A stretch of DNA of 64,000 bases from Phaeosaccion multiseriatum (taxonomy: Eukaryota > Protista > Ochrophyta, other classes). The notes under the pieces were generated by a model. That model saw nothing but the letters and a program-made list of their open reading frames with translations. It had not been told where the DNA came from and ran no database searches. The stretch spans positions 62,001 to 126,000 of the forward strand of contig OZ218951.1 in the NCBI GenBank assembly GCA_965112735.1, in the 5' to 3' direction. Made by a program: the position numbers and the translations under genes. Positions 1-64,000 of this stretch are shown here, piece by piece (the first letter of the stretch is position 1; each line of letters opens with the position of its first letter).

Positions 1-190
1 ACTGTCGAGGATGCTAGAAAGAAGGGTGTTCCCCTCCCTCCTCTGTCCTCCTTATGCTATGCTACGCAAAGTGCTTCATCGTACTCTCTAACCCTACTGT
101 CGAGGATGCTAGAAAGAAGGGTGTTCCCCTCCCTCCTCTGTCCTCCTTGTGCTATGTTACACAGAGCGCTTGCTATCGCACTCTCTAAGG
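1..190. repeat. ~95-bp minisatellite, at least 2 copies, running off the left edge; same family as 8388-8772 and 16541-16637
   Basis: Unit ccctactgtcgaggatgctagaaagaagggtgttcccctccctcctctgtcctcctt... recurs with ~95-bp period and reappears in the other duplication units. Confidence 0.9.
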
Positions 191-739
191 CGCTACCCAG
201 GCCGTCCTGCCCGGCCTGTTTGTCTTCCAATCACTCTTCCTCACTTCAGGAGCAGCGTCGGACCCTGGCGCTCCATCTCCTTCCTCTCCCGAGCACTGCT
301 GGCCGGGGCACATGATGACGCTTCCGCACGATGATCCCGCATTGGCAGCGAGGTACTTGGCAGAGCCTGTCGAGAGGAGGAGGGCAGTGAGCATTAGGCG
401 CAGAAGGGGGACAATTGGGCCGCGCTGGGAAGGGAGACTAGCCTAGCCCGACCCCAGCTTCGGCTCCTGTGGACCGAGCGAGCGAGGGCGATCATCTCGA
501 GCCCGCCTCGCCTCGCTTCGGTCAAAGGCTCACCTTCCGTACTGTAGCAACCCCTGCACTCCCTTTGGAGGCCGAACATTCCGCACCACAGCCCGTCCAG
601 GGAGGGCTCTTCATCGAGGCACGAGGTGTCGCAGAACAGCCCCTTCATCTGCTGCTCGAGCTCCATTGACTGCTCCTCAGTCAGGTGCGTCGTATCGCAC
701 ACGCAGTCCGCATCGGGCACCAGGGGGGCGGTAGTAGCC
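185..739 (-). pseudogene. Out-of-frame remnant of the 3' exons of mucin-like gene copy A (Cys domain 4), cut by a ~1.5 kb deletion at ~241-247
   Basis: Near-identical to 10333-10830 of copy B, but lies after the frameshift stop at 740-742. At ~241-247 it joins directly to sequence matching ~8820 of copy B, so domain 5 and the TM exon are absent. Confidence 0.8.
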
Positions 740-3700
740 TCAGGCCCCATAGCTAGTGGGCACCTCCACCTCCACCTCCACTGTCATGGGCGTGGGGAGG
801 ACGGGGTAGACAGGGACGTCCTCTTCGCCGCACACGTTGAGCTCTCCTGCACAAAAACACACACACACACGCAGGGACAGACAGACGAGGGGAGTGAGAG
901 CCTGCAAGGGATGGCGAGGTGAGCGACATTCTCGACAGCCACAGTGGTACTCCGCCTAAGGAGTAGCCCTCTGTCGTAAGCTTCAAGTCACGAACGGTTA
1001 CGTACCTGCAGGGGTGTCGGGGTGCTCCGCGACATACTTTGCCGCGCCCTCCTCCGTGTAGCAAGCTCTGCAATTCTTGCCAGCCTCGAAGATGTCGCAG
1101 TGGCTGGAGGGGAGGGGAGACAAGAGGCCAGTCACAAATGCCAGCGGTGAAGGAGCATGAGGATGAGAACACACAAGGGCAGCAGCGAGAAGAGGGGGTG
1201 AGGAGTGGAGACCTTTTCCCCGCCGTCTTCATGGACGCTATTCAGGGCGCTCTGGCAACCGACTGCACTCCCAGTGACTTAATCACTTCCCCTACTCACA
1301 TTCCGCCGAAGGTGGGGTGTCCAGACGTGCACGTGACGTCACACACGAGGCGCTTGTGGTGCTCGTCAAGATACTTCTGGTCGTCCTCCGTCAGGGGGGC
1401 GCAGCAGGGCTTGGTGGGGGCGGGGGTCATAGGGTAAGGCGTCGGCTTCGGTGTCGGTGCCACTGTAGGAGGCGCTGTCCAGGCCTTGGTGGGGGGCAAG
1501 GTGTCTTCCGGGGTAGGAGGTGCTGTCCATGCCTTGGTTGGGGCGGGCGTCGGATGCGGCGTCGGCTTCGGTGTCGGTGCCACTGTAGGAGGTGCTGTCC
1601 AGGCCTTGGTGGGGGGCAAGGTGTCTTCCGGGGTAGGAGGTGCTGTCCAGGCCTTGGTTGGGGCGGGCGTCGGATGCGGCGTCGGCTTCGGTGTCGGTGC
1701 CACTGTAGGAGGTGCTGTCCAGGCCTTGGTGGGGGGCAAGGTGTCTTCCGGGATAGGAGGTGCTGTCCAGGCCTTGGTGGGGGCGGGCGTCGGATGCGGC
1801 GTCGGCTTCGGTGTCGGTGCCACTGTAGGAGGTGCTGTCCAGGCCTTGGTGGGGGGCAAGGTGTCTTCCGGGGTAGGAGGTGCTGTCCAGGCCTTGGTTG
1901 GGGCGGGCGTCGGATGCGGCGTCGGCTTCGGTGTCGGTGCCACTGTAGGAGGTGCTGTCCAGGCCTTGGTGGGGGGCAAGGTGTCTTCCGGGGTAGGAGG
2001 TGCTGTCCAGGCCTTGGTTGGGGCGGGCGTCGGATGCGGCGTCGGCTTCGGTGTCGGCGCCACTGTAGGAGGTGCTGTCCAGGCCTTGGTGGGGGGCAAG
2101 GTGTCTTCCGGGGTAGGAGGTGCTGTCCAGGCCTTGGTGGGGGCGGGCGTCGGATGCGGCGTCGGCTTCGGTGTCGGTGCCACTGTAGGAGGTGCAGTCC
2201 AGGCCTTGGTGGGGGGCAAGGTGTCTTCCGGGGTAGGAGGTGCTGTCCAGGCCTTGGTGGGGGCGGGCGTCGGATGCGGCGTCGGCTTTGGCGTCGGTGC
2301 CACTGTAGGAGGTGCTGTCCAGGCCTTGGTGGGGGGCAAGGTGTCTTCCGGGGTAGGAGGTGCTGTCCAGGCCTTGGTTGGGGCGGGCGTCGGATGCGGC
2401 GTCGGCTTCGGTGTCGGCGCCACTGTAGGAGGTGCTGTCCAGGCCTTGGTGGGGGGCAAGGTGTCTTCCGGGGTAGGAGGTGCTGTCCAGGCCTTGGTGG
2501 GGGCGGGCGTCGGATGCGGCGTCGGCTTCGGTGTCGGTGCCACTGTAGGAGGTGCAGTCCAGGCCTTGGTGGGGGGCAAGGTGTCTTCCGGGGTAGGAGG
2601 TGCTGTCCAGGCCTTGGTGGGGGCGGGCGTCGGATGCGGCGTCGGCTTCGGCGTCGGTGCCACTGTAGGAGGTGCTGTCCAGGCCTTGGTGGGGGGCAAG
2701 GTGTCTTCCGGGATAGGAGGTGCTGTCCAGGCCTTGGTGGGGGCGGGCGTCGGATGCGGCGTCGGCTTCGTTGTCGGTGCCACTGTAGGAGGTGCTGTCC
2801 AGGCCTTGGTGGGGGCGGGCGTCGGATGCGGCGTCGGCTTTGGCGTCGGTGCCACTGTAGGAGGTGCTGTCCAGGCCTTGGTGGGGGGCAAGGTGTCTTC
2901 CGGGATAGGAGGTGCGGTCCAGGCCTTGGTGGGGGCGGGCGTCGGATGCGGCGTCGGCTTCGGTGTCGGTGCCACTGTAGGAGGTGCTGTCCAGGCCTTG
3001 GTGGGGGCGGGCGTCGGATGCGGCGTCGGCTTTGGCGTCGGTGCCACTGTAGGAGGTGCTGTCCAGGCCTTGGTGGGGGGCAAGGTGTCTTCCGGGATAG
3101 GAGGTGCGGTCCAGGCCTTGGTGGGGGCGGGCGTCGGATGCGGCGTCGGCTTCGTTGTCGGTGCCACTGTAGGAGGTGCTGTCCAGGCCTTGGTGGGGGC
3201 GGGCGTCGGATGCGGCGTCGGCTTTGGCGTCGGTGCCACTGTAGGAGGTGCTGTCCAGGCCTTGGTGGGGGGCAAGGTGTCTTCCGGGATAGGAGGTGCG
3301 GTCCAGGCCTTGGTGGGGGCGGGCGTCGGATGCGGCGTCGGCTTCGGTGTCGGTGCCACTGTAGGAGGTGCTGTCCAGGCCTTGGTGGGGGCGGGCGTCG
3401 GATGCGGCGTCGGCTTTGGCGTCGGTGCCACTGTAGGAGGTGCTGTCCAGGCCTTGGTGGGGGGCAAGGTGTCTTCCGGGATAGGAGGTGCGGTCCAGGC
3501 CTTGGTGGGGGCGGGCGTCGGATGCGGCGTCGGCTTCGTTGTCGGTGGCACTGTAGGAGGTGCTGTCCAGGCCTTGGTGGGGGCGGGCGTCGGATGCGGC
3601 GTCGGCTTTGGCGTCGGTGCCACTGTAGGAGGTGCTGTCCAGGCCTTGGTGGGGGGCAAGGTGTCTTCCGGGATAGGAGGTGCGGTCCAGGCCTTGGTGG

Positions 3701-6700
3701 GGGCGGGCGTCGGATGCGGCGTCGGCTTCGGTGTCGGTGCCACTGTAGGAGGTGCTGTCCAGGCCTTGGTGGGGGCGGGCGTCGGATGCGGCGTCGGCTT
3801 TGGCGTCGGTGGCACTGTAGGAGGTGCTGTCCAGGCCTTGGTGGGGGCAGGGGTTGGAGGTGGCGTCGGTTTGTCCTCTCCAGGGCACATGATGAGATCA
3901 TCGGAGTAGAGCGAAGGTTTCAGCTCCAGGAAGGTAGCGGCGCCCTCCGTGGTGAAGCAAGAGCGGCAGTTTTTGCCCAATCCGAAGATGTTGCAGTCAC
4001 TGGCAGGCAGACAGGGAGGACGAGGAGGAGAAGAGGGCGAGGAGAACGAGGGTCAGGAATGAGCCACTGGAGAGTCGGTTGAGAAGGTAACCGGGTACCC
4101 CTTCGTGAAAAAGCAATACCCTCTCCTCTGCCTCTGCTACTCACAGTCCGCCGAAGGAGGGGCTCTCTGCCGTGCAGGTCTCGTCACAGAAGATGTCCTT
4201 TCCGAAGGCGTCGAGCTGTCCTCTGTCTGCCTTGCTCAGCTCCGCGCAGCAGGGCTCCGGGGTGGGAGGGGCCGTGGGCTGAGGGAGAGAATACGTTGAA
4301 GCAGGTGGGAAACGGAGAGGAAGGGAAGCAAGGGTCAGCTGCAGGCCAAAATAGAACTCAGCACAGGGGCCATAGACAACACTAAACACTCCTTCAGCTC
4401 CTGAAGCGATGTTGCCACACACCTCAGGGGTGGGCTTCGGCGTCGGTGCCACTGTAGGAGGTGCTGTCCAGGCCTTGGTGGGGGGTAAGGTGTCTTCCGG
4501 GGTAGGAGGTGCTGTCCAGGCCTTGGTGGGGGCGGGCGTCGGATGCGGCGTGGGCTTTGGCGTCGGTGCCACTGTAGGAGGTGCTGTCCAGGCCTTGGTG
4601 GGGGCAGGGGTTGGAGGTGGCGTCGGTTTGTCCTCTCCAGGGCACATGATGAGATCGTCGGAGGAGAGCGAAGGGTTCTGCTCCAGGAAGGTAGCGGCGC
4701 CCTCCGTGGTGAAGCAAGAGCGGCAGTTTTTGCCCAATCCGAAGATGTTGCAGTCACTGGCAGGCAGACAGGGAGGACGAGGAGGAGAAGAGGGCGAGGA
4801 GAACGAGGGTCAGGAATGAGCCACTGGAGAGTCGGTTGAGAAGGTAACCGGGTACCCCTTCGTGAAAAAGCAATACCCTCTCCTCTGCCTCTGCTACTCA
4901 CAGTCCGCCGAAGGAGGGGCTCTCTGCCGTGCAGGTCTCGTCACAGAAGATGTCCTTTCCGAAGGCGTCGAGCTGTCCTCTGTCTGCCTTGCTCAGCTCC
5001 CCGCAGCAGGGCTCCGGGGTGGGAGGGGCCGTGGGCTGAGGGAGAGAATACGTTGAAGCAGGTGGGAAACGGAGAGGAAGGGAAGCAAGGGTCAGCTGCA
5101 GGCGAAAATAGAACTCAGCACAGGGGCCATAGACAACACTAAGCACTCCTTCAGCTCCTGAAGCGATGTTGCCACACACCTCAGGGGTGGGCTTCGGCGT
5201 CGGTACCACTGTAGGAGGTGCTGTCCAGGCCTTGGTGGGGGGCAAGGTGTCTTCCGCGGTAGGAGGTGCTGTCCAGGCCTTGGTGGGGGCGGGCGTCGGC
5301 TTCGGTGTGGGTGCCACTGTAGGAGGTGCTGTCCAGGCCTTGGTGGGGGCGGGCGTCGGATGCGGCGTCGGCTTCGGCGTCGGTGCCACTGTAGGAGGTG
5401 CTGTCCAGGCCTTGGTGGGGGGCAAGGTGTCTTCCGGGGTAGGAGGTGCTGTCCAGGCCTTGGTGGGGGCGGGCGTCGGCTTCGGCGTCGGTGCCACTGT
5501 AGGAGGTGCTGTCCAGGCCTTGGTGGGGGGCAAGGTGTCTTCCGGGGTAGGAGGTGCTGTCCAGGCCTTGGTGGGGGCGGGCGTGGGCATCCCAGTGCAG
5601 ATGTTGAGCTCCGAGGCGGGCGTGTGGGGGAACTCTGGGGAGGAGGTCAACGAGACGGCAGCAGATGGGGCAGTGAAGGCAGCGGAGAGTTAGGCTAAGG
5701 CAGCAAGACCGTACCCAATGGTGGAAGGAGTTGGTGAGAAGGTGTGAAGTAGGACGTTTCGAAGGACGAGTATGAAGCACGCACGTACCTTGCAAGTAGA
5801 GATCGGCACCCTCGGGAGTGTAGCAGGCCCGGCAGTCCTGGCCTTTGCCCCACATGTTGCAGTGACTGGGAAGGGGAGAGAGAACAGAGAAGGGCAGGGT
5901 AGAGAGAGAGGCATGAGGGAGGAACGCGAGGAAGAAACGAAAACAATGCACTGATCCGATCGATCAAGACGTTGTCACACCGACAGCACACAAGCAGGCA
6001 GCGCTGGACAAGAAAAGGAGGATGGTGCTTACATGCCGGCCGTCGCCAGGGAGCAGGAGGGGTCGCACTCGAGCTTCTTCTTGCGGTCAGAGAGGTCTGG
6101 GTAGGAGGCAGGGGGGGAGAGGTGAGGGGAGCGTGAGGGAGAGCAGGGTGTGGGGCGTTGATATAGCCGTGTCTTGCAATATGGCTACTCGTGTGAGGTC
6201 TCCGGGCCTGTGCCAGACACAAACAGAGGCCCAGCTAAGGGAAGTAGCGGAGGGTTGGAAGTGAAGTGCTCTCTGCCCGGGAGGGACTCACGCAAATGTA
6301 AAAACACTCACATTGGAGATTGGCCTCGGAAATTTCGCCGCAGCAGTCCACTGGAGAGAGCAGAGGGGGCAGGGGAGAGAAGGAGAGAGAGAGCGAGTAA
6401 ACGGCCTTGAGTCAGGGGCGGGTTGGCAACGCAGCGTGGTCTTCCTTCGGTCCTTGGGACGGACCCCTGCCGCCCTCAGCCTTGCACAAAGAACCAGTTG
6501 CATTTGGGCAGCAGCGGCAGCGGCACAGCCAGGCCCCCTTTGTTCCCCCCAGTCTCCACCCTCAAGTGTTTCCTGCCTCATTGCTTGCACCGCTCCCTCT
6601 AATCGGCCATATCTCCACTCCAACGGCCACACGCATTTTCCCCGTCCCTCAACTCACATGAGGCATAGTCCGGGTCGTCCCCCGTCGCCTTCAAGGATCT

Positions 6701-6835
6701 CAAGTTGGTCTTGCCCGTCTCCCTGCTGGCATCGCTCTTCTTGTCTCCCTGGTGCAGAGTGCTCCCAAGTCGGGCGCCGTTGGTCTGTTGCAGGGTCAAC
6801 GCTGCTCCCAACAGCAGGAGAGGAAGCCTCGCCAT
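740..6835 (-). CDS. Mucin-like Cys-rich/Pro-Thr repeat secreted protein, copy A (multi-exon; ends at a frameshift stop, no TM anchor)
   Basis: Signal peptide MARLPLLLLGAALTLQQTNGA at 6835. Four FCDxxC...GGx|xCxxxGxGxxCRxC[YF]T-type domains separated by PTKAWTAPP repeats, with canonical GT-AG junctions. A 4-bp insertion near 751-754 gives TGA at 740-742. Confidence 0.8.
1410..3870 (-). repeat. Coding minisatellite: 120-bp (40 aa) and 192-bp (64 aa) units of TKAWTAPPT(V/P/I)...PTPKPTPHPTPAP in one ~2.7 kb exon
   Basis: Strict 120-bp period from ~1440 to ~2760, then 72+120-bp higher-order units. Confidence 0.95.
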
Positions 6836-7475
6836 GCTCTCTCCAAACGGCTGCGAGAACCGCGCTAGGTACTTCCAGGTAGTGCTGTCAGAAAGGGGGA
6901 GGGGTGAGGTGAGGATCTCTCTCTAGTATCTTGGTTGTCCGTTGTGCCTGAGAAAGATACTTTGTGTGTGAAAGGAATGTTGAGGAATGGCCTCTCGCAG
7001 CAGACTGTTGGCCGTTGGTGATTTTTCAATAGCTTGATCTCCTCGGCACATCAATTAGTAACGGACAATTTGAAATAGGATAAAGAGGTGTATGGGTTAG
7101 GATAAGTGCTTGCTGCTGCTGCAGACAAGAGGGCTCCGGTGGCCAGGAATAAGGCCACCGCCCACGAGCAGGTGCGTAGTGCGCAGCCGGGTTATGAGGC
7201 AGAGGAGGGGAGTAGGGGGAGAGGAAAGGTGGGCGAGGCAGGAGGGGCAGTAGGGAGTGAGGAAGGAAGAGAGGGGAGGGAGAAGGACGAGACAGGGAGA
7301 GGGAATTATGCCCGCTGAATCACTTAGACAGCGCGGTCTCACTGGTGGGCCACCGCACGAGTAGGCCTTCCATTGCCTAGCCTCAACGCGAATAGCCTGA
7401 CTGACCCCCACGTGTCGCAACCTCCGGCCTAGCCTGACGCCAAGTGTGGCAACCCCTGCTGGCCTTTGGCTGCAG

Positions 7476-7699
7476 GTGCGGATTGATGTGCTGGCGGAGC
7501 TCGGGGAAGATGCTTCGGAGGCGGACAGACTGCACAGAGAGCGGGTGAGGTACACGGAGCTGGCAGGAGATGCGTCTCAATGGGGGACTGGGGACTGGCC
7601 TCTACCTCCGTCGACTCTTCCACTGTCCGTAGGCCCTCATTCGACAGAATGAGCGAATCAGTGCAGCCTCCTATACCCTGAGCAGCGCGCGCCCTCACA

Positions 7700-7765
<66 letters not shown>

Positions 7766-8218
7766 ACACGCAGGAGGTGCTGGCGGAGGGGAAGGATTTA
7801 GCGATGGAGGCGGAGAGGGCCCGTCTGGAGAGCATTCGAAACGACCCCGTCAGAGAGGGCTACTACGTGCGGGTGAGGACACCCGAAACCTGTGATATAC
7901 CTGCCTGTCTGTCTGCCTATCTGTACGTATGTCGGCATGCCTGCCTTGCACACTCAGTGCTTGTCCCAGCCTCTGTCTGCATGTGCCTACCTGCCTATGA
8001 CTTGTGCCTGCCCGCCTCCCTCTCTGCCTGTCCATGTGCCTGCCTGCCTGCTTCCCTCTCTGCCTGCCCATATTCCTGCCACAGCGCATGGCTCTGGCGG
8101 GCCTTGCTGTGCTTGCAGTGTGCGCCGTGTACGCCTTCCGAGATGACCTCGGAGAGAGCTTCGACGCCGTGGGGAGAAAGAAGGCCGGAGCCACGTGGAC
8201 TGCCCCGGAAGGGGGCAA

Positions 8219-8252
<34 letters not shown>

Positions 8253-8282
8253 GGTAGTGACGGCAGCAAGAAGGAGAAGTGA
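7476..8282 (+). pseudogene. 5'-truncated three-exon remnant (7476-7544, 7774-7872, 8085-8282) of a gene encoding a protein with a C-terminal TM segment
   Basis: Phase-0 GT-AG exons splice to VRIDVLAELGEDASEADRLHRER|EVLAEGKDLAMEAERARLESIRNDPVREGYYVR|RMALAGLAVLAVCAVYAFRDDLGES...KKEK*. No start exon in the duplicated unit. Confidence 0.65.
7696..7763. repeat. (CA)n microsatellite
   Basis: About 30 CA units seen directly. Confidence 0.95.
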
Positions 8283-8387
8283 CAGGCAAAGACACTGAGT
8301 AGACTAGGCGTGATGTGTGAGCATAACAAACGATTCATATTACAGTTGAAGTCAACATAGGCGCTGCTGTGCTGCTGCCGCCCTTAC

Positions 8388-8772
8388 CTACCCTACTGTC
8401 GAGGATGCTAGAAAAAGGTGTTCACCTCCCTCCTCTGTCCTCCTTATGCTATGCTACGCAAAGTGCTTCATCGTACTCACTAACCCTACTGTCGAGGATG
8501 CTAGAAAGAAGGGTGTTCACCTCCCTCCTCTGTCCTCCTTATGCTATGCTACGCAAAGTGCTTCATCGTACTCTCTAACCCTACTGTCGAGGATACGAGA
8601 TGGAAGGGTGTTCCCCTCCCTCCTCTGTCCTCCTTGTGCTATACTACACAGAGCGCTTGCTATCGCACTCTCTAACCCCACTGTCGAGGATGCTAGAAAG
8701 AAGGGTGTTCCCCTCCCTCCTCTGTCCTCCTTGTGCTATGCTACACAGAGCGCTTGCTATCGCACTCTCTAA
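8388..8772. repeat. ~95-bp minisatellite, 4 copies, between convergent 3' ends
   Basis: Units start at ~8391, ~8484, ~8580 and ~8677. Confidence 0.9.
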
Positions 8773-8948
8773 GGCGCTACCAAGGCCGTCCTGCCCGGCC
8801 TGTTTGTCTTCCAATCACTCTCCCTTTCTTGTGTACACAGGCGGCGCTCCTTCGCGCTCCCGCCTTCCTTCCAATCGAGTCTCTCTGAGAAAGGGACTCT
8901 CGCACGCGTGGGTACGTAAGGCCTGCTCCTTGGCTCAGGGCCTCAGTT

Positions 8949-11900
8949 TCAGTTGGCTTCCATCTGCCCCTGAACTTCCGCGTTGACATCAGCCTCCCCC
9001 TGCCCCGCCGACTTGGTGCGAGCGTTGTTTACTGCGAGCAGGGCCGCCACCAACACGACGCCCGCCACAACGATGCCGGCAATGGCCCCGTCAGAGAGGC
9101 GACGCTTGCCCCCACCTGAGGAGCTGCCGCTGCGGCTCGTGGTCTCCTCCGTGCCGATCTTGCGAGTGCCGTCGGAGTTGCGGAGGCTGTTTCGGTTTCG
9201 GAGTTTCGGAGGAGGGGAGGGAAGCAGAGAAACAGAGGTGGTACGCAGTTAGAGGACTAGCTACTTAAGGAGGGAGGGCTCGTGCAGGTGGCAATAACGG
9301 GGGCAGAGGGAGTGGCCGGCGTGTGACTGACCTGGAGGTGGCCACGAGACAAGCCTGCTCGCCCTCGCACATGTTGACTTCCGCACAGTCTTCGGTGGGA
9401 TTCACGCTCAGGTGCATCCGCGCGCCCTCGGCAGTGTCTGAGAGGGCAGCAGGGGAGGGTAGAGGGGGTGTGTGAGTGGTGCGGTAAGGAGGCCGCCGTG
9501 CCCCCGTAAGTCAGTGCTTCGCAGCGCTCTCTCTACTCACAGCATCCGCGGCAGTTACGACCCAAGCCGAACAGGTCACAGTGCACTCCCCCGTGGCTGG
9601 TGCCCTCCTCAGAGCAGGAGGGGTCGCAGAACAGTTCCTTCCCGTTGACACGGAGGAACTCCTCGTCCGCAGAGCTCAGGCGGGAGGAGCAGTCTGCAGC
9701 GGTGGTGCAGCCACCCGAGGGGATGTCATCGGAGCCCTGTGGAGGGAGGGGGGGCAGACGCAGAGGAGGGCGGAGGGGTAAGAGGTGGAAAGGCAAGACC
9801 AGCGGGCATTTCATAGAATAATGGATGTGTGTGTGACTACAAGGCCGCAACGTACCGTCTCAGTCTCAGTGGACGCATCATCGGCGGAGGCCCCATCCGG
9901 AGCAGCGGATGCCAAGTCGTCGCCAGCGCCCCAAGTGGATGAAGAGGACGAGGGGCTCTCCGTCACTAAAGTGATTGTGTTCGTGTTGTCATGTCCGATG
10001 GGCGGGGGCGTCACCACAGAGAGGTCCGGCGCGGTAGTGTCCGCGGCCTGTACGCACGGGCAGGAGGAACGCACAATGAAAAGGGGTGGGGCGGAGAGAC
10101 AGAGAGGGGGGTAGATGCAGCCGTAAGCCGTAAGCATCAACAGCCTAATGCACCTCCAGCAACCAACAGCCTGGACAAGCATCTCGCCGTACCGTGTGCG
10201 GGTGATCGGCAGAGGGTGCCTCAGCAGAGGGCGCCTCAGGAGAGGGTGCATCTGTCGCGCCATCTCCATGTCCATCGGTGTCCGCTCCTTCGGCGTCCTC
10301 ATCGAGGTCGACGCCCCTGGTGGTCACCGAGTCAAGAGCAGCGTCGGACCCTGGCGCTCCATCTCCTCCCTCTCCCGAGCACTGCTGGCCGGGGCACATG
10401 ATGACGCTTGCGCACGATGATCCCGCATTGGCAGCGAGGTACTTGGCAGAGCCTGTCGAGAGGAGGAGGGCAGTGAGCATTAGGCGCAGAAGGGAGACAA
10501 TTGGGCCGCACTGGGAAGGGAGACTAGCCTAGTCCGACACCAGCTTCAGCTCATGTGGACCGAGCGAGCGAGGGCGATCATCTCGAGCCCGCCTCGCCTC
10601 GCTTCGGTCAAAGGCTCACCTTCCGTACTGTAGCAACCCCTGCACTCCCTTTGGAGGCCGAACATTCCGCACCACAGCCCGTCCAGGGAGGGCTCTTCAT
10701 CGAGGCACGAGGTGTCGCAGAACAGCCCCTTCATCTGCTGCTCGAGCTCCATTGACTGCTCCTCAGTCAGGTGCGTCGTATCGCACACGCAGTCCGCATC
10801 GGGCACCAGGGGGGCGGTAGTAGCCTCAGGCCCCATTGTGGGCACCTCCACCTCCACGGTCACAGGCGCGTTGGTCATAGGGTGCACTGGCATGGCCGTG
10901 ACAGGAGCGGGCGTGGGGAGGACGGGGTAGACAGGGACGTCCTCTTCGCCGCACATGTTGAGCTCTCCTGCACAAAAACACACACACACACACACACACG
11001 CAGGGACAGACAGACGAGGGGAGTGAGAGCCTGCAAGGGATGGCGAGGTGAGCGACATTCTCGACAGCCACAGTGGTACTCCGCCGAAGGAGTAGCCCTC
11101 TGTCGTAAGCTTCAAGTCACGAAAGGTTACGTACCTGCAGGGGTGTCGGGGTGCTCCGCGACATACTTTGCCGCGCCCTCCTCCGTGTAGCAAGCTCTGC
11201 AATTCTTGCCAGCCTCGAAGATGTCGCAGTGGCTGGAGGGGAGGGGAGACGAGAGGCCAGTCACAAATGCCAGCGGTGAAGGAGCATGAGGATGAGAACA
11301 CACAAGGGCAGCAGCGAGAAGAGGGGGTGAGGAGTGGAGACCTCTTCCCCGCCGTCGTCAAGGGGACGCTATTCAGGGCGCTCTGGCCACCGACTGCACT
11401 CCCAGTGACTTAATCACTTCCCCTACTCACATTCCGCCGAAGGTGGGGTGTCCAGACGTGCACGTGACGTCACACACGAGGAGCTTGTGGCGCTCGTCAA
11501 GATACTTCTGGTCGTCCTCCGTCAGGGGAGCGCAGCAGGGCTTCGTGGGGGCGGGGGTCATAGGGTAAGGCGTCGGCTTCGGTGTCGGTGCCACTGTAGG
11601 AGGTGCTGTCCAGGCCTTGGTTGGGGCGGGCGTCGGATGCGGCGTCGGCTTCGGCGTCGGTGCCACTGTAGGAGGCGCTGTCCAGGCCTTGGTGGGGGGC
11701 AAGGTGTCTTCCGGGGTAGGAGGTGCTGTCCAGGCCTTGGTGGGGGCGGGCGTCGGGTGTGGCGTTGGCTTCGGCGTCGGCTTCGGTGTCGGTGCCACTG
11801 TAGGAGGTGCTGTCCAGGCCTTGGTGGGGGCGGGCGTCGGGTGTGGCGTTGGCTTCGGCGTCGGCTTCGGTGTCGGTGCCACTGTAGGAGGTGCTGTCCT

Positions 11901-14900
11901 GGCCTTGGTGGGGGCGGGCGTCGGATGCGGCGTCGGCTTCGGTGTGGGTGCCACTGTAGGAGGTGCTGTCCAGGCCTTGGTGGGGGCGGGCGTCGGGTGT
12001 GGCGTTGGCTTCGGCGTCGGCTTCGGTGTCGGTGCCACTGTAGGAGGTGCTGTCCAGGCCTTGGTGGGGGCGGGCGTCGGGTGTGGCGTTGGCTTCGGCG
12101 TCGGCTTCGGTGTCGGTGCCACTGTAGGAGGTGCTGTCCAGGCCTTGGTGGGGGGCAAGGTGTCTTCCGGGATAGGAGGTGCTGTCCAGGCCTTGGTTGG
12201 GGCGGGCGTCGGGTGCGGCGTCGGCTTCGTTGTCGGTGCCACTGTAGGAGGCGCTGTCCAGGCCTTGGTGGGGGGCAAGGTGTCTTCCGGGATAGGAGGT
12301 GCTGTCCAGGCCTTGGTTGGGGCGGGCGTCGGATGCGGCGTCGGCTTCGGTGTCGGTGCCACTGTAGGAGGTGCTGTCCAGGCCTTGGTTGGGGCGGGCG
12401 TCGGATGCGGCGTCGGCTTCGGTGTCGGTGCCACTGTAGGAGGTGCTGTCCAGGCCTTGGTGGGGGCGGGCGTCGGGTGTGGCGTTGGCTTCGGCGTCGG
12501 CTTCGGCGTCGGTGCCACTGTAGGAGGTGCTGTCCAGGCCTTGGTGGGGGCGGGCGTCGGGTGCGGCGTCGGCTTCGGTGTCGGTGCCACTGTAGGAGGT
12601 GCTGTCCAGGCCTTGGTGGGGGGCAAGGTGTCTTCCGGGATAGGAGGTGATGTCCAGGCCTTGGTGGGGGCGGGCGTCGGGTGCGGGGTCGGTTTGTCCT
12701 CTCCAGGGCACATGATGAGGTCGTCGGAGTAGAGCGAAGGTTTCAGCTCCAGGAAGGCAGCGGCGCCCTCCGTGGTGAAGCACGAGCGGCAGTTTTCGCC
12801 CAATCCGAAGACGTTGCAGTCACTGGCAGGCAGAGGGAGGGGGTGGGGGAGGGGAAGAGAAGGGGAGCAGAACGAGGGTCAGGAATGAGCCACAGGAGAG
12901 ACGGTTGAGAACGTAACCGGGTACCCCTTCGTGTAAAAGCAATACGCTCCCCTCCCCTGCCTCTGCTACTCACAGTCCGCCGAAGGAGGGCCTCTCGGCC
13001 GTGCAGGTCTCGTCACAGAAGATGTCCTTTCCGAAGGCGTCGAGCTGTCCTCTGTCTGCCTTACTCAGCTCCCCACAGCAGGGCTCCGGGGTGGGAGGGG
13101 CCGTGGGCTGAGGGAGAGAATACGTTGAAGCAGGTGGGAAAGGGCGAGGGAGGGAAGCAAGGGTCAGCTGCAGGCCAAAATAGAACGCAGCACGGGCCAC
13201 AAACAACACTCAACACTCCTTCAGCTCCTGAAGCGATGCTGCCACAAACCTCAGGGGTGGGCTTGGGCGTCGGTGCCACTGTGGGAGGTGCTGTCCACGC
13301 CTTGGTGGGGGGCAAGGTGTCTTCCGGGGTAGGAGGTGCTGTCCAGGCCTTGGTGGGGGCGGGCGTCGGATGCGGCGTCGGCTTCGGCGTCGGTGCCACT
13401 GTAGGAGGTGCTGTCCAGGCCTTGGTGGGGGGCAAGGTGTCTTCCGGGATAGGAGGTGCTGTCCAGGCCTTGGTTGGGGCGGGCGTCGGATGCGGCGTCG
13501 GCTTCGGCGTCGGTGCCACTGTAGGAGGTGCTGTCCAGGCCTTGGTGGGGGGCAAGGTGTCTTCCGGGGTAGGAGGTGCTGTCCAGGCCTTGGTGGGGGC
13601 GGGCGTCGGATGCGGCGTGGGCTTCGGCGTCGGTGCCACTGTAGGAGGTGCTGTCCAGGCCTTGGTTGGGGCGGGCGTCGGATGCGGCGTCGGCTTCGGT
13701 GTCGGTGCCACTGTAGGAGGTGCTGTCCAGGCCTTGGTGGGGGCGGGCGTCGGCTTCGGTGTGGGTGCCACTGTAGGAGGTGCTGTCCAGGCCTTGGTGG
13801 GGGCGGGCGTTTGATGCGGCGTCGGCTTCGGCGTCGGTGCCACTGTAGGAGGCGCTGTCCAGGCCTTGGTGGGGGGCAAGGTGTCTTCCGGGATAGGAGG
13901 TGCTGTCCAGGCCTTGGTTGGGGCGGGCGTCGGATGCGGCGTCGGCTTCGGTGTCGGTGCCACTGTAGGAGGTGCTGTCCAGGCCTTGGTGGGGGCGGGC
14001 GTCGGATGCGGCGTCGGCTTCGGCGTCGGTGCCACTGTAGGAGGTGCTGTCCAGGCCTTGGTGGGGGGCAAGGTGTCTTCCGGGGTAGGAGGTGCTGTCC
14101 AGGCCTTGGTGGGGGCGGGCGTCGGCTTCGGCGTCGGCTTCGGCGTCGGTGCCACTGTAGGAGGTGCTGTCCAGGCCTTGGTGGGGGGCAAGGTGTCTTC
14201 CGCGGTAGGAGGTGCTGTCCAGGCCTTGGTGGGGGCGGGCGTGGGCATCCCAGTGCAGATGTTGAGCTCCGAGGCGGGCGTGTGGGGGAACTCTGGGGAG
14301 GAGGTCAACGAGACGGCAGCAGAATGAATGGGGCAGTGAAGGCAGCGGAGAGTTAGGCTAAGGTAGCAAGACCGTACCCAATGGTGGAAGGAGTTGTTGA
14401 GAAGGTGTGAAGTAGGACGTTTCGAAGGACGAGCATGAAGCACGCACGTACCTTGCAAGTAGAGATCGGCACCCTCGGGAGTGTAGCAGGCCCGGCAGTC
14501 CTGGCCTTTGCCCCACATGTTGCAGTGACTGGCAAGGGGAGAGAGAACAGAGAAGGGCAGGGTAGAGAGAGAGGCATGAGGGAGGAACGCGAGGAAGAAA
14601 CCAAAACAATGCACTGATCCGATCCGGTCAAGACGTTGTCGCACCGACAGCACACAAGCAGGCAGCGCTGGACAATGAAAGGAGGATGGTGCTTACATGC
14701 CGCCCGGCGCCAGGGAGCAGGAGGGGTCGCACTCGAGCTTCTTCTTGCGGTCGGAGAGGTCTGGGTAGGAGGCAGGGGGGGAGAGGTGAGGGGAGTGTGA
14801 GGGAGAGCAGGGTGTGGGGCGTAGATATAGCCGTGTCTTGCAATATGGCTACTCGTATGAGATCTCCGGGCCTGTGCCAGACACAAACAGAGGCCCAGCT

Positions 14901-15392
14901 AAGGGAAGTAGCGGAGGGTTGGAAGTGAAGTGAAGTGCTCTCTGCCCGGGAGGGACTCACGCAAGTGTAAAAACACTCACATTGGAGATTGGCCTCGGAA
15001 ATTTCGCCGCAGCAGTCCACTGGTGAGAGCAGATGCAGGGGGCAGGGGAGAGGAGGAGAGAGAGAAATTGGCCTTGAGTGAGGGTTGGCAACGCAGCGGG
15101 GGTCTTCCTTCGGTCCTTGGGACAAACCTACCCCCTCCCATCCCCCCATTTTGGGCAGCACTGCTCACTCTATAAACCAACGGCCACACGCATTTTCCCC
15201 TTCCCTCAACTCACATGAGGCATAGTCCGGGTCGCCCCCCGTCGCCTTCAAGGATCTCAAGTTGGTCTTGCCCGTCTCCCTGCTGGCATCGCTCTTCTTG
15301 TCTCCCTGGTGCAGAGTGCTCCCAAGTCGGGCGCCGTTGGTCTGTTGCAGCGTCAACGCTGCTCCCAACAGCAGGAGAGGAAGCCTTGCCAT
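8949..15392 (-). CDS. Mucin-like Cys-rich/Pro-Thr repeat type-I membrane protein, copy B (5 Cys domains, C-terminal TM)
   Basis: Signal peptide at 15392. Last exon reads SLRNSDGTRKIGTEETTSRSGSSSGGGKRRLSDGAIAGIVVAGVVLVAALLAVNNARTKS...QMEAN* with stop at 8949-8951. Canonical splice sites. Confidence 0.85.
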
Positions 15393-15839
15393 GCTCTCTC
15401 CAGACGGCTGCGAGAACCGCGCCTAGGTACGTCCAGGTAGAAGGAGGAGGGGGGAGTTGAGGGAAGATCTCTCTCTAGTATCTTGGTTGCTCGTTGTGCC
15501 TAGTTGTGCCGTAGAAAGATACTTTGTGTGTGAAGGAATGTGAGGAAATGGCCCTCTGGCAGTTGGTGATTTTTCAAGAGCTCGGTCCCCTCGGACAATC
15601 AGGATAATCCTCATAATCCTCCTCGGGACATTTATTAGTAACGGCAATTAGAGGTGCATGGGCGGCACCTGGGCTGCTGTTAAGTGGGAGACTTACATAG
15701 CGCGGTCTCACTGGTGGGCCACCGCACGAGTAGGCCTTCCATTGCCTAGCCTGAACGCGAATAGCCTGACTGACCCCCACGTGTCGCAACCTCCGGCCTA
15801 GCCTGACGCCAAGTGTGGCAACCCCTGCTGGCCTTTGGC

Positions 15840-16363
15840 TTCAATGTGCTGGCGGAGCTCGGGGAAGACGCTTCGGAGGCGGATAAACTGCACAGAGAGC
15901 GGGTGAGGCACACGGACCTGGCAGCAGATGCGTCTCAATGGGGGACTGGGAAGTGGCTTCTGCCTCCGTCTACTCTTCCACAGTCCGTAGGCCCTCATTC
16001 GACAGAATGAGCGAATCAGTGCAGCCTCCTTTACCCTGAGCAGCGCGCACCCTCACACCAAACAAACACACACACGCACACACACACATGCACACGCAGG
16101 AGGTGCTGGCGGAGAGGAAGGCTTTAGCGGGGGAAGGCGGAGAGGGCCCGTCTGGAGAGCATTCGAAACGACCCCGTCAGAGAGGGCTACTACGTGCGGG
16201 TGAGGACACCCGAAACCTTTGACTTTGCCTGTCTGTCTGCCTGTATATACGTATGTCGGCATGCCTGCCTTGCTCACGCTCAGTGCTTGTCCCAACCTCT
16301 GTCTGCATATGCCTACCTGCCTTTGAAGGCCGGAGCCACGTGGACTGCCCCGGAAGGGGGCAA

Positions 16364-16400
<37 letters not shown>

Positions 16401-16430
16401 GGTAGTGACGGCAGCAAGAAGGAGAAGTGA
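15840..16430 (+). pseudogene. More degraded second copy of the 7476-8282 remnant
   Basis: First acceptor deleted, an indel in exon 2, and the TM-coding part of exon 3 deleted relative to 8085-8180. Confidence 0.65.
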
Positions 16431-16814
16431 CAGGCAAAGACACTGGGTAGACTAGGCGTGATGTGTGAGCATAACAAACGATTCTATTATATCAAGTTGA
16501 AGTCAACATAGGCGCTGCTGTGCTGCTGCCGCCCTTACCTACCCTACTGTCGAGGATGCTAGAAAGAAGGGTGTTCACCTCCCTCCTCTATCCTCCTTGT
16601 GCTATACTACACAGAGCGCTTGCTATCGCACTCTCTAAGGCGCTACCAAGGCCGTCCTGCCCGGCCTGTTTGTCTTCCAATCACTCTCCCTCTCTTGTGT
16701 ACACAGGCGGCGCTCCTCCGCGCTCCCGCCTTCCTTCCAATCGAGTCTCTCTGAGAAAGGGACTCTCGCACGCGTGGGTACGTAAGGCCTGCTCCTTGGC
16801 TCAGGGCCTCAGTT

Positions 16815-19800
16815 TCAGTTGGCTTCCATCTGCCCCTGAACCTCCGCGTCGACATCAGCCTCCCCCTGCCCCGCCGACTTGGTGCGAGCGTTGTTTACTG
16901 CGAACAGGGCCGCCACCAACACGACGCCCGCCACAACGATGCCGGCAACGGCCCCGTTAGAGAGGCGACGCTTGCCCCCACCTGAGGAGCTGCCGCTGCG
17001 GCTCGTGGTCTCCTCGGTGCCGATCTTGCGAGTGCCGTCGGAGTTGCGGAGGCTGTTTCGGTTTCGGAGTTTCGGAGGAGGGGAGGGAAGCAGAGAAACA
17101 GAGGTGGTACGCAGTTAGAGGACTAGCTACTTAAGGAGGGAGGGCTCGTGCAGGTGGCAATAACGGGGGCAGAGGGAGTTGCCGGCGTGTGACTGACCTG
17201 GAGGTGGCCACGAGACAAGCCTGCTCGCCCTCGCACATGTTGACTTCCGCACAGTCTTCGGTGGGATTCACGCTCAGGTGCATCAGCGCGCCCTCGGCAG
17301 TGTCTGAGAGGGCAGCAGGGGAGGGTAGAGGGGGTGTGTGAGTGGTGCGGTAAGGAGGCCGCCGTGCCCCCGTAAGTCAGTGCTTCGCAGCGCTCTCTCT
17401 ACTCACAGCATCCGCGGCAGTTACGACCCAAGCCGAACAGGTCACAGTGCACTCCCGCGTGGCTGGTGCCCTCCTCAGAGCAGGAGGGGTCGCAGAACAG
17501 TTCCTTCCCGTTGACACGGAGGAACTCCTCCTCTACAGGGCTCAGGCGGGAGGAGCAGTCTGCCGCGGTGGTGCAGCCACCCGAGGGGATGTCATCGGAG
17601 CCCTGTGGAGGGAGGGGGGGCAGACGCAGAGGAGGGCGGAGGGGTAAGAGGTGGAAAGGCAAGACCAGCGGGCATTTCATCAACTTCTAGGAATTCACCG
17701 AAGAATACCGTGATGTAAGCGTCCTGTCTGCGCCCCCGTGGCTACAAGGCCGCAACGTACCGTCTCAGTCTCAGTGGACGCATCATCGGCGGAGGCCCCA
17801 TCTGGAGCAGCGGATGCCAAGTCGTCGCCAGCACTCGAAGTGGATGAAGAGGGCGAGGGGCTCTCCGTCACGAAAGTGATTGTGTTCGTGTTATCATGTC
17901 CGATGGGCAGGGTCGTCACCACAGAGAGGTCCGGGGTGGTTGTGTCCGCGGCCTGTACGCACGGGCAGGAGGAACGCACAATGAAAAGGGGTGGGGCGGA
18001 GAGACAGAGAGGGGGGTAGATGCAGCCGTAAGCCGTAAGCATCAACAGCCTAATGCACCTCCAGCAACCAACAGCCTGGACAAGCATCTCGCCGTACCGT
18101 GTGCGGGTGATCGGCAGAGGGTGCCTCAGCAGAGGGTGCCTCAGCAGAGGGCGCCTCAGGAGAGGGTGCATCTGTCGCGCCATCTGCGTGTCCATCGGTG
18201 TCCGCTCCTTCGGCGTCCTCATCGAGGTCGACGCCCCTGGTGGTCACCGAGTCAGGAGCAGTGTCGGACTCTGGGGCTCCATCTCCTTCCTCTCCCGAGC
18301 ACTGCTGGCCGGGGCACATGATGACGCTTGCGCACGATGATCCCGCATTAGCAGCGAGGTACTTGGCAGAGCCTGTCGAGAGGAGGAGGGCAGTGAGCAT
18401 TAGGCGCAGGAGGGAGACACTTGGGCCTCGCTGGGAAGGGAGACTAGCCTAGCCCGACCCCAGCTTCGGCTCCTGTGGACCGAGCGAGCGAGGGCGATCA
18501 TCTCGAGCCCGCCTCGCCTCGCTTCGGTCAAAGGCTCACCTTCCGTACTGTAGCAACCCCTGCACTCCCTTTGGAGGCCGAACATTCCGCACCACAGCCC
18601 GTCCAGGGAGGGCTCTTCATCGAGGCACGAGGTGTCGCAGAACAGCCCCTTCATCTGCTGCTCGAGCTCCATTGACTGCTCCTCAGTCAGGTGCGTCGTA
18701 TCGCACACGCAGTCCGCATCGGGCACCAGGGGGGCGGTAGTAGCCTCAGGCCCCATTGTGGGCACCTCCACCTCCACGGTCACAGGCGCGTTGGTCATAG
18801 GGTGCACTGGCATGGCCGTGACAGGAGCGGGCGTGGGGAGGACGGGGTAGACAGGGACGTCCTCTTCGCCGCACATGTTGAGCTCTCCTGCACAAAAACA
18901 CACACACACACACACACGCAGGGACAGACAGACGAGGGGAGTGAGAGCCTGCAAGGGATGGCGAGGTGAGCGACATTCTCGACAGCCACAGTGGTACTCC
19001 GCCGAAGGAGTAGCCCTCTGTCGTAAGCTTCAAGTCACGAAAGGTTACGTACCTGCAGGGGTGTCGGGGTGCTCCGCGACATACTTTGCCGCGCCCTCCT
19101 CCGTGTAGCAAGCTCTGCATTTCTTGCCAGCCTCGAAGATGTCGCAGTGGCTGGAGGGGAGGGGAGACAAGAGGCCAGTCACAAATGCCAGCGGTGAGGG
19201 AGCATGAGGATGAGAACACACAAGGGCAGCAGCGAGAAGAGGGGGTGAGGAGTGGAGACCTCTTCCCCGCCGTCGTCACGGGGACGCTATTCAGGGCGCT
19301 CTGGCCACCGACTGCACTCCCAGTGACTTAATCACTTCCCCTACTCACATTCCGCCGAAGGTGGGGTGTCCAGACGTGCACGTGACGTCACACACGAGGA
19401 GCTTGTGGCGCTCGTCAAGATACTTCTGGTCGTCCTCCGTCAGGGGGGCGCAGCAGGGCTTGGTGGGGGCGGGGGTCGGGGGGGGCGTCGGAGGTGCGGT
19501 AGGTGGGGCCGTTGGGGCTGCTGTTGGTGCCTGGCGTGAAGAGAGAAAAAAGAGAATGGAGGATACCCCAGGGCACAAGAGAGGGAATGAGTGAGTTGCA
19601 GCAGCAGCGCCAGCAGAGCGTTCCTCATCATCAAGCGCTGCCCGTCAGGTCAGTAGGAGAACATCTGCCCAAGGCAAGCATCGTCGAGACATACCTTCGT
19701 AGGCGCCGCTGTGGGTGCCGCTGTAGGCGCTGCTGTGGGGGGCTTGGTGGGGGCCTTGGTTGGGGCGGCTGTTGGCGCTGCTGTTGGAGCAGCAGTTGGT

Positions 19801-22800
19801 GCCTAGCGAAGAAAGAGAAAAAAGACAGAAGCGAGGTTGAGATAGCACAAGAGGGGTGGCAGCAGCGTATGCTTCACGAGCCAGCACCGCTACAGACAAG
19901 CTGACGGAGAGGCATTTCTGCCCAAGGCAAGCATCGTCGAGACATACCTTCGTTGGCGCCGCTGTTGGGGGCTTGGTGGGGGCCGCTGTCGGGGGCGCTG
20001 TTGGAGCTGCTGTTGGTGCTGCTGTTGGCGCCTGACGAGAGGGGAGGAATGACAGAGTCGAGGATAGACCAGGGCAAGAGAGGGGCAGCAAGGGTTGGGA
20101 GAAGCGCAGGAGGCGTGGAATCAGAGCGTACCTCACGAGCGAGCAAACACTGCTCTTTAACAGCCCAACCTCACGAGCATCCTCCGGACACACCTTCGTA
20201 GGCGCCGCTGTGGGTGCCGCTGTAGGCGCTGCTGTGGGGGGCTTGGTGGGGGCCTTGGTTGGGGCGGCTGTTGGCGCCTTGGTGGGGGCGGGGGTCGGAG
20301 GTGGCGTCGGTTTGTCCTCTCCAGGGCACATGATGAGGTCGTCGGAGGAGAGCGAAGGGTTCTGCTCCAGGAAGGTAGCGGCGCCCTCCGTGGTGAAGCA
20401 AGAGCGGCAGTTTTTGCCCAATCCGAAGATGTTGCAGTCACTGGCAGGCAGAGGGGAGGACGAGGAGGAGGGGAGGACGAGGAGAACGAGGGTCATGAAT
20501 GAGCCACTGGAGAGTCGGTTGAGAAGGTAACCGGGTACCCCTTCGTGTAAAAGCAATACCCTCTCCCCTCCCCTGCCTCTGCTACTCACAGTCCGCCGAA
20601 GGAGGGGCTCTCTGCCGTGCAGGTCTCGTCGCAGAAGATGTCCTTTCCGAAGGCGTCGAGCTGTCCTCTGTCTGCCTTGCTTAGCTCCGCGCAACAGGGC
20701 TCCGGGGTGGGAGGGGCCGTGGGCTGAGGGAGAGAATACGTTGAAGCAGGTGGGAAAGGGCGAGGGAGGGAAGCAAGGGTCAGCAGCAGGCGAAGATAGA
20801 ACGCAGCACAAGGGCCACAAACAACACTAAACACTCCTTCAGCTCCTGAAGCGATGTTGCTACAAACCTCAGGGGTGGGCGCTGGCGTGGGCTTCGGCGT
20901 TGGTGCCGCTGTAGGAGGTGCTGTCCAGGCCTTGGTGGGGGCAGGGGTTGGAGGTGGCGTCGGTTTGTCCTCTCCAGGGCACATGATGAGGTCGTCGGAG
21001 GAGAGCGAAGGGTTCTGCTCCAGGAAGGTAGCGGCGCCCTCCGTGGTGAAGCAAGAGCGGCAGTTTTTGCCCAATCCGAAGATGTTGCAGTCACTGGCAG
21101 GCAGAGGGAGGGGGAGGGGGAGGGGGGGAGGAGGGGGACAGGGAGGACGAGGAGGAGAGGAGAGCGAGGAGAACGAGGGTCATGAATGAGCCACTGGAGA
21201 GTCGGTTGAGAAGGTAACCGGGTACCCCTTCGTGTAACAGCAATACCCTCTCCCCTCCCCTGCCTCTGCTACTCACAGTCCGCCGAAGGAGGGGCTCTCT
21301 GCCGTGCAGGTCTCGTCACAGAAGATGTCCTTTCCGAAGACGTCGAGCTGTCCTCTGTCTGCCTTGCTCAGCTCCGCGCAGCAGGGCTCCGGGGTGGGAG
21401 GGGCCGTGGGCTGAGGGAGAGAATACGTTGAAGCAGGTGGGAAAGGGCGAGGGAGGGAAGCAAGGGTCAGCAGCAGGCGAAGATAGAACGCAGCACGGGC
21501 CACAAACAACACTAAACACTCCTTCAGCTCCTGAAGCGATGTTGCCACAAACCTCAGGGGTGGGCGCTGGCGTGGGCTTCGGCGTCGGTGCCGCTGTAGG
21601 AGGTGCTGTCCAGGCCTTGGTGGGGGCGGGCGTCGGATGCGGCGTGGGCTTTGGCGTCGGTGCCACTGTAGGAGGTGCTGTCCACGCCTTGGTGGGGGCG
21701 GGCGTCGGGGGGTGGGTGGGGGGCAAGGTGTCCTCCGCTATAGGAGGTGCTGTCCAGGCCTTCGTGGGGGGCAAGGTGTCTGGCACTGCCGGAATGGTGG
21801 GCGCGGGCGTGGGCATCTCAGTGCAGATGTTGAGCTCCGAGGCGGGCGTGTCGGGGAACTCTGGGGAGGAGGTCAACGAGACGGCAGCAGATGGGGCAGT
21901 GAAGGCAGCGGAGAGTTAGGCTAAGGTAGCAAGACCGTACCCAATGGTGGAAGGAGTTGTTGAGAAGGTGTGAAGTAGGACGTTTCGAAGGACGAGCATG
22001 AAGCACGCACGTACCTTGCAAGTAGAGATCGGCACCCTCGGGAGTGTAGCAGGCCCGGCAGTCCTGGCCTTTGCCCCACATGTTGCAGTGACTGGGAAGG
22101 GGAGAGAGAATAGAGAAGGGCAGGGTAGGGAGAGAGGCGTGAGGGAGGATCGCGAGGAAGAAACCAAAACAACGCACTGATCCGATCCGATCAAGACGTT
22201 GTCACACCGACAGCACACAAGCAGGCAGCGCTGGACAAGAACAAGAAGGATGGTGCTTACATGCCGGCCGTCGCCAGGGAGCAGGAGGGGTCGCACTCGA
22301 GCTTCTTCTTGCGGTCAGAGAGGTCTGGGTAGGAGGCAGGGGGGGAGAGGTGAGGGGAGCGTGAGGGAGAGCAGGGTGTGGGGCGTAGATATAGCCGTGT
22401 CTTGCTATATGCTACTCATATGAGATCTCCGGGCCTGTGCCAGACACAAACAGAGGCCCAGCTAAGGGAAGTAGCGGAAGGTTGGAAGTGAAGTGCTCTC
22501 TGCCCGGGAGGGACTCACGCAAATGTAAAAACACTCACATTGGAGATTGGCCTCGGAAATTTCGCCGCAGCAGTCCACTGGTGAGAGCAGAGGGGGCAGG
22601 GGAGAGGAGGAGAGAGAGTAAACGGCCTTGAGTGAGGGTTGGCAACGCAGCGTGGTCTTCCTTCGGTTCTTGGGACGGACCCCTGCCACCCTCAGCCTTG
22701 CACGCAGGACCAGTTGCATTTGGGCAGCAGGGGCAGCGGCACAGGCCCGCTGCCCAACACCGTCTTCGTATTTGTTCCCCCCAGTCCCCACCCTCAAGCG

Positions 22801-23043
22801 GTCACTCTAAGCATCCATATCTCCACACCAACGGCCACACGAATTTTCCCCTTCCCTCAACTCACATGAGGCATAGTCCGGGTCGCCCCCCGTCGCCTTC
22901 AAGGATCTCAAGTTGGTCTTGCCCGTCTCCCTGCTGGCATCGCTCTTCTTGTCTCCCTGGTGCAGAGTGCTCCCAAGTCGGGCGCCGTTGATCTGTTGCA
23001 GCGTCAACGCTGCTCCCAACAGCAGGAGAGGAAGCTTCGCCAT
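16815..23043 (-). CDS. Mucin-like Cys-rich/Pro-Thr repeat type-I membrane protein, copy C (6 Cys domains, short PTAA linkers in mini-exons)
   Basis: MAKLPLLLLGAALTLQQING at 23043; same exon set as copy B plus a duplicated domain-2 module; TM exon intact with stop at 16815-16817. Confidence 0.85.
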
Positions 23044-23392
23044 GCTATCTCCGAAACACTGCCACCTTCCAGGTACAACGGTAGTACTGTCAAAAAGGGG
23101 GAGAGGGAAGGTGAGGATCTCTCTCTCTAGTATCTTGGTTACCCGTTGTGCCGTAGAAAGAAATTTTGCGGGTGTGGAGGGAATGGCATGCCCGGCAGAC
23201 TGGCAGTTGGTGATTTAAAACGCCAATCTCCAATCTCCTCGGCGCATGGAATAATTATTATGTCAAAGAAATTAGAGATGTTGTGAGTTTTGGGCGGCAA
23301 ACGTTGTGGGGTGTGGGGTATACAGTCGAACCCAACCGTGCTACCGCCCGCGCCCCTGTCCATTCCTAGTCCTATTAAGTCAATAAAGTTTC

Positions 23393-23956
23393 CTAGTCCA
23401 TTCCCTCCCTGCCGTGCCCTTGCCCGGTGGCCCGCAACACGCTCTCCACAACGCTCCTTGCTTGCGTCAAGGCCGCCTCCTCCTGAGAGGCAGAGGCTTG
23501 TGTTTGGGGACGGCCGGTCACAGGCCCTGACCCCCCTACCCGCGGAGGGCCTGGCGCGTTTCTCAGCGAGTCCGGTGAGGGCGGCGAGGGCGAAGTGGCG
23601 GGGCTCCCTCGCCACGCCCTGCCGCTGCCCCTGCCGCTGCCCCTACCGCTGCCAGCCCCAACACCAGCACCAGCCCCAGGCCGAGCCCCAGCACGAGCAG
23701 GAGAGCGGCCTCGATCCCCTCGTTGCCCCCTCAAGTGGCAGTTTCTGTGGCCGACCCTGTATGGGGATGGGGGGGGGGTGGGGCAGCCCTCGCCGCTGCC
23801 GCCAATGCAGCCCTGGCCGAGGCCGTTTTGGTGGTGGCGGGGAGGGGGAAGGACGAAGCGGGCCGAGAGGATAACGGTACTGCCGCTGTTGACGAGCCTG
23901 CTGCTGCGGATGGCCTCGGGTCTAAGGAGGCCTGCCCTCCCCGGGAAGAGTGCCGC

Positions 23957-24010
<54 letters not shown>

Positions 24011-24135
24011 TGCTGCTTCTGGTGGTGGTGCTGTTGCTGCTGGTGCTGCTGCTCTTCATCCCGGCAATAGGGCTGCTCTTCATCCCGGAAATAGGGCTGC
24101 TCTTCCCGCTGCCGCCGTTGCTGCTGATAACCATA

Positions 24136-24179
<44 letters not shown>

Positions 24180-27100
24180 GCCTCTCGCAGAAGGAGGGTG
24201 ATTCCTGGCCCCTCTCTGCCTGCGCTCGGAATATGCCGACGATGTCCCTCAGGGACGCCGCCGCCTCCTCCTGCTGCACGTAACGGTCCTGCGAGAGAGG
24301 GTAGGGGGGCACGGCAAGGCAAGACATGGCAAGGCCAGGCCCTCGTCAGAGGAAGGGTGAAACAGACGCACGCACGAGCGGGGAAGGCGACAAACCTCCC
24401 ACATGTCCCTCTCCACGCAGAGGTCGCGAATGATCTTGTCGAGCCGGGCCCTCTGCGCCTCTGCTGCCATCGCCTGGGTCTCCCCCTGAGAAGCACGAGC
24501 AAACGCGCACACACAAGTCAGGCAGTGTCCAGCGTCGGCAGTCCCCTCGAGCGGTCGGTATGCAAGGTGGGGACTTGACGCAAAGCCCTGTCCCCTGGTA
24601 GATCCACTCGACTCCTCCCCCTCAGTCCTAATGGTCAGAGCTGCGAGGTCTATTGATCCGCCCCCCTTCCCCTTCGCCGCTCCACAGGGACGAGGACGAG
24701 CACCCACTCACACACTCACACTCACACTCACACTCACCGCCTCAGCAGACAGCGCCATCTGCTTGAGCTTGAGCGTGGCGGCGTCAAGTTGCGACTGCTC
24801 AAGGAGCAGAGGTAAAGGGGCAGGCATATGGGCAGGGGGCACAGCGTCAGGTGCAGCGCATGGCCGTCCAAGGGGTCGTCCAAGGGCTCTCATGTTCTCT
24901 TTGAGAGAGACGGGAGCGCCACGCTCTAACGGAGAGGACTGTGAGAAGGGCTCCGGCTTCCGAAGGAAGGAACTCTCTCATCTCTCTGATCCTCTCAGCG
25001 CTAAACCATGCACAAGCACGAGGCACACCCCTCGGGGCGGATGCTTGTATGTGTATGTGTATGTGTGTGTGTGTGCGTGTGTGTGTGCCCATGTACCTGC
25101 ATGGCTTGCACGTCCCCCCTGGCGCCTCTCTGCCCCTCTCTGCTGCTCTTGAGGCGTGCCCTTAGCTTGGTGATGGCAAGTTGGTATGCGCACAGGAGCT
25201 TGGCCACCTTGGGGGGCAGGCCCTGCCCCTCAACCTCTCCATCGCCCTCTCCATCGCCCTCTCGCTCGCCGTCTTCCTCTCCCTCTGCCACGCCGTTTTG
25301 TGAGAGCCCGTCCCCAGGCCGCCTCCGCTGCCGCCGGCCCTGAACGGAGCCCGCGGCCCTTAGAGCGCTCACCTGGGCCCTGTCACAGGCAATTCAGGCA
25401 ATTCAGAAAGACGGAGTGTGACACACACGATGGAGAGAAGCAAAAGCGAGGGAGGTGAGCGACAGTCCACCAAATATGCAAAGAGCGCACCCACGGGATG
25501 GTAGTGCCAGTGGGTGAGTGCGTGCCTGAGGGTGGCGTTTTCGAGCTTGAGCTCCTCCATTGCCTCCGCGTCTTGGCGCCGCTCCTCCTCCGCGGCGGTG
25601 TCCACCTCTCTCCTAAGGACAGGAACAGAGGGGCGGAGGAGCAGCTAATAGAGTGAGCGGGGCTCAGCCATTAGCACAGAGAGTGGGGAGGGAGTGAGCC
25701 AAAAGACCGACCGAACGACAGACCGACCGACCAAAAGACGGAGCTACCCACCTGCTCTCGTCCGCGGCAAGCACCGAGGCGTCCCTCGCCTCCGCCAAAG
25801 CGAGCGCCACCCCGGCCCCTCCGCTCAAGTGCCACTTCGCTGCATAGAGAGAGAGAGAGAAAGAGAGAGAGACAGACACAGAGAGAGAGTGCCACACACG
25901 CCGCCCCAGGGGTGATGCTTAGGGATGTTCGCGCGCGCCCCCCCCCCCTACCCTTGGCCACACATCGCGCCCACCCCTCTGTCCTGACACCCCTCACACC
26001 TGACCCTTATCCCTAACCCCCCCTCCCCTCACCCGTCACCCCTCATCCCTCACCCGTCCCCCCTCACCCCTCAGCCCTCACCCCTCCGTCCTGACACCCC
26101 TCACCCCTCACCCCTCACCAGCGCAGGCCGCACGGACCTGTCTTCGCTGTCCTTGCCCTCCCCTTGCTCCTTCCCCTGCCCTTTTGGAGCTGCCCCTGCA
26201 GCCCCTGCACCTGCGCCTGTGGAGGCGAGGGGAGGGAGCGGGTGAGAAGGAGGGGGGGGCGGCAAGGTGCTTCTATCCAAGCGCCCCTTCAGAGAAGGGG
26301 CTTCCGCGGTCTCATTCACTCCCTCCATTCCTCCTTCGCCCTTCCCCTTACTCACTCATTCCCTCCTCGTTCACTCAGTCCTGCACGCACGCACTCACTT
26401 ACTCACTCAAGTCACTCACTCACCCACGTATCCATTCACTCACTCACCCACTCACACTCACTTCGTCCCTCACTCACACACTCACTCAATCCCCTATTCC
26501 CTCCCTCCCCCCCTCCCTTCCCACTCACTCAGTCACGCAAGCACTCACTCATTCACTTACTCACATGCTCAGTCACTCAGTCACCCAGTTACCCACACAC
26601 TCACTCCTTCGCTCACTCACGTATCGGCTCACGCACTGACCAATCACTTACGCAAACACTCTCACTTATCACTCGCTCCCTCCCCCTCCCTCACTCACCC
26701 ACTCCCTCCCTCCCTGACTTTTGTACTGTACTTCCTCACGTATCGACTCACGCACTCACTCAATCAATCACTCACGGAAATATACGCACTCATCACTCTG
26801 TCCCTCCCTCACTGAGTCACTCACCCACTCACTCCCTCACTCCCTCGAGTACTGTACTCACTCACTTATCGACTCACACACTCACTCAATCACTCACGCA
26901 AAACACTCACTCATCACTCGCTCCCTCTTTCTCTCCCTCCCTCCCTCCTACACTCACTCACTCACTCCTTCGCTCACTCACGTATCGGCTCACGCACTGA
27001 CTCAATCACTTACGCAAACACTCTCACTCATCACTCGCTCCCTCCCCCTCCCTCACTCACCCACTCCCTCCCTCCCTGACTTTTGTACTGTACTTACTCA

Positions 27101-28737
27101 CGTATCGACTCACGCACTCACTCAATCACGCACGCAAACATACACACTCATCACTCTGTCCCTCCCTCACTCAGTCACTCACACACTCACTCCCTCCCTC
27201 ACTCCCTCTTGTACTGTACTCACTCACTTATCGACTCACACACTCACTCATCACTCGCTCCCTCTTTCTCTCCCTCCCTCCTACACTCACTCACTCACTC
27301 ACTCCTTCACTATAACTCACTCCCTCACTCAGTCACTTCTGTACTGTACTCACTCACGTATCGACTCATGCACTCACTCAACCACTCACGCAAACATGCA
27401 CACTCGCTCCCTCTCTCGCTCCCTCCTTCACTCACTCACTCCCTTCCTCCTCACTCACGTCTATCTGGTCGAGCAGTTGGTACGCCGTGAAGGAAGGGCC
27501 CGAGTGCACGCCGCGCTGGAGGGGGGGTGGGAATAGCAAACGAGCGAGCGAGTGAACTGGAGGAAGTCACGCACAGGAGTGGGTCGTGCGGCTCAGCGTA
27601 GGCAGACTCCCCACTCCGCTCTTTCTCCCCTCTCTAATCCCTCCTGCTCTGAGCTCCTCCACTGTGCTTGGTCCCTTCGCTCCCTACTATCTCTCGACCT
27701 CCCCTCTACTCTAATCATCCACACTCTGGCAGCGCTCTGCTCTGCTTGCGCCCTGCCCCATTTCCTCTCTCTCTTCTACTTCTCTTCTCCTTCTGCTCTT
27801 ATCCTCCTTCACTCTACTGCCCTCCCCTCTATCCTCCTGCTTCCCACCTGCATGTGTCGCCTGAGCGAGAGGGTGAGGGCCCTCAGCGCAGCGAGGTGCT
27901 TGCTCGCCTCCCTCTCGCGCTCCACCACCGCCTGCTCCGCGGCAGCCAGCCCGTCCCGCAGCCCTGCACACACGGTTATAGCACGTTAAAGCACGGCTGT
28001 CACTCCTCCAATATGTGTAGACACAAACGAGCGAGAAGCTCTTCCTCCGCCTCTCTTTCTCCCCTCCCCGACACTGGACAGAGCCCCCCTCCCCTCGCGG
28101 TGACTTGCCTGCGAGGGAGGTTCGCGTGTGGTGCTCCTTCACCTTTTGCTCCTTGCGAAGGGCCTTGAGCTCGTAGCAGAGCTCCCTCTCCCGCCCCAGC
28201 ACCTCCTTCACCTTTTGCCGCTCGCCCTTAACGTCCCGGCTGCATCTGCGTACATGCAAGGGACGGAGGCAGCACACACGGAGAGAATCTCACTCTTTAA
28301 AAGGCTGACGAAAGCTGTCTGACTGACTGACTGACTGACTGACTGACTGACTACTGACCTGGCCAGGCTCCGCTGCAGACAGACGTGCTCCTTTTTCAAG
28401 TTGGACAGCTGCGCGGCCAAGGCGACTTCTCCACTACTGCACGGGCGCCTGAGGAGCAGACAGCGAGAAGAGGAGGGTCGGCGGGGCGGAGAGAGGTGGG
28501 GCGCATCAAGACTTGAAGGAAGAGGAGGGTTATAGACGCACGCGCAAAACACATTATAGACGCACGCACAAAAAAGGGAGGGGGGTGGGAGAGAGCAGAC
28601 ACGGTCTCCCACCTTTTCGTCGGCTGAAAGCTGTATCCCTCCTCCTTTGCATCTCTTCGGTAGTCCACCGCCCCCAAGGTGATCCAGCTACTGCTGCTAC
28701 TGCAGCTATATTCGCTGCCACTGTCCGAGCTCTCCAT
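23393..28737 (-). CDS. Multi-exon coiled-coil, Gln-rich protein of unknown function (3' end at 23731, or at 23393 if the G-run at 23769-23778 is mis-sized)
   Basis: Exons MESSDSGSEY..., GEVALAAQLSNLKKEHVCLQRSLAR, RDVKGERQKVKEVLGRERELCYELKALRKEQK, EEERRQDAEAMEELKLENATLRHAL and poly-Q, with GT-AG boundaries. Confidence 0.6.
26315..27460. repeat. Degenerate (TCAC)n-rich intron with ~360-bp internal duplications
   Basis: TCAC/ACTC runs; blocks at ~26600-26960 and ~26960-27300 are near-copies. Confidence 0.85.
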
Positions 28738-28952
28738 CGCTCACGCAGGGAACATCGGTGAGAAGAGGATCATGGGAGTCAACGGATTCTGTGAGTCAAT
28801 TGTATCACCAACCTTCCACTTTCCCGCGCCCCCACCTGGATATCGGATATCTGCGCCCCCACACGAACACCACAGGCGTATCCGCCAGCTCCCCGCAAGC
28901 AGGAGCAGGAGGAGGGGGGGGTCAAGAGGGAGAGGCCCAATCCTGGCTAGGG

Positions 28953-30683
28953 ATGGATTCCTACGTGGACTTTATAGCGGGCTGGGTGAGGTACGCCAAC
29001 TTTTGTCTCCTCCCTGTCCCACCTCCACTCTCACTCGCTCCGCGAATTGTGCCTGCCCTCCTTCTCACGCCTTTCGCCAGTGGAGGGGCGGGGCTCCTCG
29101 CCACGCAGCCCTTCGACGGGGTGCTCGTCCGCCTGCAGCAGCCCAAGATGGCTGCGCTGGGGCTACGCCGTGGCTTTTCAGAGTCTTTCACGCGGGCACG
29201 CAGCACCGGACTGTTCCAGGGCCTGTGGCCTATGGTGCTGAGGTGAGGGCACCTAAATGCGGCGCGGGGGAGTGCTCATGATCGCTACGGGCTGAGGCTG
29301 GGTGCTGGTGGGAACGAGAGCAGTCTTTCTTCTCACCTGCCATGTCTTCTTGCCCCTCTCGCTTCCCGCGGCTGCTATTGCTATTGCTGCTGTCATGTGG
29401 TGACTGCAGCGTGCCCCTTCAAAACGCAATTCTCTTCGCCGGCTTTGGCGTGGGCAAGAGCCTGGTGTCGGAGAAGGGCGAGCTGCTGCCCGTGTTTGCC
29501 GGGGGGTGCGCCGGGGGCTTCCTGCAGAGTTTCGTCATGAGCCCCGTGGAGCTTGTCAAGATCAGGGCTCAGCTCGGGCAGCAGGAGGGAGGTGAGTTGG
29601 GAGTGGGAGGCAGTCCCAAAGGGGCTTCGAAGACGACTGCGACGGTCTTGGATCGATCTGATGATGGGCTCCAGTCGGCTCCACACCCCGAAACGTGCCC
29701 TTCACCTCCTCCTCTTTTGCTGTCCCTCTATGACCGACCCAGGTACTTCGATGCTGCAGCGCTTCCAGAGCGAGATTGGAGCGAGAAGGATATTCACGGG
29801 CCTCGCCCCCACCCTTGGGAGGGACGGTGCGTCTTGGAGGAGGGCGTGGCATGAGTGAAGCAGCCGCAGAGCAGTCGGCCTCAACAAGCATGTGCAGGCA
29901 GTCTCGTCCTTGAACAATGGAAGTATTGTACGTGCCTCTGACAGAGCTCCCCTCCCCTGCCCCTCCCCGTCCCTTGCCCCTCTCTGTGTGCACAGTGCTG
30001 CCCCACGGGGTGTGGTTCGCCGCCTACGAGTTCCTCAAGGGCAAGCTCGGTGCGTGAGATAGAGAGAGACGGAGAGAGAAGGCTACCTTGTCTGCTGCCT
30101 GATCCTATTCTCAAGCGGAGTTTTGACTTACGCACCACGCGCCCCCTCACCCCCATTCCCTCTGTTGCGCAGCGGATCAGGGCGCCGCCGGACAAGTGGC
30201 GTCAGGCGCAGGGGCCGCCACGGTGAGTGACATGGCGAGAGGCAGTTCTGGCGATACGATGACCCGTCAGCTGTTGAATCCTTGCTGACCCCTTGTCGAC
30301 TCCTTGTGCCCCTCGTGTGCTCCTCTCCTCTTGTAAAGGTTGCGTGGGTGGTGGGGTATCCCTTCGACGTCATCAAGACGCGAATGCAGTCTCAGCTGGG
30401 TGGAACAGCCGCAGCAGAAGGGGCATCAGCAGGGGCTTCGGCGGGAGGGAAAGTAGGAGCAGCAGCAGCAGGAGGAGGAGGAGCTACAGCAGGGGCAGCA
30501 GCGACCGCAGGGACGGAGGGCGGGGGTAAGGGCATGCTGGCTGTGGCGGGGCGCATGCTGAGCGAGGAGGGCGGGGTGGTGTTCTGGAGGGGGCTTGACC
30601 TCAAGCTCATGCGGGCCGTGCCCATGAGTGTCATCGGCTTTTACGTCTACGAGGCCGCGGCACAGCTGCTCAGGGCCTCATAG
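28953..30683 (+). CDS. Mitochondrial carrier (SLC25; carnitine or basic-amino-acid carrier-like)
   Basis: Three Px[DE]xx[KR]x[RK]-type signatures (QPFDGVLVRLQ, SPVELVKIRAQ, YPFDVIKTRMQ), N-terminal DFIAGWVSG, C-terminal FWRGLDLKLMRAVP; multi-exon. Confidence 0.92.
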
Positions 30684-31080
30684 CTGCTTACTCAGGTCAT
30701 TTTGTCTCGCTTAGGCAGGGGGGTCACGGCAGACGGGTCACGGCAGACGGGGGGCCTAAGCGCGTACACAGGGCGACCGTTCAGTGGGGGGCCGAACTTA
30801 TCTTATTTTTTGTAGAGAAGGGGCCGACTGGACTTTATAGAGTTGTTACTGTTTCGAAAAAATACATATAAAATTGTGTCTCACAAAAGTTGATACTTAT
30901 GCACATGAAAGAAGCAGAGATGAGGAGAGCTGAGGCTCGACGGGGCAAAACACAAATCCCTTCCCCCCATCCCCCCGTCAGACTTTATATATACATATAT
31001 ATCTTCCTCACGCCGAGCACAAGGCGCGGGGCGGTGGCAGGGCGGCCGCGAGGGATGACGCCTCTTCAGTGCGCCAGCTC

Positions 31081-32172
31081 TCACGCTGGCGAAAGCGATG
31101 CTACCGGGGAGGCCTCCTCCTCCTCCTCGTCCTCGTCCTCCTTGTCTTTATTCTCTCTGAACCCCACAGTACTGAGGTACGTCTGCCAGAAGATCTGAAC
31201 GCCACTAGCATAGGTGGGGCGGATGTGAATGGGCACAAACGAGAAGCCAATGAAGTTGGCGATGGGCCACAGTTTGAGGTCGGTCGTCCACGTCTCAAAC
31301 AGCTTGGCCCTGACGTTCGCCTCGGCCGCTGCAAAGTCACCACCACTCGAGTACAGCGCCGACACTGACAGGTAGCTCACGGCCAGCTGAGGACCGAACA
31401 CGAGCTCATCGCACACAATCTTCTTGAGCACGGACACCGTGTCCACCCTGTGAGTGTGTGAGTGAGTGGGGAGGGGTGAGTGCGCGGGTGAGAGAGTGAA
31501 TGCGTCAGTGATTTGAGTGAGTGAGTGAGTGAGTGAGTGAGTGAGTGAGTGGGGTGAATGAGTGAGTGAGTGATTTGAGTGAGTGAGTGAGTGCGTGGGG
31601 TGAGTGAGTGAGTGAGTGAGTGCGTGGGGTGAGTGAGTGCGTGAGTAAGTGAGTGTGCGTGAGTGAGTGATTGAGTGAGTGAGTGAGCGAGCGAGTGAGC
31701 CAGCAAGTAAGTGACCTGGGGCTCACGATGCGGTCCAAAGCGCGGTACCAGTAGTGCATGAAGATACCGTTCTGCACGAGCCCCTGAGCGAGGAGAGCAT
31801 GCATCATGCAGGTAGGGAGGGGGGCAGGCCTGAGCCACAAATTGTGTACCATATCACTCCAGGAGCAATGATCTAAACTTTTAATGAGACTGCGAAATGG
31901 GGAAGTGTTGCAGCCAGCCCAGCCATATCTGTGCTCCTCACCAGACATCCCATCGTGAGCGTCCGCTTGGGATCCCACGCCCTGCTGTTGCTGGTGCTGC
32001 TGCCGCTCAGCTTCTTCTCCTCCGCCATCCTCTCCAGAGCCTGGGCAATCCCATCCCCGATGGAGAAGACAGTGAACCCCACACATGCATTGGCCGCGAG
32101 AGTGTGCTCTTTGTAGAAGGAAGCCACCTTGAGCCGGGCGGCCAGGAGCCGTGCTTTAATAAGGCTGCCCAT
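31081..32172 (-). CDS. Mpv17/PMP22 family membrane protein (3 exons)
   Basis: GDGIAQ, WDPKRT, HYWYRALDR, KKIVCDELVFGP and WPIANFIGFSFVPIHIRPTY...FWQTYLS motifs. Confidence 0.93.
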
Positions 32173-32252
32173 TTGACTCCTATGATTGTATGCTGCTACT
32201 GCTGGGCTGGTGCTGCTGCTGCGGATGCTGCGGCTGCTGCTGCGGCTGCTGC

Positions 32253-32293
<41 letters not shown>

Positions 32294-32699
32294 CCTGAGG
32301 CCCCTAAGCCCCCATTGCTCCTCTCCTGGGCCGTGCTAAAGGCCCCTTCCTACTTGCCATTTTGTTATTCCCCCATTCCCCCCCCCACTCGTACGTTGGG
32401 GTTCCTTTTTTTAGGGCCTCCCGCAAGGGGGGATGATTCCGCACACCGTAGTCCAGGGTCGAGTGGGCGATAGTGCGTCAGGCGTCGACAACAGTATCCC
32501 TCTCACTTCGTCAACCCCTGATACACTATCGCCCACATTCTCGTCTTCGACCCTTCCATTTTTCCATCTGCGCCTACCTTACGCTACTTGAAAATACGTT
32601 TTTCGATCTGTCGACTCGTAAACTCGCTCTATTCGAAAAATGGTTTTACAGCCTGGCCTTCAAGTCATCACAAAGAACTCAATGTGCTCTGCCCCCTCC

Positions 32700-35600
32700 C
32701 TAGTCATCACAGAGCAGTCTAGCTTGTCTGTCCATGTCCTCATCCTGCAGCTGCTGCACCCTGCTCATCGCATCCGTCAGTTGTGGATTGCCTAGGCAGA
32801 AGGTGAGAGAGTGAGAAGAGGGGACAGGCAGAGTCGAGCAGAGGGAGAGACAAAAGACAGATACAGAGGAGAGGGAGGGGGGGGGGGGGGAAGAGGGCGT
32901 GAGACCGAGAAAGCGAGAGAGAGAGGGAACGGGAGGGATGGATACAAGGGAGAGACTTGGCACAGGAGAGCACTTCTCGTGCTGACCTCTCCACTAGCAC
33001 AACACACCCTGCTCTCCCTACCTGGCTCAAGCTCTTCCAACCTGGAGAGGTCTCTGTAGGCACCATCCAAGTCTCCCAAGAGGCGCAGGGCCTCCGCCCG
33101 CCTGAACAGGGCCTTCCTGTTCTCTGTATCTTTGCTCAGCACCTGGCACACATACACAAACATGTATGTATAAACGTTTATGTATCCACGCACACAGGTA
33201 TGGACAAACACAATCACACCACAAGACAGACAGAAGAGCAGAGCGACAGAGACAGGCGCAGAGAGGTGGACGTGCGGGGTGCGGATACACAGGCACACGC
33301 ACCACAAGAGGGATAGAGAGACAGAGGAGCAGTGAGACAGTGAGACAGAGGGACAGAGGAGAGGTGAGGTAGTGAGAGAGAGAGACGGAGGAGAAGACAG
33401 GGGAGAAGAGAGAGAGAGAGGGAGAGAGAGGAACAGAGAGACAGCGTGCGGGTTACGGATACACATACACGCACCACAAGAGAGACAAGAGGGAAACAAA
33501 AGACACTTGCAGGTGCGGGATAAGACAGCGCACGAGCATGCGAGCCTCCTCCTCCCTCCTCCCCTCCTCCTCTCCCTCCCCCCCTCTCTACTCCCCCCCC
33601 CTTCCTCCTCCTCCTCCTCCTCCTCCTCCTCCTCCTCCTCCTTGCATACCTTGGAAACATCCAGAAGGCACTCGTTCGATCGAGGCTCATCCAACAGGAG
33701 GAAAACCAAGGCCCTGTTCAGCAAGGCCTCGGTGCACGGATCGTGCCTCTCAATGAGCCTAGTGTATCACCAGCACGTGTGAACCAAAGCAGCGAAGAGC
33801 ATAGGGGGGGGGGGGGTGAAGTGAGGTTCAAAGTGAGGAGCTTGCGACAGCAGACGAAAGGTACCCTGTCCGCTCGGTGGGGAAGAGAGGATGCTCCACA
33901 GGTAACTCAAAAGTCGTCATGCGAATCCACCGCCCGGCCCTCGTTTCGCCTGTGAGGGCACAGGAAGGAGGAAGGAGTGTAGGGGAAAAGCGAGGGAGAG
34001 AGGGAGAGAGAGAGGGAGGGAGGTGCATACCTTCCCGTCGTGCTTCTACATGCTTCACCTTACTTACTCTGTGAACCACATGAGGGCGCTGTACAGTTTT
34101 CCCGCCTTAATCATGCTGTTTCCGGTCTTGAGGTCGTACAAATACCTCTTCCTGCTCTTCTTGGGCCTCTGCTGCTGCCAAACCTTCAACTGGGCCTGGA
34201 AGGCGGCGTCTTGCTTCTCGACTGCCACACACCGTCGGTACTCCTCCATTCGCTTCTCCTGCTCCGTCCCTTCGTGCTTGATCTCACCATCACCCACACC
34301 ACTACCCACACCCTCCTCTCTGCTGACAGGCTGCGGTTCCTTCGTACCACGCATTATGGCCCGTATACACCGCTCCGCCTCCTCCTCCTCCTCGCCCGTA
34401 TTGGGAGACTGAAGCGGGCTGTCGAAAGGTGTGGAACAAGCAGACTCGTACGCTGAAACCGCTGAAACCGCTGGAGACACGGCATCCGCCACTGCTGAAG
34501 ATGAAGGTGAGGTAGTTGAAGGCGTGGACAGCGCGCCAGTGCAGAACGTTCCGTTGGTTCCATTGGCGCCGTCCTTGCCCAGGTCCCGTGCCTTCTCTTC
34601 CCGATACTGCTGTTGTGCCTGCTGTGCTCTCTCTCCATCCACTGGCGGAGGTGGCGGAGGTGGAGGAGTTGCTGGTGGTGCCCTGTCTCTCCCATCATTC
34701 TTCTTCATGCCACTTGAGCCCCCCTTTCCTCCTTTCCCCTTTCCTTTCTTCTTCTTGCTCTTGGCCTGAGATGTAAGGGTCACGTGTAGTGTACAAAGTA
34801 CAACGACAGAAAGCAAAGCAATTACTGCGGCGCCCAGATAAGACTTGGCAGCACAATGCTACATGAGCGGGGATTGCTGCAGGATAGAGCACACACGGCC
34901 GTTCTGCACACATCTCCGTGTGAGTGAGAAGGCGGGTGGGACAGCTCATGTCCGTACATCTCTGTCACTGAGTAGTAGAGGCTCGGTCACAGGCTGGCTT
35001 GGCTCGATCACCACATCACTCTGGCTGACAGAGGCCGAGTCAAAGGCTTGGCTTGGCTTGGCTTGGATGGCTCACCTTCGAGTCGGCCAGCCTCTGCTTC
35101 TCAGCGCTCTGCTCCTCCTCAGCTAACAGCTCCTCCCGAGCCTCCCTCGCTGCTTGCTCCTCTTGCCCCCTGCTGCTCTTGCCCTTGGTGGCTTGCGCTT
35201 TTGCCGCAGCCTCGGCCGCGTCCTTCTGTCCCCTTCTCTCCGCGAGCCTCCTGCACCCAAAGCAATACCCATGCAGGGGGGGGGGGCACAAGTTGCGATG
35301 AATGAACGAATGAGACAAACAAACAAACACACGCGGGGAGGCATTGGTGACGACGATGACGTCAAGAGCTCCTCGTTTCCCTTCAAACAAGAGGGGGGTG
35401 AGTTCGGTACTATCCAATCGCTCGAAGAAGGAAAGGCCGAGGGAAGTTTGAGGGCCTTTGGAGGGTTGGTTGGTCCCCAGAGGGTTGGTAGGGTTGGTCG
35501 GTCCTCCGTGAGCCTACCTACCTCTGGAGGCCCTCGTTGGCCGCCGCTTCCTTCTCGTACTTGGCCCGCAGCCCTGGGCGTTCTCTCATGTACTGCTTGA

Positions 35601-38600
35601 TGAAGGCCAGGTAGGCTGGACCCTTTACCTTCGCCTGAGGCAGGAGGGGTAGGAGGTGGAGGAGGACAAGGTCGGGCACTGCCACAAGCAACGACAATAC
35701 TAACCCTTCACCGCCGCCCAACCCAAACCCCCAAGAGTTGTGCCCAAAGCACCAACGCTCACCCCTCACCCCCCGTCCTCTCCTCCTCTCCTCCTCCCTC
35801 CCTCTCCCTCTCTCTCTCCCTCTGCGACGGGTGAAAAACTTACCACATCCATTGGGGACACGTTCTTGCGACTCTTGTCTTTGCTCCCCATCATGCCGGG
35901 GGTGCGCAAGGGGTTGGCGCCAAACTTGAGGAGCACTTCCACCACGTCATCTTTGCCCTTGTAATGCATCACTTGCCATAGTGGGGTGACGCCCACATGC
36001 CGAAGAGCAGCCTCCGAATGAGCTTTGACGTCCGCCGGCGAGGCTTGCAAACGGCAGTTACGGCGGTTACAGGGGTTACGGCGGCATATATCCGAGGGGT
36101 AGGCAGGGGGGTCAGTCAGTCAGTCAGTGTGCGATGGGGCGCGGACGGAAAGGGGGGGGGGGGGGGAAGGGAGGTTTAACTTACTGTGCTCATCGTGAGG
36201 GAGGTCAAAGGGGGGCAATCACAGGCTCTCTCTCTCTCGTACACAGAATTGCTTCGGTGCCCTGTAAGTCAAGAAATCACTCATCGCCCTCGCTGACTGC
36301 GGGACTCCGGCAGACACAACGAGGTGCCCCAACAACATACCGCATCCACTGGACCGCAGACCTTCCCTCTCCCCCAGCCTCCGTCCGTCCCTCTTGGTCC
36401 GCCCATGCAATACCGTACACTCACACTTACCCGGTTCACGATCAGCCTTTCGGCAAGCTCATCCATAACTTTCAAAATTGCCACTTTGCGCTTGATGGCC
36501 CAGGCTCGCGGCTCGTTGGGGGTGTCTGGGCCTGGCGGTGGCGGCTTGAGCATGACCTCCAACACGCGATGTCGATCCTCCTCCTTCTTGAAGTCCATAA
36601 GGCAAGCGCGTCTGTGGTACGTAGATGGAAGGAGGGGTGGTGCGTATGTTGGCAGCAGCAGTAGCAGTAGCAGTTGGTCATTCAGCAGCAGCAACAGCAG
36701 CAGCAGCAGCAGTAGCAGTTGGTCATTCAGCAACAGCAGCAGCAGTAGACAAGGGGGCATTAGAGAGAAAGGGGCCTCTCGCTTGTCGACAACACGGACG
36801 GAAGAAAAGAATGGACGAGGTGCCTCCCTCTCATACTAAAATGAGGGAGAAGAGGGAGGGGGGGTTGGGTGTGCTTGGCCTTCTGTGGGCCGCGGAAGGG
36901 TTCACGGGTGGACCATTCTTTGTGTAATGCAATGCGTATGCCAACTTCAAAGCACACCGATATGAGATCGATATCTAGTGTCGACATAGATTATTGGAAG
37001 AATTGCAGTGGGACATCAGTAAGGGACTTACAGGAGTGGAGTGAAGCGCTTATCGTTCTCGACCGAGGTGAAAGGGTCGACTATGCCGCTGTTAATGAGG
37101 AGCGGCAAACACCTCAAATTGCCCCGGGCACACATGCGAAGGATTTGATCCGCGCTACACAAAGAGGACCCTGGCACCTGGCTGCCCAGGTGGAGTATGA
37201 ACTCCGCTTCCTCGGTCCCTGTGGTGGTAGGAGTGCAGGGGGAGGAATAAGTGAAGAGGAGGAGGGGTGCAAACACAGAAAGCACTTTTGATGAGAGTGG
37301 AACTCAAGAGGCATGGGACTTTGACTTTCCTACGCTCAGTCTTTCTCGTCCCAGGGGGGGGGAGGGAGCATGTTCGCTCCCCCCTTCCAACCCCATTTCC
37401 TCTCCCCTAGCCCTCCAAACGGCACGTACTCCACGATAATAGCTCCCTCTCTCCTCTCCCAACAAGACGCACGCACGTTGTAGCTCGGCACATGCCAAGA
37501 AGCAGAGTCGGACATGCTCGTTCGTGTACAGTTCGAGTTCCATCAAGCGGGCCAGCAGCTTCCTGCTCCACCTAGGCTTGACGAAGCCTTCCTCTTTGGT
37601 GATTCGCACCCCACTGGCCTGGCGACGGCGTGGGGAATCGCGGAAGCAAAAGTGCAGGACAGAGGTCGGAAGGAGAAGAAGAAGGGGAGGTAAGTCACCA
37701 ATCAGCAGGAGGATGGACGGGTGAGGGCGCGAGAGATTGAGCACAGAGAGCAATATATAATAAAAAGAGGGCTGAGCGCGCGAGAGAGCAGAAAGCAGGT
37801 GGGTAGCGCGGATGCTCCTCTACGGTCACAGAAGGGAGGGTCAGCTACTCCGTTGTGTTGCTTCAATAGTCATGAGTCATGGTGGAGGGGGGAGAGGGCA
37901 ATGTGGTGAAAGTCAAGAAACGAAGGCTTGCGTGCACAACCCATGAGGGTAGCAGAAACCTTGAAGACAGGATGCACGCTCCTTGTAGAGAACAGGAGAC
38001 AAACAAAACAAAAAAAGCAAAAGCTGCAATAACCTAACAAACGTACATGCTCCCACGCCACGATTTGCAGCTTCTTACGCACGCTGGATAATTCGGGCTC
38101 ATGCTGGATCTGTGAGAGAGAGAGAGCAGGAAGGACGCGAGCGCAACAATCCAAAGGGGAAGGAAACGACGTCACAGCTTGGCAGTGACTGGCCCGGTGT
38201 GTGAATTGCGAGAGAGCGAGGTGAAGGTGTCGAGGAGAGAAGGCTGACCAAGCAGTGAGAGGGCACAGACAGCTGCAAGGAGGGAGCCGAGCCGCCCCCT
38301 TCAAGATAAGCAGAGGAGAGGGAGAGCGCTTCTGTTGCGTGTGCGTGCGTGTGTGCACGTGATTGCGACACTTCCTTCAGGCGTGAGAAGGAGTAGGATA
38401 AAGGCAGCAATAGGATGAGCCCCCATTCTTTGATACAATCTCTTGTGTACGTGTGTGTGGGTAGAGGACCTGCCCCCCCCCCCCCCCCCCCCCCCCCCAC
38501 TCACCTGCCCTCGCGAGACTTCCAGCAGCAGCAAGACCTTGGCCTCGAGGTTTTGAAACACAGCCTCGTCCAGCGCCTCCAGGGGGTCTGCTCCATCCTC

Positions 38601-40787
38601 CAGGGCGGCTGCTCCCTCCTTTCCGGCGGCAGCCACCCGCTCCCGTTCCCGCTCCTCGGCGGCATTCCAAGCATCGGCCACAGCGCCTTTGAAAGGCGAC
38701 TCGGCCATTGCCTTGGTCATTGCCTCCAAATCTCCTCCCCAGGCCGTCACGGTCCCGGCTGGCACGGGCCCTCTTCGCTCCTTAGCGTTGAGGATACGAA
38801 GCGCCGCCTCGAGCACGACGGCGGCAACCCCCTCCTTCTCGTTGCACTGAGCGAGGCCAAATCTCCACTCCTCCCCTCCACGGCCCACTTCTTCCTCCCC
38901 CCCACTACCCGCCGTCGCCTCCTCCGTCCCGCCAAGACGAACAGGGCGTCCACTGCCTGGGTCAGGGCCCGTCAGCCTGCCTCCAACCCTCTTGCCGCCG
39001 CCCACTCCCACTCGGAGTAAACAAGCCACGATGTCGCTGCTAACATGGGCCCAGCCACAAGCAAGGGTCAAAGGGCACAAGGCGGACCCTAGGATCCTGC
39101 CGGGGCGTTCGGGGAAGTAATCATGCTCCACGTATGCCCCCAACTCGAGGAGGAGGGACACGAGTCTGCTATCATTGCACAGGATGGCGGCGCCCAGAAG
39201 GTTGCCAGGGCTCAGATAACGGCCCAGTTGGGCCTCCATGTGAGGGTCATCTACTGACCACTGCCCCTTCTAGGGGGCGTCCAACCCACCCACCAGGACG
39301 GCAGGAGTAGAGAGGGAGAGAAGAGAGAGAGAGATGAGAGCGTACATCAGCAAACACGAGGACAGGAGAAGCAAGAGGGTGAGGATGGTGCAGCACGGAA
39401 TGCCCACCGCAGGCAGCGCGTGGAGGTGAGTGCGATCGACAGACTTGGGGTAAGACTTGGGTGGGGTGAGAGGGATCGAAAGACTCGGGTAAGACTCGGC
39501 AGTGTGGACTGATCCCAGGGCTACTGCGACCAGGACAGAAGAGCAGAGGCGCAGAGGGCCTCACCTTCACGAGAAGCCGTAGCACCTCCTCCCCACGACG
39601 TCGCTCCATCCTTTGTACGCAGTCCTCCTTCTTCTCTTTCGTGGACATTGGCGGCGGCGGCGGCTGCTGCTGCTGCTGCTCCTGCCCCTCCTCGTCCTTG
39701 TCTTCTCCTCCTCCGTTCCAGCTGCTTCTTCCCACGTGGACAATCGGACGCACTTGATTTGAAAGCGCCTCGAAAATGCCAAGACGCTCCCCCATGCCTA
39801 CGACTACACTCGATGCGTTGTCCGCGCTCTTGGAGAGGTGCCCACTCATGGTCACAGGGCCCTCCTGCAAGTCACGGTGCTCCAGCAGAACCTGAGGAGG
39901 AGGGGGGTATGGTCAACAAGGTCAAGAGGAGGACGTGGAAGAGAAGCAAGAGGGGCCGACGAGAGGTCCGGAGGGTCTCGCAGCTCGCACACACACACAC
40001 ACTCACACACGCACAGGAATTTCCCAAAGGACATGGAGAGGCAGCCAAGCGCTGAGCATCGCGGAACAGCCCAACACAGACACAGGCAGGCAGACACGCG
40101 CCGGCGAAGGCTTTCGCGTTTGCTCACCCTCAGCATTCGCACGGCCCCCAGCCTTGCCATCTCCCAGACAAGCGGCGTGCCACCTTTGATGACGTCTGGT
40201 GGGTAGGCGACGTGAATGGAGGCCAGCCGCTCGTCCAGCAGCAAGCCCAGAGCGCAAGCCAGCTCCCTAAAGTCCTTCTCCGCGTCCTTCAGTCTCTTCC
40301 GCGGGCCTCGTCCGGACCCTGGCAAGTCGCTGGGTCTGTCGTCGAGCTCTACCTCCACACTTAACCCGTTGAGCTCATCCTCCATACTGCACAGCTCCCC
40401 CACCAGCATTTCGAGAGGCGTCTTCTGCTTCGGACGCACGTCAGAGAACCCCACCAGCGGGTTCAGTCTGTGGTTCATGAACACGAGTCGGACGGGCCGC
40501 ATCTTTTTTCGCTGCAGTAGTTCCACAAACAAGCCTTGGTACCAATGCTGCGCCCCCTCGTGGATTTCTTTTCGGAGCCGGTCTCTGAGTTTTACGTCCT
40601 GCTGCATTTCTAGGTCCTTCTCCATCACTTCAAACTCCCTGTCCACCATTCCGAGAGCTGCATGGAGAGACGGAACCAGCACGGCATCCCCCTTTCCCGA
40701 CCCTTCGATGTAGCGCGATACCCACTCGAGTGCCTTGACGAGCGGCCCCTTGTCTCCGCTGCCCTGGGACGAAGATGATTCTTCCAT
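32700..40787 (-). CDS. Large multi-exon ankyrin-repeat and C-terminal TPR protein
   Basis: Ankyrin-like GGTPLVWEMARLG, LLGAAILCNDSRLVSLLLELGA and GVTPLWQVMHYKGKDDVVEVLLKFGANP; TPR-like KALFRRAEALRLLGDLDGAYRDLSRLEELEP|GN; all exons on one strand with GT-AG ends. A split into two genes is not excluded. Confidence 0.7.
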
Positions 40788-40982
40788 CCCCTTCTTCCCC
40801 CCCCCCCCCCCTCTCTCTCTTTAGTTTGCTTCTCAGTCTGAGGATCCTACCCCCTCAGGACATCGTGTGGGACTACACAGGCACCACGTACGCGTCCTCA
40901 TCTTCACAGCCAGTACAAAATTTCTTTGGGACGTCCACTGCCATCAGAACAAGCCTCCCATTTCTTGACATTGCGTCCTCGT

Positions 40983-41870
40983 TCTCCTTCTCTGTGGGAC
41001 AGCCAAGGCCCTCCGATCCGAGCTCAGCGAGCAGGACAAGGAAGCCGATGGGGAAGAACAGCGAACGAAGCAAGGGGCAATCAAGAGCCGATCGTAAGTG
41101 CGTCATTTCCTTTTCGTATTGGGGGGAATGTTGTCCTCACACCGGTATCCCTCACCCCTTCTTTGTTTTGCTCCTTCTCTGTGGGACTGGATGAGACAGC
41201 CAAGGCCCTCAGATCCGAGCTCAGCGAGCAGGACAAGGAAGCCGATGGGGAAGAACAGCGAACGAAGCAAGGGGCAATCAAGAGCCGATCGTAAGTGCGT
41301 CATTTCCTTTTCTTTGGTTCGCCTCACCCCTTCTCTCTCTGTTTTGGATTTGTTTTGGAGGCACTCCTTTTTTGCTTACAAATTCCCCTTCTCCTCCCTT
41401 CTCCTGGCTGCCTACACACTTCCCCTATGCTGCAGGCGCGAATTGCCGAGCAAGTGGTTGAAGGCGTGATGGTAAAACATCAGCGGGCTCGACTCATCGC
41501 TTTCCCTCCCTCGCTGATGATAATGCTAATGGATGAGAGCGATCTGGAAGGGAAGGGAGTGCAGATACGGGGAAGCGTGAGGTTGCTGAAAGACTGTGGG
41601 CTGGACATTGATGCATTGATGTGAGACGAGGAGGAGAAGAAAACTTGGGCTATGATGAGGATTTTTGTATCAAAATTGGTGGGAAGACTACGCTGACCGA
41701 AGCTGCATTAAATGGGCACTTCGATTTGGTGCGGGGGCTCCTGGAGGAGGGTGCAGATGTGGACAAGGGTGATTGGCTTGGCTCTGTTTTCGACCTATCG
41801 GAGGAAGGAGGGTGGGGAAGTCACCCCATGATCCTATCGTACCTGTTGGGGAGTAGGGCCAGGATCAGCA
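40983..41870 (+). pseudogene. Ankyrin-repeat pseudogene with a duplicated exon and an 8-bp frameshifting duplication
   Basis: GKTTLTEAALNGHFDLVRGLLEEGADVDKG; ~130-bp direct duplication (40983-41115 and 41171-41312); CATTGATG tandem duplication at 41606-41621. Confidence 0.7.
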
Positions 41871-42017
41871 GGTGGCAGAGGCGGAGGGGGTGGTGGAGGT
41901 GGTGGAGGTGGCGAGCGAGGCCGGTGTGGTGGCAGCAGAGGAGGCGCTCGCGGCAGGTTTGGAGGCTGCGAGTTTCAGTGCTGTGGCCGGCTCACAGCGA
42001 CACACAAACAGCGACAA

Positions 42018-42072
<55 letters not shown>

Positions 42073-42425
42073 TGGCAGAGGCGGAGGGGGTGGTGGAGGT
42101 GGCGAGCGAGGCCGGTGTGGTGGCAGCGGAGGAGGCGGCGAGCGAGGCCGGTTTGGCGGCTGTGCCTTTCCGTGTGATGGCCGGAGCGGAGTGCGAGGGG
42201 GCGGCGCTGTTGCCGCTCCCGCAGCCGCAGTCGCCGGTGGCAGAGGCGGAGGGTGGTGGTGGAGGTGGTGGAGGTGGTGAGCGGGGACGGGGTGGTGGCA
42301 GCGGAGGAGGTGCTCTCGGCGGCGGCGGCGCCGATGGCCGCGTTGGAGGCTGTGCGTTTCAGGGTGGTGTGTGGGTTAAGCTATATTAAACACGTACCAG
42401 TAGCTCACAAAAGACCATTTACATA

Positions 42426-45149
42426 CTACCCTTTGCTCTGCTGGCCACCACCCCCTCCCTGTTGGAGCGCTATTCTTCTGCTTCGCTTCTTGGGGGCACC
42501 CCCCTCTGGTGGAAGAGGAGCGCGACGTTTGCGCCAGCATCCCTCCTTCTGCTGCTGCTCGCCCATCCTCTTCTTTCCCCTCGTGTTGGGGCCGGGGTGT
42601 TTGGGGGTACGAACGGGGGGGTCTGCGTCCGAGTTTGGTCCATCATCTCCTCTGAGACGAGCCCGCTCCTCACGTGGCTCATGCGCCTCTCCCGCGACGC
42701 CTCCCCGCTCCTCAATGGTCTGTGTGCCTTTCTGCCTATCCCCCTTGTGCTGCTTGCCTCCCCCGTGCCTCCTGCAGAATCCGACCCCCCCACGTGAACT
42801 TTGCTGTATCTTGGTGCATCCCTGCTTGCTGCAGAGCTTATACCCTCCCCCGTGTCTTTTGCACAATCCCCGTATCTCGGGTCTGTTGGGGCAGCCCTTC
42901 TCTCTACAGGTCTTTCCCCCGTGCTTGTAACACTTGTCGTCCCCTTTTGTGGGTTCTCTCCGGCACCCCTGCTCGCTACAGCGCCTCCCTCCACCGTGAC
43001 TGTGGCACAATCCCCGTGCCGAAGGTTTGTTGGGGCAGCCCTTCTCTTTGCAGGTCTCTCCCCCGTGCTTGTAACACTTGTCTCCCTTTGTGGGTCTTGT
43101 GGTACACCCCTGCTCGGTGCAACCCTTCCCTCCACCGTGTGGCTCATGCGCCTCTCCCGCGACGCCTCCCCGCTCCTCAATGGTCTGTGTGCCTTTCTGC
43201 CTATCCCCCTTGTGCTGCTTGCCTCCCCTGTGCATCTTGCAGAATCCCCCACATGCATATTGCTGTGTCTTGGTGCATCCCTGCTTGCTGCAGAGCTTAT
43301 ACCCTCTCCCGTGACTCTTGCACAATCCCCGTCCTATGGGTCTGTTGGCGCAGCCGTTCTCTTTGCAGGTCTCTCCACGGTGCTGGTGACACTTGTCTCC
43401 CTTTGTGGGTCTTGTGGTACACCCCTGCTCGGTGCAACGCTTCCCTCCACCGTGACTCTTGCAGAATCCCCGTGCCTCGGGTCTGCTGGGGCAGCCGTTC
43501 TCTTTGCAGGTCTCTCCCCCGTGCTTGTGACACTTGTCTCCCTTTGTGGGTCTTGTGGTACACCCCTGCTCGGTGCAACGCTTCCCTCCACCGTGACTCT
43601 TGCAGAATCCGACCCCCCCACCTTGCTGTATCTTGGTGCATCCCTGCTTGCTGCAGAGCTTATACCCTCCGTGACTCTTGCACAATCCCCGTGCCCTCGG
43701 TCTGCTGGGGCAGCCCTCCTGTCTACACGTCTCCGGTGCCTTTGTAAGCGGCGTGAATCGCTCCCTGGCCTCCTCCTCGGTGCAACCCTGCTCGAACATG
43801 ATGCGCCCTGCAAGCATGTCGTTCAACTGAGCATATGTGTAGTTGCCTGCAAAAAGGGGGGGGGTGGGGGGGGGGAAGGAGGAGGAGGAGGAGGAGGAGG
43901 AGGAGGAGGAGGAGGAGGAGGAGGAGCGTCAGAAAAAGCCCCTTTGACAAGTAGCGAAGCACCCATCCCCGCCAACGACACGTACCACATATGGCGAGGG
44001 TGCTGGGGTGCATGAGAGCGCCCATCCTTAGCCCTGCATAGTCAGCGTCTGGATCTTTCCCTTGAGCAAACTGCCCTTGGGCGCATTCTCCCGTGATGAG
44101 GAGCAACGGGAGGAGTGGGAGGCACCATCTCAATTTGCCCGCCGAGACATAGCACCATGGTCTCCCATCATCCGTGGAAGTATTGGTAAAAACGGGAGCC
44201 TGCCTTCTGCCGGCGTTCCAGCGCCCCGCGAGCATGACACCAATTGCCTCTTGGTGATGTACAGTTCGATTGTCCCCCGAAGCGACTGCCCCAACCATTG
44301 CGGAGTCCAGTTTCAGGATCATCGTGCCCATGACCTTGACACCCGGCTGTTTGAGCTGATCGGCTCTGGGCGTCGAATCAAGAATCATCATGTTCGCCCC
44401 CGTTCGGACCCCAGTCTTTTTACCCAAAGAGGCCATCGTGCCATCGTCGAGGCCCCAGTCAGTGCGCTCGCCCGCGACCGGCTTGTCATAATGAACGAGG
44501 TGGACAACAATGATCTTGGCATCTTGCTCAGGTTGCCCCTCCTCTGGTGCTGGGTCTTTAAAGATGGGCTGAAACCACGGCTCTACATGTTCAAGCCAAT
44601 GCTTCACCTTGGCCTGGTACTCGGGACTGCTGACGAATCGATAGGCGGCTGTTACCTTGCACTGATCATCCATACAGAACCATCCGCTCCGGCTGTCAAT
44701 GACCTGTTGCACGAATGGCGGAGGGTAGTATCGCACGCTCATAGCACCCACTTTCCTCTCCCCATCTGGTTTGGAGGGCCGGTCTCGTAGGGGATGGGCC
44801 CTCTCATCTTTCGCGTTCATGACAGCCTCCAGTGGTCGAATTTCCCGCCGGATAGACTGCCTCCCCCCGAACTCCGTCAAAACCCCCGCCCCTTGCAACA
44901 TGTTCTTTGTCTGTGTGCCCTGCGGATGAAGAGAGGGAGATGGGTGAGAGGAAGACTCTACCGCGGTCGAAGAAAAGCGCCACCGCCCCTCCTCCCTCCC
45001 TCCGACCGACTACATGTGCACTTGCTGCTCACCTCGTTTGCGGATGTGCCATGCCGTTGCGTGCCTTGTACTGGCACCGCTGGCACCGCCTCCTTCTCCT
45101 CCTCCTCCTCCTCCTCCTCCTCCTCCTCCTCCTCCTCCTCCTCCTCCTC

Positions 45150-45183
<34 letters not shown>

Positions 45184-45191
45184 TCCTCCAT
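42426..45191 (-). CDS. Acidic N-terminus, UDG-superfamily-like domain, 12 tandem C-x4-C-x9/13-C-x2-H (WRKY19-like) zinc fingers and a basic NLS
   Basis: Exons 45191-45033, 44919-43986 and 43846-42426 splice in frame. Twelve C..C..C..H units such as CKEKGCPNKPSARGLCHSH; C-terminal RKRR...PKKRSRR. The UDG-like call is motif-based only, and the start may lie further upstream. Confidence 0.75.
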
Positions 45192-45607
45192 ATCTCTGCT
45201 GTCACTACGAAAAGAAGCAGCGGAGGAAGAGCCCCCTTCGCCGCTCGACGTAAACGCCGCCCCCGCCACCTCGCCCTCCCTTGCCCACCCGGCTTGACTC
45301 TGACGCCAAGCTTCACTGCATGTGTTTACATATTCCGGCCAAGCCTCATTTATGGGCCTTCCAAACTGAAAACCACACCACATCTCTTCTCACTCCCCGC
45401 AGAGGGCGTGAGAAGGGCTCTAAAGATTTCATCCCCCCCCATGAGCTGAAACTCAATTTCAGGCCAACAGGGTTCGGGAGAGAAACCCAAAATACATGAA
45501 ACAGATAGGCAAAAAGGCGGGCGAAGGAGTGAAAAATTAGCCTCCTTCCATCCGCCCTTCTCTCCCCTTATCTCCTCCTCTGCGACCGTCTCTTCCGTGT
45601 TGGCCAC

Positions 45608-45785
45608 CCACTCATTCACTCACTCACTCACTCACTCACTCACTCACTCACTCACTCACTCACTCACTCACTCACTCACCCACTCCCTCCCTCGCTCACT
45701 CTAGCAACACGCTCACTCCCTTTCCCTCACGCCCTCCCTCCCTCACTCACTCACTCACTCACTCACTCCCTCACGCACTCACTCA
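45608..45785. repeat. (ACTC)n microsatellite
   Basis: Seen directly. Confidence 0.9.
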
Positions 45786-47063
45786 ACTGGCGGGGAAGGG
45801 AAAGTTATCATCATGCCCGCGGTGGAGGCATCTCGGGTGGGCCCAGGGCATGGGGCCTCCCATGCCCCGCCCGGGCATGACACCGCAGCTACATGCCTCC
45901 TCCCCCCGGCGATCATGCTCTGTATCGTGGTGATATATGCGACGGCAGACGCTGTACCGCTTGCGCATAAAGCACGACGCCGGCAAGCTCCAGTTTGTGC
46001 TTGCAAGCAGAAAAGCCGGCCGGAAGCAAGGCCCATGCCATATTTGCATTATATCTATGCAAACGTGCGCCAACCAAGCTGTTTGCACAGAAAGGGACAG
46101 CACAGCAAGCACAGGAAACAGCCACACATCACAGCCAGTCGTTAGCGCCGCCAAAGTCAAAGCCACAGCCGGCCCAAGAGAGCGGGAGGGACAACGGGAG
46201 ATCAGAGAAGCACTGAGGATAGGTGGTTGAAAAGGAGAGAGATGCCTGCTGATACATAAGCCGGTGTGCCTCTTCTCTCTTCTCTCACCTCGTCGGCATT
46301 GAACTCGCAGTTGTCCGTGAGCCCCTCCTCCTGTCCGCGTCCTCCTTCTGGGTTATCGGATTATCCCTTCTGCGCCAGGCCGGATACTGGGCCTCACTCA
46401 GCCACGCTCGCCGTTCAGCAGCCAAACAGAGGCACCTTGTACAAGTAATGGGACACTACCAATCACAATAGCACGTCGCTGCACAAGGCAGGGGCTCTTG
46501 CCTCCATCAGAGGTGGAGCGCTCGTAATGATTATTGTAGTAGTAGTCCAGTGAACACATTTTTGAAAAAAAACAAGGAGTCTCCTCTTTTCCCCTCCCTT
46601 CAAGCAGGGCGCAGCGGGGGCAGGGCACAGCCGTGGACGGGAGAGAGGGAGATTCGATCTCTGGAAGGGCGCCAGTAGAGGGAGAACCGCAGATACTGAA
46701 ATAACCAAGCTGGTGGTGCTGCACCAGTGGCATCCCGTGGAGGAGTCGAGTAGGATGAGTTTTCACTTTTTTGGGACGTCTCCCCCCCCCCCCACCCCAC
46801 CTAGGTGGTGAAGGCGTCGCCAATACGTTACAGTTGCGGGTTGGTCTCAACTTCTCCAGGGAAACACCCTCAGGGTGCAGCTGGTCCACACCACACAGCA
46901 GGAGGAGGCAGGACAAGTCTGACGCAGGAGCAGAAGCAATGGGGCCTTCACTCAAGAACCAAATGACCGTGTGTCCTCCGCACCAAACCAAAGACGGCAG
47001 CGACGACGCGGGTGAAGGCAATTTCTACGGCAGTTTCTACAGTCGTCAGCGAGAGAGGCGCAG

Positions 47064-47575
47064 AGAGTGAGACCATTTGCGCTTGGTTTGCTCGCCGGGT
47101 CGATGGACTGCAGCCGCCGGCCTGACGCCTTGACGCGTCCCTCCGTCCCTCCTACCCTCCTTCCTCCTCCAGGGGCGAGCTGCCCCACTTCGCCGGCATC
47201 AACACGTTCATGAAGGCCCCCTTCGTGGAGGATATTAAGAAGTGCGGGGCATACGACGCCGCCGTGCTGGGCGTGCCCTTCGATGGAGGTAAGTGCGTGC
47301 GTGCACGGGTTGAGGGGCGAAGTAAGCAAGGCGACTTTAGATGCCCCTCCCTCCCCCCCTTCACACACTCCTGCTGCAACCAACCCTTCCCGCTTGTGTC
47401 GCCCCTCCCGCTCAGGCTGCACCTACCGCGCCGGCACGCGCTTCGGGCCACAGGGCATCCGCCGCATCTCTGCGCTGTACACGCCGTACCACTACGAGAA
47501 AGGTCCGTTGTGTCGAGAGCCTTGAGTGTGTGGGAGGGCGTGTCTGCTCGGAATCAATGTACTTGCGCTGCATTG
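47064..47575 (+). pseudogene. gdmH: Near-identical duplicated fragment of the guanidine hydrolase gene (end of intron 3, exon 4, intron 4, exon 5, start of intron 5)
   Basis: Matches 60581-61092 with only one difference that I noticed (ggaatc vs gggatc); introns are retained. Confidence 0.95.
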
Positions 47576-47830
47576 TAGCCATAAACCTTATTTTAGTATC
47601 ACATATGTGGGACTTTATGTGGGACTTTATGTGGGAGGCTTACGTAGGGCATTCTTCTCACTTGTTTCGCAGGGTATAGTAGCAAAAGGTTGTAGGAGAT
47701 GATGCACAGACACGGGAGGGGGGGGAGAGAGGAGGGTGCTGAGAGAGGAGCAATAAAAGGGTACAAGGTGCCAGGAATTAAATTAAATTAAATTAATTAA
47801 ATATATGTACTCACTCACTCTCTGCCTCTC

Positions 47831-48296
47831 TTAATGGGGGAACTGCCTCCTCGACAACAACGGATTTGCATGGGCTGCAGGGGGCGGTAGGGGGAACTTC
47901 CACTTCCGCACCGGTCTGATCGTGTAATCCTGTCGTAAAGCCGTCACGGCCTTCGTGAACTCCACGGCCCTCTTCTCCTTCTTGAGTTCCTCAATCTCTC
48001 TGAACACCTGATGCCTTTGCGTCGGCTCCCCCGCTTCGGTTCCGGCCTCAAGCGCAGCCCTGACGCAACCCAGAAGGCTCTTTGCACGACCGTCGTCTTT
48101 GAATTTGATGGAGGCATTCTGTCCCACCGCCGCCTCCCACCGGGTAAGCGTTTTTTGCCTTTTGGGGCAGGTGATGAACTCGAGGGCGAATGTCCAGAGA
48201 AGCGAAATGTGGTCCGTGGTTGGGCTTGGACTTTCCACCGTCATCAGCAGCTTCCTCTTCTTCTTCGGTCTTTGCGCCGAGTCCTCGCAGGTGCCG

Positions 48297-48332
<36 letters not shown>

Positions 48333-51300
48333 CGTGCCACTCCCTCCGGTGTAGTGCAGGCGCTGCTGCTGCTGCTGCCACGTGCCACTCCCTCCGGTGT
48401 AGTGTGGGCGCTGCTGCTGCTGCTGCTGCTGCTGCCAAATGCCACTCCCTCCGGTGTAGTGCAGGCGCTGCTGCTGCTGCTGCCACGTGCCACTCCCTCC
48501 GGTGTAGTGCAGGCGCTGCTGCTGCTACTGCTACTGCTAGCCCCTCCATGCACTAGCAGAGAGGGAGGCATCCCCGCCTGTAGCAGCTGCTCCTGGGTGG
48601 AGGGCGCCCTGCCCGCCCTGACGACACTGAGGACCTCTCCGAGGAGGGCCTTCACATCACTCAGCTCCCCTCTCGCCTCCCCCAGTTGCTGTGTCAGGGT
48701 GGCGATGGCCTGCCCCTGCTGATAGTTCTTCTGGTGCAAGTCGCGGACGGTATTGCCGATGTTGAAAACCCCGTCTCTGATGGCCGACTGGTGGAGATCT
48801 GGCCCTCTGCTCCCGGCCGGCTGCGCTTGACTCAATTGAACTGCAAGTGCGGAGTTGCTCTGGATAATGTTCCGCACGACTGGCTCAACGGCTTCGGCGA
48901 CGCCAACACTGAGCCTTTCGGCAGTGGCGCCAAACTTCTGCTGTCGCTTCCTCGCGTATTCTTTCACTTGTATGCTCCATTGCTTCCAGGCCTCGGTCTT
49001 GAAGAGTTCGGCGTCCCACAGCTGCTGGAAGGACTGCCACTTCGGGTCGTCTTGCAGGAGCACCAGGTTCTGAAGGAGGGCAGTGCGGACTTCAACCATG
49101 GCGGCGAGGTGGAGAACACGGTCTTGCTTGGACGAGCGAGTGTCCATCTTCCTCCACTCCTGCTCGTTCTCCAGCCACTCTTGGATGTGAGGGAGGCAGT
49201 GCTGGTACAGGGTCCTCACATGGTCAGCAGACACAAGCTCCTCTGGTAGTGCATGGAAATGTGCAGCCCAGTACGCCTGCACTTGCTTGAAGAAGGCGCA
49301 GAACTTGACCGGGCCCCACTCGGTCTTCATGTAGAACTGCTTCATTCTACTCAGGCCCACCGCCCACGCATGCCGTTCGAAAGCATCGGACTGCTCGCTG
49401 CTGAGCGTGCCACTCGCGGAGTTGGTAGCGGTCTCCGAACACGAGGTGGCGAGATAGGTGCTTGATTCTCACATTGCCTGTAGCAGTCCTGCTGACCAGG
49501 CCGATCGCCTCTGCCGCCTTTTGGATGTGAGCTGACAGACATGCGGACGAGATTGCGAACGCAGGTAGCATCTGCCACTCTCGTGCATTTGACGCCTGGT
49601 AGTCTGGGGTAGGATAGCCACGTATTCCCAGGTGGTGGCGCGCGAAAAGAAGCAGCCCTGTGACGACATGTTTTTAGGCGCAGCGCGGAGCGGACAGAGG
49701 GGCAATAGAGTGACGGAGCGAGGCAGGGAGAGAGGGTGTGAGACACAGGGAGAAAGGATAAAAACACACACAGGCGCACACGCACACACATTGGAAGTCG
49801 AGCTACTGCAGGGGAAGACAGGCAAAGCGTCACAGCCGTACGTACATGTGAGCCGCACCGTCGACCACTCCCCCCCTCTGTCCCTCAAAATCCTCCCCTG
49901 CCCTCCAGTCCCTGCGCTTTCCCCTGCGCCTCGGAAAGCGTAGGCACTCACCATACATGCCAACAGCATCCATCCCAGGCTTTGCGGCGCGGACGTAGAC
50001 CTGGCGAGCATGAGCCTCCGACGTCTTGCTGCTCAGCACCACGCGCTCCATAAACGCATTTATGCCAGTCCCGAGTTCTGCTGTCTCACCCTTGAACAGC
50101 GCGCCCGTCAAGCGGTTGAACACCTGCTCCATTCGACTTGCGGTTGCGAGCGTCTCGAGTACGATAACGAGCGCTTCCAGGCGCTCCAGGTATGCATCCG
50201 TTGGCTGATTGTCGAGCCCCTTGCTCGCTTCAAAAACGCGTTCGGTCAACGCTTCGATGAGGCGCTCCGCGTCCTCCGGGTTGGTTGGGCTGGACGCAGA
50301 CGCTGCACCCTTAGCGAGGTCGTCCCTGCAACGCAGTGGACGAGCGGAGGGGTGGCACGGGAAGGGCGAGGATGCGTCGAGGACGACATGAGGATACACC
50401 AGAATGAGAAGAGTCGGGGTGCAGGAGACTTCACCCTCCCCGCCCACCCCCCATACCCCCCATACATAGACGAGGCGAGTTCATACATACTGACTTGTTC
50501 TTGTACACGGCAGCGTTGCGATTCCGTTGGAGGCTCTTTCTCGTCGAGGCCAGGTCGGAGTTGGCCTTCGAATGCACCCAGGCGTCTGGGCTTCCAGGCA
50601 TCGGCATCTCACGATTGATGATGCGCTGGACTTCGCAGATCTTGGTAGTGACTGCCCCTGCCGGCTGTTCGCTCGTCTTGCCCACCTCCGTTTTTCTTCT
50701 TGGGTCCGTCCTCGTGCACTCCGCCAAGTAAAAGGCGAGAGCCACTTCGTTGGTCAACCAGCAGGACAAACCCTCCTTTCGCCGATCAGTAACGAAGGCC
50801 ATGAAGCGAGGCAAGGAGGCGTGCATTTGACGCTGCACAGACTTGCCCAACTCTAACCACAAACCCCTTTTCCGACTCAACGAGTCCTGCCCGGCAAGAA
50901 AAAAAACAAACAAAAATGTGTGAGGTGTAAGGACGCAGCAATGTTCCCTCCCTCCGCCTTCTCCTGTGCTCTGCCTTACCTCCATGTTTTTGGTGTCTTG
51001 CGGGCTTGGTGTGAATGCCGTGCACCCCCAACCTTTGGTGCGATGAGTTTTCATGACCTTCACCAGGTCTTCGAAAAGCCGCTCAGTCTTCTGTTTGTCT
51101 TCTTTCGTCGCTTGGCTGTTCGTTATCGGCGTCGCCGCCTTCCCCTTCGACGCCGCCCGTGAACGCTTCTTACTTTTCGCACCAGTACTTTCCGCAGCAG
51201 CACTGCGTTTGCGCGTCGTAGGAGGAGCGCTTGCGCTTGAAGTGGTTGAAGGTGAGTCCGTCCCTGCCTGACGACCCGCAGTAGACACGGCGTCTGGAGC

Positions 51301-51453
51301 TGCGGCCGCCGCCGCGGTGTGAGCAGCGCTGTGAATAGCATCGTTCATACCCTCCAAACCCGGGTCAGAATGGGTACCTGCCAGAGCCCCACCCAGGGTG
51401 CCTGTGTCGCCGCTGCTGCCACCTGCGGCGTCAGAGGCGGCTTCGCGTGACAT
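47831..51453 (-). CDS. Crypton/Ndc10-type tyrosine recombinase (4 exons; one +1 frameshift at ~49438) with a GCR1_C-like C-terminal domain
   Basis: Exons 51453-50980, 50886-50495, 50325-49952 and 49657-47831. Catalytic-order motifs TASRME (R), SSKT (K), KHLSRH (HxxR), RHAW (H/W) and MKQFY (Y). Crypton-like blocks DAVGMYGLLLFARH...PDY...W and VRTALLQNLVLL...LFKTEAWKQW. Confidence 0.82.
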
Positions 51454-51774
51454 GGCACTGGACACAAACAAAGTCGAGACAGGAAGGGCAAGCAGCACCG
51501 ACAGAATAAGAGTTAGAGAAGGACGGGAGCCATTGTCAAAGCCAGGGCAGAGTGAGAGCAAGGGAGGCACACTTGCTCACGTTTTCAGAGCTTCAAAGAA
51601 GGGTTAGAAGCCAGACAACAGGTAGGGAGAGGAGGGAGGGAGGGAAGGAGGGAAGGAGGAAGGGAGGAAGAGAAGAAGGAAGGGCGGGAGGGGGGAAGGG
51701 AGAGAGGGAGGAAGGGCGGGACGGGAGAGAGGAAGAAAAGGGTGTGGCGGAAGGGAGGAGGGTGGGAGAAGAGC

Positions 51775-53373
51775 GGGAAGGACACGAGAGGAAGGAACAG
51801 GGTGGGGAAAGAGCGGAAAGGCGGCACTCTGGTCGGTACACACCTGCCGTTGGAGTGCCGTTGGACTACCTTCGCTTCTGGACCACCTCTGAAGCGTGCA
51901 CACGGCAGAGCAGGGGCAAACGCGAGACCACAGCATACATGGGTACATGGGTAAGCACGGGAAGCAGCTCCAGGCCCGCGGGGGCGCGGGGGGGGGGGGC
52001 AGGAGAAGAGCTCACACATCACGACCGTTCCATCCACCTCCCCTTTCATTGCGTACTACAGGGCGGCTGGAGCAAGAAAGAGGAGCAGAGGGAAGAAGAG
52101 GGGGGCGGGAAGGAGAGGAGAGGAAGGAACAGGGTGGGAGAACAGCGGAAAGGCGGCACTCTGGTCGGTACACACCTGCCGATTGCCGTTGGAGTGCCGT
52201 TGGACGACCTTCGCTTCTGGACCGTCTCTGGAGCGTGCACACGGCAGAGCAGGGGCAAACGCGAGACCACAGCATACATGGGTACATGGGTAAGCACGGG
52301 AAGCAGCTCCAGGCCCGCGGGGGCGCGGGGGGGGGGGGGCAGGAGAAGAGCTCACACATCACGACCGTTCCATCCACCTCCCCTTTCATTGCGTACTACA
52401 GGGCGGCTGGAGCAAGAAAGAGGAGCAGAGGGAAGAAGAGGGGGCGGGAAGGAGAGGAGAGGAAGGAACAGGGTGGGAGAACAGCGGAAAGGCGGCACTC
52501 TGGTCGGTACACACCTGCCGATTGCCGTTGGAGTGCCGTTGGACGACCTTCGCTTCTGGACCGTCTCTGGAGCGTGCACACGGCAGAGCAGGGGCAAACG
52601 CGAGACCACAGCATACATGGGTACATGGGTAAGCACGGGAAGCAGCTCCAGGCCCGCGGGGGCGCGGGGGGGGGGGGGCAGGAGAAGAGCTCACACATCA
52701 CGACCGTTCCATCCACCTCCCCTTTCATTGCGTACTACAGGGCGGCTGGAGCAAGAAAGAGGAGCAGAGGGAAGAAGAGGGGGGCGGGAAGGAGAGGAGA
52801 GGAAGGAACAGGGTGGGAGAACAGCGGAAAGGCGGCACTCTGGTCGGTACACACCTGCCGATTGCCGTTGGAGTGCCGTTGGACGACCTTCGCTTCTGGA
52901 CCGTCTCTGGAGCGTGCACACGGCAGAGCAGGGGCAAGCGCAAGACCACAGCATACATGGGTACATGGGTAAGCACGGGAAGCAGCTCCAGGCCCGCGGA
53001 GGCGCGGGGGGGGGGCAGGAGAAGAGCTCATACATCACGACCGTTCCATCTACCTCCCCTTTCATTGCGTAGCTACAGGGCGGCTGAAGCAAGAAAGAGG
53101 AGCAGAGGGAAGAAGAGGGGGGCGGGAAGGAGACGAGAGGAAGGAACAGGGTGGGAGAACAGCGGAAAGGCGGCACTCTGGTCGTACACACCTGCCGATT
53201 GCCGTTGGAGTGCCGTTGGACCACCTTCGCTTCTGGACCGTCTCTGGAGCGTGCGCACGACAGAGCAGGGGCAAGCGCAAGACCACAGCATACATGGGTA
53301 CATGGGTAAGCACGGGAAGCAGCTCCAGGCCCGCGGAGGCGCGGGGGGGGGCAGGAGAAGAGCTCATACATCA
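51775..53373. repeat. Tandem array of ~339-bp units, ~4.7 copies, upstream of the Crypton ORF
   Basis: Marker ggaaggaacagggtggg at ~51790, 52122, 52461, 52801 and 53139. Confidence 0.95.
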
Positions 53374-54067
53374 CCCCCCCTCCCCCCCCCCGCCATCTTT
53401 CGCAGTCAGTCTTTCCCTCTTCCCTACTCTTCCTGCCTGCTTTCCTCCCCCATGTGCGTCCGCCCTCCCCCCGCCTTTCCCAGCCAGGCTCTGGCCGCGG
53501 CGGCACTCATGTTACCTGTTGCATTTAACCCAGTTTCTTCTGAGCAAGAGCCACAACAACGGCCTAAATAAATTTTGGTAATGGGGAATGGGGGCGTGTG
53601 GGCTTTTTCATTGACTTGTGGGGGTTCGACACGCCGAATCCGGGGGGTTCCCGCCGGATATTTTTTTGGCATCCTAAATGATGGTACCAACTGTACAGCC
53701 TCACACTTGCAAGCTACAATCTCTCTTGCTGCAAGGCACGTGAGGAACCCCCACCGCTCTTCCAGTAAGCACACAGGTGCACTCCTCCCCTTCCGATAAA
53801 GGTGGGGTCGCTAGAGGCAGGGGCGGTGTTTGTGCAGGCAAAAGAAAGGTGCTGTGGCGTGCCCAAACTTTTAACAGGTCTCACCATTCATGTATGATTC
53901 TCTACAGCGCTCGCCCTACTGGGTTCGTACTATAGGTGCTGCTGTGTGCTGCAATGACTTTCCTCTCTCTCTCTCTCTCTCTCTTCATTTGAAGATTGAT
54001 TAATGAACTAACTCTCATGCTCTCCGCTCCCCTTTTATGCATACTCTGCCTGTAGAGGTTAGCAACG

Positions 54068-57000
54068 ATGGCGCAGTGCTTGCCCGAGGGAGATTTGGCC
54101 TCTTCTCTGGGACTTGGTAGCCTAGCGGAGGACTCCTGCTGCCAGGTGGGTGAGAGAAGCAAAGGGGGGTCGGCTCAACCCTTTCCCCCCTCTCTTTCTA
54201 CCAGGAGGCTGCTCATGTGGTTGACATGCATGTGTGGTCCTGGGGCCTGGGACCCTTCTTACGCCTCTAGCGCCCGTCCCCCGTCAACTACTATCGCAGT
54301 TCGAGGTGTGCGGCCTGCCATGTCCGGCGGTGTGGGAGCCGCGCTCGTCGTTGTCCGGCACTTATGGCGCTGCCGGTGAGTCGGGGTAATAGTCGGGGTA
54401 GTCGGGGTAATCCATGCATGGGGGTAGGAGCACTAATCAAAAATGCACCAGTAATTGGGGGGGGGGATGGAAGAGAGGGAGCAGGCAGTCAGTCCAGATC
54501 TAATGTTGCTCTCCTTGCTTGGCTGCGGCTTCGCTTCACTTGTTGCTCCGCTCCGGTTCTCGTTTCTTGCTTTCGCCTCCTCGCTCGTCCTGCGTGAACA
54601 TGCCATCCTGCCGCTCGCTCCTGGCTGGCTGCTGCCGTCCCTGCCGGCGCAGTCATTTGTGCGGTGCTCTTCTTCACCTGCCTGGGAATTGCCACCATGT
54701 TGAAGGTCAAGGGCAAAGGTACGTACAGAGTGTGGAATGTATTGCGTGTCCCATCAGTCAGCCCACACGCCCGCCTGTCGCGCCGTGCCTCCGGCCCTCT
54801 TCCCCCTCCAGCTGAGGAGTTCTTCGTGTGTGGGCGCTCTCTGCCCCTCTTCGTGGTGAGCCTCACTCTGGCCAGTCAGTCGCTCGACTCCAACGCCACG
54901 CTTGGGAATGCGGATCTTGCCTACAAGGTATGAACATGTTTTGCGCTGTGCCTCCTCGCTCCTCAGAAGTGCTTGTGGACTTCCCGAGTCTTGCTTGTCG
55001 TGGCACTGACGCCCCGGCTCCACCACCCCCTCTGCCCATACGCCTGTGCAGTTCCATTTTTGGGACGGAGCTGTGCTGCCCATCGGCTTGGGCCTCTCGC
55101 TGCTGCTGAATGCGATATTCCTGGCCCGAAAGATCCATGCCGTGCCGGGGGTCTTCACGCTTCCTGACGTCATCGGCCGCCATCACGGCCCCGCGGCGGA
55201 GGTGATTGTGTCCCTCATCGAGTGCGTGAGCTTCCTGTGCCTCCTCGCCGGAAACTTCGTGGGTGAGTGCCTGCGATTCTTTCTTTCTGCGTGCGTGTGC
55301 GTGCGTGCGTGTGCGTGCGTGCCTGTCTCTGGGATGAGGAGGGGGCCGTCCCGACACGTGCCACCAAAGACCCAGGCCTTCCGTGGAGCTTCCTCCGCCC
55401 CTGTCGCACTGCGCCTCCACCAGTCTCACCCCCGTCCTATCTCGCTCTCTCTCTCTCTACTCACAGGCATGGCCCGTATCTTTGAGTTTCTCTTCTCCGA
55501 CCTCAACAAGGGCGGCTCCGTCTTCCTCATCGCCATTCTCACCGCCCTGTACACGGGAGCAGGAGGTTTGTCTTGCAAGTCCCGTCATGCCTGTGTGCTG
55601 CCCTCTGTCCCTCACTCACGCGTGGGCCTCTCTGTCTATGCCTTTGCGTGTATCCTTGGCTCTGTTGGGGCACAGGTCTGTACTCTGTGGCCTACACCGA
55701 CGTCATCCAGGTCCGTCGGTGCTCTTTGCAAAGCACCAAGCAAGCAAGCAAGCGGGTCCTCCCTATCCTATTTTCGACACTCAAGACCCTCCCGTCCGCA
55801 CTCCTTGAAACTCAAACTGTCCTCGGAAACGCCCCTCCCTACCGCCCCTGCCTGCCCCTCTCTGCCCCTCTGTGTCAGGTGCTGATGGGCATCAGTGGCC
55901 TCATCGTCGCTGTTACCGTCATGATGAGCAAGCAGAACGATGACTTCCCAAGCCCCTCCGTTGGCTTCCCCGACTACGCCTACCCGCCCGACGGCGACGC
56001 CTGCGAGCTGTACAACGGCGTGCCGGGCACAGCTGACCCCGAGTCTTGTGTTTATAACTCGGAGGAGTTCGGCCCCGACGGCGTGGATAACGGCGCATAC
56101 CCGTACGGAGATAAGAAGGTGTTCAACGACGGCATGGAGGACTTCGACGCCTACGCACCCTTCCCTAACGCCATGTTCTTCAACTGGGCCACCATCTTCA
56201 TCCTCGGCTTCGGAAACCTCGCCGCGCTCGACTTCCAAGCCCGAGTCATGGTGAGGGATGTGTGTGCGTGTTTGTGTGTGTGTGTGTGTGCGTATGTGCA
56301 TGTGTGCGTGTGAGTGTGCGCGCGTGCGTGTTCGTGTGTACGTGTGTGTGTGCGTGTGTGTGTGTTTCAGACATGCCCGCATACTCGTATTGCTGCGGCT
56401 GAGCGGCCATTCTTGCCCCCCTTCGCGTGTGTACGCCCCTCCGTGTGTGCCCACGCCGCTCGACAGGCCTCCAAGACGGCCAAGATCGCTACCCTCGGCA
56501 ACCTCGTCGGCGCCGGTCTCACCTTTGGGGTAAGTTACTGAGGGAGTTGTTCACATCAGACCCCCCTTGCCGGGTGCGCTTACTTGCCCCCTTGTGTGCG
56601 TGACCACCCCCTTCAGGTGGGCATCCCCTTCGGGCTGCTGGCAGGTCTGTCTCGCCTGCACTACGGCCCTGATTCCCAGGTGAGTCCAGTTGCTTGGGCT
56701 GCCTACCTATGTACTTAAGTATCTCGCAGCTTGCCTCCGCCCCCCCGACAAGTGCCAGTGTCTCAACGCCCCCAACTCCTCCCCCGCTCTGTGCTGGACC
56801 CCTCCGCGCTCTTCCCCTCGACAATGCGATGACTTCCAACCCCTTCACCTTCCCCCGCGGGAGCAGTTCGCAGAGTTCGAGCCCAACACATGCTCGTCGC
56901 AGGTGCGTCTCACAGATGGCAGGGGGTGGTGTACGGGGCCTGTCGCTGTGCTGTGTCGACCTGTGGCCCTGACCTCTGCCTCCCCCACTCCGCTCCCCTC

Positions 57001-58892
57001 CCCTCCCCTCCCCTGTGATCAGATCGGCCTCCCGTCCTGCGCCCAGTGGCTGCCCGACAAGTTCGCCTTCCTCAGGCTTGGTGAGAAGAGAGCAGATCAA
57101 CACACACTCTTTTCTTGTCCTGAGGCACTTACCCTTACCGGCCGGCCGGTGCTGCAGAGGTGTCGACCCCATGGGCGGCCGTCTGAGAGAGAGGCTCCTC
57201 ATGCCTGACCTGCCCCTCCCCTCGCCCTGTCCCTCGCCCTGTCCCTCGCCCTGTCCCTCGCCCTGTCCCTCGCCCTCCCTCTCGCCCTGTGCTCAGTGAC
57301 GACGCAGTTCCCCACGTGGCTCGGGTGCTGGACCCTCATCGGAATCGTCGCCGCGTCCATGAGCACCAGGTGCGTCTTCTCCTCGCGGGTTCAAACACAG
57401 GGTTAGGGTCAAGGGAGGGAGGAGTGGCTCTTCTTCTCCATGAGCTGCGTGTCGGCTGAGCGCGGACCAGCCAGCCTGGTCAGAGAAGGCGAAAGTGCGT
57501 TGGTCGCGAAAGCGGCGTCCTCGCTCATCTCTCCTCTCTCCTCTCTCGCATAGTGTGGCTACTCACATCTCCATCCCTCTCCCTCCCTCCCTCCCTCCCT
57601 CCCTCCCTCCTCCCGCCCCTCTTGTGCATGGTGTGTCCTGCCTTGACTTGTGCAGTGATGGAGCCATCCTGGCCATCTCCACGGTTCTGAGCCACAACAT
57701 CGGCCGCAAGCTTCTGTCGGGCACCGCGGCGGGCAGGGAGAACATGGACAAGTACTTGCTGCTCATCGTCAGAGTCACCATCGTTGTAAGTGGAAGAGGG
57801 GAGCAGGGGTGTGCGTGCGTGCGTGCGGCTGTGTGGGACGGGAGAAGAAGGGATAGGATACACCCCCATCCCATCCATACGTGTGTACAACACCCGTTCT
57901 GAAACAGCCCCCCCCCTGCCCCTCCACGCTTCCCTCGCAGCCCGTAGTGATCATCGCTGCCGTCGTCGCCACGCTCTACAACGAGACAGGCTATCGTGAG
58001 TGCCGTAGTAGTCTCGTCGCGGACGGGGGGGGAGCGAGAGACAGCATGCCCACCGAGGCTTTTCACTTTGTTGGCCCTTGTCGACCGTGACAGTTACTTG
58101 CCCCTGCCCCATGCCCCGTGCACTGCCATCCCCTGTCCCCAAGTGCTCATCGTGGCCTTCGACATCGTCCTGGCCGGAGTGGTGCCCGCAATCTTCGCGT
58201 GCTTCTACGGCCGCAAGCTGTTCACCAACGGGGGCATCCTCGCGGGCATCATCGCAGGCAGTCTCACGCGCGTGGTGCTTGAGTACGCGCTGCCCAAGGA
58301 CGGCGACCTCGTGCTGCCCGTGGGCAACTTCTCCTACGGCTACGGAGATGCGCAGCCCGGCCTTCCCGAGTTCTTCGATGTACCTGCGGCCGAGCACTGG
58401 GACCCTAGCACCTGCGACCAGCCCAGGCTGGAGGACTGGACCGGCCTCGACAGGTGCGTTGCCTCTCGCCCCTGTCATCCCCTCCCTATTTCTCCCTCTG
58501 ATCCCCCTCCCACCCGTCCCCGTGCCGGCAGTCTGCTGTCTCCCGTGGTGAACATCGTGCTGGCGCTGATTTGGAGCCTCATCGAGAAGAGCACGGGCAA
58601 GTCTCTGTGGGGCTGCCTGCCCAAGTCCTGGGTGGAGCCGTCCAGTGCTTACGTAAGTGCCTACCTGCCTGCATCCCAGGCCCCCTCCAGGCCACCTCGC
58701 TCTTGTCCGCCCACCCATCGCAACCACACACCGTCACACTCACCCGCTTCCTTCCTCTCCCTTGCTGCCTGCCTTGTCCTCACGCAGTATGGCGAGGCCC
58801 ACGCCGGGAAGGAGAATGCCATCGCGGACATGGATGACACCAAGACCACCGATAAGCTGCGCACCAGCAACCACAGGACCGCCGCCATCTGA
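54068..58892 (+). CDS. Sodium:solute symporter (SSS/SLC5), SLC5A7/CHT1-like, with a Cys-rich N-terminus; candidate guanidine importer
   Basis: Spliced protein MAQCLPEG...DSCCQ|FEVCGLPCP...; EEFFVCGRSLPLFVVSLTLASQSLDSNATLG, FTLPDVIGRHHG, GG|LYSVAYTDVIQ, IVAASMST|SDGAILAISTVLSHNI; many TM segments; stop at 58890-58892. Confidence 0.9.
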
Positions 58893-59185
58893 GCGGGAAT
58901 GGAAGCGAAGCGATTCCCCCGGGGGAGGATCGAGCCGGCTCCACGGCTTTGTGCTACACATGGGCACGTGGAGAGTGGAGAGGGAAGAGAGCCTCTTTAA
59001 CTGTAAGGGGCCAGAGAGGGGTGGGGGCTGGCTGGTGCCAGGGTTGGACGTAGGTAGTTACTGTAGCTTATTGAGAGTGGTTTGTGGGTAAGGTAGGAAG
59101 TAGGTAGAGGTTCAAAATAGTGTCCGTCTTTAATGTAGAGTAGTAGTTTGAGCTCTTATAGGAGCTCATAGGCTACATTACAAGC

Positions 59186-59222
<37 letters not shown>

Positions 59223-59309
59223 ACACGTGTTACCACCACGCACGCGCACACACACATTCTGCGCAGGTCAGTACACTGTATTTTAGGGTTAGCTCACGCA
59301 GTAGACACC

Positions 59310-60018
59310 ATCTATCGTAGTGAATATTGAATATTGCACCAGTAAATGGTCAATGAAAAGGTCAATATATGTATGTCAAGTGTTTTGGGTAAGCCCAACG
59401 GCCACAACATAATCAGTCCGTTCCCGTATTGTAGTCGACCCCTGACGTACTATCGACGCATTCTCGATAGCATGCTATCGGCCGCCGGCGATAGCAGATA
59501 CATCGAAGTAGCAGATAGCACGTCAGACGTCCGTCAAACTCGATCAAACACCCTTACCCTTGAAGCTGGCTGGCTGGTGCGGTGGAAGGAGTAGGAGGTT
59601 GGAGCAGAAAAAGTGAAAGATGGGTGGACGAGGAGAAGATACTAGAGATACCAGCGGTGTAGGGGGTGGAGGACTGGTAGAGGAAGGAGAGAAGGAGGAG
59701 TGTGGTGGATGTCAAGGTTCAAGGCGTATGAAAAGGGCAGCGCAAAAGGTGAGGAGCAGAGGCCTTGGCCTTCCCAACCATCCCAAAATATCCGTTTCTG
59801 ATCCATTTAAACCTGGCTGAGAAAGTTGAATGGGGAATAGACCCAAGAAGACTTTGTACAAAGAGTCAGTTCACGTCGGGAGGTGGGCGTGTGTGCGTGT
59901 GTGCGTGTGTGCGCACAGATACCCCCAGCTGGGAGGAAGGAGGAAAAAATCCGAAACTTCCAATTTTTACCTGCGAGCTGTGTGCGGCAACAACATACAA
60001 ATATTGAATATTGTCAAT
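59310..60018 (+). promoter_or_regulatory. gdmH upstream region with a CGATAG/CTATCG palindrome cluster, tandem GGTCAAT and a repeated AATATTGAATATTG
   Basis: CTATCG at 59450 and 59475, CGATAG at 59465 and 59489, AGATA(G) at 59496 and 59513; GGTCAAT at 59348 and 59360; 14-mer at 59323 and 60000. Function is inferred from position only. Confidence 0.4.
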
Positions 60019-63000
60019 ATGTGGTTTGCTTTGAGGACAGCACGCGCAGCGAGGAAGGCAGCTATCGGATCGGTTCGCCATCACCATCCAAGTCCTTTTG
60101 ACGGGAAAGGTGGAGACTTTGGCAAGACGAGGTGTGAATGAAGTGGGAGCTGCTCTGCTGTTAACAATATGCACAAACATATCTCTAAGCTGCTCCCTCG
60201 CTGCTTTCCGCCACTGAATCCCCTCCTTGGCAGGGGATGGAAGGCTGCGCAGGCCGAGAAGGAGCTCCCCCACACGGTCGCCGAGAGAGAGGCGAAGGAA
60301 GGTGAGCAGAGTGTTGAAACGAGCAAAGGGAATCGCGATTGCCTCTACTCGAGGAATCTGCTTCCCAAATCCCACCACTTTGTGTGCGTGGCTGTTTCCC
60401 TCCCGTGCAGGCCTGGAGCTCGGGCTGCCCGGAGCCAGCAGCATCGAGGACAGGACCATCCCCACCTTCTCCAGGTAGGTCGTTTGAGACGAGAGGCAGG
60501 GCTCCTTGCTTTGGACCGAGAGGGGGAGAGGCAAACAAAGAGAGAGAGAGAGAGAAATATAGGCATACAAACAAACAGAAAGAGTGAGACCATTTGCGCT
60601 TGGTTTGCTCGCCGGGTCGATGGACTGCAGCCGCCGGCCTGACGCCTTGACGCGTCCCTCCGTCCCTCCTACCCTCCTTCCTCCTCCAGGGGCGAGCTGC
60701 CCCACTTCGCCGGCATCAACACGTTCATGAAGGCCCCCTTCGTGGAGGATATTAAGAAGTGCGGGGCATACGACGCCGCCGTGCTGGGCGTGCCCTTCGA
60801 TGGAGGTAAGTGCGTGCGTGCACGGGTTGAGGGGCGAAGTAAGCAAGGCGACTTTAGATGCCCCTCCCTCCCCCCCTTCACACACTCCTGCTGCAACCAA
60901 CCCTTCCCGCTTGTGTCGCCCCTCCCGCTCAGGCTGCACCTACCGCGCCGGCACGCGCTTCGGGCCACAGGGCATCCGCCGCATCTCTGCGCTGTACACG
61001 CCGTACCACTACGAGAAAGGTCCGTTGTGTCGAGAGCCTTGAGTGTGTGGGAGGGCGTGTCTGCTCGGGATCAATGTACTTGCGCTGCATTGCTTGCAAG
61101 TGAATCGGGGGGAGGAGAGGGTGTGCGTGCGTGCGAGCGTGCTTTCACGAGTGGGCGTCTCCTCTCCGTGAGACCACTCCGTCGGGCGCCCCTCTTCCTG
61201 TCTTGGCCTCCACCTTTCAGGAAATAAGGAAGGGGGAATCAGTCCCTCGATGACAGCCGGGCTGTAACGGCTGTAGCTTCGCTCCTTAAATCCATCCAGA
61301 GACACTAATCCCACTCTCATCCTTAGATGCATCCCAAAGCCATATCCATCCATCCAGAGGCACACAAAGACAAACACGTGTCCCGAATGTGAGGAGGCTT
61401 ATGAAAAGTGGGGTGTATGTGTGTGTGTGCACCGCCAGCGGCCAGACAGACACGTGTTGCTTCCGCCCCTGACCCCTGACGCCCCTCTCACCCCTGACCC
61501 CTGACACCAGGCATTGACCTCCGCGAGGAGATGACCCTGTGCGACGTAGGCGACGTGTTCACCATCCCCGCCAACATCGAGAAGACGTTCGACCAGATCT
61601 CCAACGCCGTGTCCTACGTGGCGGCCTCGGGGGCCATGCCCATCATCATGGGCGGGGACCACAGGTAAGCGGTGCAAGGTGAGACATGAGAGGAAGTGTT
61701 CTTTGGGATGAAAAACTCCTCCCCTCACTTCCATTTTCAGTTTCAGTTTACTGACCGGACCATGGATTGCCATCTGTTTGGAGTACCGTGCTGACTTTAC
61801 ACCTATCCTTGCCTTGCCTGCTCCGCTCTGCAGCATCGGCTACCCCACTGTACGCGGCATCGCCTCGGTCACCACCAAGGTGAGAACAAGCACACGGCAC
61901 ACGGCACACGAAGGAGACAAGAGGCGGCCCGAGGGTGCCATGCGCGTTGCCCAGATCGCACTGAGCTCGCTACAACTCACTGGCCACGGACTGCGAAGCG
62001 TCCTCCCTTTCACCGCCCTTGGCCCTCCCTCCCTCAGCAGTCTAGCCCCGCTCCTCCCCCCCCTCGCCCTTCCTGCCCACCCAGAAAATTGGCATCATTC
62101 ACATCGACCGCCACGCGGACATCCAGGAGAAGGACCTTGACGAGCGCATGCACACGACGCCCTACTTCCACGCCACCAACATCCCCAACGTGCCCGCCAA
62201 GAACCTCGTGCAGATCGGCATCGGGGGCTGGCAGGTCAGTGCCTCGTGTCAGGCAGGCACTCAGTCAGTCAGTCAGTCAGGCAGTCAGGCAGTCAGTCAG
62301 GCAGTCAGTCAGTCGGTCAATCACTCACTCACTCGCTCACTCATTCAGTCATATTCAGTCAGTCAGTCAGTCGGTCACTCACTCATTCAGCCACTCATTC
62401 AGTCACTCATTCAGTCAGTCAGTCAGTTGGTCAGTCAGTCATTTAGTCAGTCGCTCAGTCGGTCAGGCAGGCCTGTGAGGCTTTTTCTTTGTCTTCCTCT
62501 CCTCTCTATTTCTCTACGTGATGCTCTCTCTCTTGCATTTCTATTTCTCTCTAGTCCTGCCCCCCCCAGTGTTGCTCAGGCCGTGTGCCCCTAACGTGGT
62601 CTCTGTACTGCCCCGTATGCCTCTACTCTGTCTCATCTACTGCCCATTTGCCTCTGCTCAGGTGCCCCGCGCTGCCGTACCCAACATGCGAGACCGCTTC
62701 ACCAACATCTTCACCATGCAGGACCTCGACGACCTCGGCCTGGACAAGGTACTTCTTACGTATGAGTGTGTATGTGTCGTGTGTATGTGTGTGAGTGTGC
62801 ATGTGTGTGTATGTGTGAATGTGCATGTGTGTGTATATGTGTCGTGTGCATGTGTGTGTGTACGTGTGTGAGTGTGCATGTGTGTGTATGTGTGTGTGCT
62901 TTCGTGTAGGTAGAGGAGAGCCTTGCCAGTGACGCATAAGGTCTGCCCTCCCTACTGCGGGACTTCGCTGCCTTCGACACATGTCGCTGAATCTTGCTTG

Positions 63001-64000
63001 CTACCCTGGGGCCTCACACACCGCTCAACACACACACACACACACACACACTCCACACAACACACAACACAAAAGGTGATCGAGATGGCTCTCGAGGCGG
63101 CGTGGGACGGCGTTGACGCGGTGTACCTCTCCTTCGATATCGACAGCTTGGACGCAGGGTGAGTGAGCTCTTCTTGCCTCCCTCTGTCTCTTCTGTGTCC
63201 CGTGCCCTGTCTGGGGACGACGCTGCCCTTGCTCCTCGCTCCTCTCACACCACACGCATCCCGTCCCCTGCCACCCCCTGCCACCCTCTGCCACCCCCTG
63301 CCACCCCCTGCCACCCCCTGCCATCCCCTGCCACCCCCTGCCATCCCCTGCCACCCCCTGCCATCCCCTGCCACCCTCTGCCATCCCCTGCCACCCCCTG
63401 CCATCCCCTGCCACCCCCTGCCACCCCCTGCCATCCCCTGCCATCCCCTGCCATCCCCTGCCATCCCCTGTCATGGACGACCACAGTTTCGTGCCCGGCA
63501 CCGGCTGGCCAGAGCCTGGGGGCTTGATGCCGAGAGAGGCGCACAAGATCGTCGGAGGAGTGGCCAAGGAAGGTGAGAGGGTCAGACAGTCACAGGAGTG
63601 CCCCAAGGAGGATGGGAGGAGAGGAAAGAGAGGGTGGAGGGGGACGGCGGTTTGAGACGACGAGATCGATATCGCTAGGCTTGTGTCTCATGTGACGGTG
63701 CCGCCTGCGGCCTCCGCCGTGCTTCTCTGATGCCCCCCCCTTTCCCTTCCTCCCCAGGCCTGTGCGGCATGGAGCTTGTGGAGGTGTCTCCCCCCTACGA
63801 CGTGGCTGACACCACCTCGCTGCAGGTAAGTGAAGTGGGGAGAAAGGGGGATGAGTAAGTCAGTGAGGAGAAGGTGACAATCCATGTAAGCCAAGCGCCC
63901 TTCCTCACTGTGCATGCACCACTGCTGCATCCCCCCTGCTGCATCCACCCTGCTGCATCCACCTAGGGCCTGCGAGTTATCGTGGAGACGATGGGGGCTC
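60019..64000 (+). CDS. gdmH: Guanidine hydrolase (GdmH/Sll1077-like, arginase/ureohydrolase family) with a putative mitochondrial presequence; 13 or more exons, 3' end beyond the window
   Basis: Exons 60019-60131, 60234-60301, 60411-60474, 60690-60805, 60933-61019, 61511-61664, 61834-61879, 62085-62234, 62662-62748, 63076-63158, 63487-63572, 63758-63825 and 63967 onward. They give IEDRTIPTFSRGELPHFAGINTFMKAP, GCTYRAGTRFGPQGIRRISALY, GGDHS, DRHAD, DERMHT, GIGGWQVPR, SFDID, FVPGTGWPEPGG and VEVSPPYD. Confidence 0.9.
63264..63470. repeat. 10-bp minisatellite CCA(C/T)CCCCTG, ~20 copies, inside gdmH intron 10
   Basis: Seen directly. Confidence 0.95.

Follow-up and report, generated by a model that had tools for sequence, protein, structure and literature searches.

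A lineage-restricted orphan module predicted to be joined to twelve Zf_WRKY19 zinc fingers in the alga Phaeosaccion multiseriatum

The 64,000-nucleotide stretch of Phaeosaccion multiseriatum DNA analysed here (the window) carries on its minus strand a candidate gene, most likely one of a few lineage-specific relatives that encode nuclear proteins. The chances are about even that this GC-rich alga has here an intact nuclear gene that is spliced and has a predicted three-part product. The original prediction had described a fusion of a non-finger N-terminal module, a modular array of twelve Cys3His fingers and an NLS-like tail, and that predicted architecture stands; its assignment of the module to the uracil-DNA glycosylase (UDG) superfamily is not supported. 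The finger type is already known (PF24906), and it is the module, together with its pairing with the fingers, that appears to be new from the searches reported here. At present the module has the status of a lineage-specific orphan domain, and the DNA glycosylase link finds no support in the sequence tests.

Gene structure

The features of the locus are collected in Table 1. Candidate exon 1 closes with a phase 0 donor (GAG/GTGAGC) and its predicted product has a pI of 4.05; a low-complexity open frame also lies upstream of the paralogue module and likewise closes with a phase-0 donor. GC content in exon 2 is 0.62, 0.46 and 0.64 at codon positions 1, 2 and 3. The second intron, of the GT..AG type, runs from a donor G/GTACGT at 43985 to the acceptor TTGCAG ending at 43847, has a (CCT)n tandem triplet repeat and poly-C within it, and splits a Gly codon (G + GC) such that the frame is kept into exon 3. 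The limits of exon 2 (44919-43986) and the predicted in-frame splice (43986 to 43846) into twelve Cys3His fingers and an NLS-like basic tail are thus as first described. Position, phase and the split of the Gly codon are all matched in the paralogue, and the predicted splice is supported by this retention of intron position and phase among paralogues. The four public runs that hold the locus, whose kind is unrecorded, give contigs that cross both introns, as genomic DNA would, with splice joints absent; because they are genomic contigs, the splices and exon 1 are models. Searches were run exon by exon on the spliced model.

Table 1. Features of the candidate gene, in window coordinates
Feature	Position	Strand	Remarks
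Candidate exon 1 (predicted)	45033..45191	-	ATG, then poly-Glu low-complexity stretch; 53 codons
Intron 1	44920..45032	-	113 nt
Conserved intron 1 element CGACCGCGGTAGAGTCTTYCTCTCACCCA...CGCAG	44929-45000	-	~60-70 bp, 3' part of the intron
Exon 2	43986..44919	-	311 codons + 1 base; bulk of the orphan N-terminal module
AKIIVVHL	44497-44520	-	residues 134-141 of exon 2 translation
ANMMILDSTPR	44365-44397	-	residues 175-185 of exon 2 translation
IGVMLAGRWNA	44212-44244	-	residues 226-236 of exon 2 translation
ALMHPSTL	43996-44019	-	residues 301-308 of exon 2 translation
Intron 2	43847..43985	-	139 nt, GTACGT...TTGCAG, phase 1
Exon 3	42426..43846	-	linker, 12 fingers, basic tail, stop codon
Acidic linker, ends EEARERFTP	43728..43846	-	~39 residues at exon 3 start; counterpart is a separate paralogue mini-exon
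Zf_WRKY19 fingers 1-7	43221..43727	-	C-x4-C-x9-14-C-x2-H; PF24906; regex count
Non-finger spacer (KQHKGDRQKGTQTIEERGGVAGEAHEP...)	43122..43220	-	copy of the C-terminal tail start
Zf_WRKY19 fingers 8-12	42756..43121	-	PF24906; regex count
Basic C-terminal tail and stop codon	42426..42755	-	pI 10.7; NLS-like clusters

The zinc finger array

A regular-expression count finds exactly twelve C-x4-C-x9-14-C-x2-H units in exon 3, and the PF24906 (Zf_WRKY19) model matches six stretches of it with a score of 71.5 bits (cut-off 27; E 4.7e-20). The units repeat with a period of about 24 residues, and the Cys and His columns are all invariant in an alignment of 61 sequences. At E<=1e-5 the array has 1122 homologous proteins, which are 30-50% identical to it across the fingers, the best match being a Pythium protein (1.6e-50); they are mostly oomycete or plant proteins, many of them named "WRKY19-like zinc finger domain-containing protein", a term (as "WRKY19-like zinc finger") under which the literature search found no papers. 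The PF24906 proteins of oomycetes, labyrinthulids and land plants share the same units of about 24 residues, C-x4-C-x~10-C-x2-H-G-G, but the 120 best homologues have no likeness to the N-terminal module outside the fingers (local hmmsearch), and nearly all carry PF24906 alone. Within the P. multiseriatum genome the finger family is greatly expanded and clustered, with at least 909 candidates, and other arrays carry a different accessory domain (the C13 cluster).

The array contains 456-bp and 141-bp tandem duplications, and the spacer that interrupts it lies within the 456-bp duplication and is 97% identical to 42674-42782. It may well be, with the balance about level, that the twelve fingers were built up through recent tandem duplication. 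AlphaFold2 models fingers 1-5 with a pLDDT of 87.9; Foldseek and VIA-align comparisons of this model with the PDB gave no structural match. The array has a pI of 9.6, and it may bind nucleic acid.

The N-terminal module and its paralogues

The module comprises exon 2 and the first ~39 residues of exon 3, about 350 residues altogether. The latter residues, the acidic linker, align with the paralogue mini-exon at 40% identity over 25 residues (BLASTP, E 7e-5), and the motif EARER[FV]TP is common to the family; on this alignment the linker is part of the module, and in the window it shares an open frame with the fingers.

Two paralogues of the module occur in the same genome, on contigs 12 and 9 (E 3e-36 and 1e-35; 34-35% identity). 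They align across all 311 residues of exon 2, with neither stops nor frameshifts. The best conserved block comprises residues 198-235 (window 44215-44328) and holds an invariant G-D-x-R-x-x-H-H followed by W-N (W234, N235); among the residues invariant in the three-copy alignment are D181, D216, H221, H222, C256, C266 and E278. An array of ten Zf_WRKY19 fingers (L004:6883-8133:-, E 3.8e-33) lies downstream of the paralogue module on the same strand, and the link between the two crosses several predicted exons and a 366-bp tandem repeat. A survey of homologues and copy number, which the original prediction had proposed, counts the module three times in 67 Mb. That these form a three-member family, with a Zf_WRKY19 array following the module in each member, is put at an even chance.

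Relatives of the module were absent from a word search, from a profile search of 1.84 billion representative proteins, and likewise from JGI metagenome contigs and IMG/VR viral contigs. Pfam, PADLOC, NCBIfam and PHROGs gave no match, sequence and profile searches of the PDB gave no relative, and in a protein-atlas feature search the window module scored 0.78 at best, which is counted as no match, and the paralogue had no usable match. By these searches the module is a lineage-restricted orphan, with relatives undetected outside its own genome, in line with the earlier remark that a described protein with this architecture is not known.

A different reading of the locus is that the gene model creates the fusion artificially and that module and array are separate genes, or that the locus is untranscribed or a decaying duplicate. 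In its favor, the four public runs offer no transcript support, their contigs behaving as genomic DNA, the tail is shared with a transposon, and arrays are so common in the genome that some adjacency is expected. For the two young duplicates the dN/dS ratio comes to 0.78 from no more than 18 substitutions, a value that has been counted in the same direction and that does not demonstrate constraint. The reading is nevertheless improbable in view of the conserved linker in one open frame with the window fingers, the conserved position and phase of the intron, the intactness of all three copies over 311 codons despite 66% divergence, and the retention of a same-strand downstream array in both lineages.

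Comparison with uracil-DNA glycosylases

The UDG fold is an alpha/beta/alpha arrangement with a four-stranded parallel sheet, in which motif A follows strand 1 as a G-Q-D-P-Y, G-E-x-P-G or G-I-N-P-G loop and motif B is an H/N-P-S loop; the two are ~110-125 residues apart in Ung and family 4. The UDG reading of the module started from four segments, AKIIVVHL, ANMMILDSTPR, IGVMLAGRWNA and ALMHPSTL, and these do occur in the claimed order in a single minus-strand open frame. Taken as a UDG domain, the module would be a very divergent one, reading or removing modified bases wherever the fingers direct it; a DNA enzyme would fit a partner that is probably a DNA-targeting array, and the HPS tripeptide does fall near the end of the module, after hydrophobic strand-like segments in a plausible order. 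Likeness to the superfamily (PF03167; families 1-6) goes no further than this tripeptide and the loosely similar order of hydrophobic segments.

The profile comparisons speak against it. PF03167 matched neither the window module nor the paralogue at E<=1 or E<=10, and a six-frame scan of the whole genome, this gene included, had no match at E<=0.01, although the same model was positive in 13 of 14 control genomes. No UDG was found among the phmmer and three-sequence profile matches to 177,635 PDB sequences at E<=10. An hhalign comparison of the module with E. coli Ung, in which the Ung side was one sequence rather than a broad UDG alignment, gave a probability of 0.15%, under the 0.35% of an unrelated control. 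The profile search that had been suggested for the exon 2 region has thus returned no UDG-like match.

Nor do the motifs hold up individually. The segment claimed as motif A (AKIIVVHLVHYDKP) has no Gly-x-x-Pro loop, indeed neither Gly nor Pro, and K135 and V142 are its only residues invariant in the paralogue alignment; of the claimed motif a single Lys is kept. At the motif B position the HPS of the window, said to be a retained loop, is RPS in both paralogues, in Gly-rich surroundings (GGGMRPSSKGQPGG). When the UDG template is laid in register HPS alone matches, the N...P and G..A strings being off the template spacing, and ~165 residues separate "motif A" from HPS. HPS arises in 2.6% of shuffles of the protein, and it is found in 6 of the 72 open frames of at least 200 aa in the window. 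The motif series is therefore weak as evidence for a UDG. AlphaFold2, with only three sequences aligned, gave a mean pLDDT of 29.4 and a pTM of 0.22 for the module, and this low-confidence model (pLDDT 29) has a mixed alpha/beta character. By profile and motif the module cannot be recognised as belonging to the UDG superfamily, and a very divergent UDG fold is highly improbable.

Other catalytic readings of the module

It is unlikely that the module is an unrecognised enzyme of another kind, e.g. a metal-dependent nuclease or hydrolase or a modifier of DNA or chromatin, delivered by the array as a natural programmable enzyme. The size of ~350 residues, the alpha/beta mixture of the low-confidence model, and the invariance of the 198-235 block and of D181, C256, C266 and E278 at 34% overall identity are consistent with such an enzyme, and invariant Asp, His-His and Cys would suit a metal-dependent one. 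However, no enzyme family was matched by profile or structure-sequence comparison, the motifs picked out by eye are either unconserved in the paralogues or devoid of essential parts, and polar conservation at such divergence is unspecific for catalysis. In a still less probable form of the idea, the module would have a novel fold or be an enzyme too divergent to recognise, it would cut or modify DNA or chromatin at sequences to which the array delivers it, and it would stand among several pairings of array and effector in the genome.

Four particular motifs were considered and rejected. In the deaminase pattern H-x-E...P-C-x-x-C, the paralogues have His in place of the Glu, and x9 lies between the Cys residues. 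PD-(D/E)xK has no conserved acidic-x-Lys, the Lys being Arg in the paralogues; the HNH candidate lacks the second conserved His and the flanking Cys pairs; and the DPPY plus motif I of a beta-class N6/N4 methyltransferase has no Gly-rich loop and no Pfam match.

The C-terminal tail, repeats and possible mobile origin

The basic clusters of the tail include KKRMGEQQQKEGCWRKRR and PKKRSRR. Within the tail region, the stretch 42530-42771 shares homology with an internal segment of a 5.1-kb repeated element that has 61-bp terminal inverted repeats; the tail and spacer show 80-87% DNA identity to element copies L013, L014 and L015, and a homologous open frame is found in the element at L015:3811-4263:-. 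The intron 1 element is kept upstream of the equivalent exon in both paralogues; its DNA is 80% identical to that of the paralogue locus, where coding DNA ceases to align, and a 2-bp insertion sets the two paralogue copies apart. Exact copies are confined to this locus and a MITE-like inverted pair on contig 6. An intron-encoded snoRNA was considered as the cause of its conservation, and Rfam gave no significant match.

These relationships, together with the cross-match of Zf_WRKY19 arrays to a Cys cluster associated with KDZ transposases, would favor a transposon-derived gene, domesticated or carried as cargo, over an ordinary host regulator. Such an origin is rather improbable all the same: the module has only three copies in 67 Mb, the two close copies lie inside a ~10-kb segmental duplication that also holds a host aspartyl protease gene, a second inverted copy of the intron 1 element is absent from the window, and the 5.1-kb transposon copies examined carry neither module nor fingers. 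The suggestion that the gene is mobile-element cargo is accordingly disfavored.

Proposed mode of action and significance

In the lineage-specific nuclear protein that is preferred here, the strongly basic finger array would guide the protein, inside the nucleus, to particular nucleic-acid sequences, and the orphan module would act as the effector. On the analysis as a whole we lean toward a regulatory or partner-recruiting role for the module, of the sort that KRAB or SCAN domains have when attached to C2H2 arrays, rather than that of a base-excision enzyme. The closest parallels in mode of working, although not in membership, are the KRAB-C2H2 proteins and PRDM9, which also combine an N-terminal non-finger module with a long tandem array, and in which arrays grow by tandem duplication, as the 456-bp and 141-bp repeats would suggest here; a greatly expanded finger family, clustered in the genome, is a further likeness. 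The differences are that the Cys3His Zf_WRKY19 fold is unrelated to C2H2, that the module has no relation to KRAB, SCAN or SET, and that DNA binding by Zf_WRKY19 fingers is putative.

Plants and stramenopiles commonly have Zf_WRKY19 arrays, and there are hundreds in this genome with differing accessory domains. An array attached to a conserved 350-residue orphan module provides a handle on what Zf_WRKY19 arrays are for; should the module prove active, the array would probably be its targeting device.

Gene structure and the module-array fusion

The minus-strand gene at 42426-45191 of the window is part of contig 2 in an assembly of 67 Mb and 22 contigs, in sequence of ~57-68% GC (2-kb steps) with spliced genes. 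The minus-strand translation of 44919-43987 is stop-free over 311 codons, and the in-frame splice, 12-finger array and NLS-like tail of the original prediction are all present as sequence, the splices as models (see table). The locus was found in four public runs (one sample, one study), and no RNA data for it were found among the public runs; since the run contigs holding the locus span both introns, the splices stay predicted models.

The ~350-residue non-finger region (N-module: exon 2 plus the first ~39 residues of exon 3) has two further copies in the genome, on contigs 12 and 9 (E 3e-36 and 1e-35, 34-35% identity, stop-free), and a genome profile search at E<=10 gave no others. In these paralogues the module exon ends in a phase-1 donor (CAG/GTGGGT) and the next exon, after gcaag/, again completes a Gly codon. 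This mini-exon of ~39 residues, ending AEARERVTP, aligns with the start of window exon 3, ending EEARERFTP (40% identity over 25 residues, E 7e-5). Thus the intron keeps its position and phase, and the module is predicted to reach ~35-39 residues beyond the intron. The conserved linker and finger 1 share one open frame in the window. In the paralogues a predicted in-frame splice leads from the mini-exon to a Gln/Glu-rich, coiled-coil-like exon. Downstream of it, in the same orientation, an open frame encodes 10 Zf_WRKY19 fingers (E 3.8e-33) together with KRAR and KKKPR basic clusters; the candidate link from the coiled-coil-like exon to this array crosses 366-bp tandem repeats of that exon's start. 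At the level of gene structure the fusion appears to be real, and an ancestral, functional pairing is argued because in both lineages module and array have stayed together through 66% divergence.

Coordinates of the parts of the gene and of related loci (window positions unless a locus is named; a slash marks the splice point)
Feature	Coordinates	Strand	Remarks
Exon 1 candidate	45191-45033	minus	ATG + poly-Glu; phase 0 join to exon 2 over 113-nt intron
Exon 2	ends 43986	minus	donor G/GTACGT
Intron after exon 2	ends 43847	minus	139 nt, CCT/C-run-rich, TTGCAG end; from sequence
Exon 3	starts 43846; stop codon 42426-42428	minus	split codon G+GC = Gly, frame open to stop
Intron 1 element	44929-45000; L002:2440-2510; L011:4880-5093 (contig 6: 988479-988692)		
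5.1-kb element copies	L014:3078-8194; L015:3351-8474; L013:2930-7946		
Segmental duplication	L004:4782-10000 + L006:1-4342 vs L005:3179-10000 + L007:1-4354		96-99% identity
Contig 13 tandem genes	L016 (contig 13: 3144500-3154499): 546-2351, 3184-4614, 5656-6861, 7918-9348	minus	

An orphan module

Database searches were made with individual exons of the spliced model. The N-module had no match in Pfam (E<=10), and PADLOC, NCBIfam and PHROGs returned nothing or chance-level rows only (E 0.1 or worse); its best feature score in the protein atlas, 0.78, is not a match. A word search gave no protein of 171-544 residues; the three-sequence module profile, run against 1.84 billion representatives of ~15 billion proteins, returned no match at E<=0.001, a database-wide threshold that might mask weak matches; and back-translated patterns found nothing in JGI metagenome contigs or IMG/VR. 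Local search of the 120 best finger proteins with all filters off gave negative scores throughout, so that the other Zf_WRKY19 proteins are without a diverged copy of the module. On these comparisons the module appears to be an orphan.

The best conserved block is residues 198-235, with T-M-I-L, V-G-A-V-A, G-D-x-R-x-x-H-H and G-x-M-L-x-G-x-W-N invariant; further invariant positions beyond it are W-C, a second Cys, T-G-E, G-Q and G-L-R-M-G. Signatures of deaminases, PD-(D/E)xK and HNH proteins and beta-class methyltransferases were sought by eye, and each has a non-conserved residue or a missing part.

The uracil-DNA glycosylase interpretation

The four strings on which the original prediction built a uracil-DNA glycosylase (UDG) superfamily-like domain do occur in order (residues 134-141, 175-185, 226-236 and 301-308); the fold assignment itself is without Pfam, PDB or hhalign support, and the motifs are not kept in the paralogues. 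Scanned in six frames, the whole genome, this gene included, gave no match to the Pfam UDG model, which recovered UDGs from 13 of the 14 control genomes; the module matched no PDB sequence, either as a single sequence or as a three-sequence profile. Aligned by hhalign with E. coli Ung, the family profile gave a probability of 0.15%, from 15 aligned columns that lie outside every motif (0.35% for an unrelated E. coli control protein). The supposed motif A lacks both the Gly and the Pro of the template and only one Lys and one Val of it are conserved among the paralogues. Neither the N...P nor the G..A string fits the template spacing. HPS alone arises in 2.6% of shuffled versions of this sequence and turns up in 6 of the window's 72 long open frames, its paralogue counterpart being RPS within a Gly-rich stretch. 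AlphaFold2 run on the module with the only three sequences available gave a mean pLDDT of 29.4, too low for a usable fold model. On the sequence and motif comparisons the UDG interpretation is not supported and is very improbable.

Finger array and tail

Exon 3 contains exactly 12 units of the form C-x4-C-x9-14-C-x2-H in three recurring sub-types, broken once by a 33-residue non-finger spacer. The array is Zf_WRKY19 (PF24906; Pfam, E 4.7e-20) and strongly basic (pI 9.6), and the tail is basic (pI 10.7), with KKR...WRKRR and PKKRSRR clusters. Tandem repeats in the array (a 456-bp unit, 2.0 copies, 88% match; a 141-bp unit, 2.2 copies, 93% match) point to its growth by recent tandem duplication. 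Exon 3 alone has 1122 homologues at E<=1e-5 in a word-based search, the best in oomycetes (Pythium, Achlya, Phytophthora, Albugo and Aphanomyces), followed by a labyrinthulid and conserved angiosperm proteins of ~630 residues; in nearly all of them PF24906 is the only domain, and "WRKY19-like zinc finger domain-containing protein" is the name of many.

A first look at the genome gave at least 909 Zf_WRKY19 finger candidates (all 150 of those scored passed the cut-off), with large clusters on contigs 1 and 13. Zf_WRKY19 arrays of variable length make up the N-terminal part of the contig 13 cluster genes and also cross-match PF18721 (the CxC6 cluster of KDZ transposases). The C-terminal part is a conserved non-finger region other than the N-module, ~170 residues long and without a Pfam match; arrays are thus combined with different accessory domains.

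Neighbours and repeats

Upstream of the gene, the long open frames at 47831-49360 and 50431-51570 (both minus) have no Pfam match at E<=10. The convergent downstream neighbour (41621-42280, plus) matches ankyrin repeats weakly (E 0.0014), with Gly/Ala/Trp/Arg low-complexity repeats after the match.

At the DNA level the tail and internal spacer (42530-42771 and 43138-43238) share 80-87% identity with part of the interior of a repeated ~5.1-kb element, which has 61-bp terminal inverted repeats and is present in at least four copies on contigs 2, 3 and 11 (those on 11 and 3 being 96% alike). The element contains a tail-homologous open frame (L015:3811-4263, minus), with which the gene by this identity shares its NLS-like tail, and, by eye, a copia-like C-terminal fragment. 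The last 60-70 nt of intron 1 (CGACCGCGGTAGAGTCTTYCTCTCACCCA...CGCAG) recur in each of the three family members with ~80% conservation, although their coding DNA can no longer be aligned; contig 6 has an inverted pair of this element, facing inwards about a palindromic centre. The rest of the genome has no further copies, and Rfam gave no significant match.

These contacts of tail, spacer and intron with repeats would suit a mobile-element origin of the module, but its copies number three and two lie within a host segmental duplication, so that this origin is unlikely. The duplication spans ~10 kb on contigs 12 and 9. Besides the paralogues it includes a eukaryotic aspartyl protease gene (PF00026, E 4.8e-59) and internal tandem repeats of 72 bp and 345-366 bp; the two paralogues are 96-99% identical to each other.

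Proposed function

The locus is predicted to encode a Zf_WRKY19 array protein whose N-terminal module is an orphan. The family, of three members, is intact and keeps its exon structure; the multi-finger array is basic and belongs to a recognised family, and NLS-like clusters are present. An unrecognised enzyme is a serious alternative for the module, although a rather unlikely one; since no catalytic signature survives the paralogue comparison, we lean towards a regulatory or partner-recruiting role. The protein would be nuclear, its array would give sequence-directed nucleic-acid binding, and the orphan module would be the effector.

What the first reader, a model, noticed from the sequence alone, without database searches (positions are those of the whole stretch)
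54068..64000. Candidate eukaryotic guanidine utilisation cluster: SLC5A7-like cation symporter directly upstream of a GdmH-type guanidine hydrolase
Seen: two co-oriented, intron-rich genes ~1.1 kb apart. The enzyme has the arginase-family metal ligands (GGDHS, DRHAD, SFDID). It also has the N-terminal DRTIPTFSRGELPH extension and the GxTY, DERMH and GTGWPEPGG motifs; from memory these closely match Synechocystis Sll1077/GdmH, whereas SpeB agmatinases have GTGTP. Known: bacterial GdmH hydrolyses guanidine to urea plus ammonium, is linked to ABC- or APC-type importers, and has homologues in heterokont algae. I know of no characterised eukaryotic guanidine importer. Inference: this CHT1-like symporter, from a family that moves an organic cation, is the uptake partner, so the pair lets the alga use guanidine as a nitrogen source.
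Basis: partly seen in the sequence, partly recalled or inferred. Interest (0 to 1): 0.92.

Follow-up and report, generated by a model that had tools for sequence, protein, structure and literature searches.

The report
Algal guanidine hydrolase with linked transporter
A brown-alga relative carries a true orthologue of the bacterial guanidine-splitting enzyme GdmH next to a sodium-symporter-family transporter, and the two genes are also neighbours in diatoms and Ectocarpus, so these algae may take up and use guanidine as a nitrogen source, although no transport or enzyme activity has been measured.

Summary
An 18-exon, 688-aa SSS-family transporter gene (54068-58892, +) lies 1,126 bp upstream of a gene with at least 13 exons (60019 to the window end, +).

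**Enzyme.** It is 69-73% identical to bacterial GdmH and 83-84% to brown-algal orthologues. Its exons match only the two solved guanidinases in the PDB. It keeps the metal ligands and both guanidine-specificity residues (Thr97, Trp305).

**Transporter.** It belongs to a pan-algal SSS family. CHT1/SLC5A7 is its nearest solved relative, but all six residues of CHT1's choline-binding aromatic cage are replaced, and two Asp invariant in the six aligned family members sit in the same segments. It is not a CHT1-type choline carrier.

**Linkage.** The pair is also adjacent in Chaetoceros, Cyclotella and a diatom-like metagenomic contig. It is about 4 kb apart in another eukaryotic contig and on one contig in six Ectocarpus species. 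It was not found linked in Fistulifera, Seminavis, Diacronema or Pylaiella. A mitochondrial-carrier gene recurs in the cluster. The window itself has one, with an Mpv17 gene, at 29-32 kb, arranged as in Ectocarpus.

**Bacteria and literature.** Bacterial gdmH loci use ABC or APC importers, never SSS. No paper on eukaryotic GdmH was found.

The transporter's substrate, nickel dependence and localisation remain inferred.

The parts
54068..58892 (+). SSS-family (PF00474) transporter gene, 18 exons, 688 aa. Exons: 54068-54145, 54300-54375, 54653-54718, 54812-54927, 55052-55262, 55467-55565, 55676-55710, 55879-56250, 56467-56529, 56617-56679, 56867-56902, 57023-57080, 57297-57369, 57656-57785, 57941-57995, 58144-58453, 58532-58652, 58788-58892 (includes the stop).
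   Evidence: Splice model guided by homologues, all introns GT-AG. 60% identical over about 630 aa to the Ectocarpus gdmH-linked orthologue P0518. Homologues hit Pfam SSF. A profile of the family finds CHT1 as nearest solved relative.
54880..54897 (+). Unwound TM segment S97-L-D99-S-N-A102. It aligns to CHT1 W62-VGGG-Y67, which is the choline cage plus the Cl- loop. Trp is replaced by Ser and Tyr by Ala, and Asp99 is invariant in the six-member family alignment.
   Evidence: Alignments; CHT1 residue roles from PMC11589582 and bioRxiv 10.1101/2025.09.30.678764; coordinates; invariance.
56224..56232 (+). A343-L-D345 in the motif GNLAALDFQAR. A343 aligns to CHT1 W254 (sfCHT W298). D345 is a second Asp invariant in the six-member family alignment, in the other unwound helix.
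58893..60018 (.). Intergenic spacer of 1,126 bp between the transporter's stop codon and the gdmH ATG.
   Evidence: No Rfam family reaches its gathering score here or anywhere in 53000-64000, and no guanidine riboswitch appears at E<=1.
60019..64000 (+). GdmH-type guanidine hydrolase gene, at least 13 exons, 385 aa seen, cut by the window end. Exons: 60019-60131, 60234-60301, 60411-60474, 60690-60805, 60933-61019, 61511-61664, 61834-61879, 62085-62234, 62662-62748, 63076-63158, 63487-63572, 63758-63825, 63967-64000+.
   Evidence: Pfam Arginase on individual exons. Exons match only PDB 7esr/7oi1 and 9fek. 83-84% identical to brown-algal orthologues.
60019..60078 (+). N-terminal leader MWFALRTARAARKAAIGSVR: 5 Arg/Lys and no acidic residue, placed before the conserved HHHP motif. 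Candidate mitochondrial presequence.
   Evidence: All 18 eukaryotic orthologues inspected have a basic leader of 19-45 aa with 0-2 acidic residues. The bacterial proteins are also basic here, so targeting is inferred, not shown.
60938..60940 (+). Thr123, the equivalent of Synechocystis GdmH Thr97, a guanidine-specificity residue.
   Evidence: Aligned to 7esr chain residue 99 and 9fek chain residue 107, chain numbering offset +2. Role of the residue from PMC11410670.
63506..63508 (+). Trp330, the equivalent of Synechocystis Trp305 and N. inopinata Trp313, a guanidine-specificity residue.
62106..62120 (+). DRHAD metal-ligand motif. The other ligands are His200 of GGDHS at 61660-61662 and the DID of SFDID at 63136-63144.
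   Evidence: Pfam Arginase matches.
28962..30674 (+). Mitochondrial carrier (PF00153) gene. Approximate extent, taken from the matched exons.
   Evidence: tblastx matches to the gdmH-adjacent carriers of Chaetoceros, L086 and Ectocarpus. Pfam on exons. Orthology is supported by synteny with Mpv17, not by sequence identity.
31144..31783 (-). Mpv17/PMP22-family (PF04117) gene, convergent with the carrier gene, the same relative arrangement as next to gdmH in Ectocarpus.
47138..47519 (+). Partial copy of gdmH exons 4 and 5 with the intron between them, lying between the Mpv17 gene and the transporter gene.
   Evidence: The translated HSPs printed at 47138-47519 are letter-for-letter the same as those at 60676-61036. 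This may be a trace of the rearrangement that placed gdmH downstream of the transporter.

Best explanation
The window holds part of a conserved ochrophyte gene neighbourhood for guanidine catabolism.

Shown: the downstream gene encodes an orthologue of the Ni-dependent guanidine hydrolase GdmH, which converts guanidine and water to urea and ammonium. It retains all metal ligands and both specificity residues.

Shown: the upstream gene encodes a LeuT-fold SSS-family symporter of a pan-algal subfamily. Its substrate pocket lacks CHT1's aromatic choline cage and instead carries two Asp, invariant in the six aligned family members, in the same pocket segments.

Shown: these two genes, usually together with a mitochondrial-carrier gene, stay close to each other in diatoms, Ectocarpus species and this alga, even though order and orientation differ.

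Inferred: the symporter brings guanidinium into the cell, probably coupled to Na+. A linked mitochondrial carrier may pass it, or the product urea, across the inner mitochondrial membrane. GdmH, which carries a basic N-terminal leader, hydrolyses it, and urease and ammonium assimilation recover the nitrogen.
For: Enzyme:
- Exons match only the solved guanidinases 7esr/7oi1 (Synechocystis GdmH) and 9fek (N. inopinata), at 70-86% identity.
- The 83%-identical Ectocarpus orthologue scores 536 and 524 bits to those two, against 174 bits to guanidinobutyrase and 132 bits to agmatinase.
- Thr97 and Trp305, which PMC11410670 gives as the specificity determinants, are conserved.
- The eukaryotic GdmH sequences form one group (support 96) apart from the sampled bacterial ones, and the window groups with brown algae (support 99).

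Linkage:
- Head-to-head SSF and gdmH in Chaetoceros tenuissimus, Cyclotella cryptica and the diatom-like contig L084.
- About 4 kb apart in contig L086, with a carrier, a Fuseless gene and a nickel-transporter-like gene in between.
- In Ectocarpus sp. CCAP 1310/34 both are on the same 127,906-bp contig with accessions three apart. Five more Ectocarpus species show same-contig pairs.
- The window's Mito_carr/Mpv17 pair matches the arrangement seen in Ectocarpus.

Transporter:
- Both gene trees follow the species tree, so these are orthologues and not chance paralogues.
- A profile of six family members is nearest to CHT1 (E 1e-24), but the cage residues W62, Y67, Y91, W141, W254 and W406 are S, A, L, L, A and L in the window, alongside D99 and D345.

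Background: bacteria pair gdmH with an importer as a rule. Of 80 loci, 55 have an ABC system and 11 an APC permease.
Against: - No transport, enzyme, expression or localisation data exist. No RNA runs were found.
- The transporter family also occurs in green algae, pelagophytes and Phaeodactylum, for which no GdmH appeared in my truncated lists. It therefore has a role that does not depend on GdmH.
- In Fistulifera, Seminavis and Pylaiella the two genes sit on different contigs. Diacronema's one identified homologue sits on a different contig too, with no SSF gene within 10 kb of its gdmH.
- gdmH-linked transporters are not a distinct clade.
- The pocket comparison rests on alignments at roughly 25% identity.
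- Bacterial GdmH also has a basic N-terminus, so the 'presequence' may be inherited rather than a targeting signal.
- The diatom examples are not independent of one another.
Confidence: 0.5

Rival explanations
1. The transporter carries a different nitrogen-containing solute, such as urea, another guanidino compound, an amine or an osmolyte. It sits beside gdmH because both belong to a co-regulated nitrogen-scavenging set, not because it supplies GdmH's substrate.
For: The family is pan-algal and extends beyond the taxa in which GdmH was seen. The SSS family includes the urea carrier DUR3, which the family profile also detects (E 5e-9). Urea is the product of GdmH. Linked and unlinked transporters are the same orthologue.
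Against: DUR3 is a much more distant relative than CHT1 (38 against 90 bits). Gene clusters that survive rearrangement usually serve one pathway. The pocket has two invariant carboxylates, which suits a small cation that donates hydrogen bonds better than it suits neutral urea (inference).
Confidence: 0.25
2. The neighbourhood is only a remnant of ancestral ochrophyte gene order and has no functional meaning. The transporter has a housekeeping role unrelated to guanidine.
For: No linkage was found in four GdmH-bearing taxa. The three diatom cases share ancestry. Ectocarpus and the window organism are related.
Against: The same two or three genes stay together in head-to-head, tandem and interrupted arrangements, across diatoms, the brown-algal lineage and the unidentified L086 organism, while the other flanking genes differ completely. 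That pattern points to retention, not to inert synteny. A mitochondrial carrier recurs in four of the loci.
Confidence: 0.13
3. GdmH detoxifies guanidine made inside the cell, for example by homoarginine-6-hydroxylase-type enzymes known from plants and algae. The linked membrane proteins move guanidine or urea between compartments or out of the cell, and do not import an external nitrogen source.
For: Guanidine synthesis is reported in plants and algae (PMC12186494; PMC11410670). The cluster is rich in organellar membrane proteins: Mito_carr, Mpv17/PMP22 and Fuseless. GdmH has a basic leader.
Against: SSS transporters are, as far as is known, ion-coupled importers (general knowledge of the family). 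The transporter's N-terminal Cys-rich segment, preceded in some homologues by a hydrophobic, signal-peptide-like stretch, suggests a secretory-pathway or plasma-membrane location (inference).
Confidence: 0.12

Closest known systems
Synechocystis sp. PCC 6803 GdmH (Sll1077; PDB 7esr/7oi1) and Nitrospira inopinata guanidinase (PDB 9fek)
   Same: Ureohydrolase fold with identical metal-ligand motifs. The N-terminal extension carrying (D/N)R-IPTFSRGELPH is present. Thr97 and Trp305 are conserved. Identity is 70-86% in the exons compared directly, and the 83%-identical Ectocarpus orthologue scores over 520 bits to both enzymes.
   Different: Nuclear, intron-rich eukaryotic gene with at least 12 introns. 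It has an extra basic N-terminal leader. GGTTY is GGCTY here. There is no guanidine riboswitch, and no HypA/HypB-type nickel chaperone genes were seen beside it. Activity and metal content are untested.
Bacterial guanidine-utilisation clusters: gdmH with the GimABC ABC importer (Synechocystis, many proteobacteria) or with an APC permease (comammox Nitrospira)
   Same: The enzyme gene is kept next to a gene for a membrane transporter. The proposed logic is the same: import, then hydrolysis to urea and ammonium.
   Different: The transporter class is SSS. None of the 80 bacterial loci had an SSS relative. The genes are separate eukaryotic transcription units, often divergent. The cluster includes a mitochondrial carrier and small organellar membrane proteins.
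High-affinity choline transporter CHT1/SLC5A7 and bacterial sfCHT (PDB 8j74, 9bfi, 9rws)
   Same: SSS family, LeuT-type architecture. These are the best solved matches to the family profile (E 1e-24 to 5e-21). Shared motifs include GGLYSVAYTDV and an AASMS(T/S)xD segment. Some genome annotations call the algal proteins 'cho-1' or 'high affinity choline transporter'.
   Different: Identity is only about 25%. All six aromatic residues around choline (W62, Y67, Y91, W141, W254, W406) and the VGGGY chloride loop are replaced, and two Asp invariant in the aligned family members lie in the same segments. The algal proteins also have a large extracellular loop and a Cys-rich N-terminal segment that CHT1 lacks.
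Algal nutrient-assimilation gene clusters, for example the nitrate (NIT) and urea (DUR3 with DUR1,2) clusters of green algae. From general knowledge, not tested here.
   Same: A transporter gene and the catabolic enzyme gene of one nitrogen source kept as neighbours in a eukaryotic genome.
   Different: A different substrate, a different enzyme family and a different lineage. As far as my searches show, this neighbourhood has not been described.

Membership tests
GdmH (Ni-dependent guanidine hydrolase, ureohydrolase superfamily) | Arginase/ureohydrolase domain with the binuclear-metal ligands (His in GGDHS, DxHxD, DxD) | tested here: met
   Pfam PF00491 on four separate exons above the curated cut-off, with a fifth exon below it. 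GGDHS, DRHAD and SFDID are present in the spliced protein.
GdmH (Ni-dependent guanidine hydrolase, ureohydrolase superfamily) | Closer to characterised guanidinases than to agmatinase, guanidinobutyrase, guanidinopropionase or metformin hydrolase | tested here: met
   At E<=0.01 the window's exons match only 7esr/7oi1 and 9fek. The 83%-identical Ectocarpus orthologue scores 536/524 bits to those, against 174 (GbuA), 161 (GpuA), 134 (metformin hydrolase) and 132 (agmatinase).
GdmH (Ni-dependent guanidine hydrolase, ureohydrolase superfamily) | Specificity residues Thr97 and Trp305 (Synechocystis numbering) | tested here: met
   Thr123 (60938-60940) and Trp330 (63506-63508) align to them. Roles as stated in PMC11410670.
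GdmH (Ni-dependent guanidine hydrolase, ureohydrolase superfamily) | Placement inside the GdmH clade in a tree that includes other ureohydrolases as outgroup | tested here: inconclusive
   The tree of 49 GdmH-type proteins puts the window with brown algae and all eukaryotes on one side of a branch.
GdmH (Ni-dependent guanidine hydrolase, ureohydrolase superfamily) | Hydrolysis of free guanidine; dependence on Ni2+ | not testable with these tools
   Needs recombinant protein and an assay.
Sodium:solute symporter family (SSS, TC 2.A.21, PF00474) | Significant match to the family model over the transmembrane core | tested here: met
   A single window exon reaches only E 0.05. Full-length homologues of 45-60% identity match PF00474 at E 1e-10 to 1e-28. 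The family profile finds CHT1, SGLT1, DUR3 and vSGLT in the PDB.
Sodium:solute symporter family (SSS, TC 2.A.21, PF00474) | Na+ coupling (Na2 site) | not tested
   The segment AASMSTSDGAIL aligns to AAVMSSMDSSIL of sfCHT. From general knowledge, that segment holds the Na2-site hydroxyls in SSS proteins. No residue-by-residue test was made.
CHT1/SLC5A7 choline transporters | Aromatic cage around choline (W62, Y91, W141, W254, with Y67 and W406) and the 63-VGGGY-67 chloride loop | tested here: not met
   The window has S97, L125, L176, A343, A102 and L512 at the aligned positions, and LDSNA in place of VGGGY. Alignment confidence is high for the first three positions and moderate for the rest.
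CHT1/SLC5A7 choline transporters | Nearest relative among solved SSS proteins | tested here: met
   Profile E 1e-24 and 5e-21 for the CHT proteins, against 2e-15 for SGLT1 and 5e-9 for DUR3.
Bacterial guanidine gene clusters | gdmH next to an ABC (GimABC-type) or APC importer | tested here: not met
   Of 80 bacterial loci, 55 have an NMT1-type binding protein with a BPD permease and 11 have an amino-acid-permease-family gene. None has a relative of this transporter. The window has an SSS gene instead.
Bacterial guanidine gene clusters | Control by a guanidine riboswitch | tested here: not met
   No guanidine-I, -II, -III or -IV match at E<=1 in 53000-64000.
Conserved eukaryotic gdmH-transporter neighbourhood (proposed here) | An orthologue of the transporter within about 10-20 kb of gdmH in independent lineages | tested here: met
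   Present in the window, Chaetoceros, Cyclotella, L084, L086 and six Ectocarpus species. Not found in Fistulifera, Seminavis, Diacronema or Pylaiella.

The most novel reading that the evidence does not exclude
Ochrophyte algae (diatoms, brown algae and their relatives) inherited a dedicated guanidine-assimilation module. It consists of a plasma-membrane Na+/guanidinium symporter, which would be a new substrate class for the SSS family; a mitochondrial carrier; and a mitochondrial Ni-dependent guanidine hydrolase. If so, major eukaryotic primary producers consume environmental guanidine and compete for it with cyanobacteria and nitrifiers.
Probability: 0.35. Interest if true: 0.85.

Novelty: new variant of a known kind. 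Interest (0 to 1): 0.74.

Why it matters
Guanidine was recognised only recently as a real nitrogen source, for cyanobacteria (GdmH with GimABC) and for comammox Nitrospira (guanidinase with an APC permease). In the papers I could search, no eukaryotic guanidine hydrolase or guanidine importer has been described, and these algal genes are still annotated as 'agmatinase' and 'choline transporter'.

A gene neighbourhood retained across diatoms and brown algae names a concrete candidate importer and a candidate mitochondrial carrier. It makes the question 'do eukaryotic phytoplankton use guanidine?' directly testable. It would also correct a widespread mis-annotation, and it offers a transporter family in which guanidinium recognition could be studied.

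Tried and rejected
- Searching the protein collection with a bacterial GdmH returned only bacteria in the 120 rows shown. Eukaryotic orthologues appeared only once an intronless eukaryotic fragment (L084:2-727:-) was used as query.
- Single transporter exons gave no PDB match and only a marginal Pfam match. Family membership had to be shown through full-length homologues and a profile.
- I asked whether gdmH-linked transporters form a specialised paralogue clade. They do not. Linked and unlinked copies are interleaved, and the tree follows the species tree.
- Orthology of the window's mitochondrial carrier with the gdmH-adjacent carriers could not be settled by identity, which is 28-38%, and the Atlas search was uninformative. 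Shared synteny with Mpv17 in Ectocarpus supports it.
- No homologue of the 'Fuseless' protein or of the nickel-transporter-like protein of L086 was found in the window.
- No relative of the eukaryotic Fuseless protein was found among the neighbours of bacterial gdmH.
- RNA evidence: no RNA-type run was found. Splicing and expression are therefore unverified.
- The Rfam scan found nothing above threshold.
- The Nature 2022 GdmH paper is not held in the library. The roles of Thr97 and Trp305 are cited from PMC11410670.


Full report
**What is in the window.** Three-frame translation and homologue-guided splice modelling give two co-oriented genes on the + strand, with GT-AG at every intron.

The upstream gene runs from the ATG at 54068 to a stop codon ending at 58892. 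It has 18 exons and encodes 688 aa. The downstream gene starts at the ATG at 60019 and runs off the window at 64000. It has 13 exons and 385 aa are visible. Comparison with bacterial and algal homologues shows that about 20 residues are missing. The spacer between the genes is 1,126 bp.

**The enzyme is a GdmH orthologue.**
- Four separate exons match only two sets of PDB sequences at E<=0.01. These are 7esr/7oi1, the Synechocystis Sll1077 guanidine hydrolase, and 9fek, the Nitrospira inopinata guanidinase of PMC11410670. Identities are 70-86%.
- The spliced protein is 69-73% identical over its whole length to proteobacterial GdmH-type proteins and 83-84% to brown-algal proteins.
- The Ectocarpus orthologue scores 536 and 524 bits to the two guanidinases. 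It scores only 174 bits to guanidinobutyrase, 161 to guanidinopropionase, 134 to metformin hydrolase and 132 to agmatinase.
- PMC11410670 states that guanidine specificity in the Synechocystis enzyme depends on Thr97 and Trp305, the latter being Trp313 in N. inopinata. With the two-residue offset of the deposited chains, these align to Thr123 and Trp330 of the window's protein.
- In a tree of 49 GdmH-type proteins, the 20 eukaryotic sequences lie on one side of a well-supported branch (96) away from the sampled bacteria. The window groups with brown algae (99). No non-GdmH outgroup was available.

Eukaryotic orthologues, annotated 'agmatinase', occur in many diatoms, in Ectocarpales and in the haptophyte Diacronema.

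**The transporter.** A search of the 50%-identity representative library with an exon-bearing open frame found algal proteins of about 700 aa. They match Pfam SSF and are 45-60% identical to the window's protein.

The family is pan-algal: diatoms, pelagophytes, brown algae, Tribonema, Phaeothamnion, Pavlovales, green algae including Chlamydomonas and Volvox, and Mesostigma. Its tree follows the species tree. The window falls in the clade of Tribonema, Phaeothamnion and brown algae (support 98), which agrees with the GdmH tree. The organism is therefore a relative of brown algae.

A profile of six family members is nearest to the choline transporters among solved structures. E-values are 1e-24 for sfCHT and 5e-21 for human CHT1, against 2e-15 for SGLT1 and 5e-9 for DUR3. 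'SLC5A7-like' is therefore right as nearest relative.

The residues that define choline recognition are all replaced. In human CHT1 these are W62, Y67, Y91, W141, W254 and W406, together with the 63-VGGGY-67 chloride loop (PMC11589582; sfCHT equivalents). In the window they are S97, A102, L125, L176, A343 and L512, and the loop reads LDSNA. In the same segments the family has two Asp (D99 and D345 here) that are invariant in the six aligned members. This fails the membership test for a CHT1-type choline carrier. It is compatible with a small cation that donates hydrogen bonds, but that is an inference from alignments at roughly 25% identity.

**Is the pairing conserved?** In bacteria it is not this pairing. 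Of the 80 bacterial gdmH loci closest to the query exon, 55 carry an NMT1-type binding protein with an ABC permease, and 11 (Nitrospira) carry an APC-type permease. None has a relative of this transporter. That agrees with PMC12704784 and PMC11410670.

In eukaryotes the picture is different.

Starting from transporter homologues:
- The diatom-like contig L084 has gdmH head-to-head with the transporter, 748 bp apart.
- Contig L086 has, in order, gdmH, a nickel-transporter-like gene, a mitochondrial carrier, a 'Fuseless' gene and the transporter, all within about 5 kb.

Starting from gdmH:
- Chaetoceros tenuissimus has two SSF genes head-to-head with gdmH, followed by Fuseless and a mitochondrial carrier.
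- Cyclotella cryptica has SSF head-to-head with gdmH.
- Ectocarpus sp. CCAP 1310/34 has Mpv17 and a mitochondrial carrier next to gdmH. Its transporter orthologue is on the same 127,906-bp contig, with an accession three above that of GdmH. Together with the gene order in L089, this places it just beyond Mpv17 (inference from the numbering).
- Same-contig pairs also occur in E. siliculosus and in Ectocarpus sp. 4, 6 and 12.

No linkage was found in Fistulifera, Seminavis and Pylaiella, where the two genes sit on different contigs. Diacronema's one identified transporter homologue is on another contig as well, and no SSF gene lies within 10 kb of its gdmH. The transporter loci of Pavlovales sp. 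and Scenedesmus show no gdmH within 10 kb.

The window itself holds a mitochondrial-carrier gene (+, about 28962-30674) convergent with an Mpv17/PMP22 gene (-, about 31144-31783). This is the same relative arrangement as in Ectocarpus. Between that pair and the transporter lie about 22 kb. Relative to Ectocarpus, the order carrier, Mpv17, transporter is kept, and gdmH sits at the other end.

**How to read this.** The other flanking genes differ completely between lineages, while gdmH, the SSS gene and a mitochondrial carrier stay together in head-to-head, tandem and interrupted arrangements. This argues for retention by selection, the usual signature of genes that serve one pathway. The diatom cases are not independent of each other, and neither are Ectocarpus and the window. 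There are perhaps three independent observations: diatoms, the brown-algal lineage and L086.

Against strict coupling, the transporter family is wider than the set of taxa in which GdmH was seen. Linked copies are not a separate clade, and several GdmH-bearing genomes have the genes apart.

**Mechanism proposed.**

Shown:
- a GdmH orthologue with an intact active site;
- an SSS-family transporter with a pocket unlike CHT1's;
- a conserved neighbourhood that includes a mitochondrial carrier.

Inferred:
- the symporter imports guanidinium;
- GdmH acts in mitochondria. All 18 eukaryotic orthologues inspected have a 19-45-aa leader rich in Arg and Lys with 0-2 acidic residues. The bacterial N-termini are basic too, and no targeting predictor could be run;
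- the carrier moves guanidinium or urea across the inner membrane;
- urea and ammonium are then assimilated.

No guanidine riboswitch is present, so any regulation would be transcriptional.

**Novelty.** Eight full-text searches, seven of which ran, and targeted reading of the main guanidine papers found no mention of a eukaryotic guanidine hydrolase, of this gene neighbourhood, or of a function for this algal SSS family. The original 2022 paper is not held in the library, so a brief mention of algal homologues there cannot be excluded.

I file this as a new variant of a known kind. It is the known enzyme-plus-importer logic, in eukaryotes, with a different transporter class and with organellar components.

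**Limits.**
- There is no expression, splicing, localisation, transport or enzyme evidence.
- RNA runs were not found and read laying failed.
- Absence of GdmH from green algae and Phaeodactylum rests on truncated hit lists.

Noticed in passing
window 47138-47519 (+): A partial copy of gdmH exons 4 and 5 with the intron between them. Its translated HSPs are letter-for-letter the same as those of the real gene. It may be a trace of the rearrangement that moved gdmH.
   Followed up: partly
window 28962-30674 (+) and 31144-31783 (-): A mitochondrial-carrier gene and an Mpv17/PMP22 gene, convergent, arranged like the pair that flanks gdmH in Ectocarpus. They extend the neighbourhood to about 35 kb of the window.
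   Followed up: partly
L086:640-1974 (+), JGI metagenome contig Ga0605974_0183: A 445-aa membrane protein between gdmH and the carrier gene. It has sub-threshold Pfam matches to HupE/UreJ (E 0.017 and 0.11), and its nearest Atlas clusters are named nickel/cobalt transporters (score 0.90). A nickel transporter beside a nickel enzyme would fit the model, but this is only a lead.
   Followed up: partly
L091:11807-12436 (-), L090:8625-9343 (-), L086:3162-3734 (-): A small membrane protein of about 200 aa that matches Pfam 'Fuseless' (PF15993). It sits directly beside gdmH in Chaetoceros and Fistulifera and inside the L086 cluster. Its function in algae is unknown, and no homologue was found in the window.
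   Followed up: partly
L091:4478-5744 (-) and 6737-9130 (-): Chaetoceros tenuissimus has two nearly identical tandem copies of the transporter next to gdmH. The second copy is shorter (359 aa).
   Followed up: no
protein P0502 (Gracilaria domingensis, 'Sodium/glucose symporter'): In the transporter tree this red-algal record nests inside the raphid pennate diatoms, next to Fistulifera. This suggests diatom contamination of that assembly, or gene transfer.
   Followed up: no
window 54068-54375 (transporter exons 1-2): The transporter family has a Cys-rich N-terminal segment before the first membrane helix (CL..P...CCQ..VCGLPCP). In some homologues it is preceded by a hydrophobic, signal-peptide-like stretch. 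CHT1 has no such segment.
   Followed up: no
window 59116-59189 (-): A weak Rfam match to Hammerhead HH9 in the spacer between the two genes (23.6 bits against a gathering score of 52, E 0.036). Most likely chance.
   Followed up: no
window 63209-63486 (gdmH intron 10): A proline-rich tandem repeat, read as PLPSPATPCH units in the + frames, fills much of this intron.
   Followed up: no

Follow-up and report, generated by a model that had tools for sequence, protein, structure and literature searches.

A GdmH-type ureohydrolase gene of the alga Phaeosaccion multiseriatum with a leader of mitochondrial presequence composition

The window analyzed here is the whole stretch of 64,000 nucleotides of Phaeosaccion multiseriatum DNA under study. 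Positions 60019-64000 of its + strand carry a gene which, by sequence comparison, encodes a close orthologue of Synechocystis GdmH and of the Nitrospira inopinata guanidinase. Taken as a whole, the data are best explained, with a probability of about 0.6, by an ancient GdmH-type ureohydrolase bearing a recomposed, matrix-type presequence. The gene is real and nuclear, of an ordinary organelle type, and belongs to a known enzyme family, of which it is a new member. To our knowledge, guanidine hydrolase has so far been described only in bacteria (Synechocystis and comammox Nitrospira), and a literature search found no paper tying this enzyme to eukaryotic algae.

The homology-guided model of the gene comprises 13 exons and 12 introns within the window. 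All 12 introns have GT-AG borders and consistent phases, in agreement with a previous sequence-only reading of this DNA, which had counted at least 12. The open reading frame from 60019 translates to MWFALRTARAARKAAIGSVRHHHP... Exon 1 (60019-60131, 113 nt) consists of 37 codons and two bases, has a phase 2 end and terminates in GAG ahead of the donor gtgtga; it extends beyond the 24 codons after which the sequence-only reading had made it stop. It encodes an HHPSPFD segment and a short insertion, a form common to the brown-algal orthologues. Exon 2 (60234-60301) encodes G-W-K-A-A-Q-A-E..., with the conserved GW motif, and the model also includes exons 3 (60411-60474), 7 (61834-61879) and 9 (62662-62748). 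Exon 13 (63967-64000) is truncated by the end of the window, about 21 residues being absent by comparison with Ectocarpus. From about residue 39 onward, the spliced product aligns without gaps with the Ectocarpus orthologue. The two genes share only one of the 12 intron positions, that of the intron following exon 8 (the Ectocarpus gene has 9 introns).

As the frame is intact through the 13 exons, a pseudogene was ruled out. Bacterial contamination was likewise ruled out by the introns and by the synteny with the Ectocarpus locus, Mito_carr and Mpv17 neighbours being common to both. In local BLAST comparisons over the whole window, one weak, low-complexity tblastx row at 63275-63470 was disregarded. 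Four sequencing runs, all from one study, contain the locus; intron makes up about 73% of the stretch searched, and 95-97% of its words are present in them, so that these runs are DNA-like; none is recorded as RNA. The leader is also present in a transcript-like, spliced contig (1.9 kb) from a brown-alga-like relative.

The candidate presequence corresponds to codons 1-19 (MWFALRTARAARKAAIGSV, 60019-60075, + strand), which contain no acidic and four basic residues (net charge +4) and are rich in Ala, Leu and Ser. Residues 1-24 include 4 Arg, 1 Lys and 6 Ala, with no Asp or Glu, the first acidic residue being D28; the earlier description of this segment as Arg/Ala-rich and free of acidic residues was thus correct. 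The 20-residue stretch ending at R20 likewise lacks Asp and Glu and has a net charge of +5 and an Ala/Leu/Ser fraction of 0.40. When calculated at 100 degrees over an 11-residue window (a simple calculation, not a trained predictor), the hydrophobic moment reaches a maximum of 0.67 at residues 4-14. In its composition, the leader matches a mitochondrial presequence. On the basis of the D+E frequency of the mature part (0.138), the absence of acidic residues has a chance probability of about 0.06 over 19 residues and about 0.02 over 27, so that the window alone is weak evidence; it is the comparison with orthologues that carries the weight.

With merely five uncharged residues ahead of R6, the leader has no signal-peptide hydrophobic core. 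A plastid leader was ruled out because the signal peptide is absent.

With the R20-H-H-H-P24 segment (60076-60090, + strand) begins the part of the protein that bacterial homologues also conserve. The segment aligns with an R-x-H-H-P motif showing hardly any variation among homologues from bacteria and eukaryotes: across 56 sequences, conservation of the corresponding Ectocarpus residues (R32, H34, H35 and P36) is 90% or higher. It probably belongs to the N-terminal arm of the mature enzyme. The sequence-only reading had placed the whole 24-residue peptide ahead of the bacterial-like region; this holds for residues 1-19, whereas R20-P24 (RHHHP) falls within the conserved bacterial motif. Moreover, the N-terminal tail of the nearest bacterial homologues has a median length of 23 residues, against 20 here, and only when set against cyanobacterial GdmH, which is shorter, does the leader count as an extension. 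A presequence in the form of an extension absent from non-targeted homologues was therefore not found, the nearest bacterial tails being equally long. Since RHHHP lies in the conserved motif and the bacterial tails are of the same length, the leader is, as judged from these alignments, no add-on, but a tail of altered composition, about 19 residues long, in place of an equally long basic bacterial one. As the leader sits where bacterial homologues also carry a basic tail, its basicity is partly inherited, an observation that runs against a mitochondrial reading.

The composition of this tail differs between the two groups. Median values were 0 acidic residues, a net charge of +6, an Ala/Leu/Ser fraction of 0.33 and a moment of 0.67 for the eukaryotic leaders (n=80), and 3, +3, 0.14 and 0.47, respectively, for the bacterial tails (n=148). 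The leader of the window (0, +5, 0.40 and 0.67) sits at the eukaryotic medians. Tails devoid of any acidic residue represented 71% of the eukaryotic sequences and 1.4% of the bacterial ones. In a redundancy-reduced set (25 eukaryotic versus only 6 bacterial rows), the contrast was smaller, with 0.034 versus 0.076 acidic residues per position. The claim of a mitochondrial-type presequence is consequently sustained by composition, amphipathicity and the similar leaders of the orthologues, but not in the sense of an added segment.

The closest bacterial counterparts considered are uncharacterized alphaproteobacterial "agmatinase family proteins" of about 414 residues (Yoonia, Jannaschia, and a Limimaricola plasmid, NZ_CP139692, on which the gene adjoins urea-type ABC transporter genes). 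They are 66-72% identical to the algal protein over nearly the full length, are co-linear with it from residue 7-20 or so, and have the R-x-HHP...GW arm in common with it. Their genes, however, are intronless, and their motif reads HHP-D-[FL] instead of the eukaryotic HHP-[DSN]-P; Asp/Glu, His and Pro occur in their tails, which are less strongly amphipathic.

From these comparisons, targeting of the enzyme to mitochondria by its leader appears rather likely. The guanidinium cation is expected, from general bioenergetics, to accumulate in the matrix along the membrane potential, which makes a matrix location sensible. MPP sites are of the R-2, R-3 and R-10 types, and presequences typically measure 20-60 residues. 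In the algal protein, the sole candidate Arg-based MPP cleavage context is the Arg of R-x-HHP, which is also conserved in bacteria; the leader, of about 19 residues, is at the short end of the range. For the Ectocarpus orthologue, AlphaFold2 gave a model with a mean pLDDT of 72.8, but of only about 46-54 for residues 1-50, which is thus silent on where the ordered enzyme begins.

The shortness of the leader also fits a cytosolic enzyme, in which the 19 residues would be the variable basic tail of the lineage preceding the R-x-HHP arm and would be retained on the mature protein. We consider this unlikely, although it is the alternative with most in its favour. The bacterial tails, which are equally long, are also Arg-rich, and some of them (Bauldia-type and P0105, for example) are nearly as presequence-like as the algal leader. 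In addition, a marine eukaryotic lineage (L011/L016) seems to start with a leader of just 11 residues, none of them basic, provided that no exon further upstream escaped detection, and the N-terminal extension that distinguishes the N. inopinata guanidinase from Sll1077 is an ordered structural element packing on the neighbouring subunit (PMC11410670); this extension contains neither the HHP motif nor a presequence-like tail. Against a mere retained tail, on the other hand, stands the systematic shift of the eukaryotic leaders, which have lost Asp, Glu and His, have gained Ala, Leu and Ser and show a higher helical moment. Furthermore, these leaders vary in length (16-60 residues) and are highly variable in sequence while their composition is kept, as is typical of targeting peptides.

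The mitochondrial reading further supposes that the start codon is correctly placed. Were it mis-set, an unseen upstream exon could lengthen the presequence or contribute a signal peptide for plastid or ER routing. This possibility arises from the brown-algal leaders, which are 12 residues longer, from the upstream extensions present in some gene models of L016 relatives and from the lack of an RNA run among the four runs containing the locus. It is nevertheless improbable. The in-frame stop preceding the ATG at 60019 lies 39 codons upstream (59899-59901), no other in-frame ATG occurs between the two, position -3 is an A, and the start aligns with that of Ectocarpus (M-x-F-x-L-R). The upstream + strand gene is apparently only about 1 kb away, its 3' end being placed from ORF fragments alone. 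Finally, none of the eukaryotic orthologues examined has a signal-peptide-like start. As to the identity of the upstream gene, a Pfam scan of the long ORFs and ORF fragments in that region gave no matches.

In order to assign the enzyme, similarity searches were run with single-exon translations or with orthologues rather than with the whole spliced product. The arginase/ureohydrolase fold (PF00491) was matched by seven of the eight exon translations scanned, at successive profile positions from 15 to 267. The metal-ligand motifs are all intact in the spliced product: GGDHS, with GGDH at the end of exon 6 (61511-61664), DRHAD in exon 8 (62085-62234) and SFDID in exon 10 (63076-63158); none of these columns varies among 56 homologues. 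The residues conferring guanidine specificity are Thr97 and Trp305 in Synechocystis and Thr105, His222, Trp313 and Glu344 in N. inopinata (PMC11410670). Aligned with these positions are C-T-Y-R in exon 5 (60933-61019), whose second residue is equivalent to Thr97, E-R-M-H in exon 8 (His222), G-T-G-W-P in exon 11 (63487-63572), where G-T-G-W-P-E-P-G-G includes the Trp305 equivalent, and E-L-V-E-V in exon 12 (63758-63825), where E-L-V-E-V-S-P-P-Y-D includes that of Glu344. All of the N. inopinata positions thus have their equivalents in the algal protein, and T139, H255, W346 and E376 (Ectocarpus numbering) are invariant across the 56 homologues.

When exon 8 was compared with the PDB, only the two GdmH-type enzymes were matched, namely the N. 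inopinata guanidinase (9FEK, E 1e-25, about 84% identity) and Synechocystis GdmH (7ESR/7OI1, E 3e-23, about 80%). Exon 4 (GELPHFAGINTF..., 60690-60805) behaved in the same way, with 65.5 bits (E 9e-18, about 79% identity) to 9FEK. The Ectocarpus orthologue (P0225) scored 536 bits to the Synechocystis guanidinase and 524 bits to the other one, and at most 174 bits to every other characterized ureohydrolase (174 for guanidinobutyrase, 111-132 for agmatinases). The encoded ureohydrolase would therefore most likely hydrolyse free guanidine to urea and ammonium; within the HHP-type subclade, the literature search found no enzyme assay, whether for bacteria or for eukaryotes. That it is a true SpeB-like agmatinase, converting agmatine to putrescine and urea in polyamine and urea-cycle metabolism, is highly improbable: the orthologues are so labelled in NCBI, UniProt and JGI records and an "agmatinase" figures in papers on the diatom urea cycle (PMC5156380, PMC7542463), but the solved agmatinases are far less similar than the guanidinases (see the scores above), the agmatinase equivalog cut-offs (174.3 for TIGR01230 and 302 for PRK02190) are reached neither by Ectocarpus (153.3 and 204.9) nor by the bacterial P0033 (174.2 and 215.8), the pocket-closing Thr and Trp that give guanidine specificity are invariant (PMC11410670), and Sll1077 itself was once mis-annotated as agmatinase (PMC12186494, PMC12623156). 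The gene is probably mis-annotated in this way across stramenopiles.

The orthologues proper of the algal gene include those of Ectocarpus sp. CCAP 1310/34, Chaetoceros tenuissimus, Fistulifera solaris, Seminavis robusta and Diacronema lutheri, among others. These ochrophyte and haptophyte "agmatinases" form one clade with the algal gene and carry presequence-like leaders; identity ranges from 73 to 85% across them and is about 83-85% to the brown-algal and Phaeothamnion orthologues. In a tree rooted on the HHP-less type, the sequence of the window pairs with Ectocarpus (support 100/99), and a 99/92 branch has all eukaryotic rows on the same side, embedded among bacterial ones. By its 12 introns, its synteny with Ectocarpus and its position among bacteria in this tree, the gene is judged to be bacterial-derived and fully eukaryotised. 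The same three lines of evidence support the earlier claim of a fully domesticated bacterial gene, except that domestication is not particular to this genome: as the comparisons indicate, it is old and common to diatoms, brown algae, Phaeothamnion and haptophytes.

Synechocystis sp. PCC 6803 GdmH (Sll1077), a Ni2+-dependent member of the same ureohydrolase subfamily that retains the metal ligands found here, lacks the R-x-HHP segment and the leader, the alignment beginning near the G-W motif. Its gene is co-transcribed with the ghaA/ghaB Ni maturase genes and those of an ABC importer, a guanidine riboswitch and NtcA controlling expression (PMC12704784), whereas the algal gene is nuclear, spliced and monocistronic and has no recognizable chaperone gene nearby. 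The N. inopinata gene, for its part, is bacterial and riboswitch-controlled and adjoins an APC permease gene. With the E. coli proteins as the only queries, no HypA/HypB-like ORF was detected in the window (best E 0.55), as the sequence-only reading had stated, nor at about 80 related loci, among which 22 bacterial ones span at least 12 kb. A chaperone-free neighbourhood thus seems usual outside cyanobacteria. As the N. inopinata genome also lacks Ni chaperones (PMC11410670), the question of Ni loading is genuine, yet not peculiar to this alga.

The proposed scheme starts from one old bacterial-to-eukaryote acquisition, from a donor lineage that would already have possessed a basic N-terminal tail followed by R-x-H-H-P...G-W. 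In the eukaryotic clade, this tail would have been recomposed into an amphipathic helix by loss of acidic residues, His and Pro and by gain of Ala, Leu and Ser. In the present gene, a leader of about 19 residues (60019-60075) resembling a matrix-targeting presequence would then precede a conserved, probably structural, arm starting at R20. The protein would be imported through TOM/TIM, possibly processed near the conserved Arg, and assembled into a hexamer, its metal being loaded without a dedicated neighbouring HypA/HypB-type pair. The products would feed the mitochondrial enzymes that handle ammonium and urea. Human AGMAT/GDAH, a mitochondrial ureohydrolase long mis-annotated as agmatinase and imported by way of a predicted 35-residue transit peptide (PMC9772407), is a precedent for similar retargeting and mis-naming. 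It belongs, however, to another subfamily, acts on guanidino-acid substrates and is no GdmH orthologue.

The presequence and the introns are in themselves ordinary traits of a domesticated gene. What matters is that stramenopile and haptophyte algae possess, as an old and normal part of their nuclear genomes, an intron-bearing GdmH-type gene that retains all the specificity residues. Its product probably acts, to judge from its leader, in mitochondria. More tentatively, the whole ochrophyte/haptophyte "agmatinase" clade, possibly including the diatom urea-cycle "agmatinase", may be a mitochondrial guanidine hydrolase that is metal-loaded without dedicated GhaA/GhaB maturases. If this is true, major eukaryotic phytoplankton and kelps could use or detoxify guanidine in their mitochondria, with urea and ammonium entering the mitochondrial nitrogen network. 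If the enzymology holds, the "agmatinase" label used for nitrogen metabolism in diatoms and brown algae would have to be corrected, and guanidine would join urea as a source of reduced nitrogen, or as a toxin to be cleared, for major marine primary producers.

On the plus strand, an ATG at 60019 opens an exon reading MWFALRTARAARKAAIGSVRHHHPSPFDGKGGDFGKT, which is followed by a GT donor at 60132. A 13-exon model was built from in-frame segments and splice signals in this eukaryotic, GC-rich DNA (about 0.57-0.69). The exons, all on the plus strand, lie at 60019-60131, 60234-60301, 60411-60474, 60690-60805, 60933-61019, 61511-61664, 61834-61879, 62085-62234, 62662-62748, 63076-63158, 63487-63572, 63758-63825 and 63967-64000, the last one ending at the window end. 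All 12 introns are GT-AG, with consistent phases and lengths of 102-491 nt; the earlier count of at least 12 introns was therefore borne out, while exon 1 is longer than had been quoted and reaches 60131. The spliced product comprises 385 residues up to the window end, where it is short of about 21 C-terminal residues. From about residue 39 onwards, it aligned without gaps with the Ectocarpus orthologue, so that every splice junction was validated. Introns 8 and 9 are full of simple repeats (62250-62450, 62760-62900 and 63020-63070; tetranucleotide CAGT-type and GT/AC-type runs), and intron 10 contains a long short-unit repeat (63275-63470). A partial second gdmH copy, which spans exons 4-5 with their intervening intron (residues about 70-155), was observed at 47135-47519 (+); in its exon-5 part, the tblastn identities to the spliced protein equal those at the parent locus.

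Seven of the eight exon translations scanned matched the arginase family, at successive profile positions. When exon 8 was compared with the PDB, only two distinct sequences were matched: 9FEK, the guanidinase of N. inopinata (about 84% identity, E 1e-25), and 7ESR/7OI1, the GdmH of Synechocystis (about 80% identity, E 3e-23). Exon 4 gave the same pattern, with guanidinobutyrase far behind. The Ectocarpus orthologue scored 536 and 524 bits against the two guanidinases, versus 174 bits against guanidinobutyrase and 111-132 bits against true agmatinases. The residues to which guanidine specificity is attributed (Thr97/Trp305 in Synechocystis; Thr105, His222, Trp313 and Glu344 in N. inopinata; PMC11410670) all have equivalents in the window protein and, like the metal ligands, do not vary among 56 aligned homologues from bacteria and eukaryotes. 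The orthologues also score under the curated cut-offs of the NCBIfam agmatinase models. On account of these family matches, bit scores, specificity residues and sub-cut-off agmatinase scores, the gene is classed, by sequence, as a GdmH-type guanidine hydrolase.

Starting from the homologue on a Limimaricola plasmid (NZ_CP139692), about 7,500 relatives were gathered from bacteria; most of them are proteins of alphaproteobacteria, about 414 residues long. The window protein shares 66-72% identity with these relatives and is co-linear with them from residue ~7-20. Its R20-H-H-H-P24 segment aligns with their conserved R-x-H-H-P-D-[FL]...G-W-K motif, ahead of which the bacterial proteins carry about 20-25 additional residues. 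Compared with the nearest relatives in bacteria, the leader thus adds no net length; it is an extension relative only to cyanobacterial GdmH, which is shorter and whose alignment starts near the G-W motif. The sequence-only reading had placed its quoted peptide ahead of the bacterial-like region, which holds only in part, as R20-H-H-H-P24 falls inside the conserved bacterial motif. In N. inopinata, the N-terminal extension is an ordered arm packing on the neighbouring subunit (PMC11410670). By analogy with this arm, we infer that the mature enzyme would include the segment from R20 on, any presequence being limited to about 19 residues. In the AlphaFold2 model of the Ectocarpus protein, residues 1-50 are of low confidence, and the start of the ordered enzyme is not defined by it. 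For the Limimaricola gene itself (L001:5479-6612), RefSeq sets the start (377 aa) downstream of the conserved R-x-HHP...GW motif, and a GTG further upstream yields the 414-aa form found in relatives, so that the annotated protein probably begins too late. This gene is preceded by three urea-type ABC transporter genes and followed by two small ORFs without a Pfam family.

The leader, taken as the 20 residues up to R20, was compared with the residues before x-HHP in proteins starting with Met and carrying the motif. In these 80 eukaryotic and 148 bacterial tails, which are not independent rows, the median length was 27 and 23 residues, respectively; 71% and 1.4% of the tails had no acidic residue, as is the case for the window leader. 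Eukaryotic, bacterial and window values were, respectively, 0.016, 0.119 and 0 for acidic residues per residue, +6, +3 and +5 for net charge, 0.33, 0.14 and 0.40 for the Ala+Leu+Ser fraction, and 0.67, 0.47 and 0.67 for the maximal helical moment. On these measures, the window leader thus falls at the medians of the eukaryotes. In a redundancy-reduced set (25 vs 6 rows), the contrast shrank to 0.034 vs 0.076 acidic residues per residue, and two bacterial tails were nearly as basic; the lack of acidic residues over 19 residues of the leader, with P about 0.06, is only weakly significant taken alone. The mitochondrial-type presequence proposed earlier was thus supported by composition, but not as an extension over the nearest bacterial tails. 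Probably, the leader is a mitochondrial presequence that would have evolved inside an ancestral tail of equal length, and we put the probability of a mitochondrial localisation of the enzyme at roughly 0.6. With the tail length shared with bacteria on one side and the eukaryotic-type composition on the other, a cytosolic enzyme is possible, if rather unlikely. As no hydrophobic signal-peptide core was found in the window leader, plastid targeting also appears unlikely. A mis-set start is very improbable: ATG 60019 aligns with the Ectocarpus start (M-x-F-x-L-R), an in-frame stop lies 39 codons upstream with no ATG in between, and an A is present at -3. An intronless, transcript-like 1.9-kb contig from a sequencing run encodes the brown-alga-like orthologue including its leader; in this relative, the leader is thus probably part of a transcript spliced in the modelled way. 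Among the sequencing runs searched, no RNA run containing the window locus was found.

A metagenome scan queried with exon 8 returned mostly uninterrupted bacterial genes. Two marine metagenome contigs of an intron-poor eukaryote (L011 and L016) carry an orthologue interrupted by just one intron, about 70 nt long (L011:925-995, L016:987-1057) and located 1 nt from window intron 9, in phase 1 vs phase 0, at a K|V AAG|GT site. Their apparent start, MAAFASSGAQT before R-Y-HHP, is without basic residue; in related gene models, an MR[IV]F[RK]..L.RP start lies upstream. The eukaryotic form of the motif was found in the related loci L002, L004, L005 and L012. The eukaryotic clade emerged when the long exon 1 of L016, and subsequently the Ectocarpus protein, served as queries. 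It includes many diatoms (Chaetoceros, Skeletonema, Fistulifera, Seminavis, Fragilaria, Cylindrotheca and others), the brown algae Ectocarpus, Sphacelaria and Hapterophycus, Phaeothamnion and the haptophyte Diacronema. The window protein, itself absent from the searched protein database, shares 83-85% identity with its brown-algal and Phaeothamnion counterparts.

A maximum-likelihood tree was built from 42 rows under LG+C20 (unnamed rows classed by motif, with which every named row agrees). A branch supported at 99/92 had all eukaryotic rows on the same side, and the window and Ectocarpus proteins were paired at 100/99. The sister of the eukaryotes was an unnamed metagenomic lineage, the pair being split from alphaproteobacterial groups at 100/100. 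With the root placed on the HHP-less (comammox-like) type, which is an assumption, the eukaryotes are nested within bacteria. This topology would fit a single old bacterium-to-eukaryote transfer. The claim of a bacterial-derived, domesticated gene is thus sustained by the introns and by the nesting among bacteria, but domestication and leader change are not particular to P. multiseriatum: they probably go back to a single ancient event in a clade that extends across diatoms, brown algae and haptophytes.

The Ectocarpus gene (L082:10001-17383) has 10 exons and 9 introns. Although the two proteins are about 85% identical, these 9 introns and the 12 of the window have a single position in common, after G-I-G-G-W-Q in phase 0, which implies extensive intron turnover (gain, loss or sliding) since the lineages split. 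In Ectocarpus, gdmH stands head-to-head with a mitochondrial-carrier gene, about 265 bp apart, with an Mpv17/PMP22 gene adjoining (flank L082:787-9736). Window counterparts of both genes have exons at about 29.0-31.8 kb (29060-31800), inverted and about 28 kb off, among them a mitochondrial-carrier exon at 30531-30674 (+, PF00153) and an Mpv17/PMP22 exon at 31144-31299 (-, PF04117). Unlike the window, the Ectocarpus locus is without the upstream membrane-protein-like neighbour, a plus-strand gene at about 54100-59000 with ORF fragments, e.g. within 55010-55882 and 57951-58889; the fragments tried against Pfam matched no family, the gene having been proposed earlier to encode an SLC5A7-like symporter.

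The statement that no Ni chaperone gene is visible in the window was confirmed by tblastn with E. coli HypA and HypB (best E 0.55). With the same E. coli proteins only, about 80 related loci (L002-L081) gave no match reaching E 1e-4; these included bacterial loci spanning at least 12 kb, 11 of the HHP type and 11 of the comammox type. The N. inopinata genome is also reported to have no such chaperones (PMC11410670), and the chaperone neighbour therefore seems to be usually missing outside cyanobacteria, where ghaA/ghaB are co-transcribed with gdmH (PMC12704784). Its absence is not peculiar to P. multiseriatum, and chaperone linkage looks like a cyanobacterial speciality.

Nearly all eukaryotic members of the clade bear the database name 'agmatinase', and a literature search found no paper linking these algal proteins to guanidine hydrolysis. 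Judging from their sequences, the algal proteins so named in this clade are probably guanidine hydrolases, and it is on this basis that the locus is of interest.
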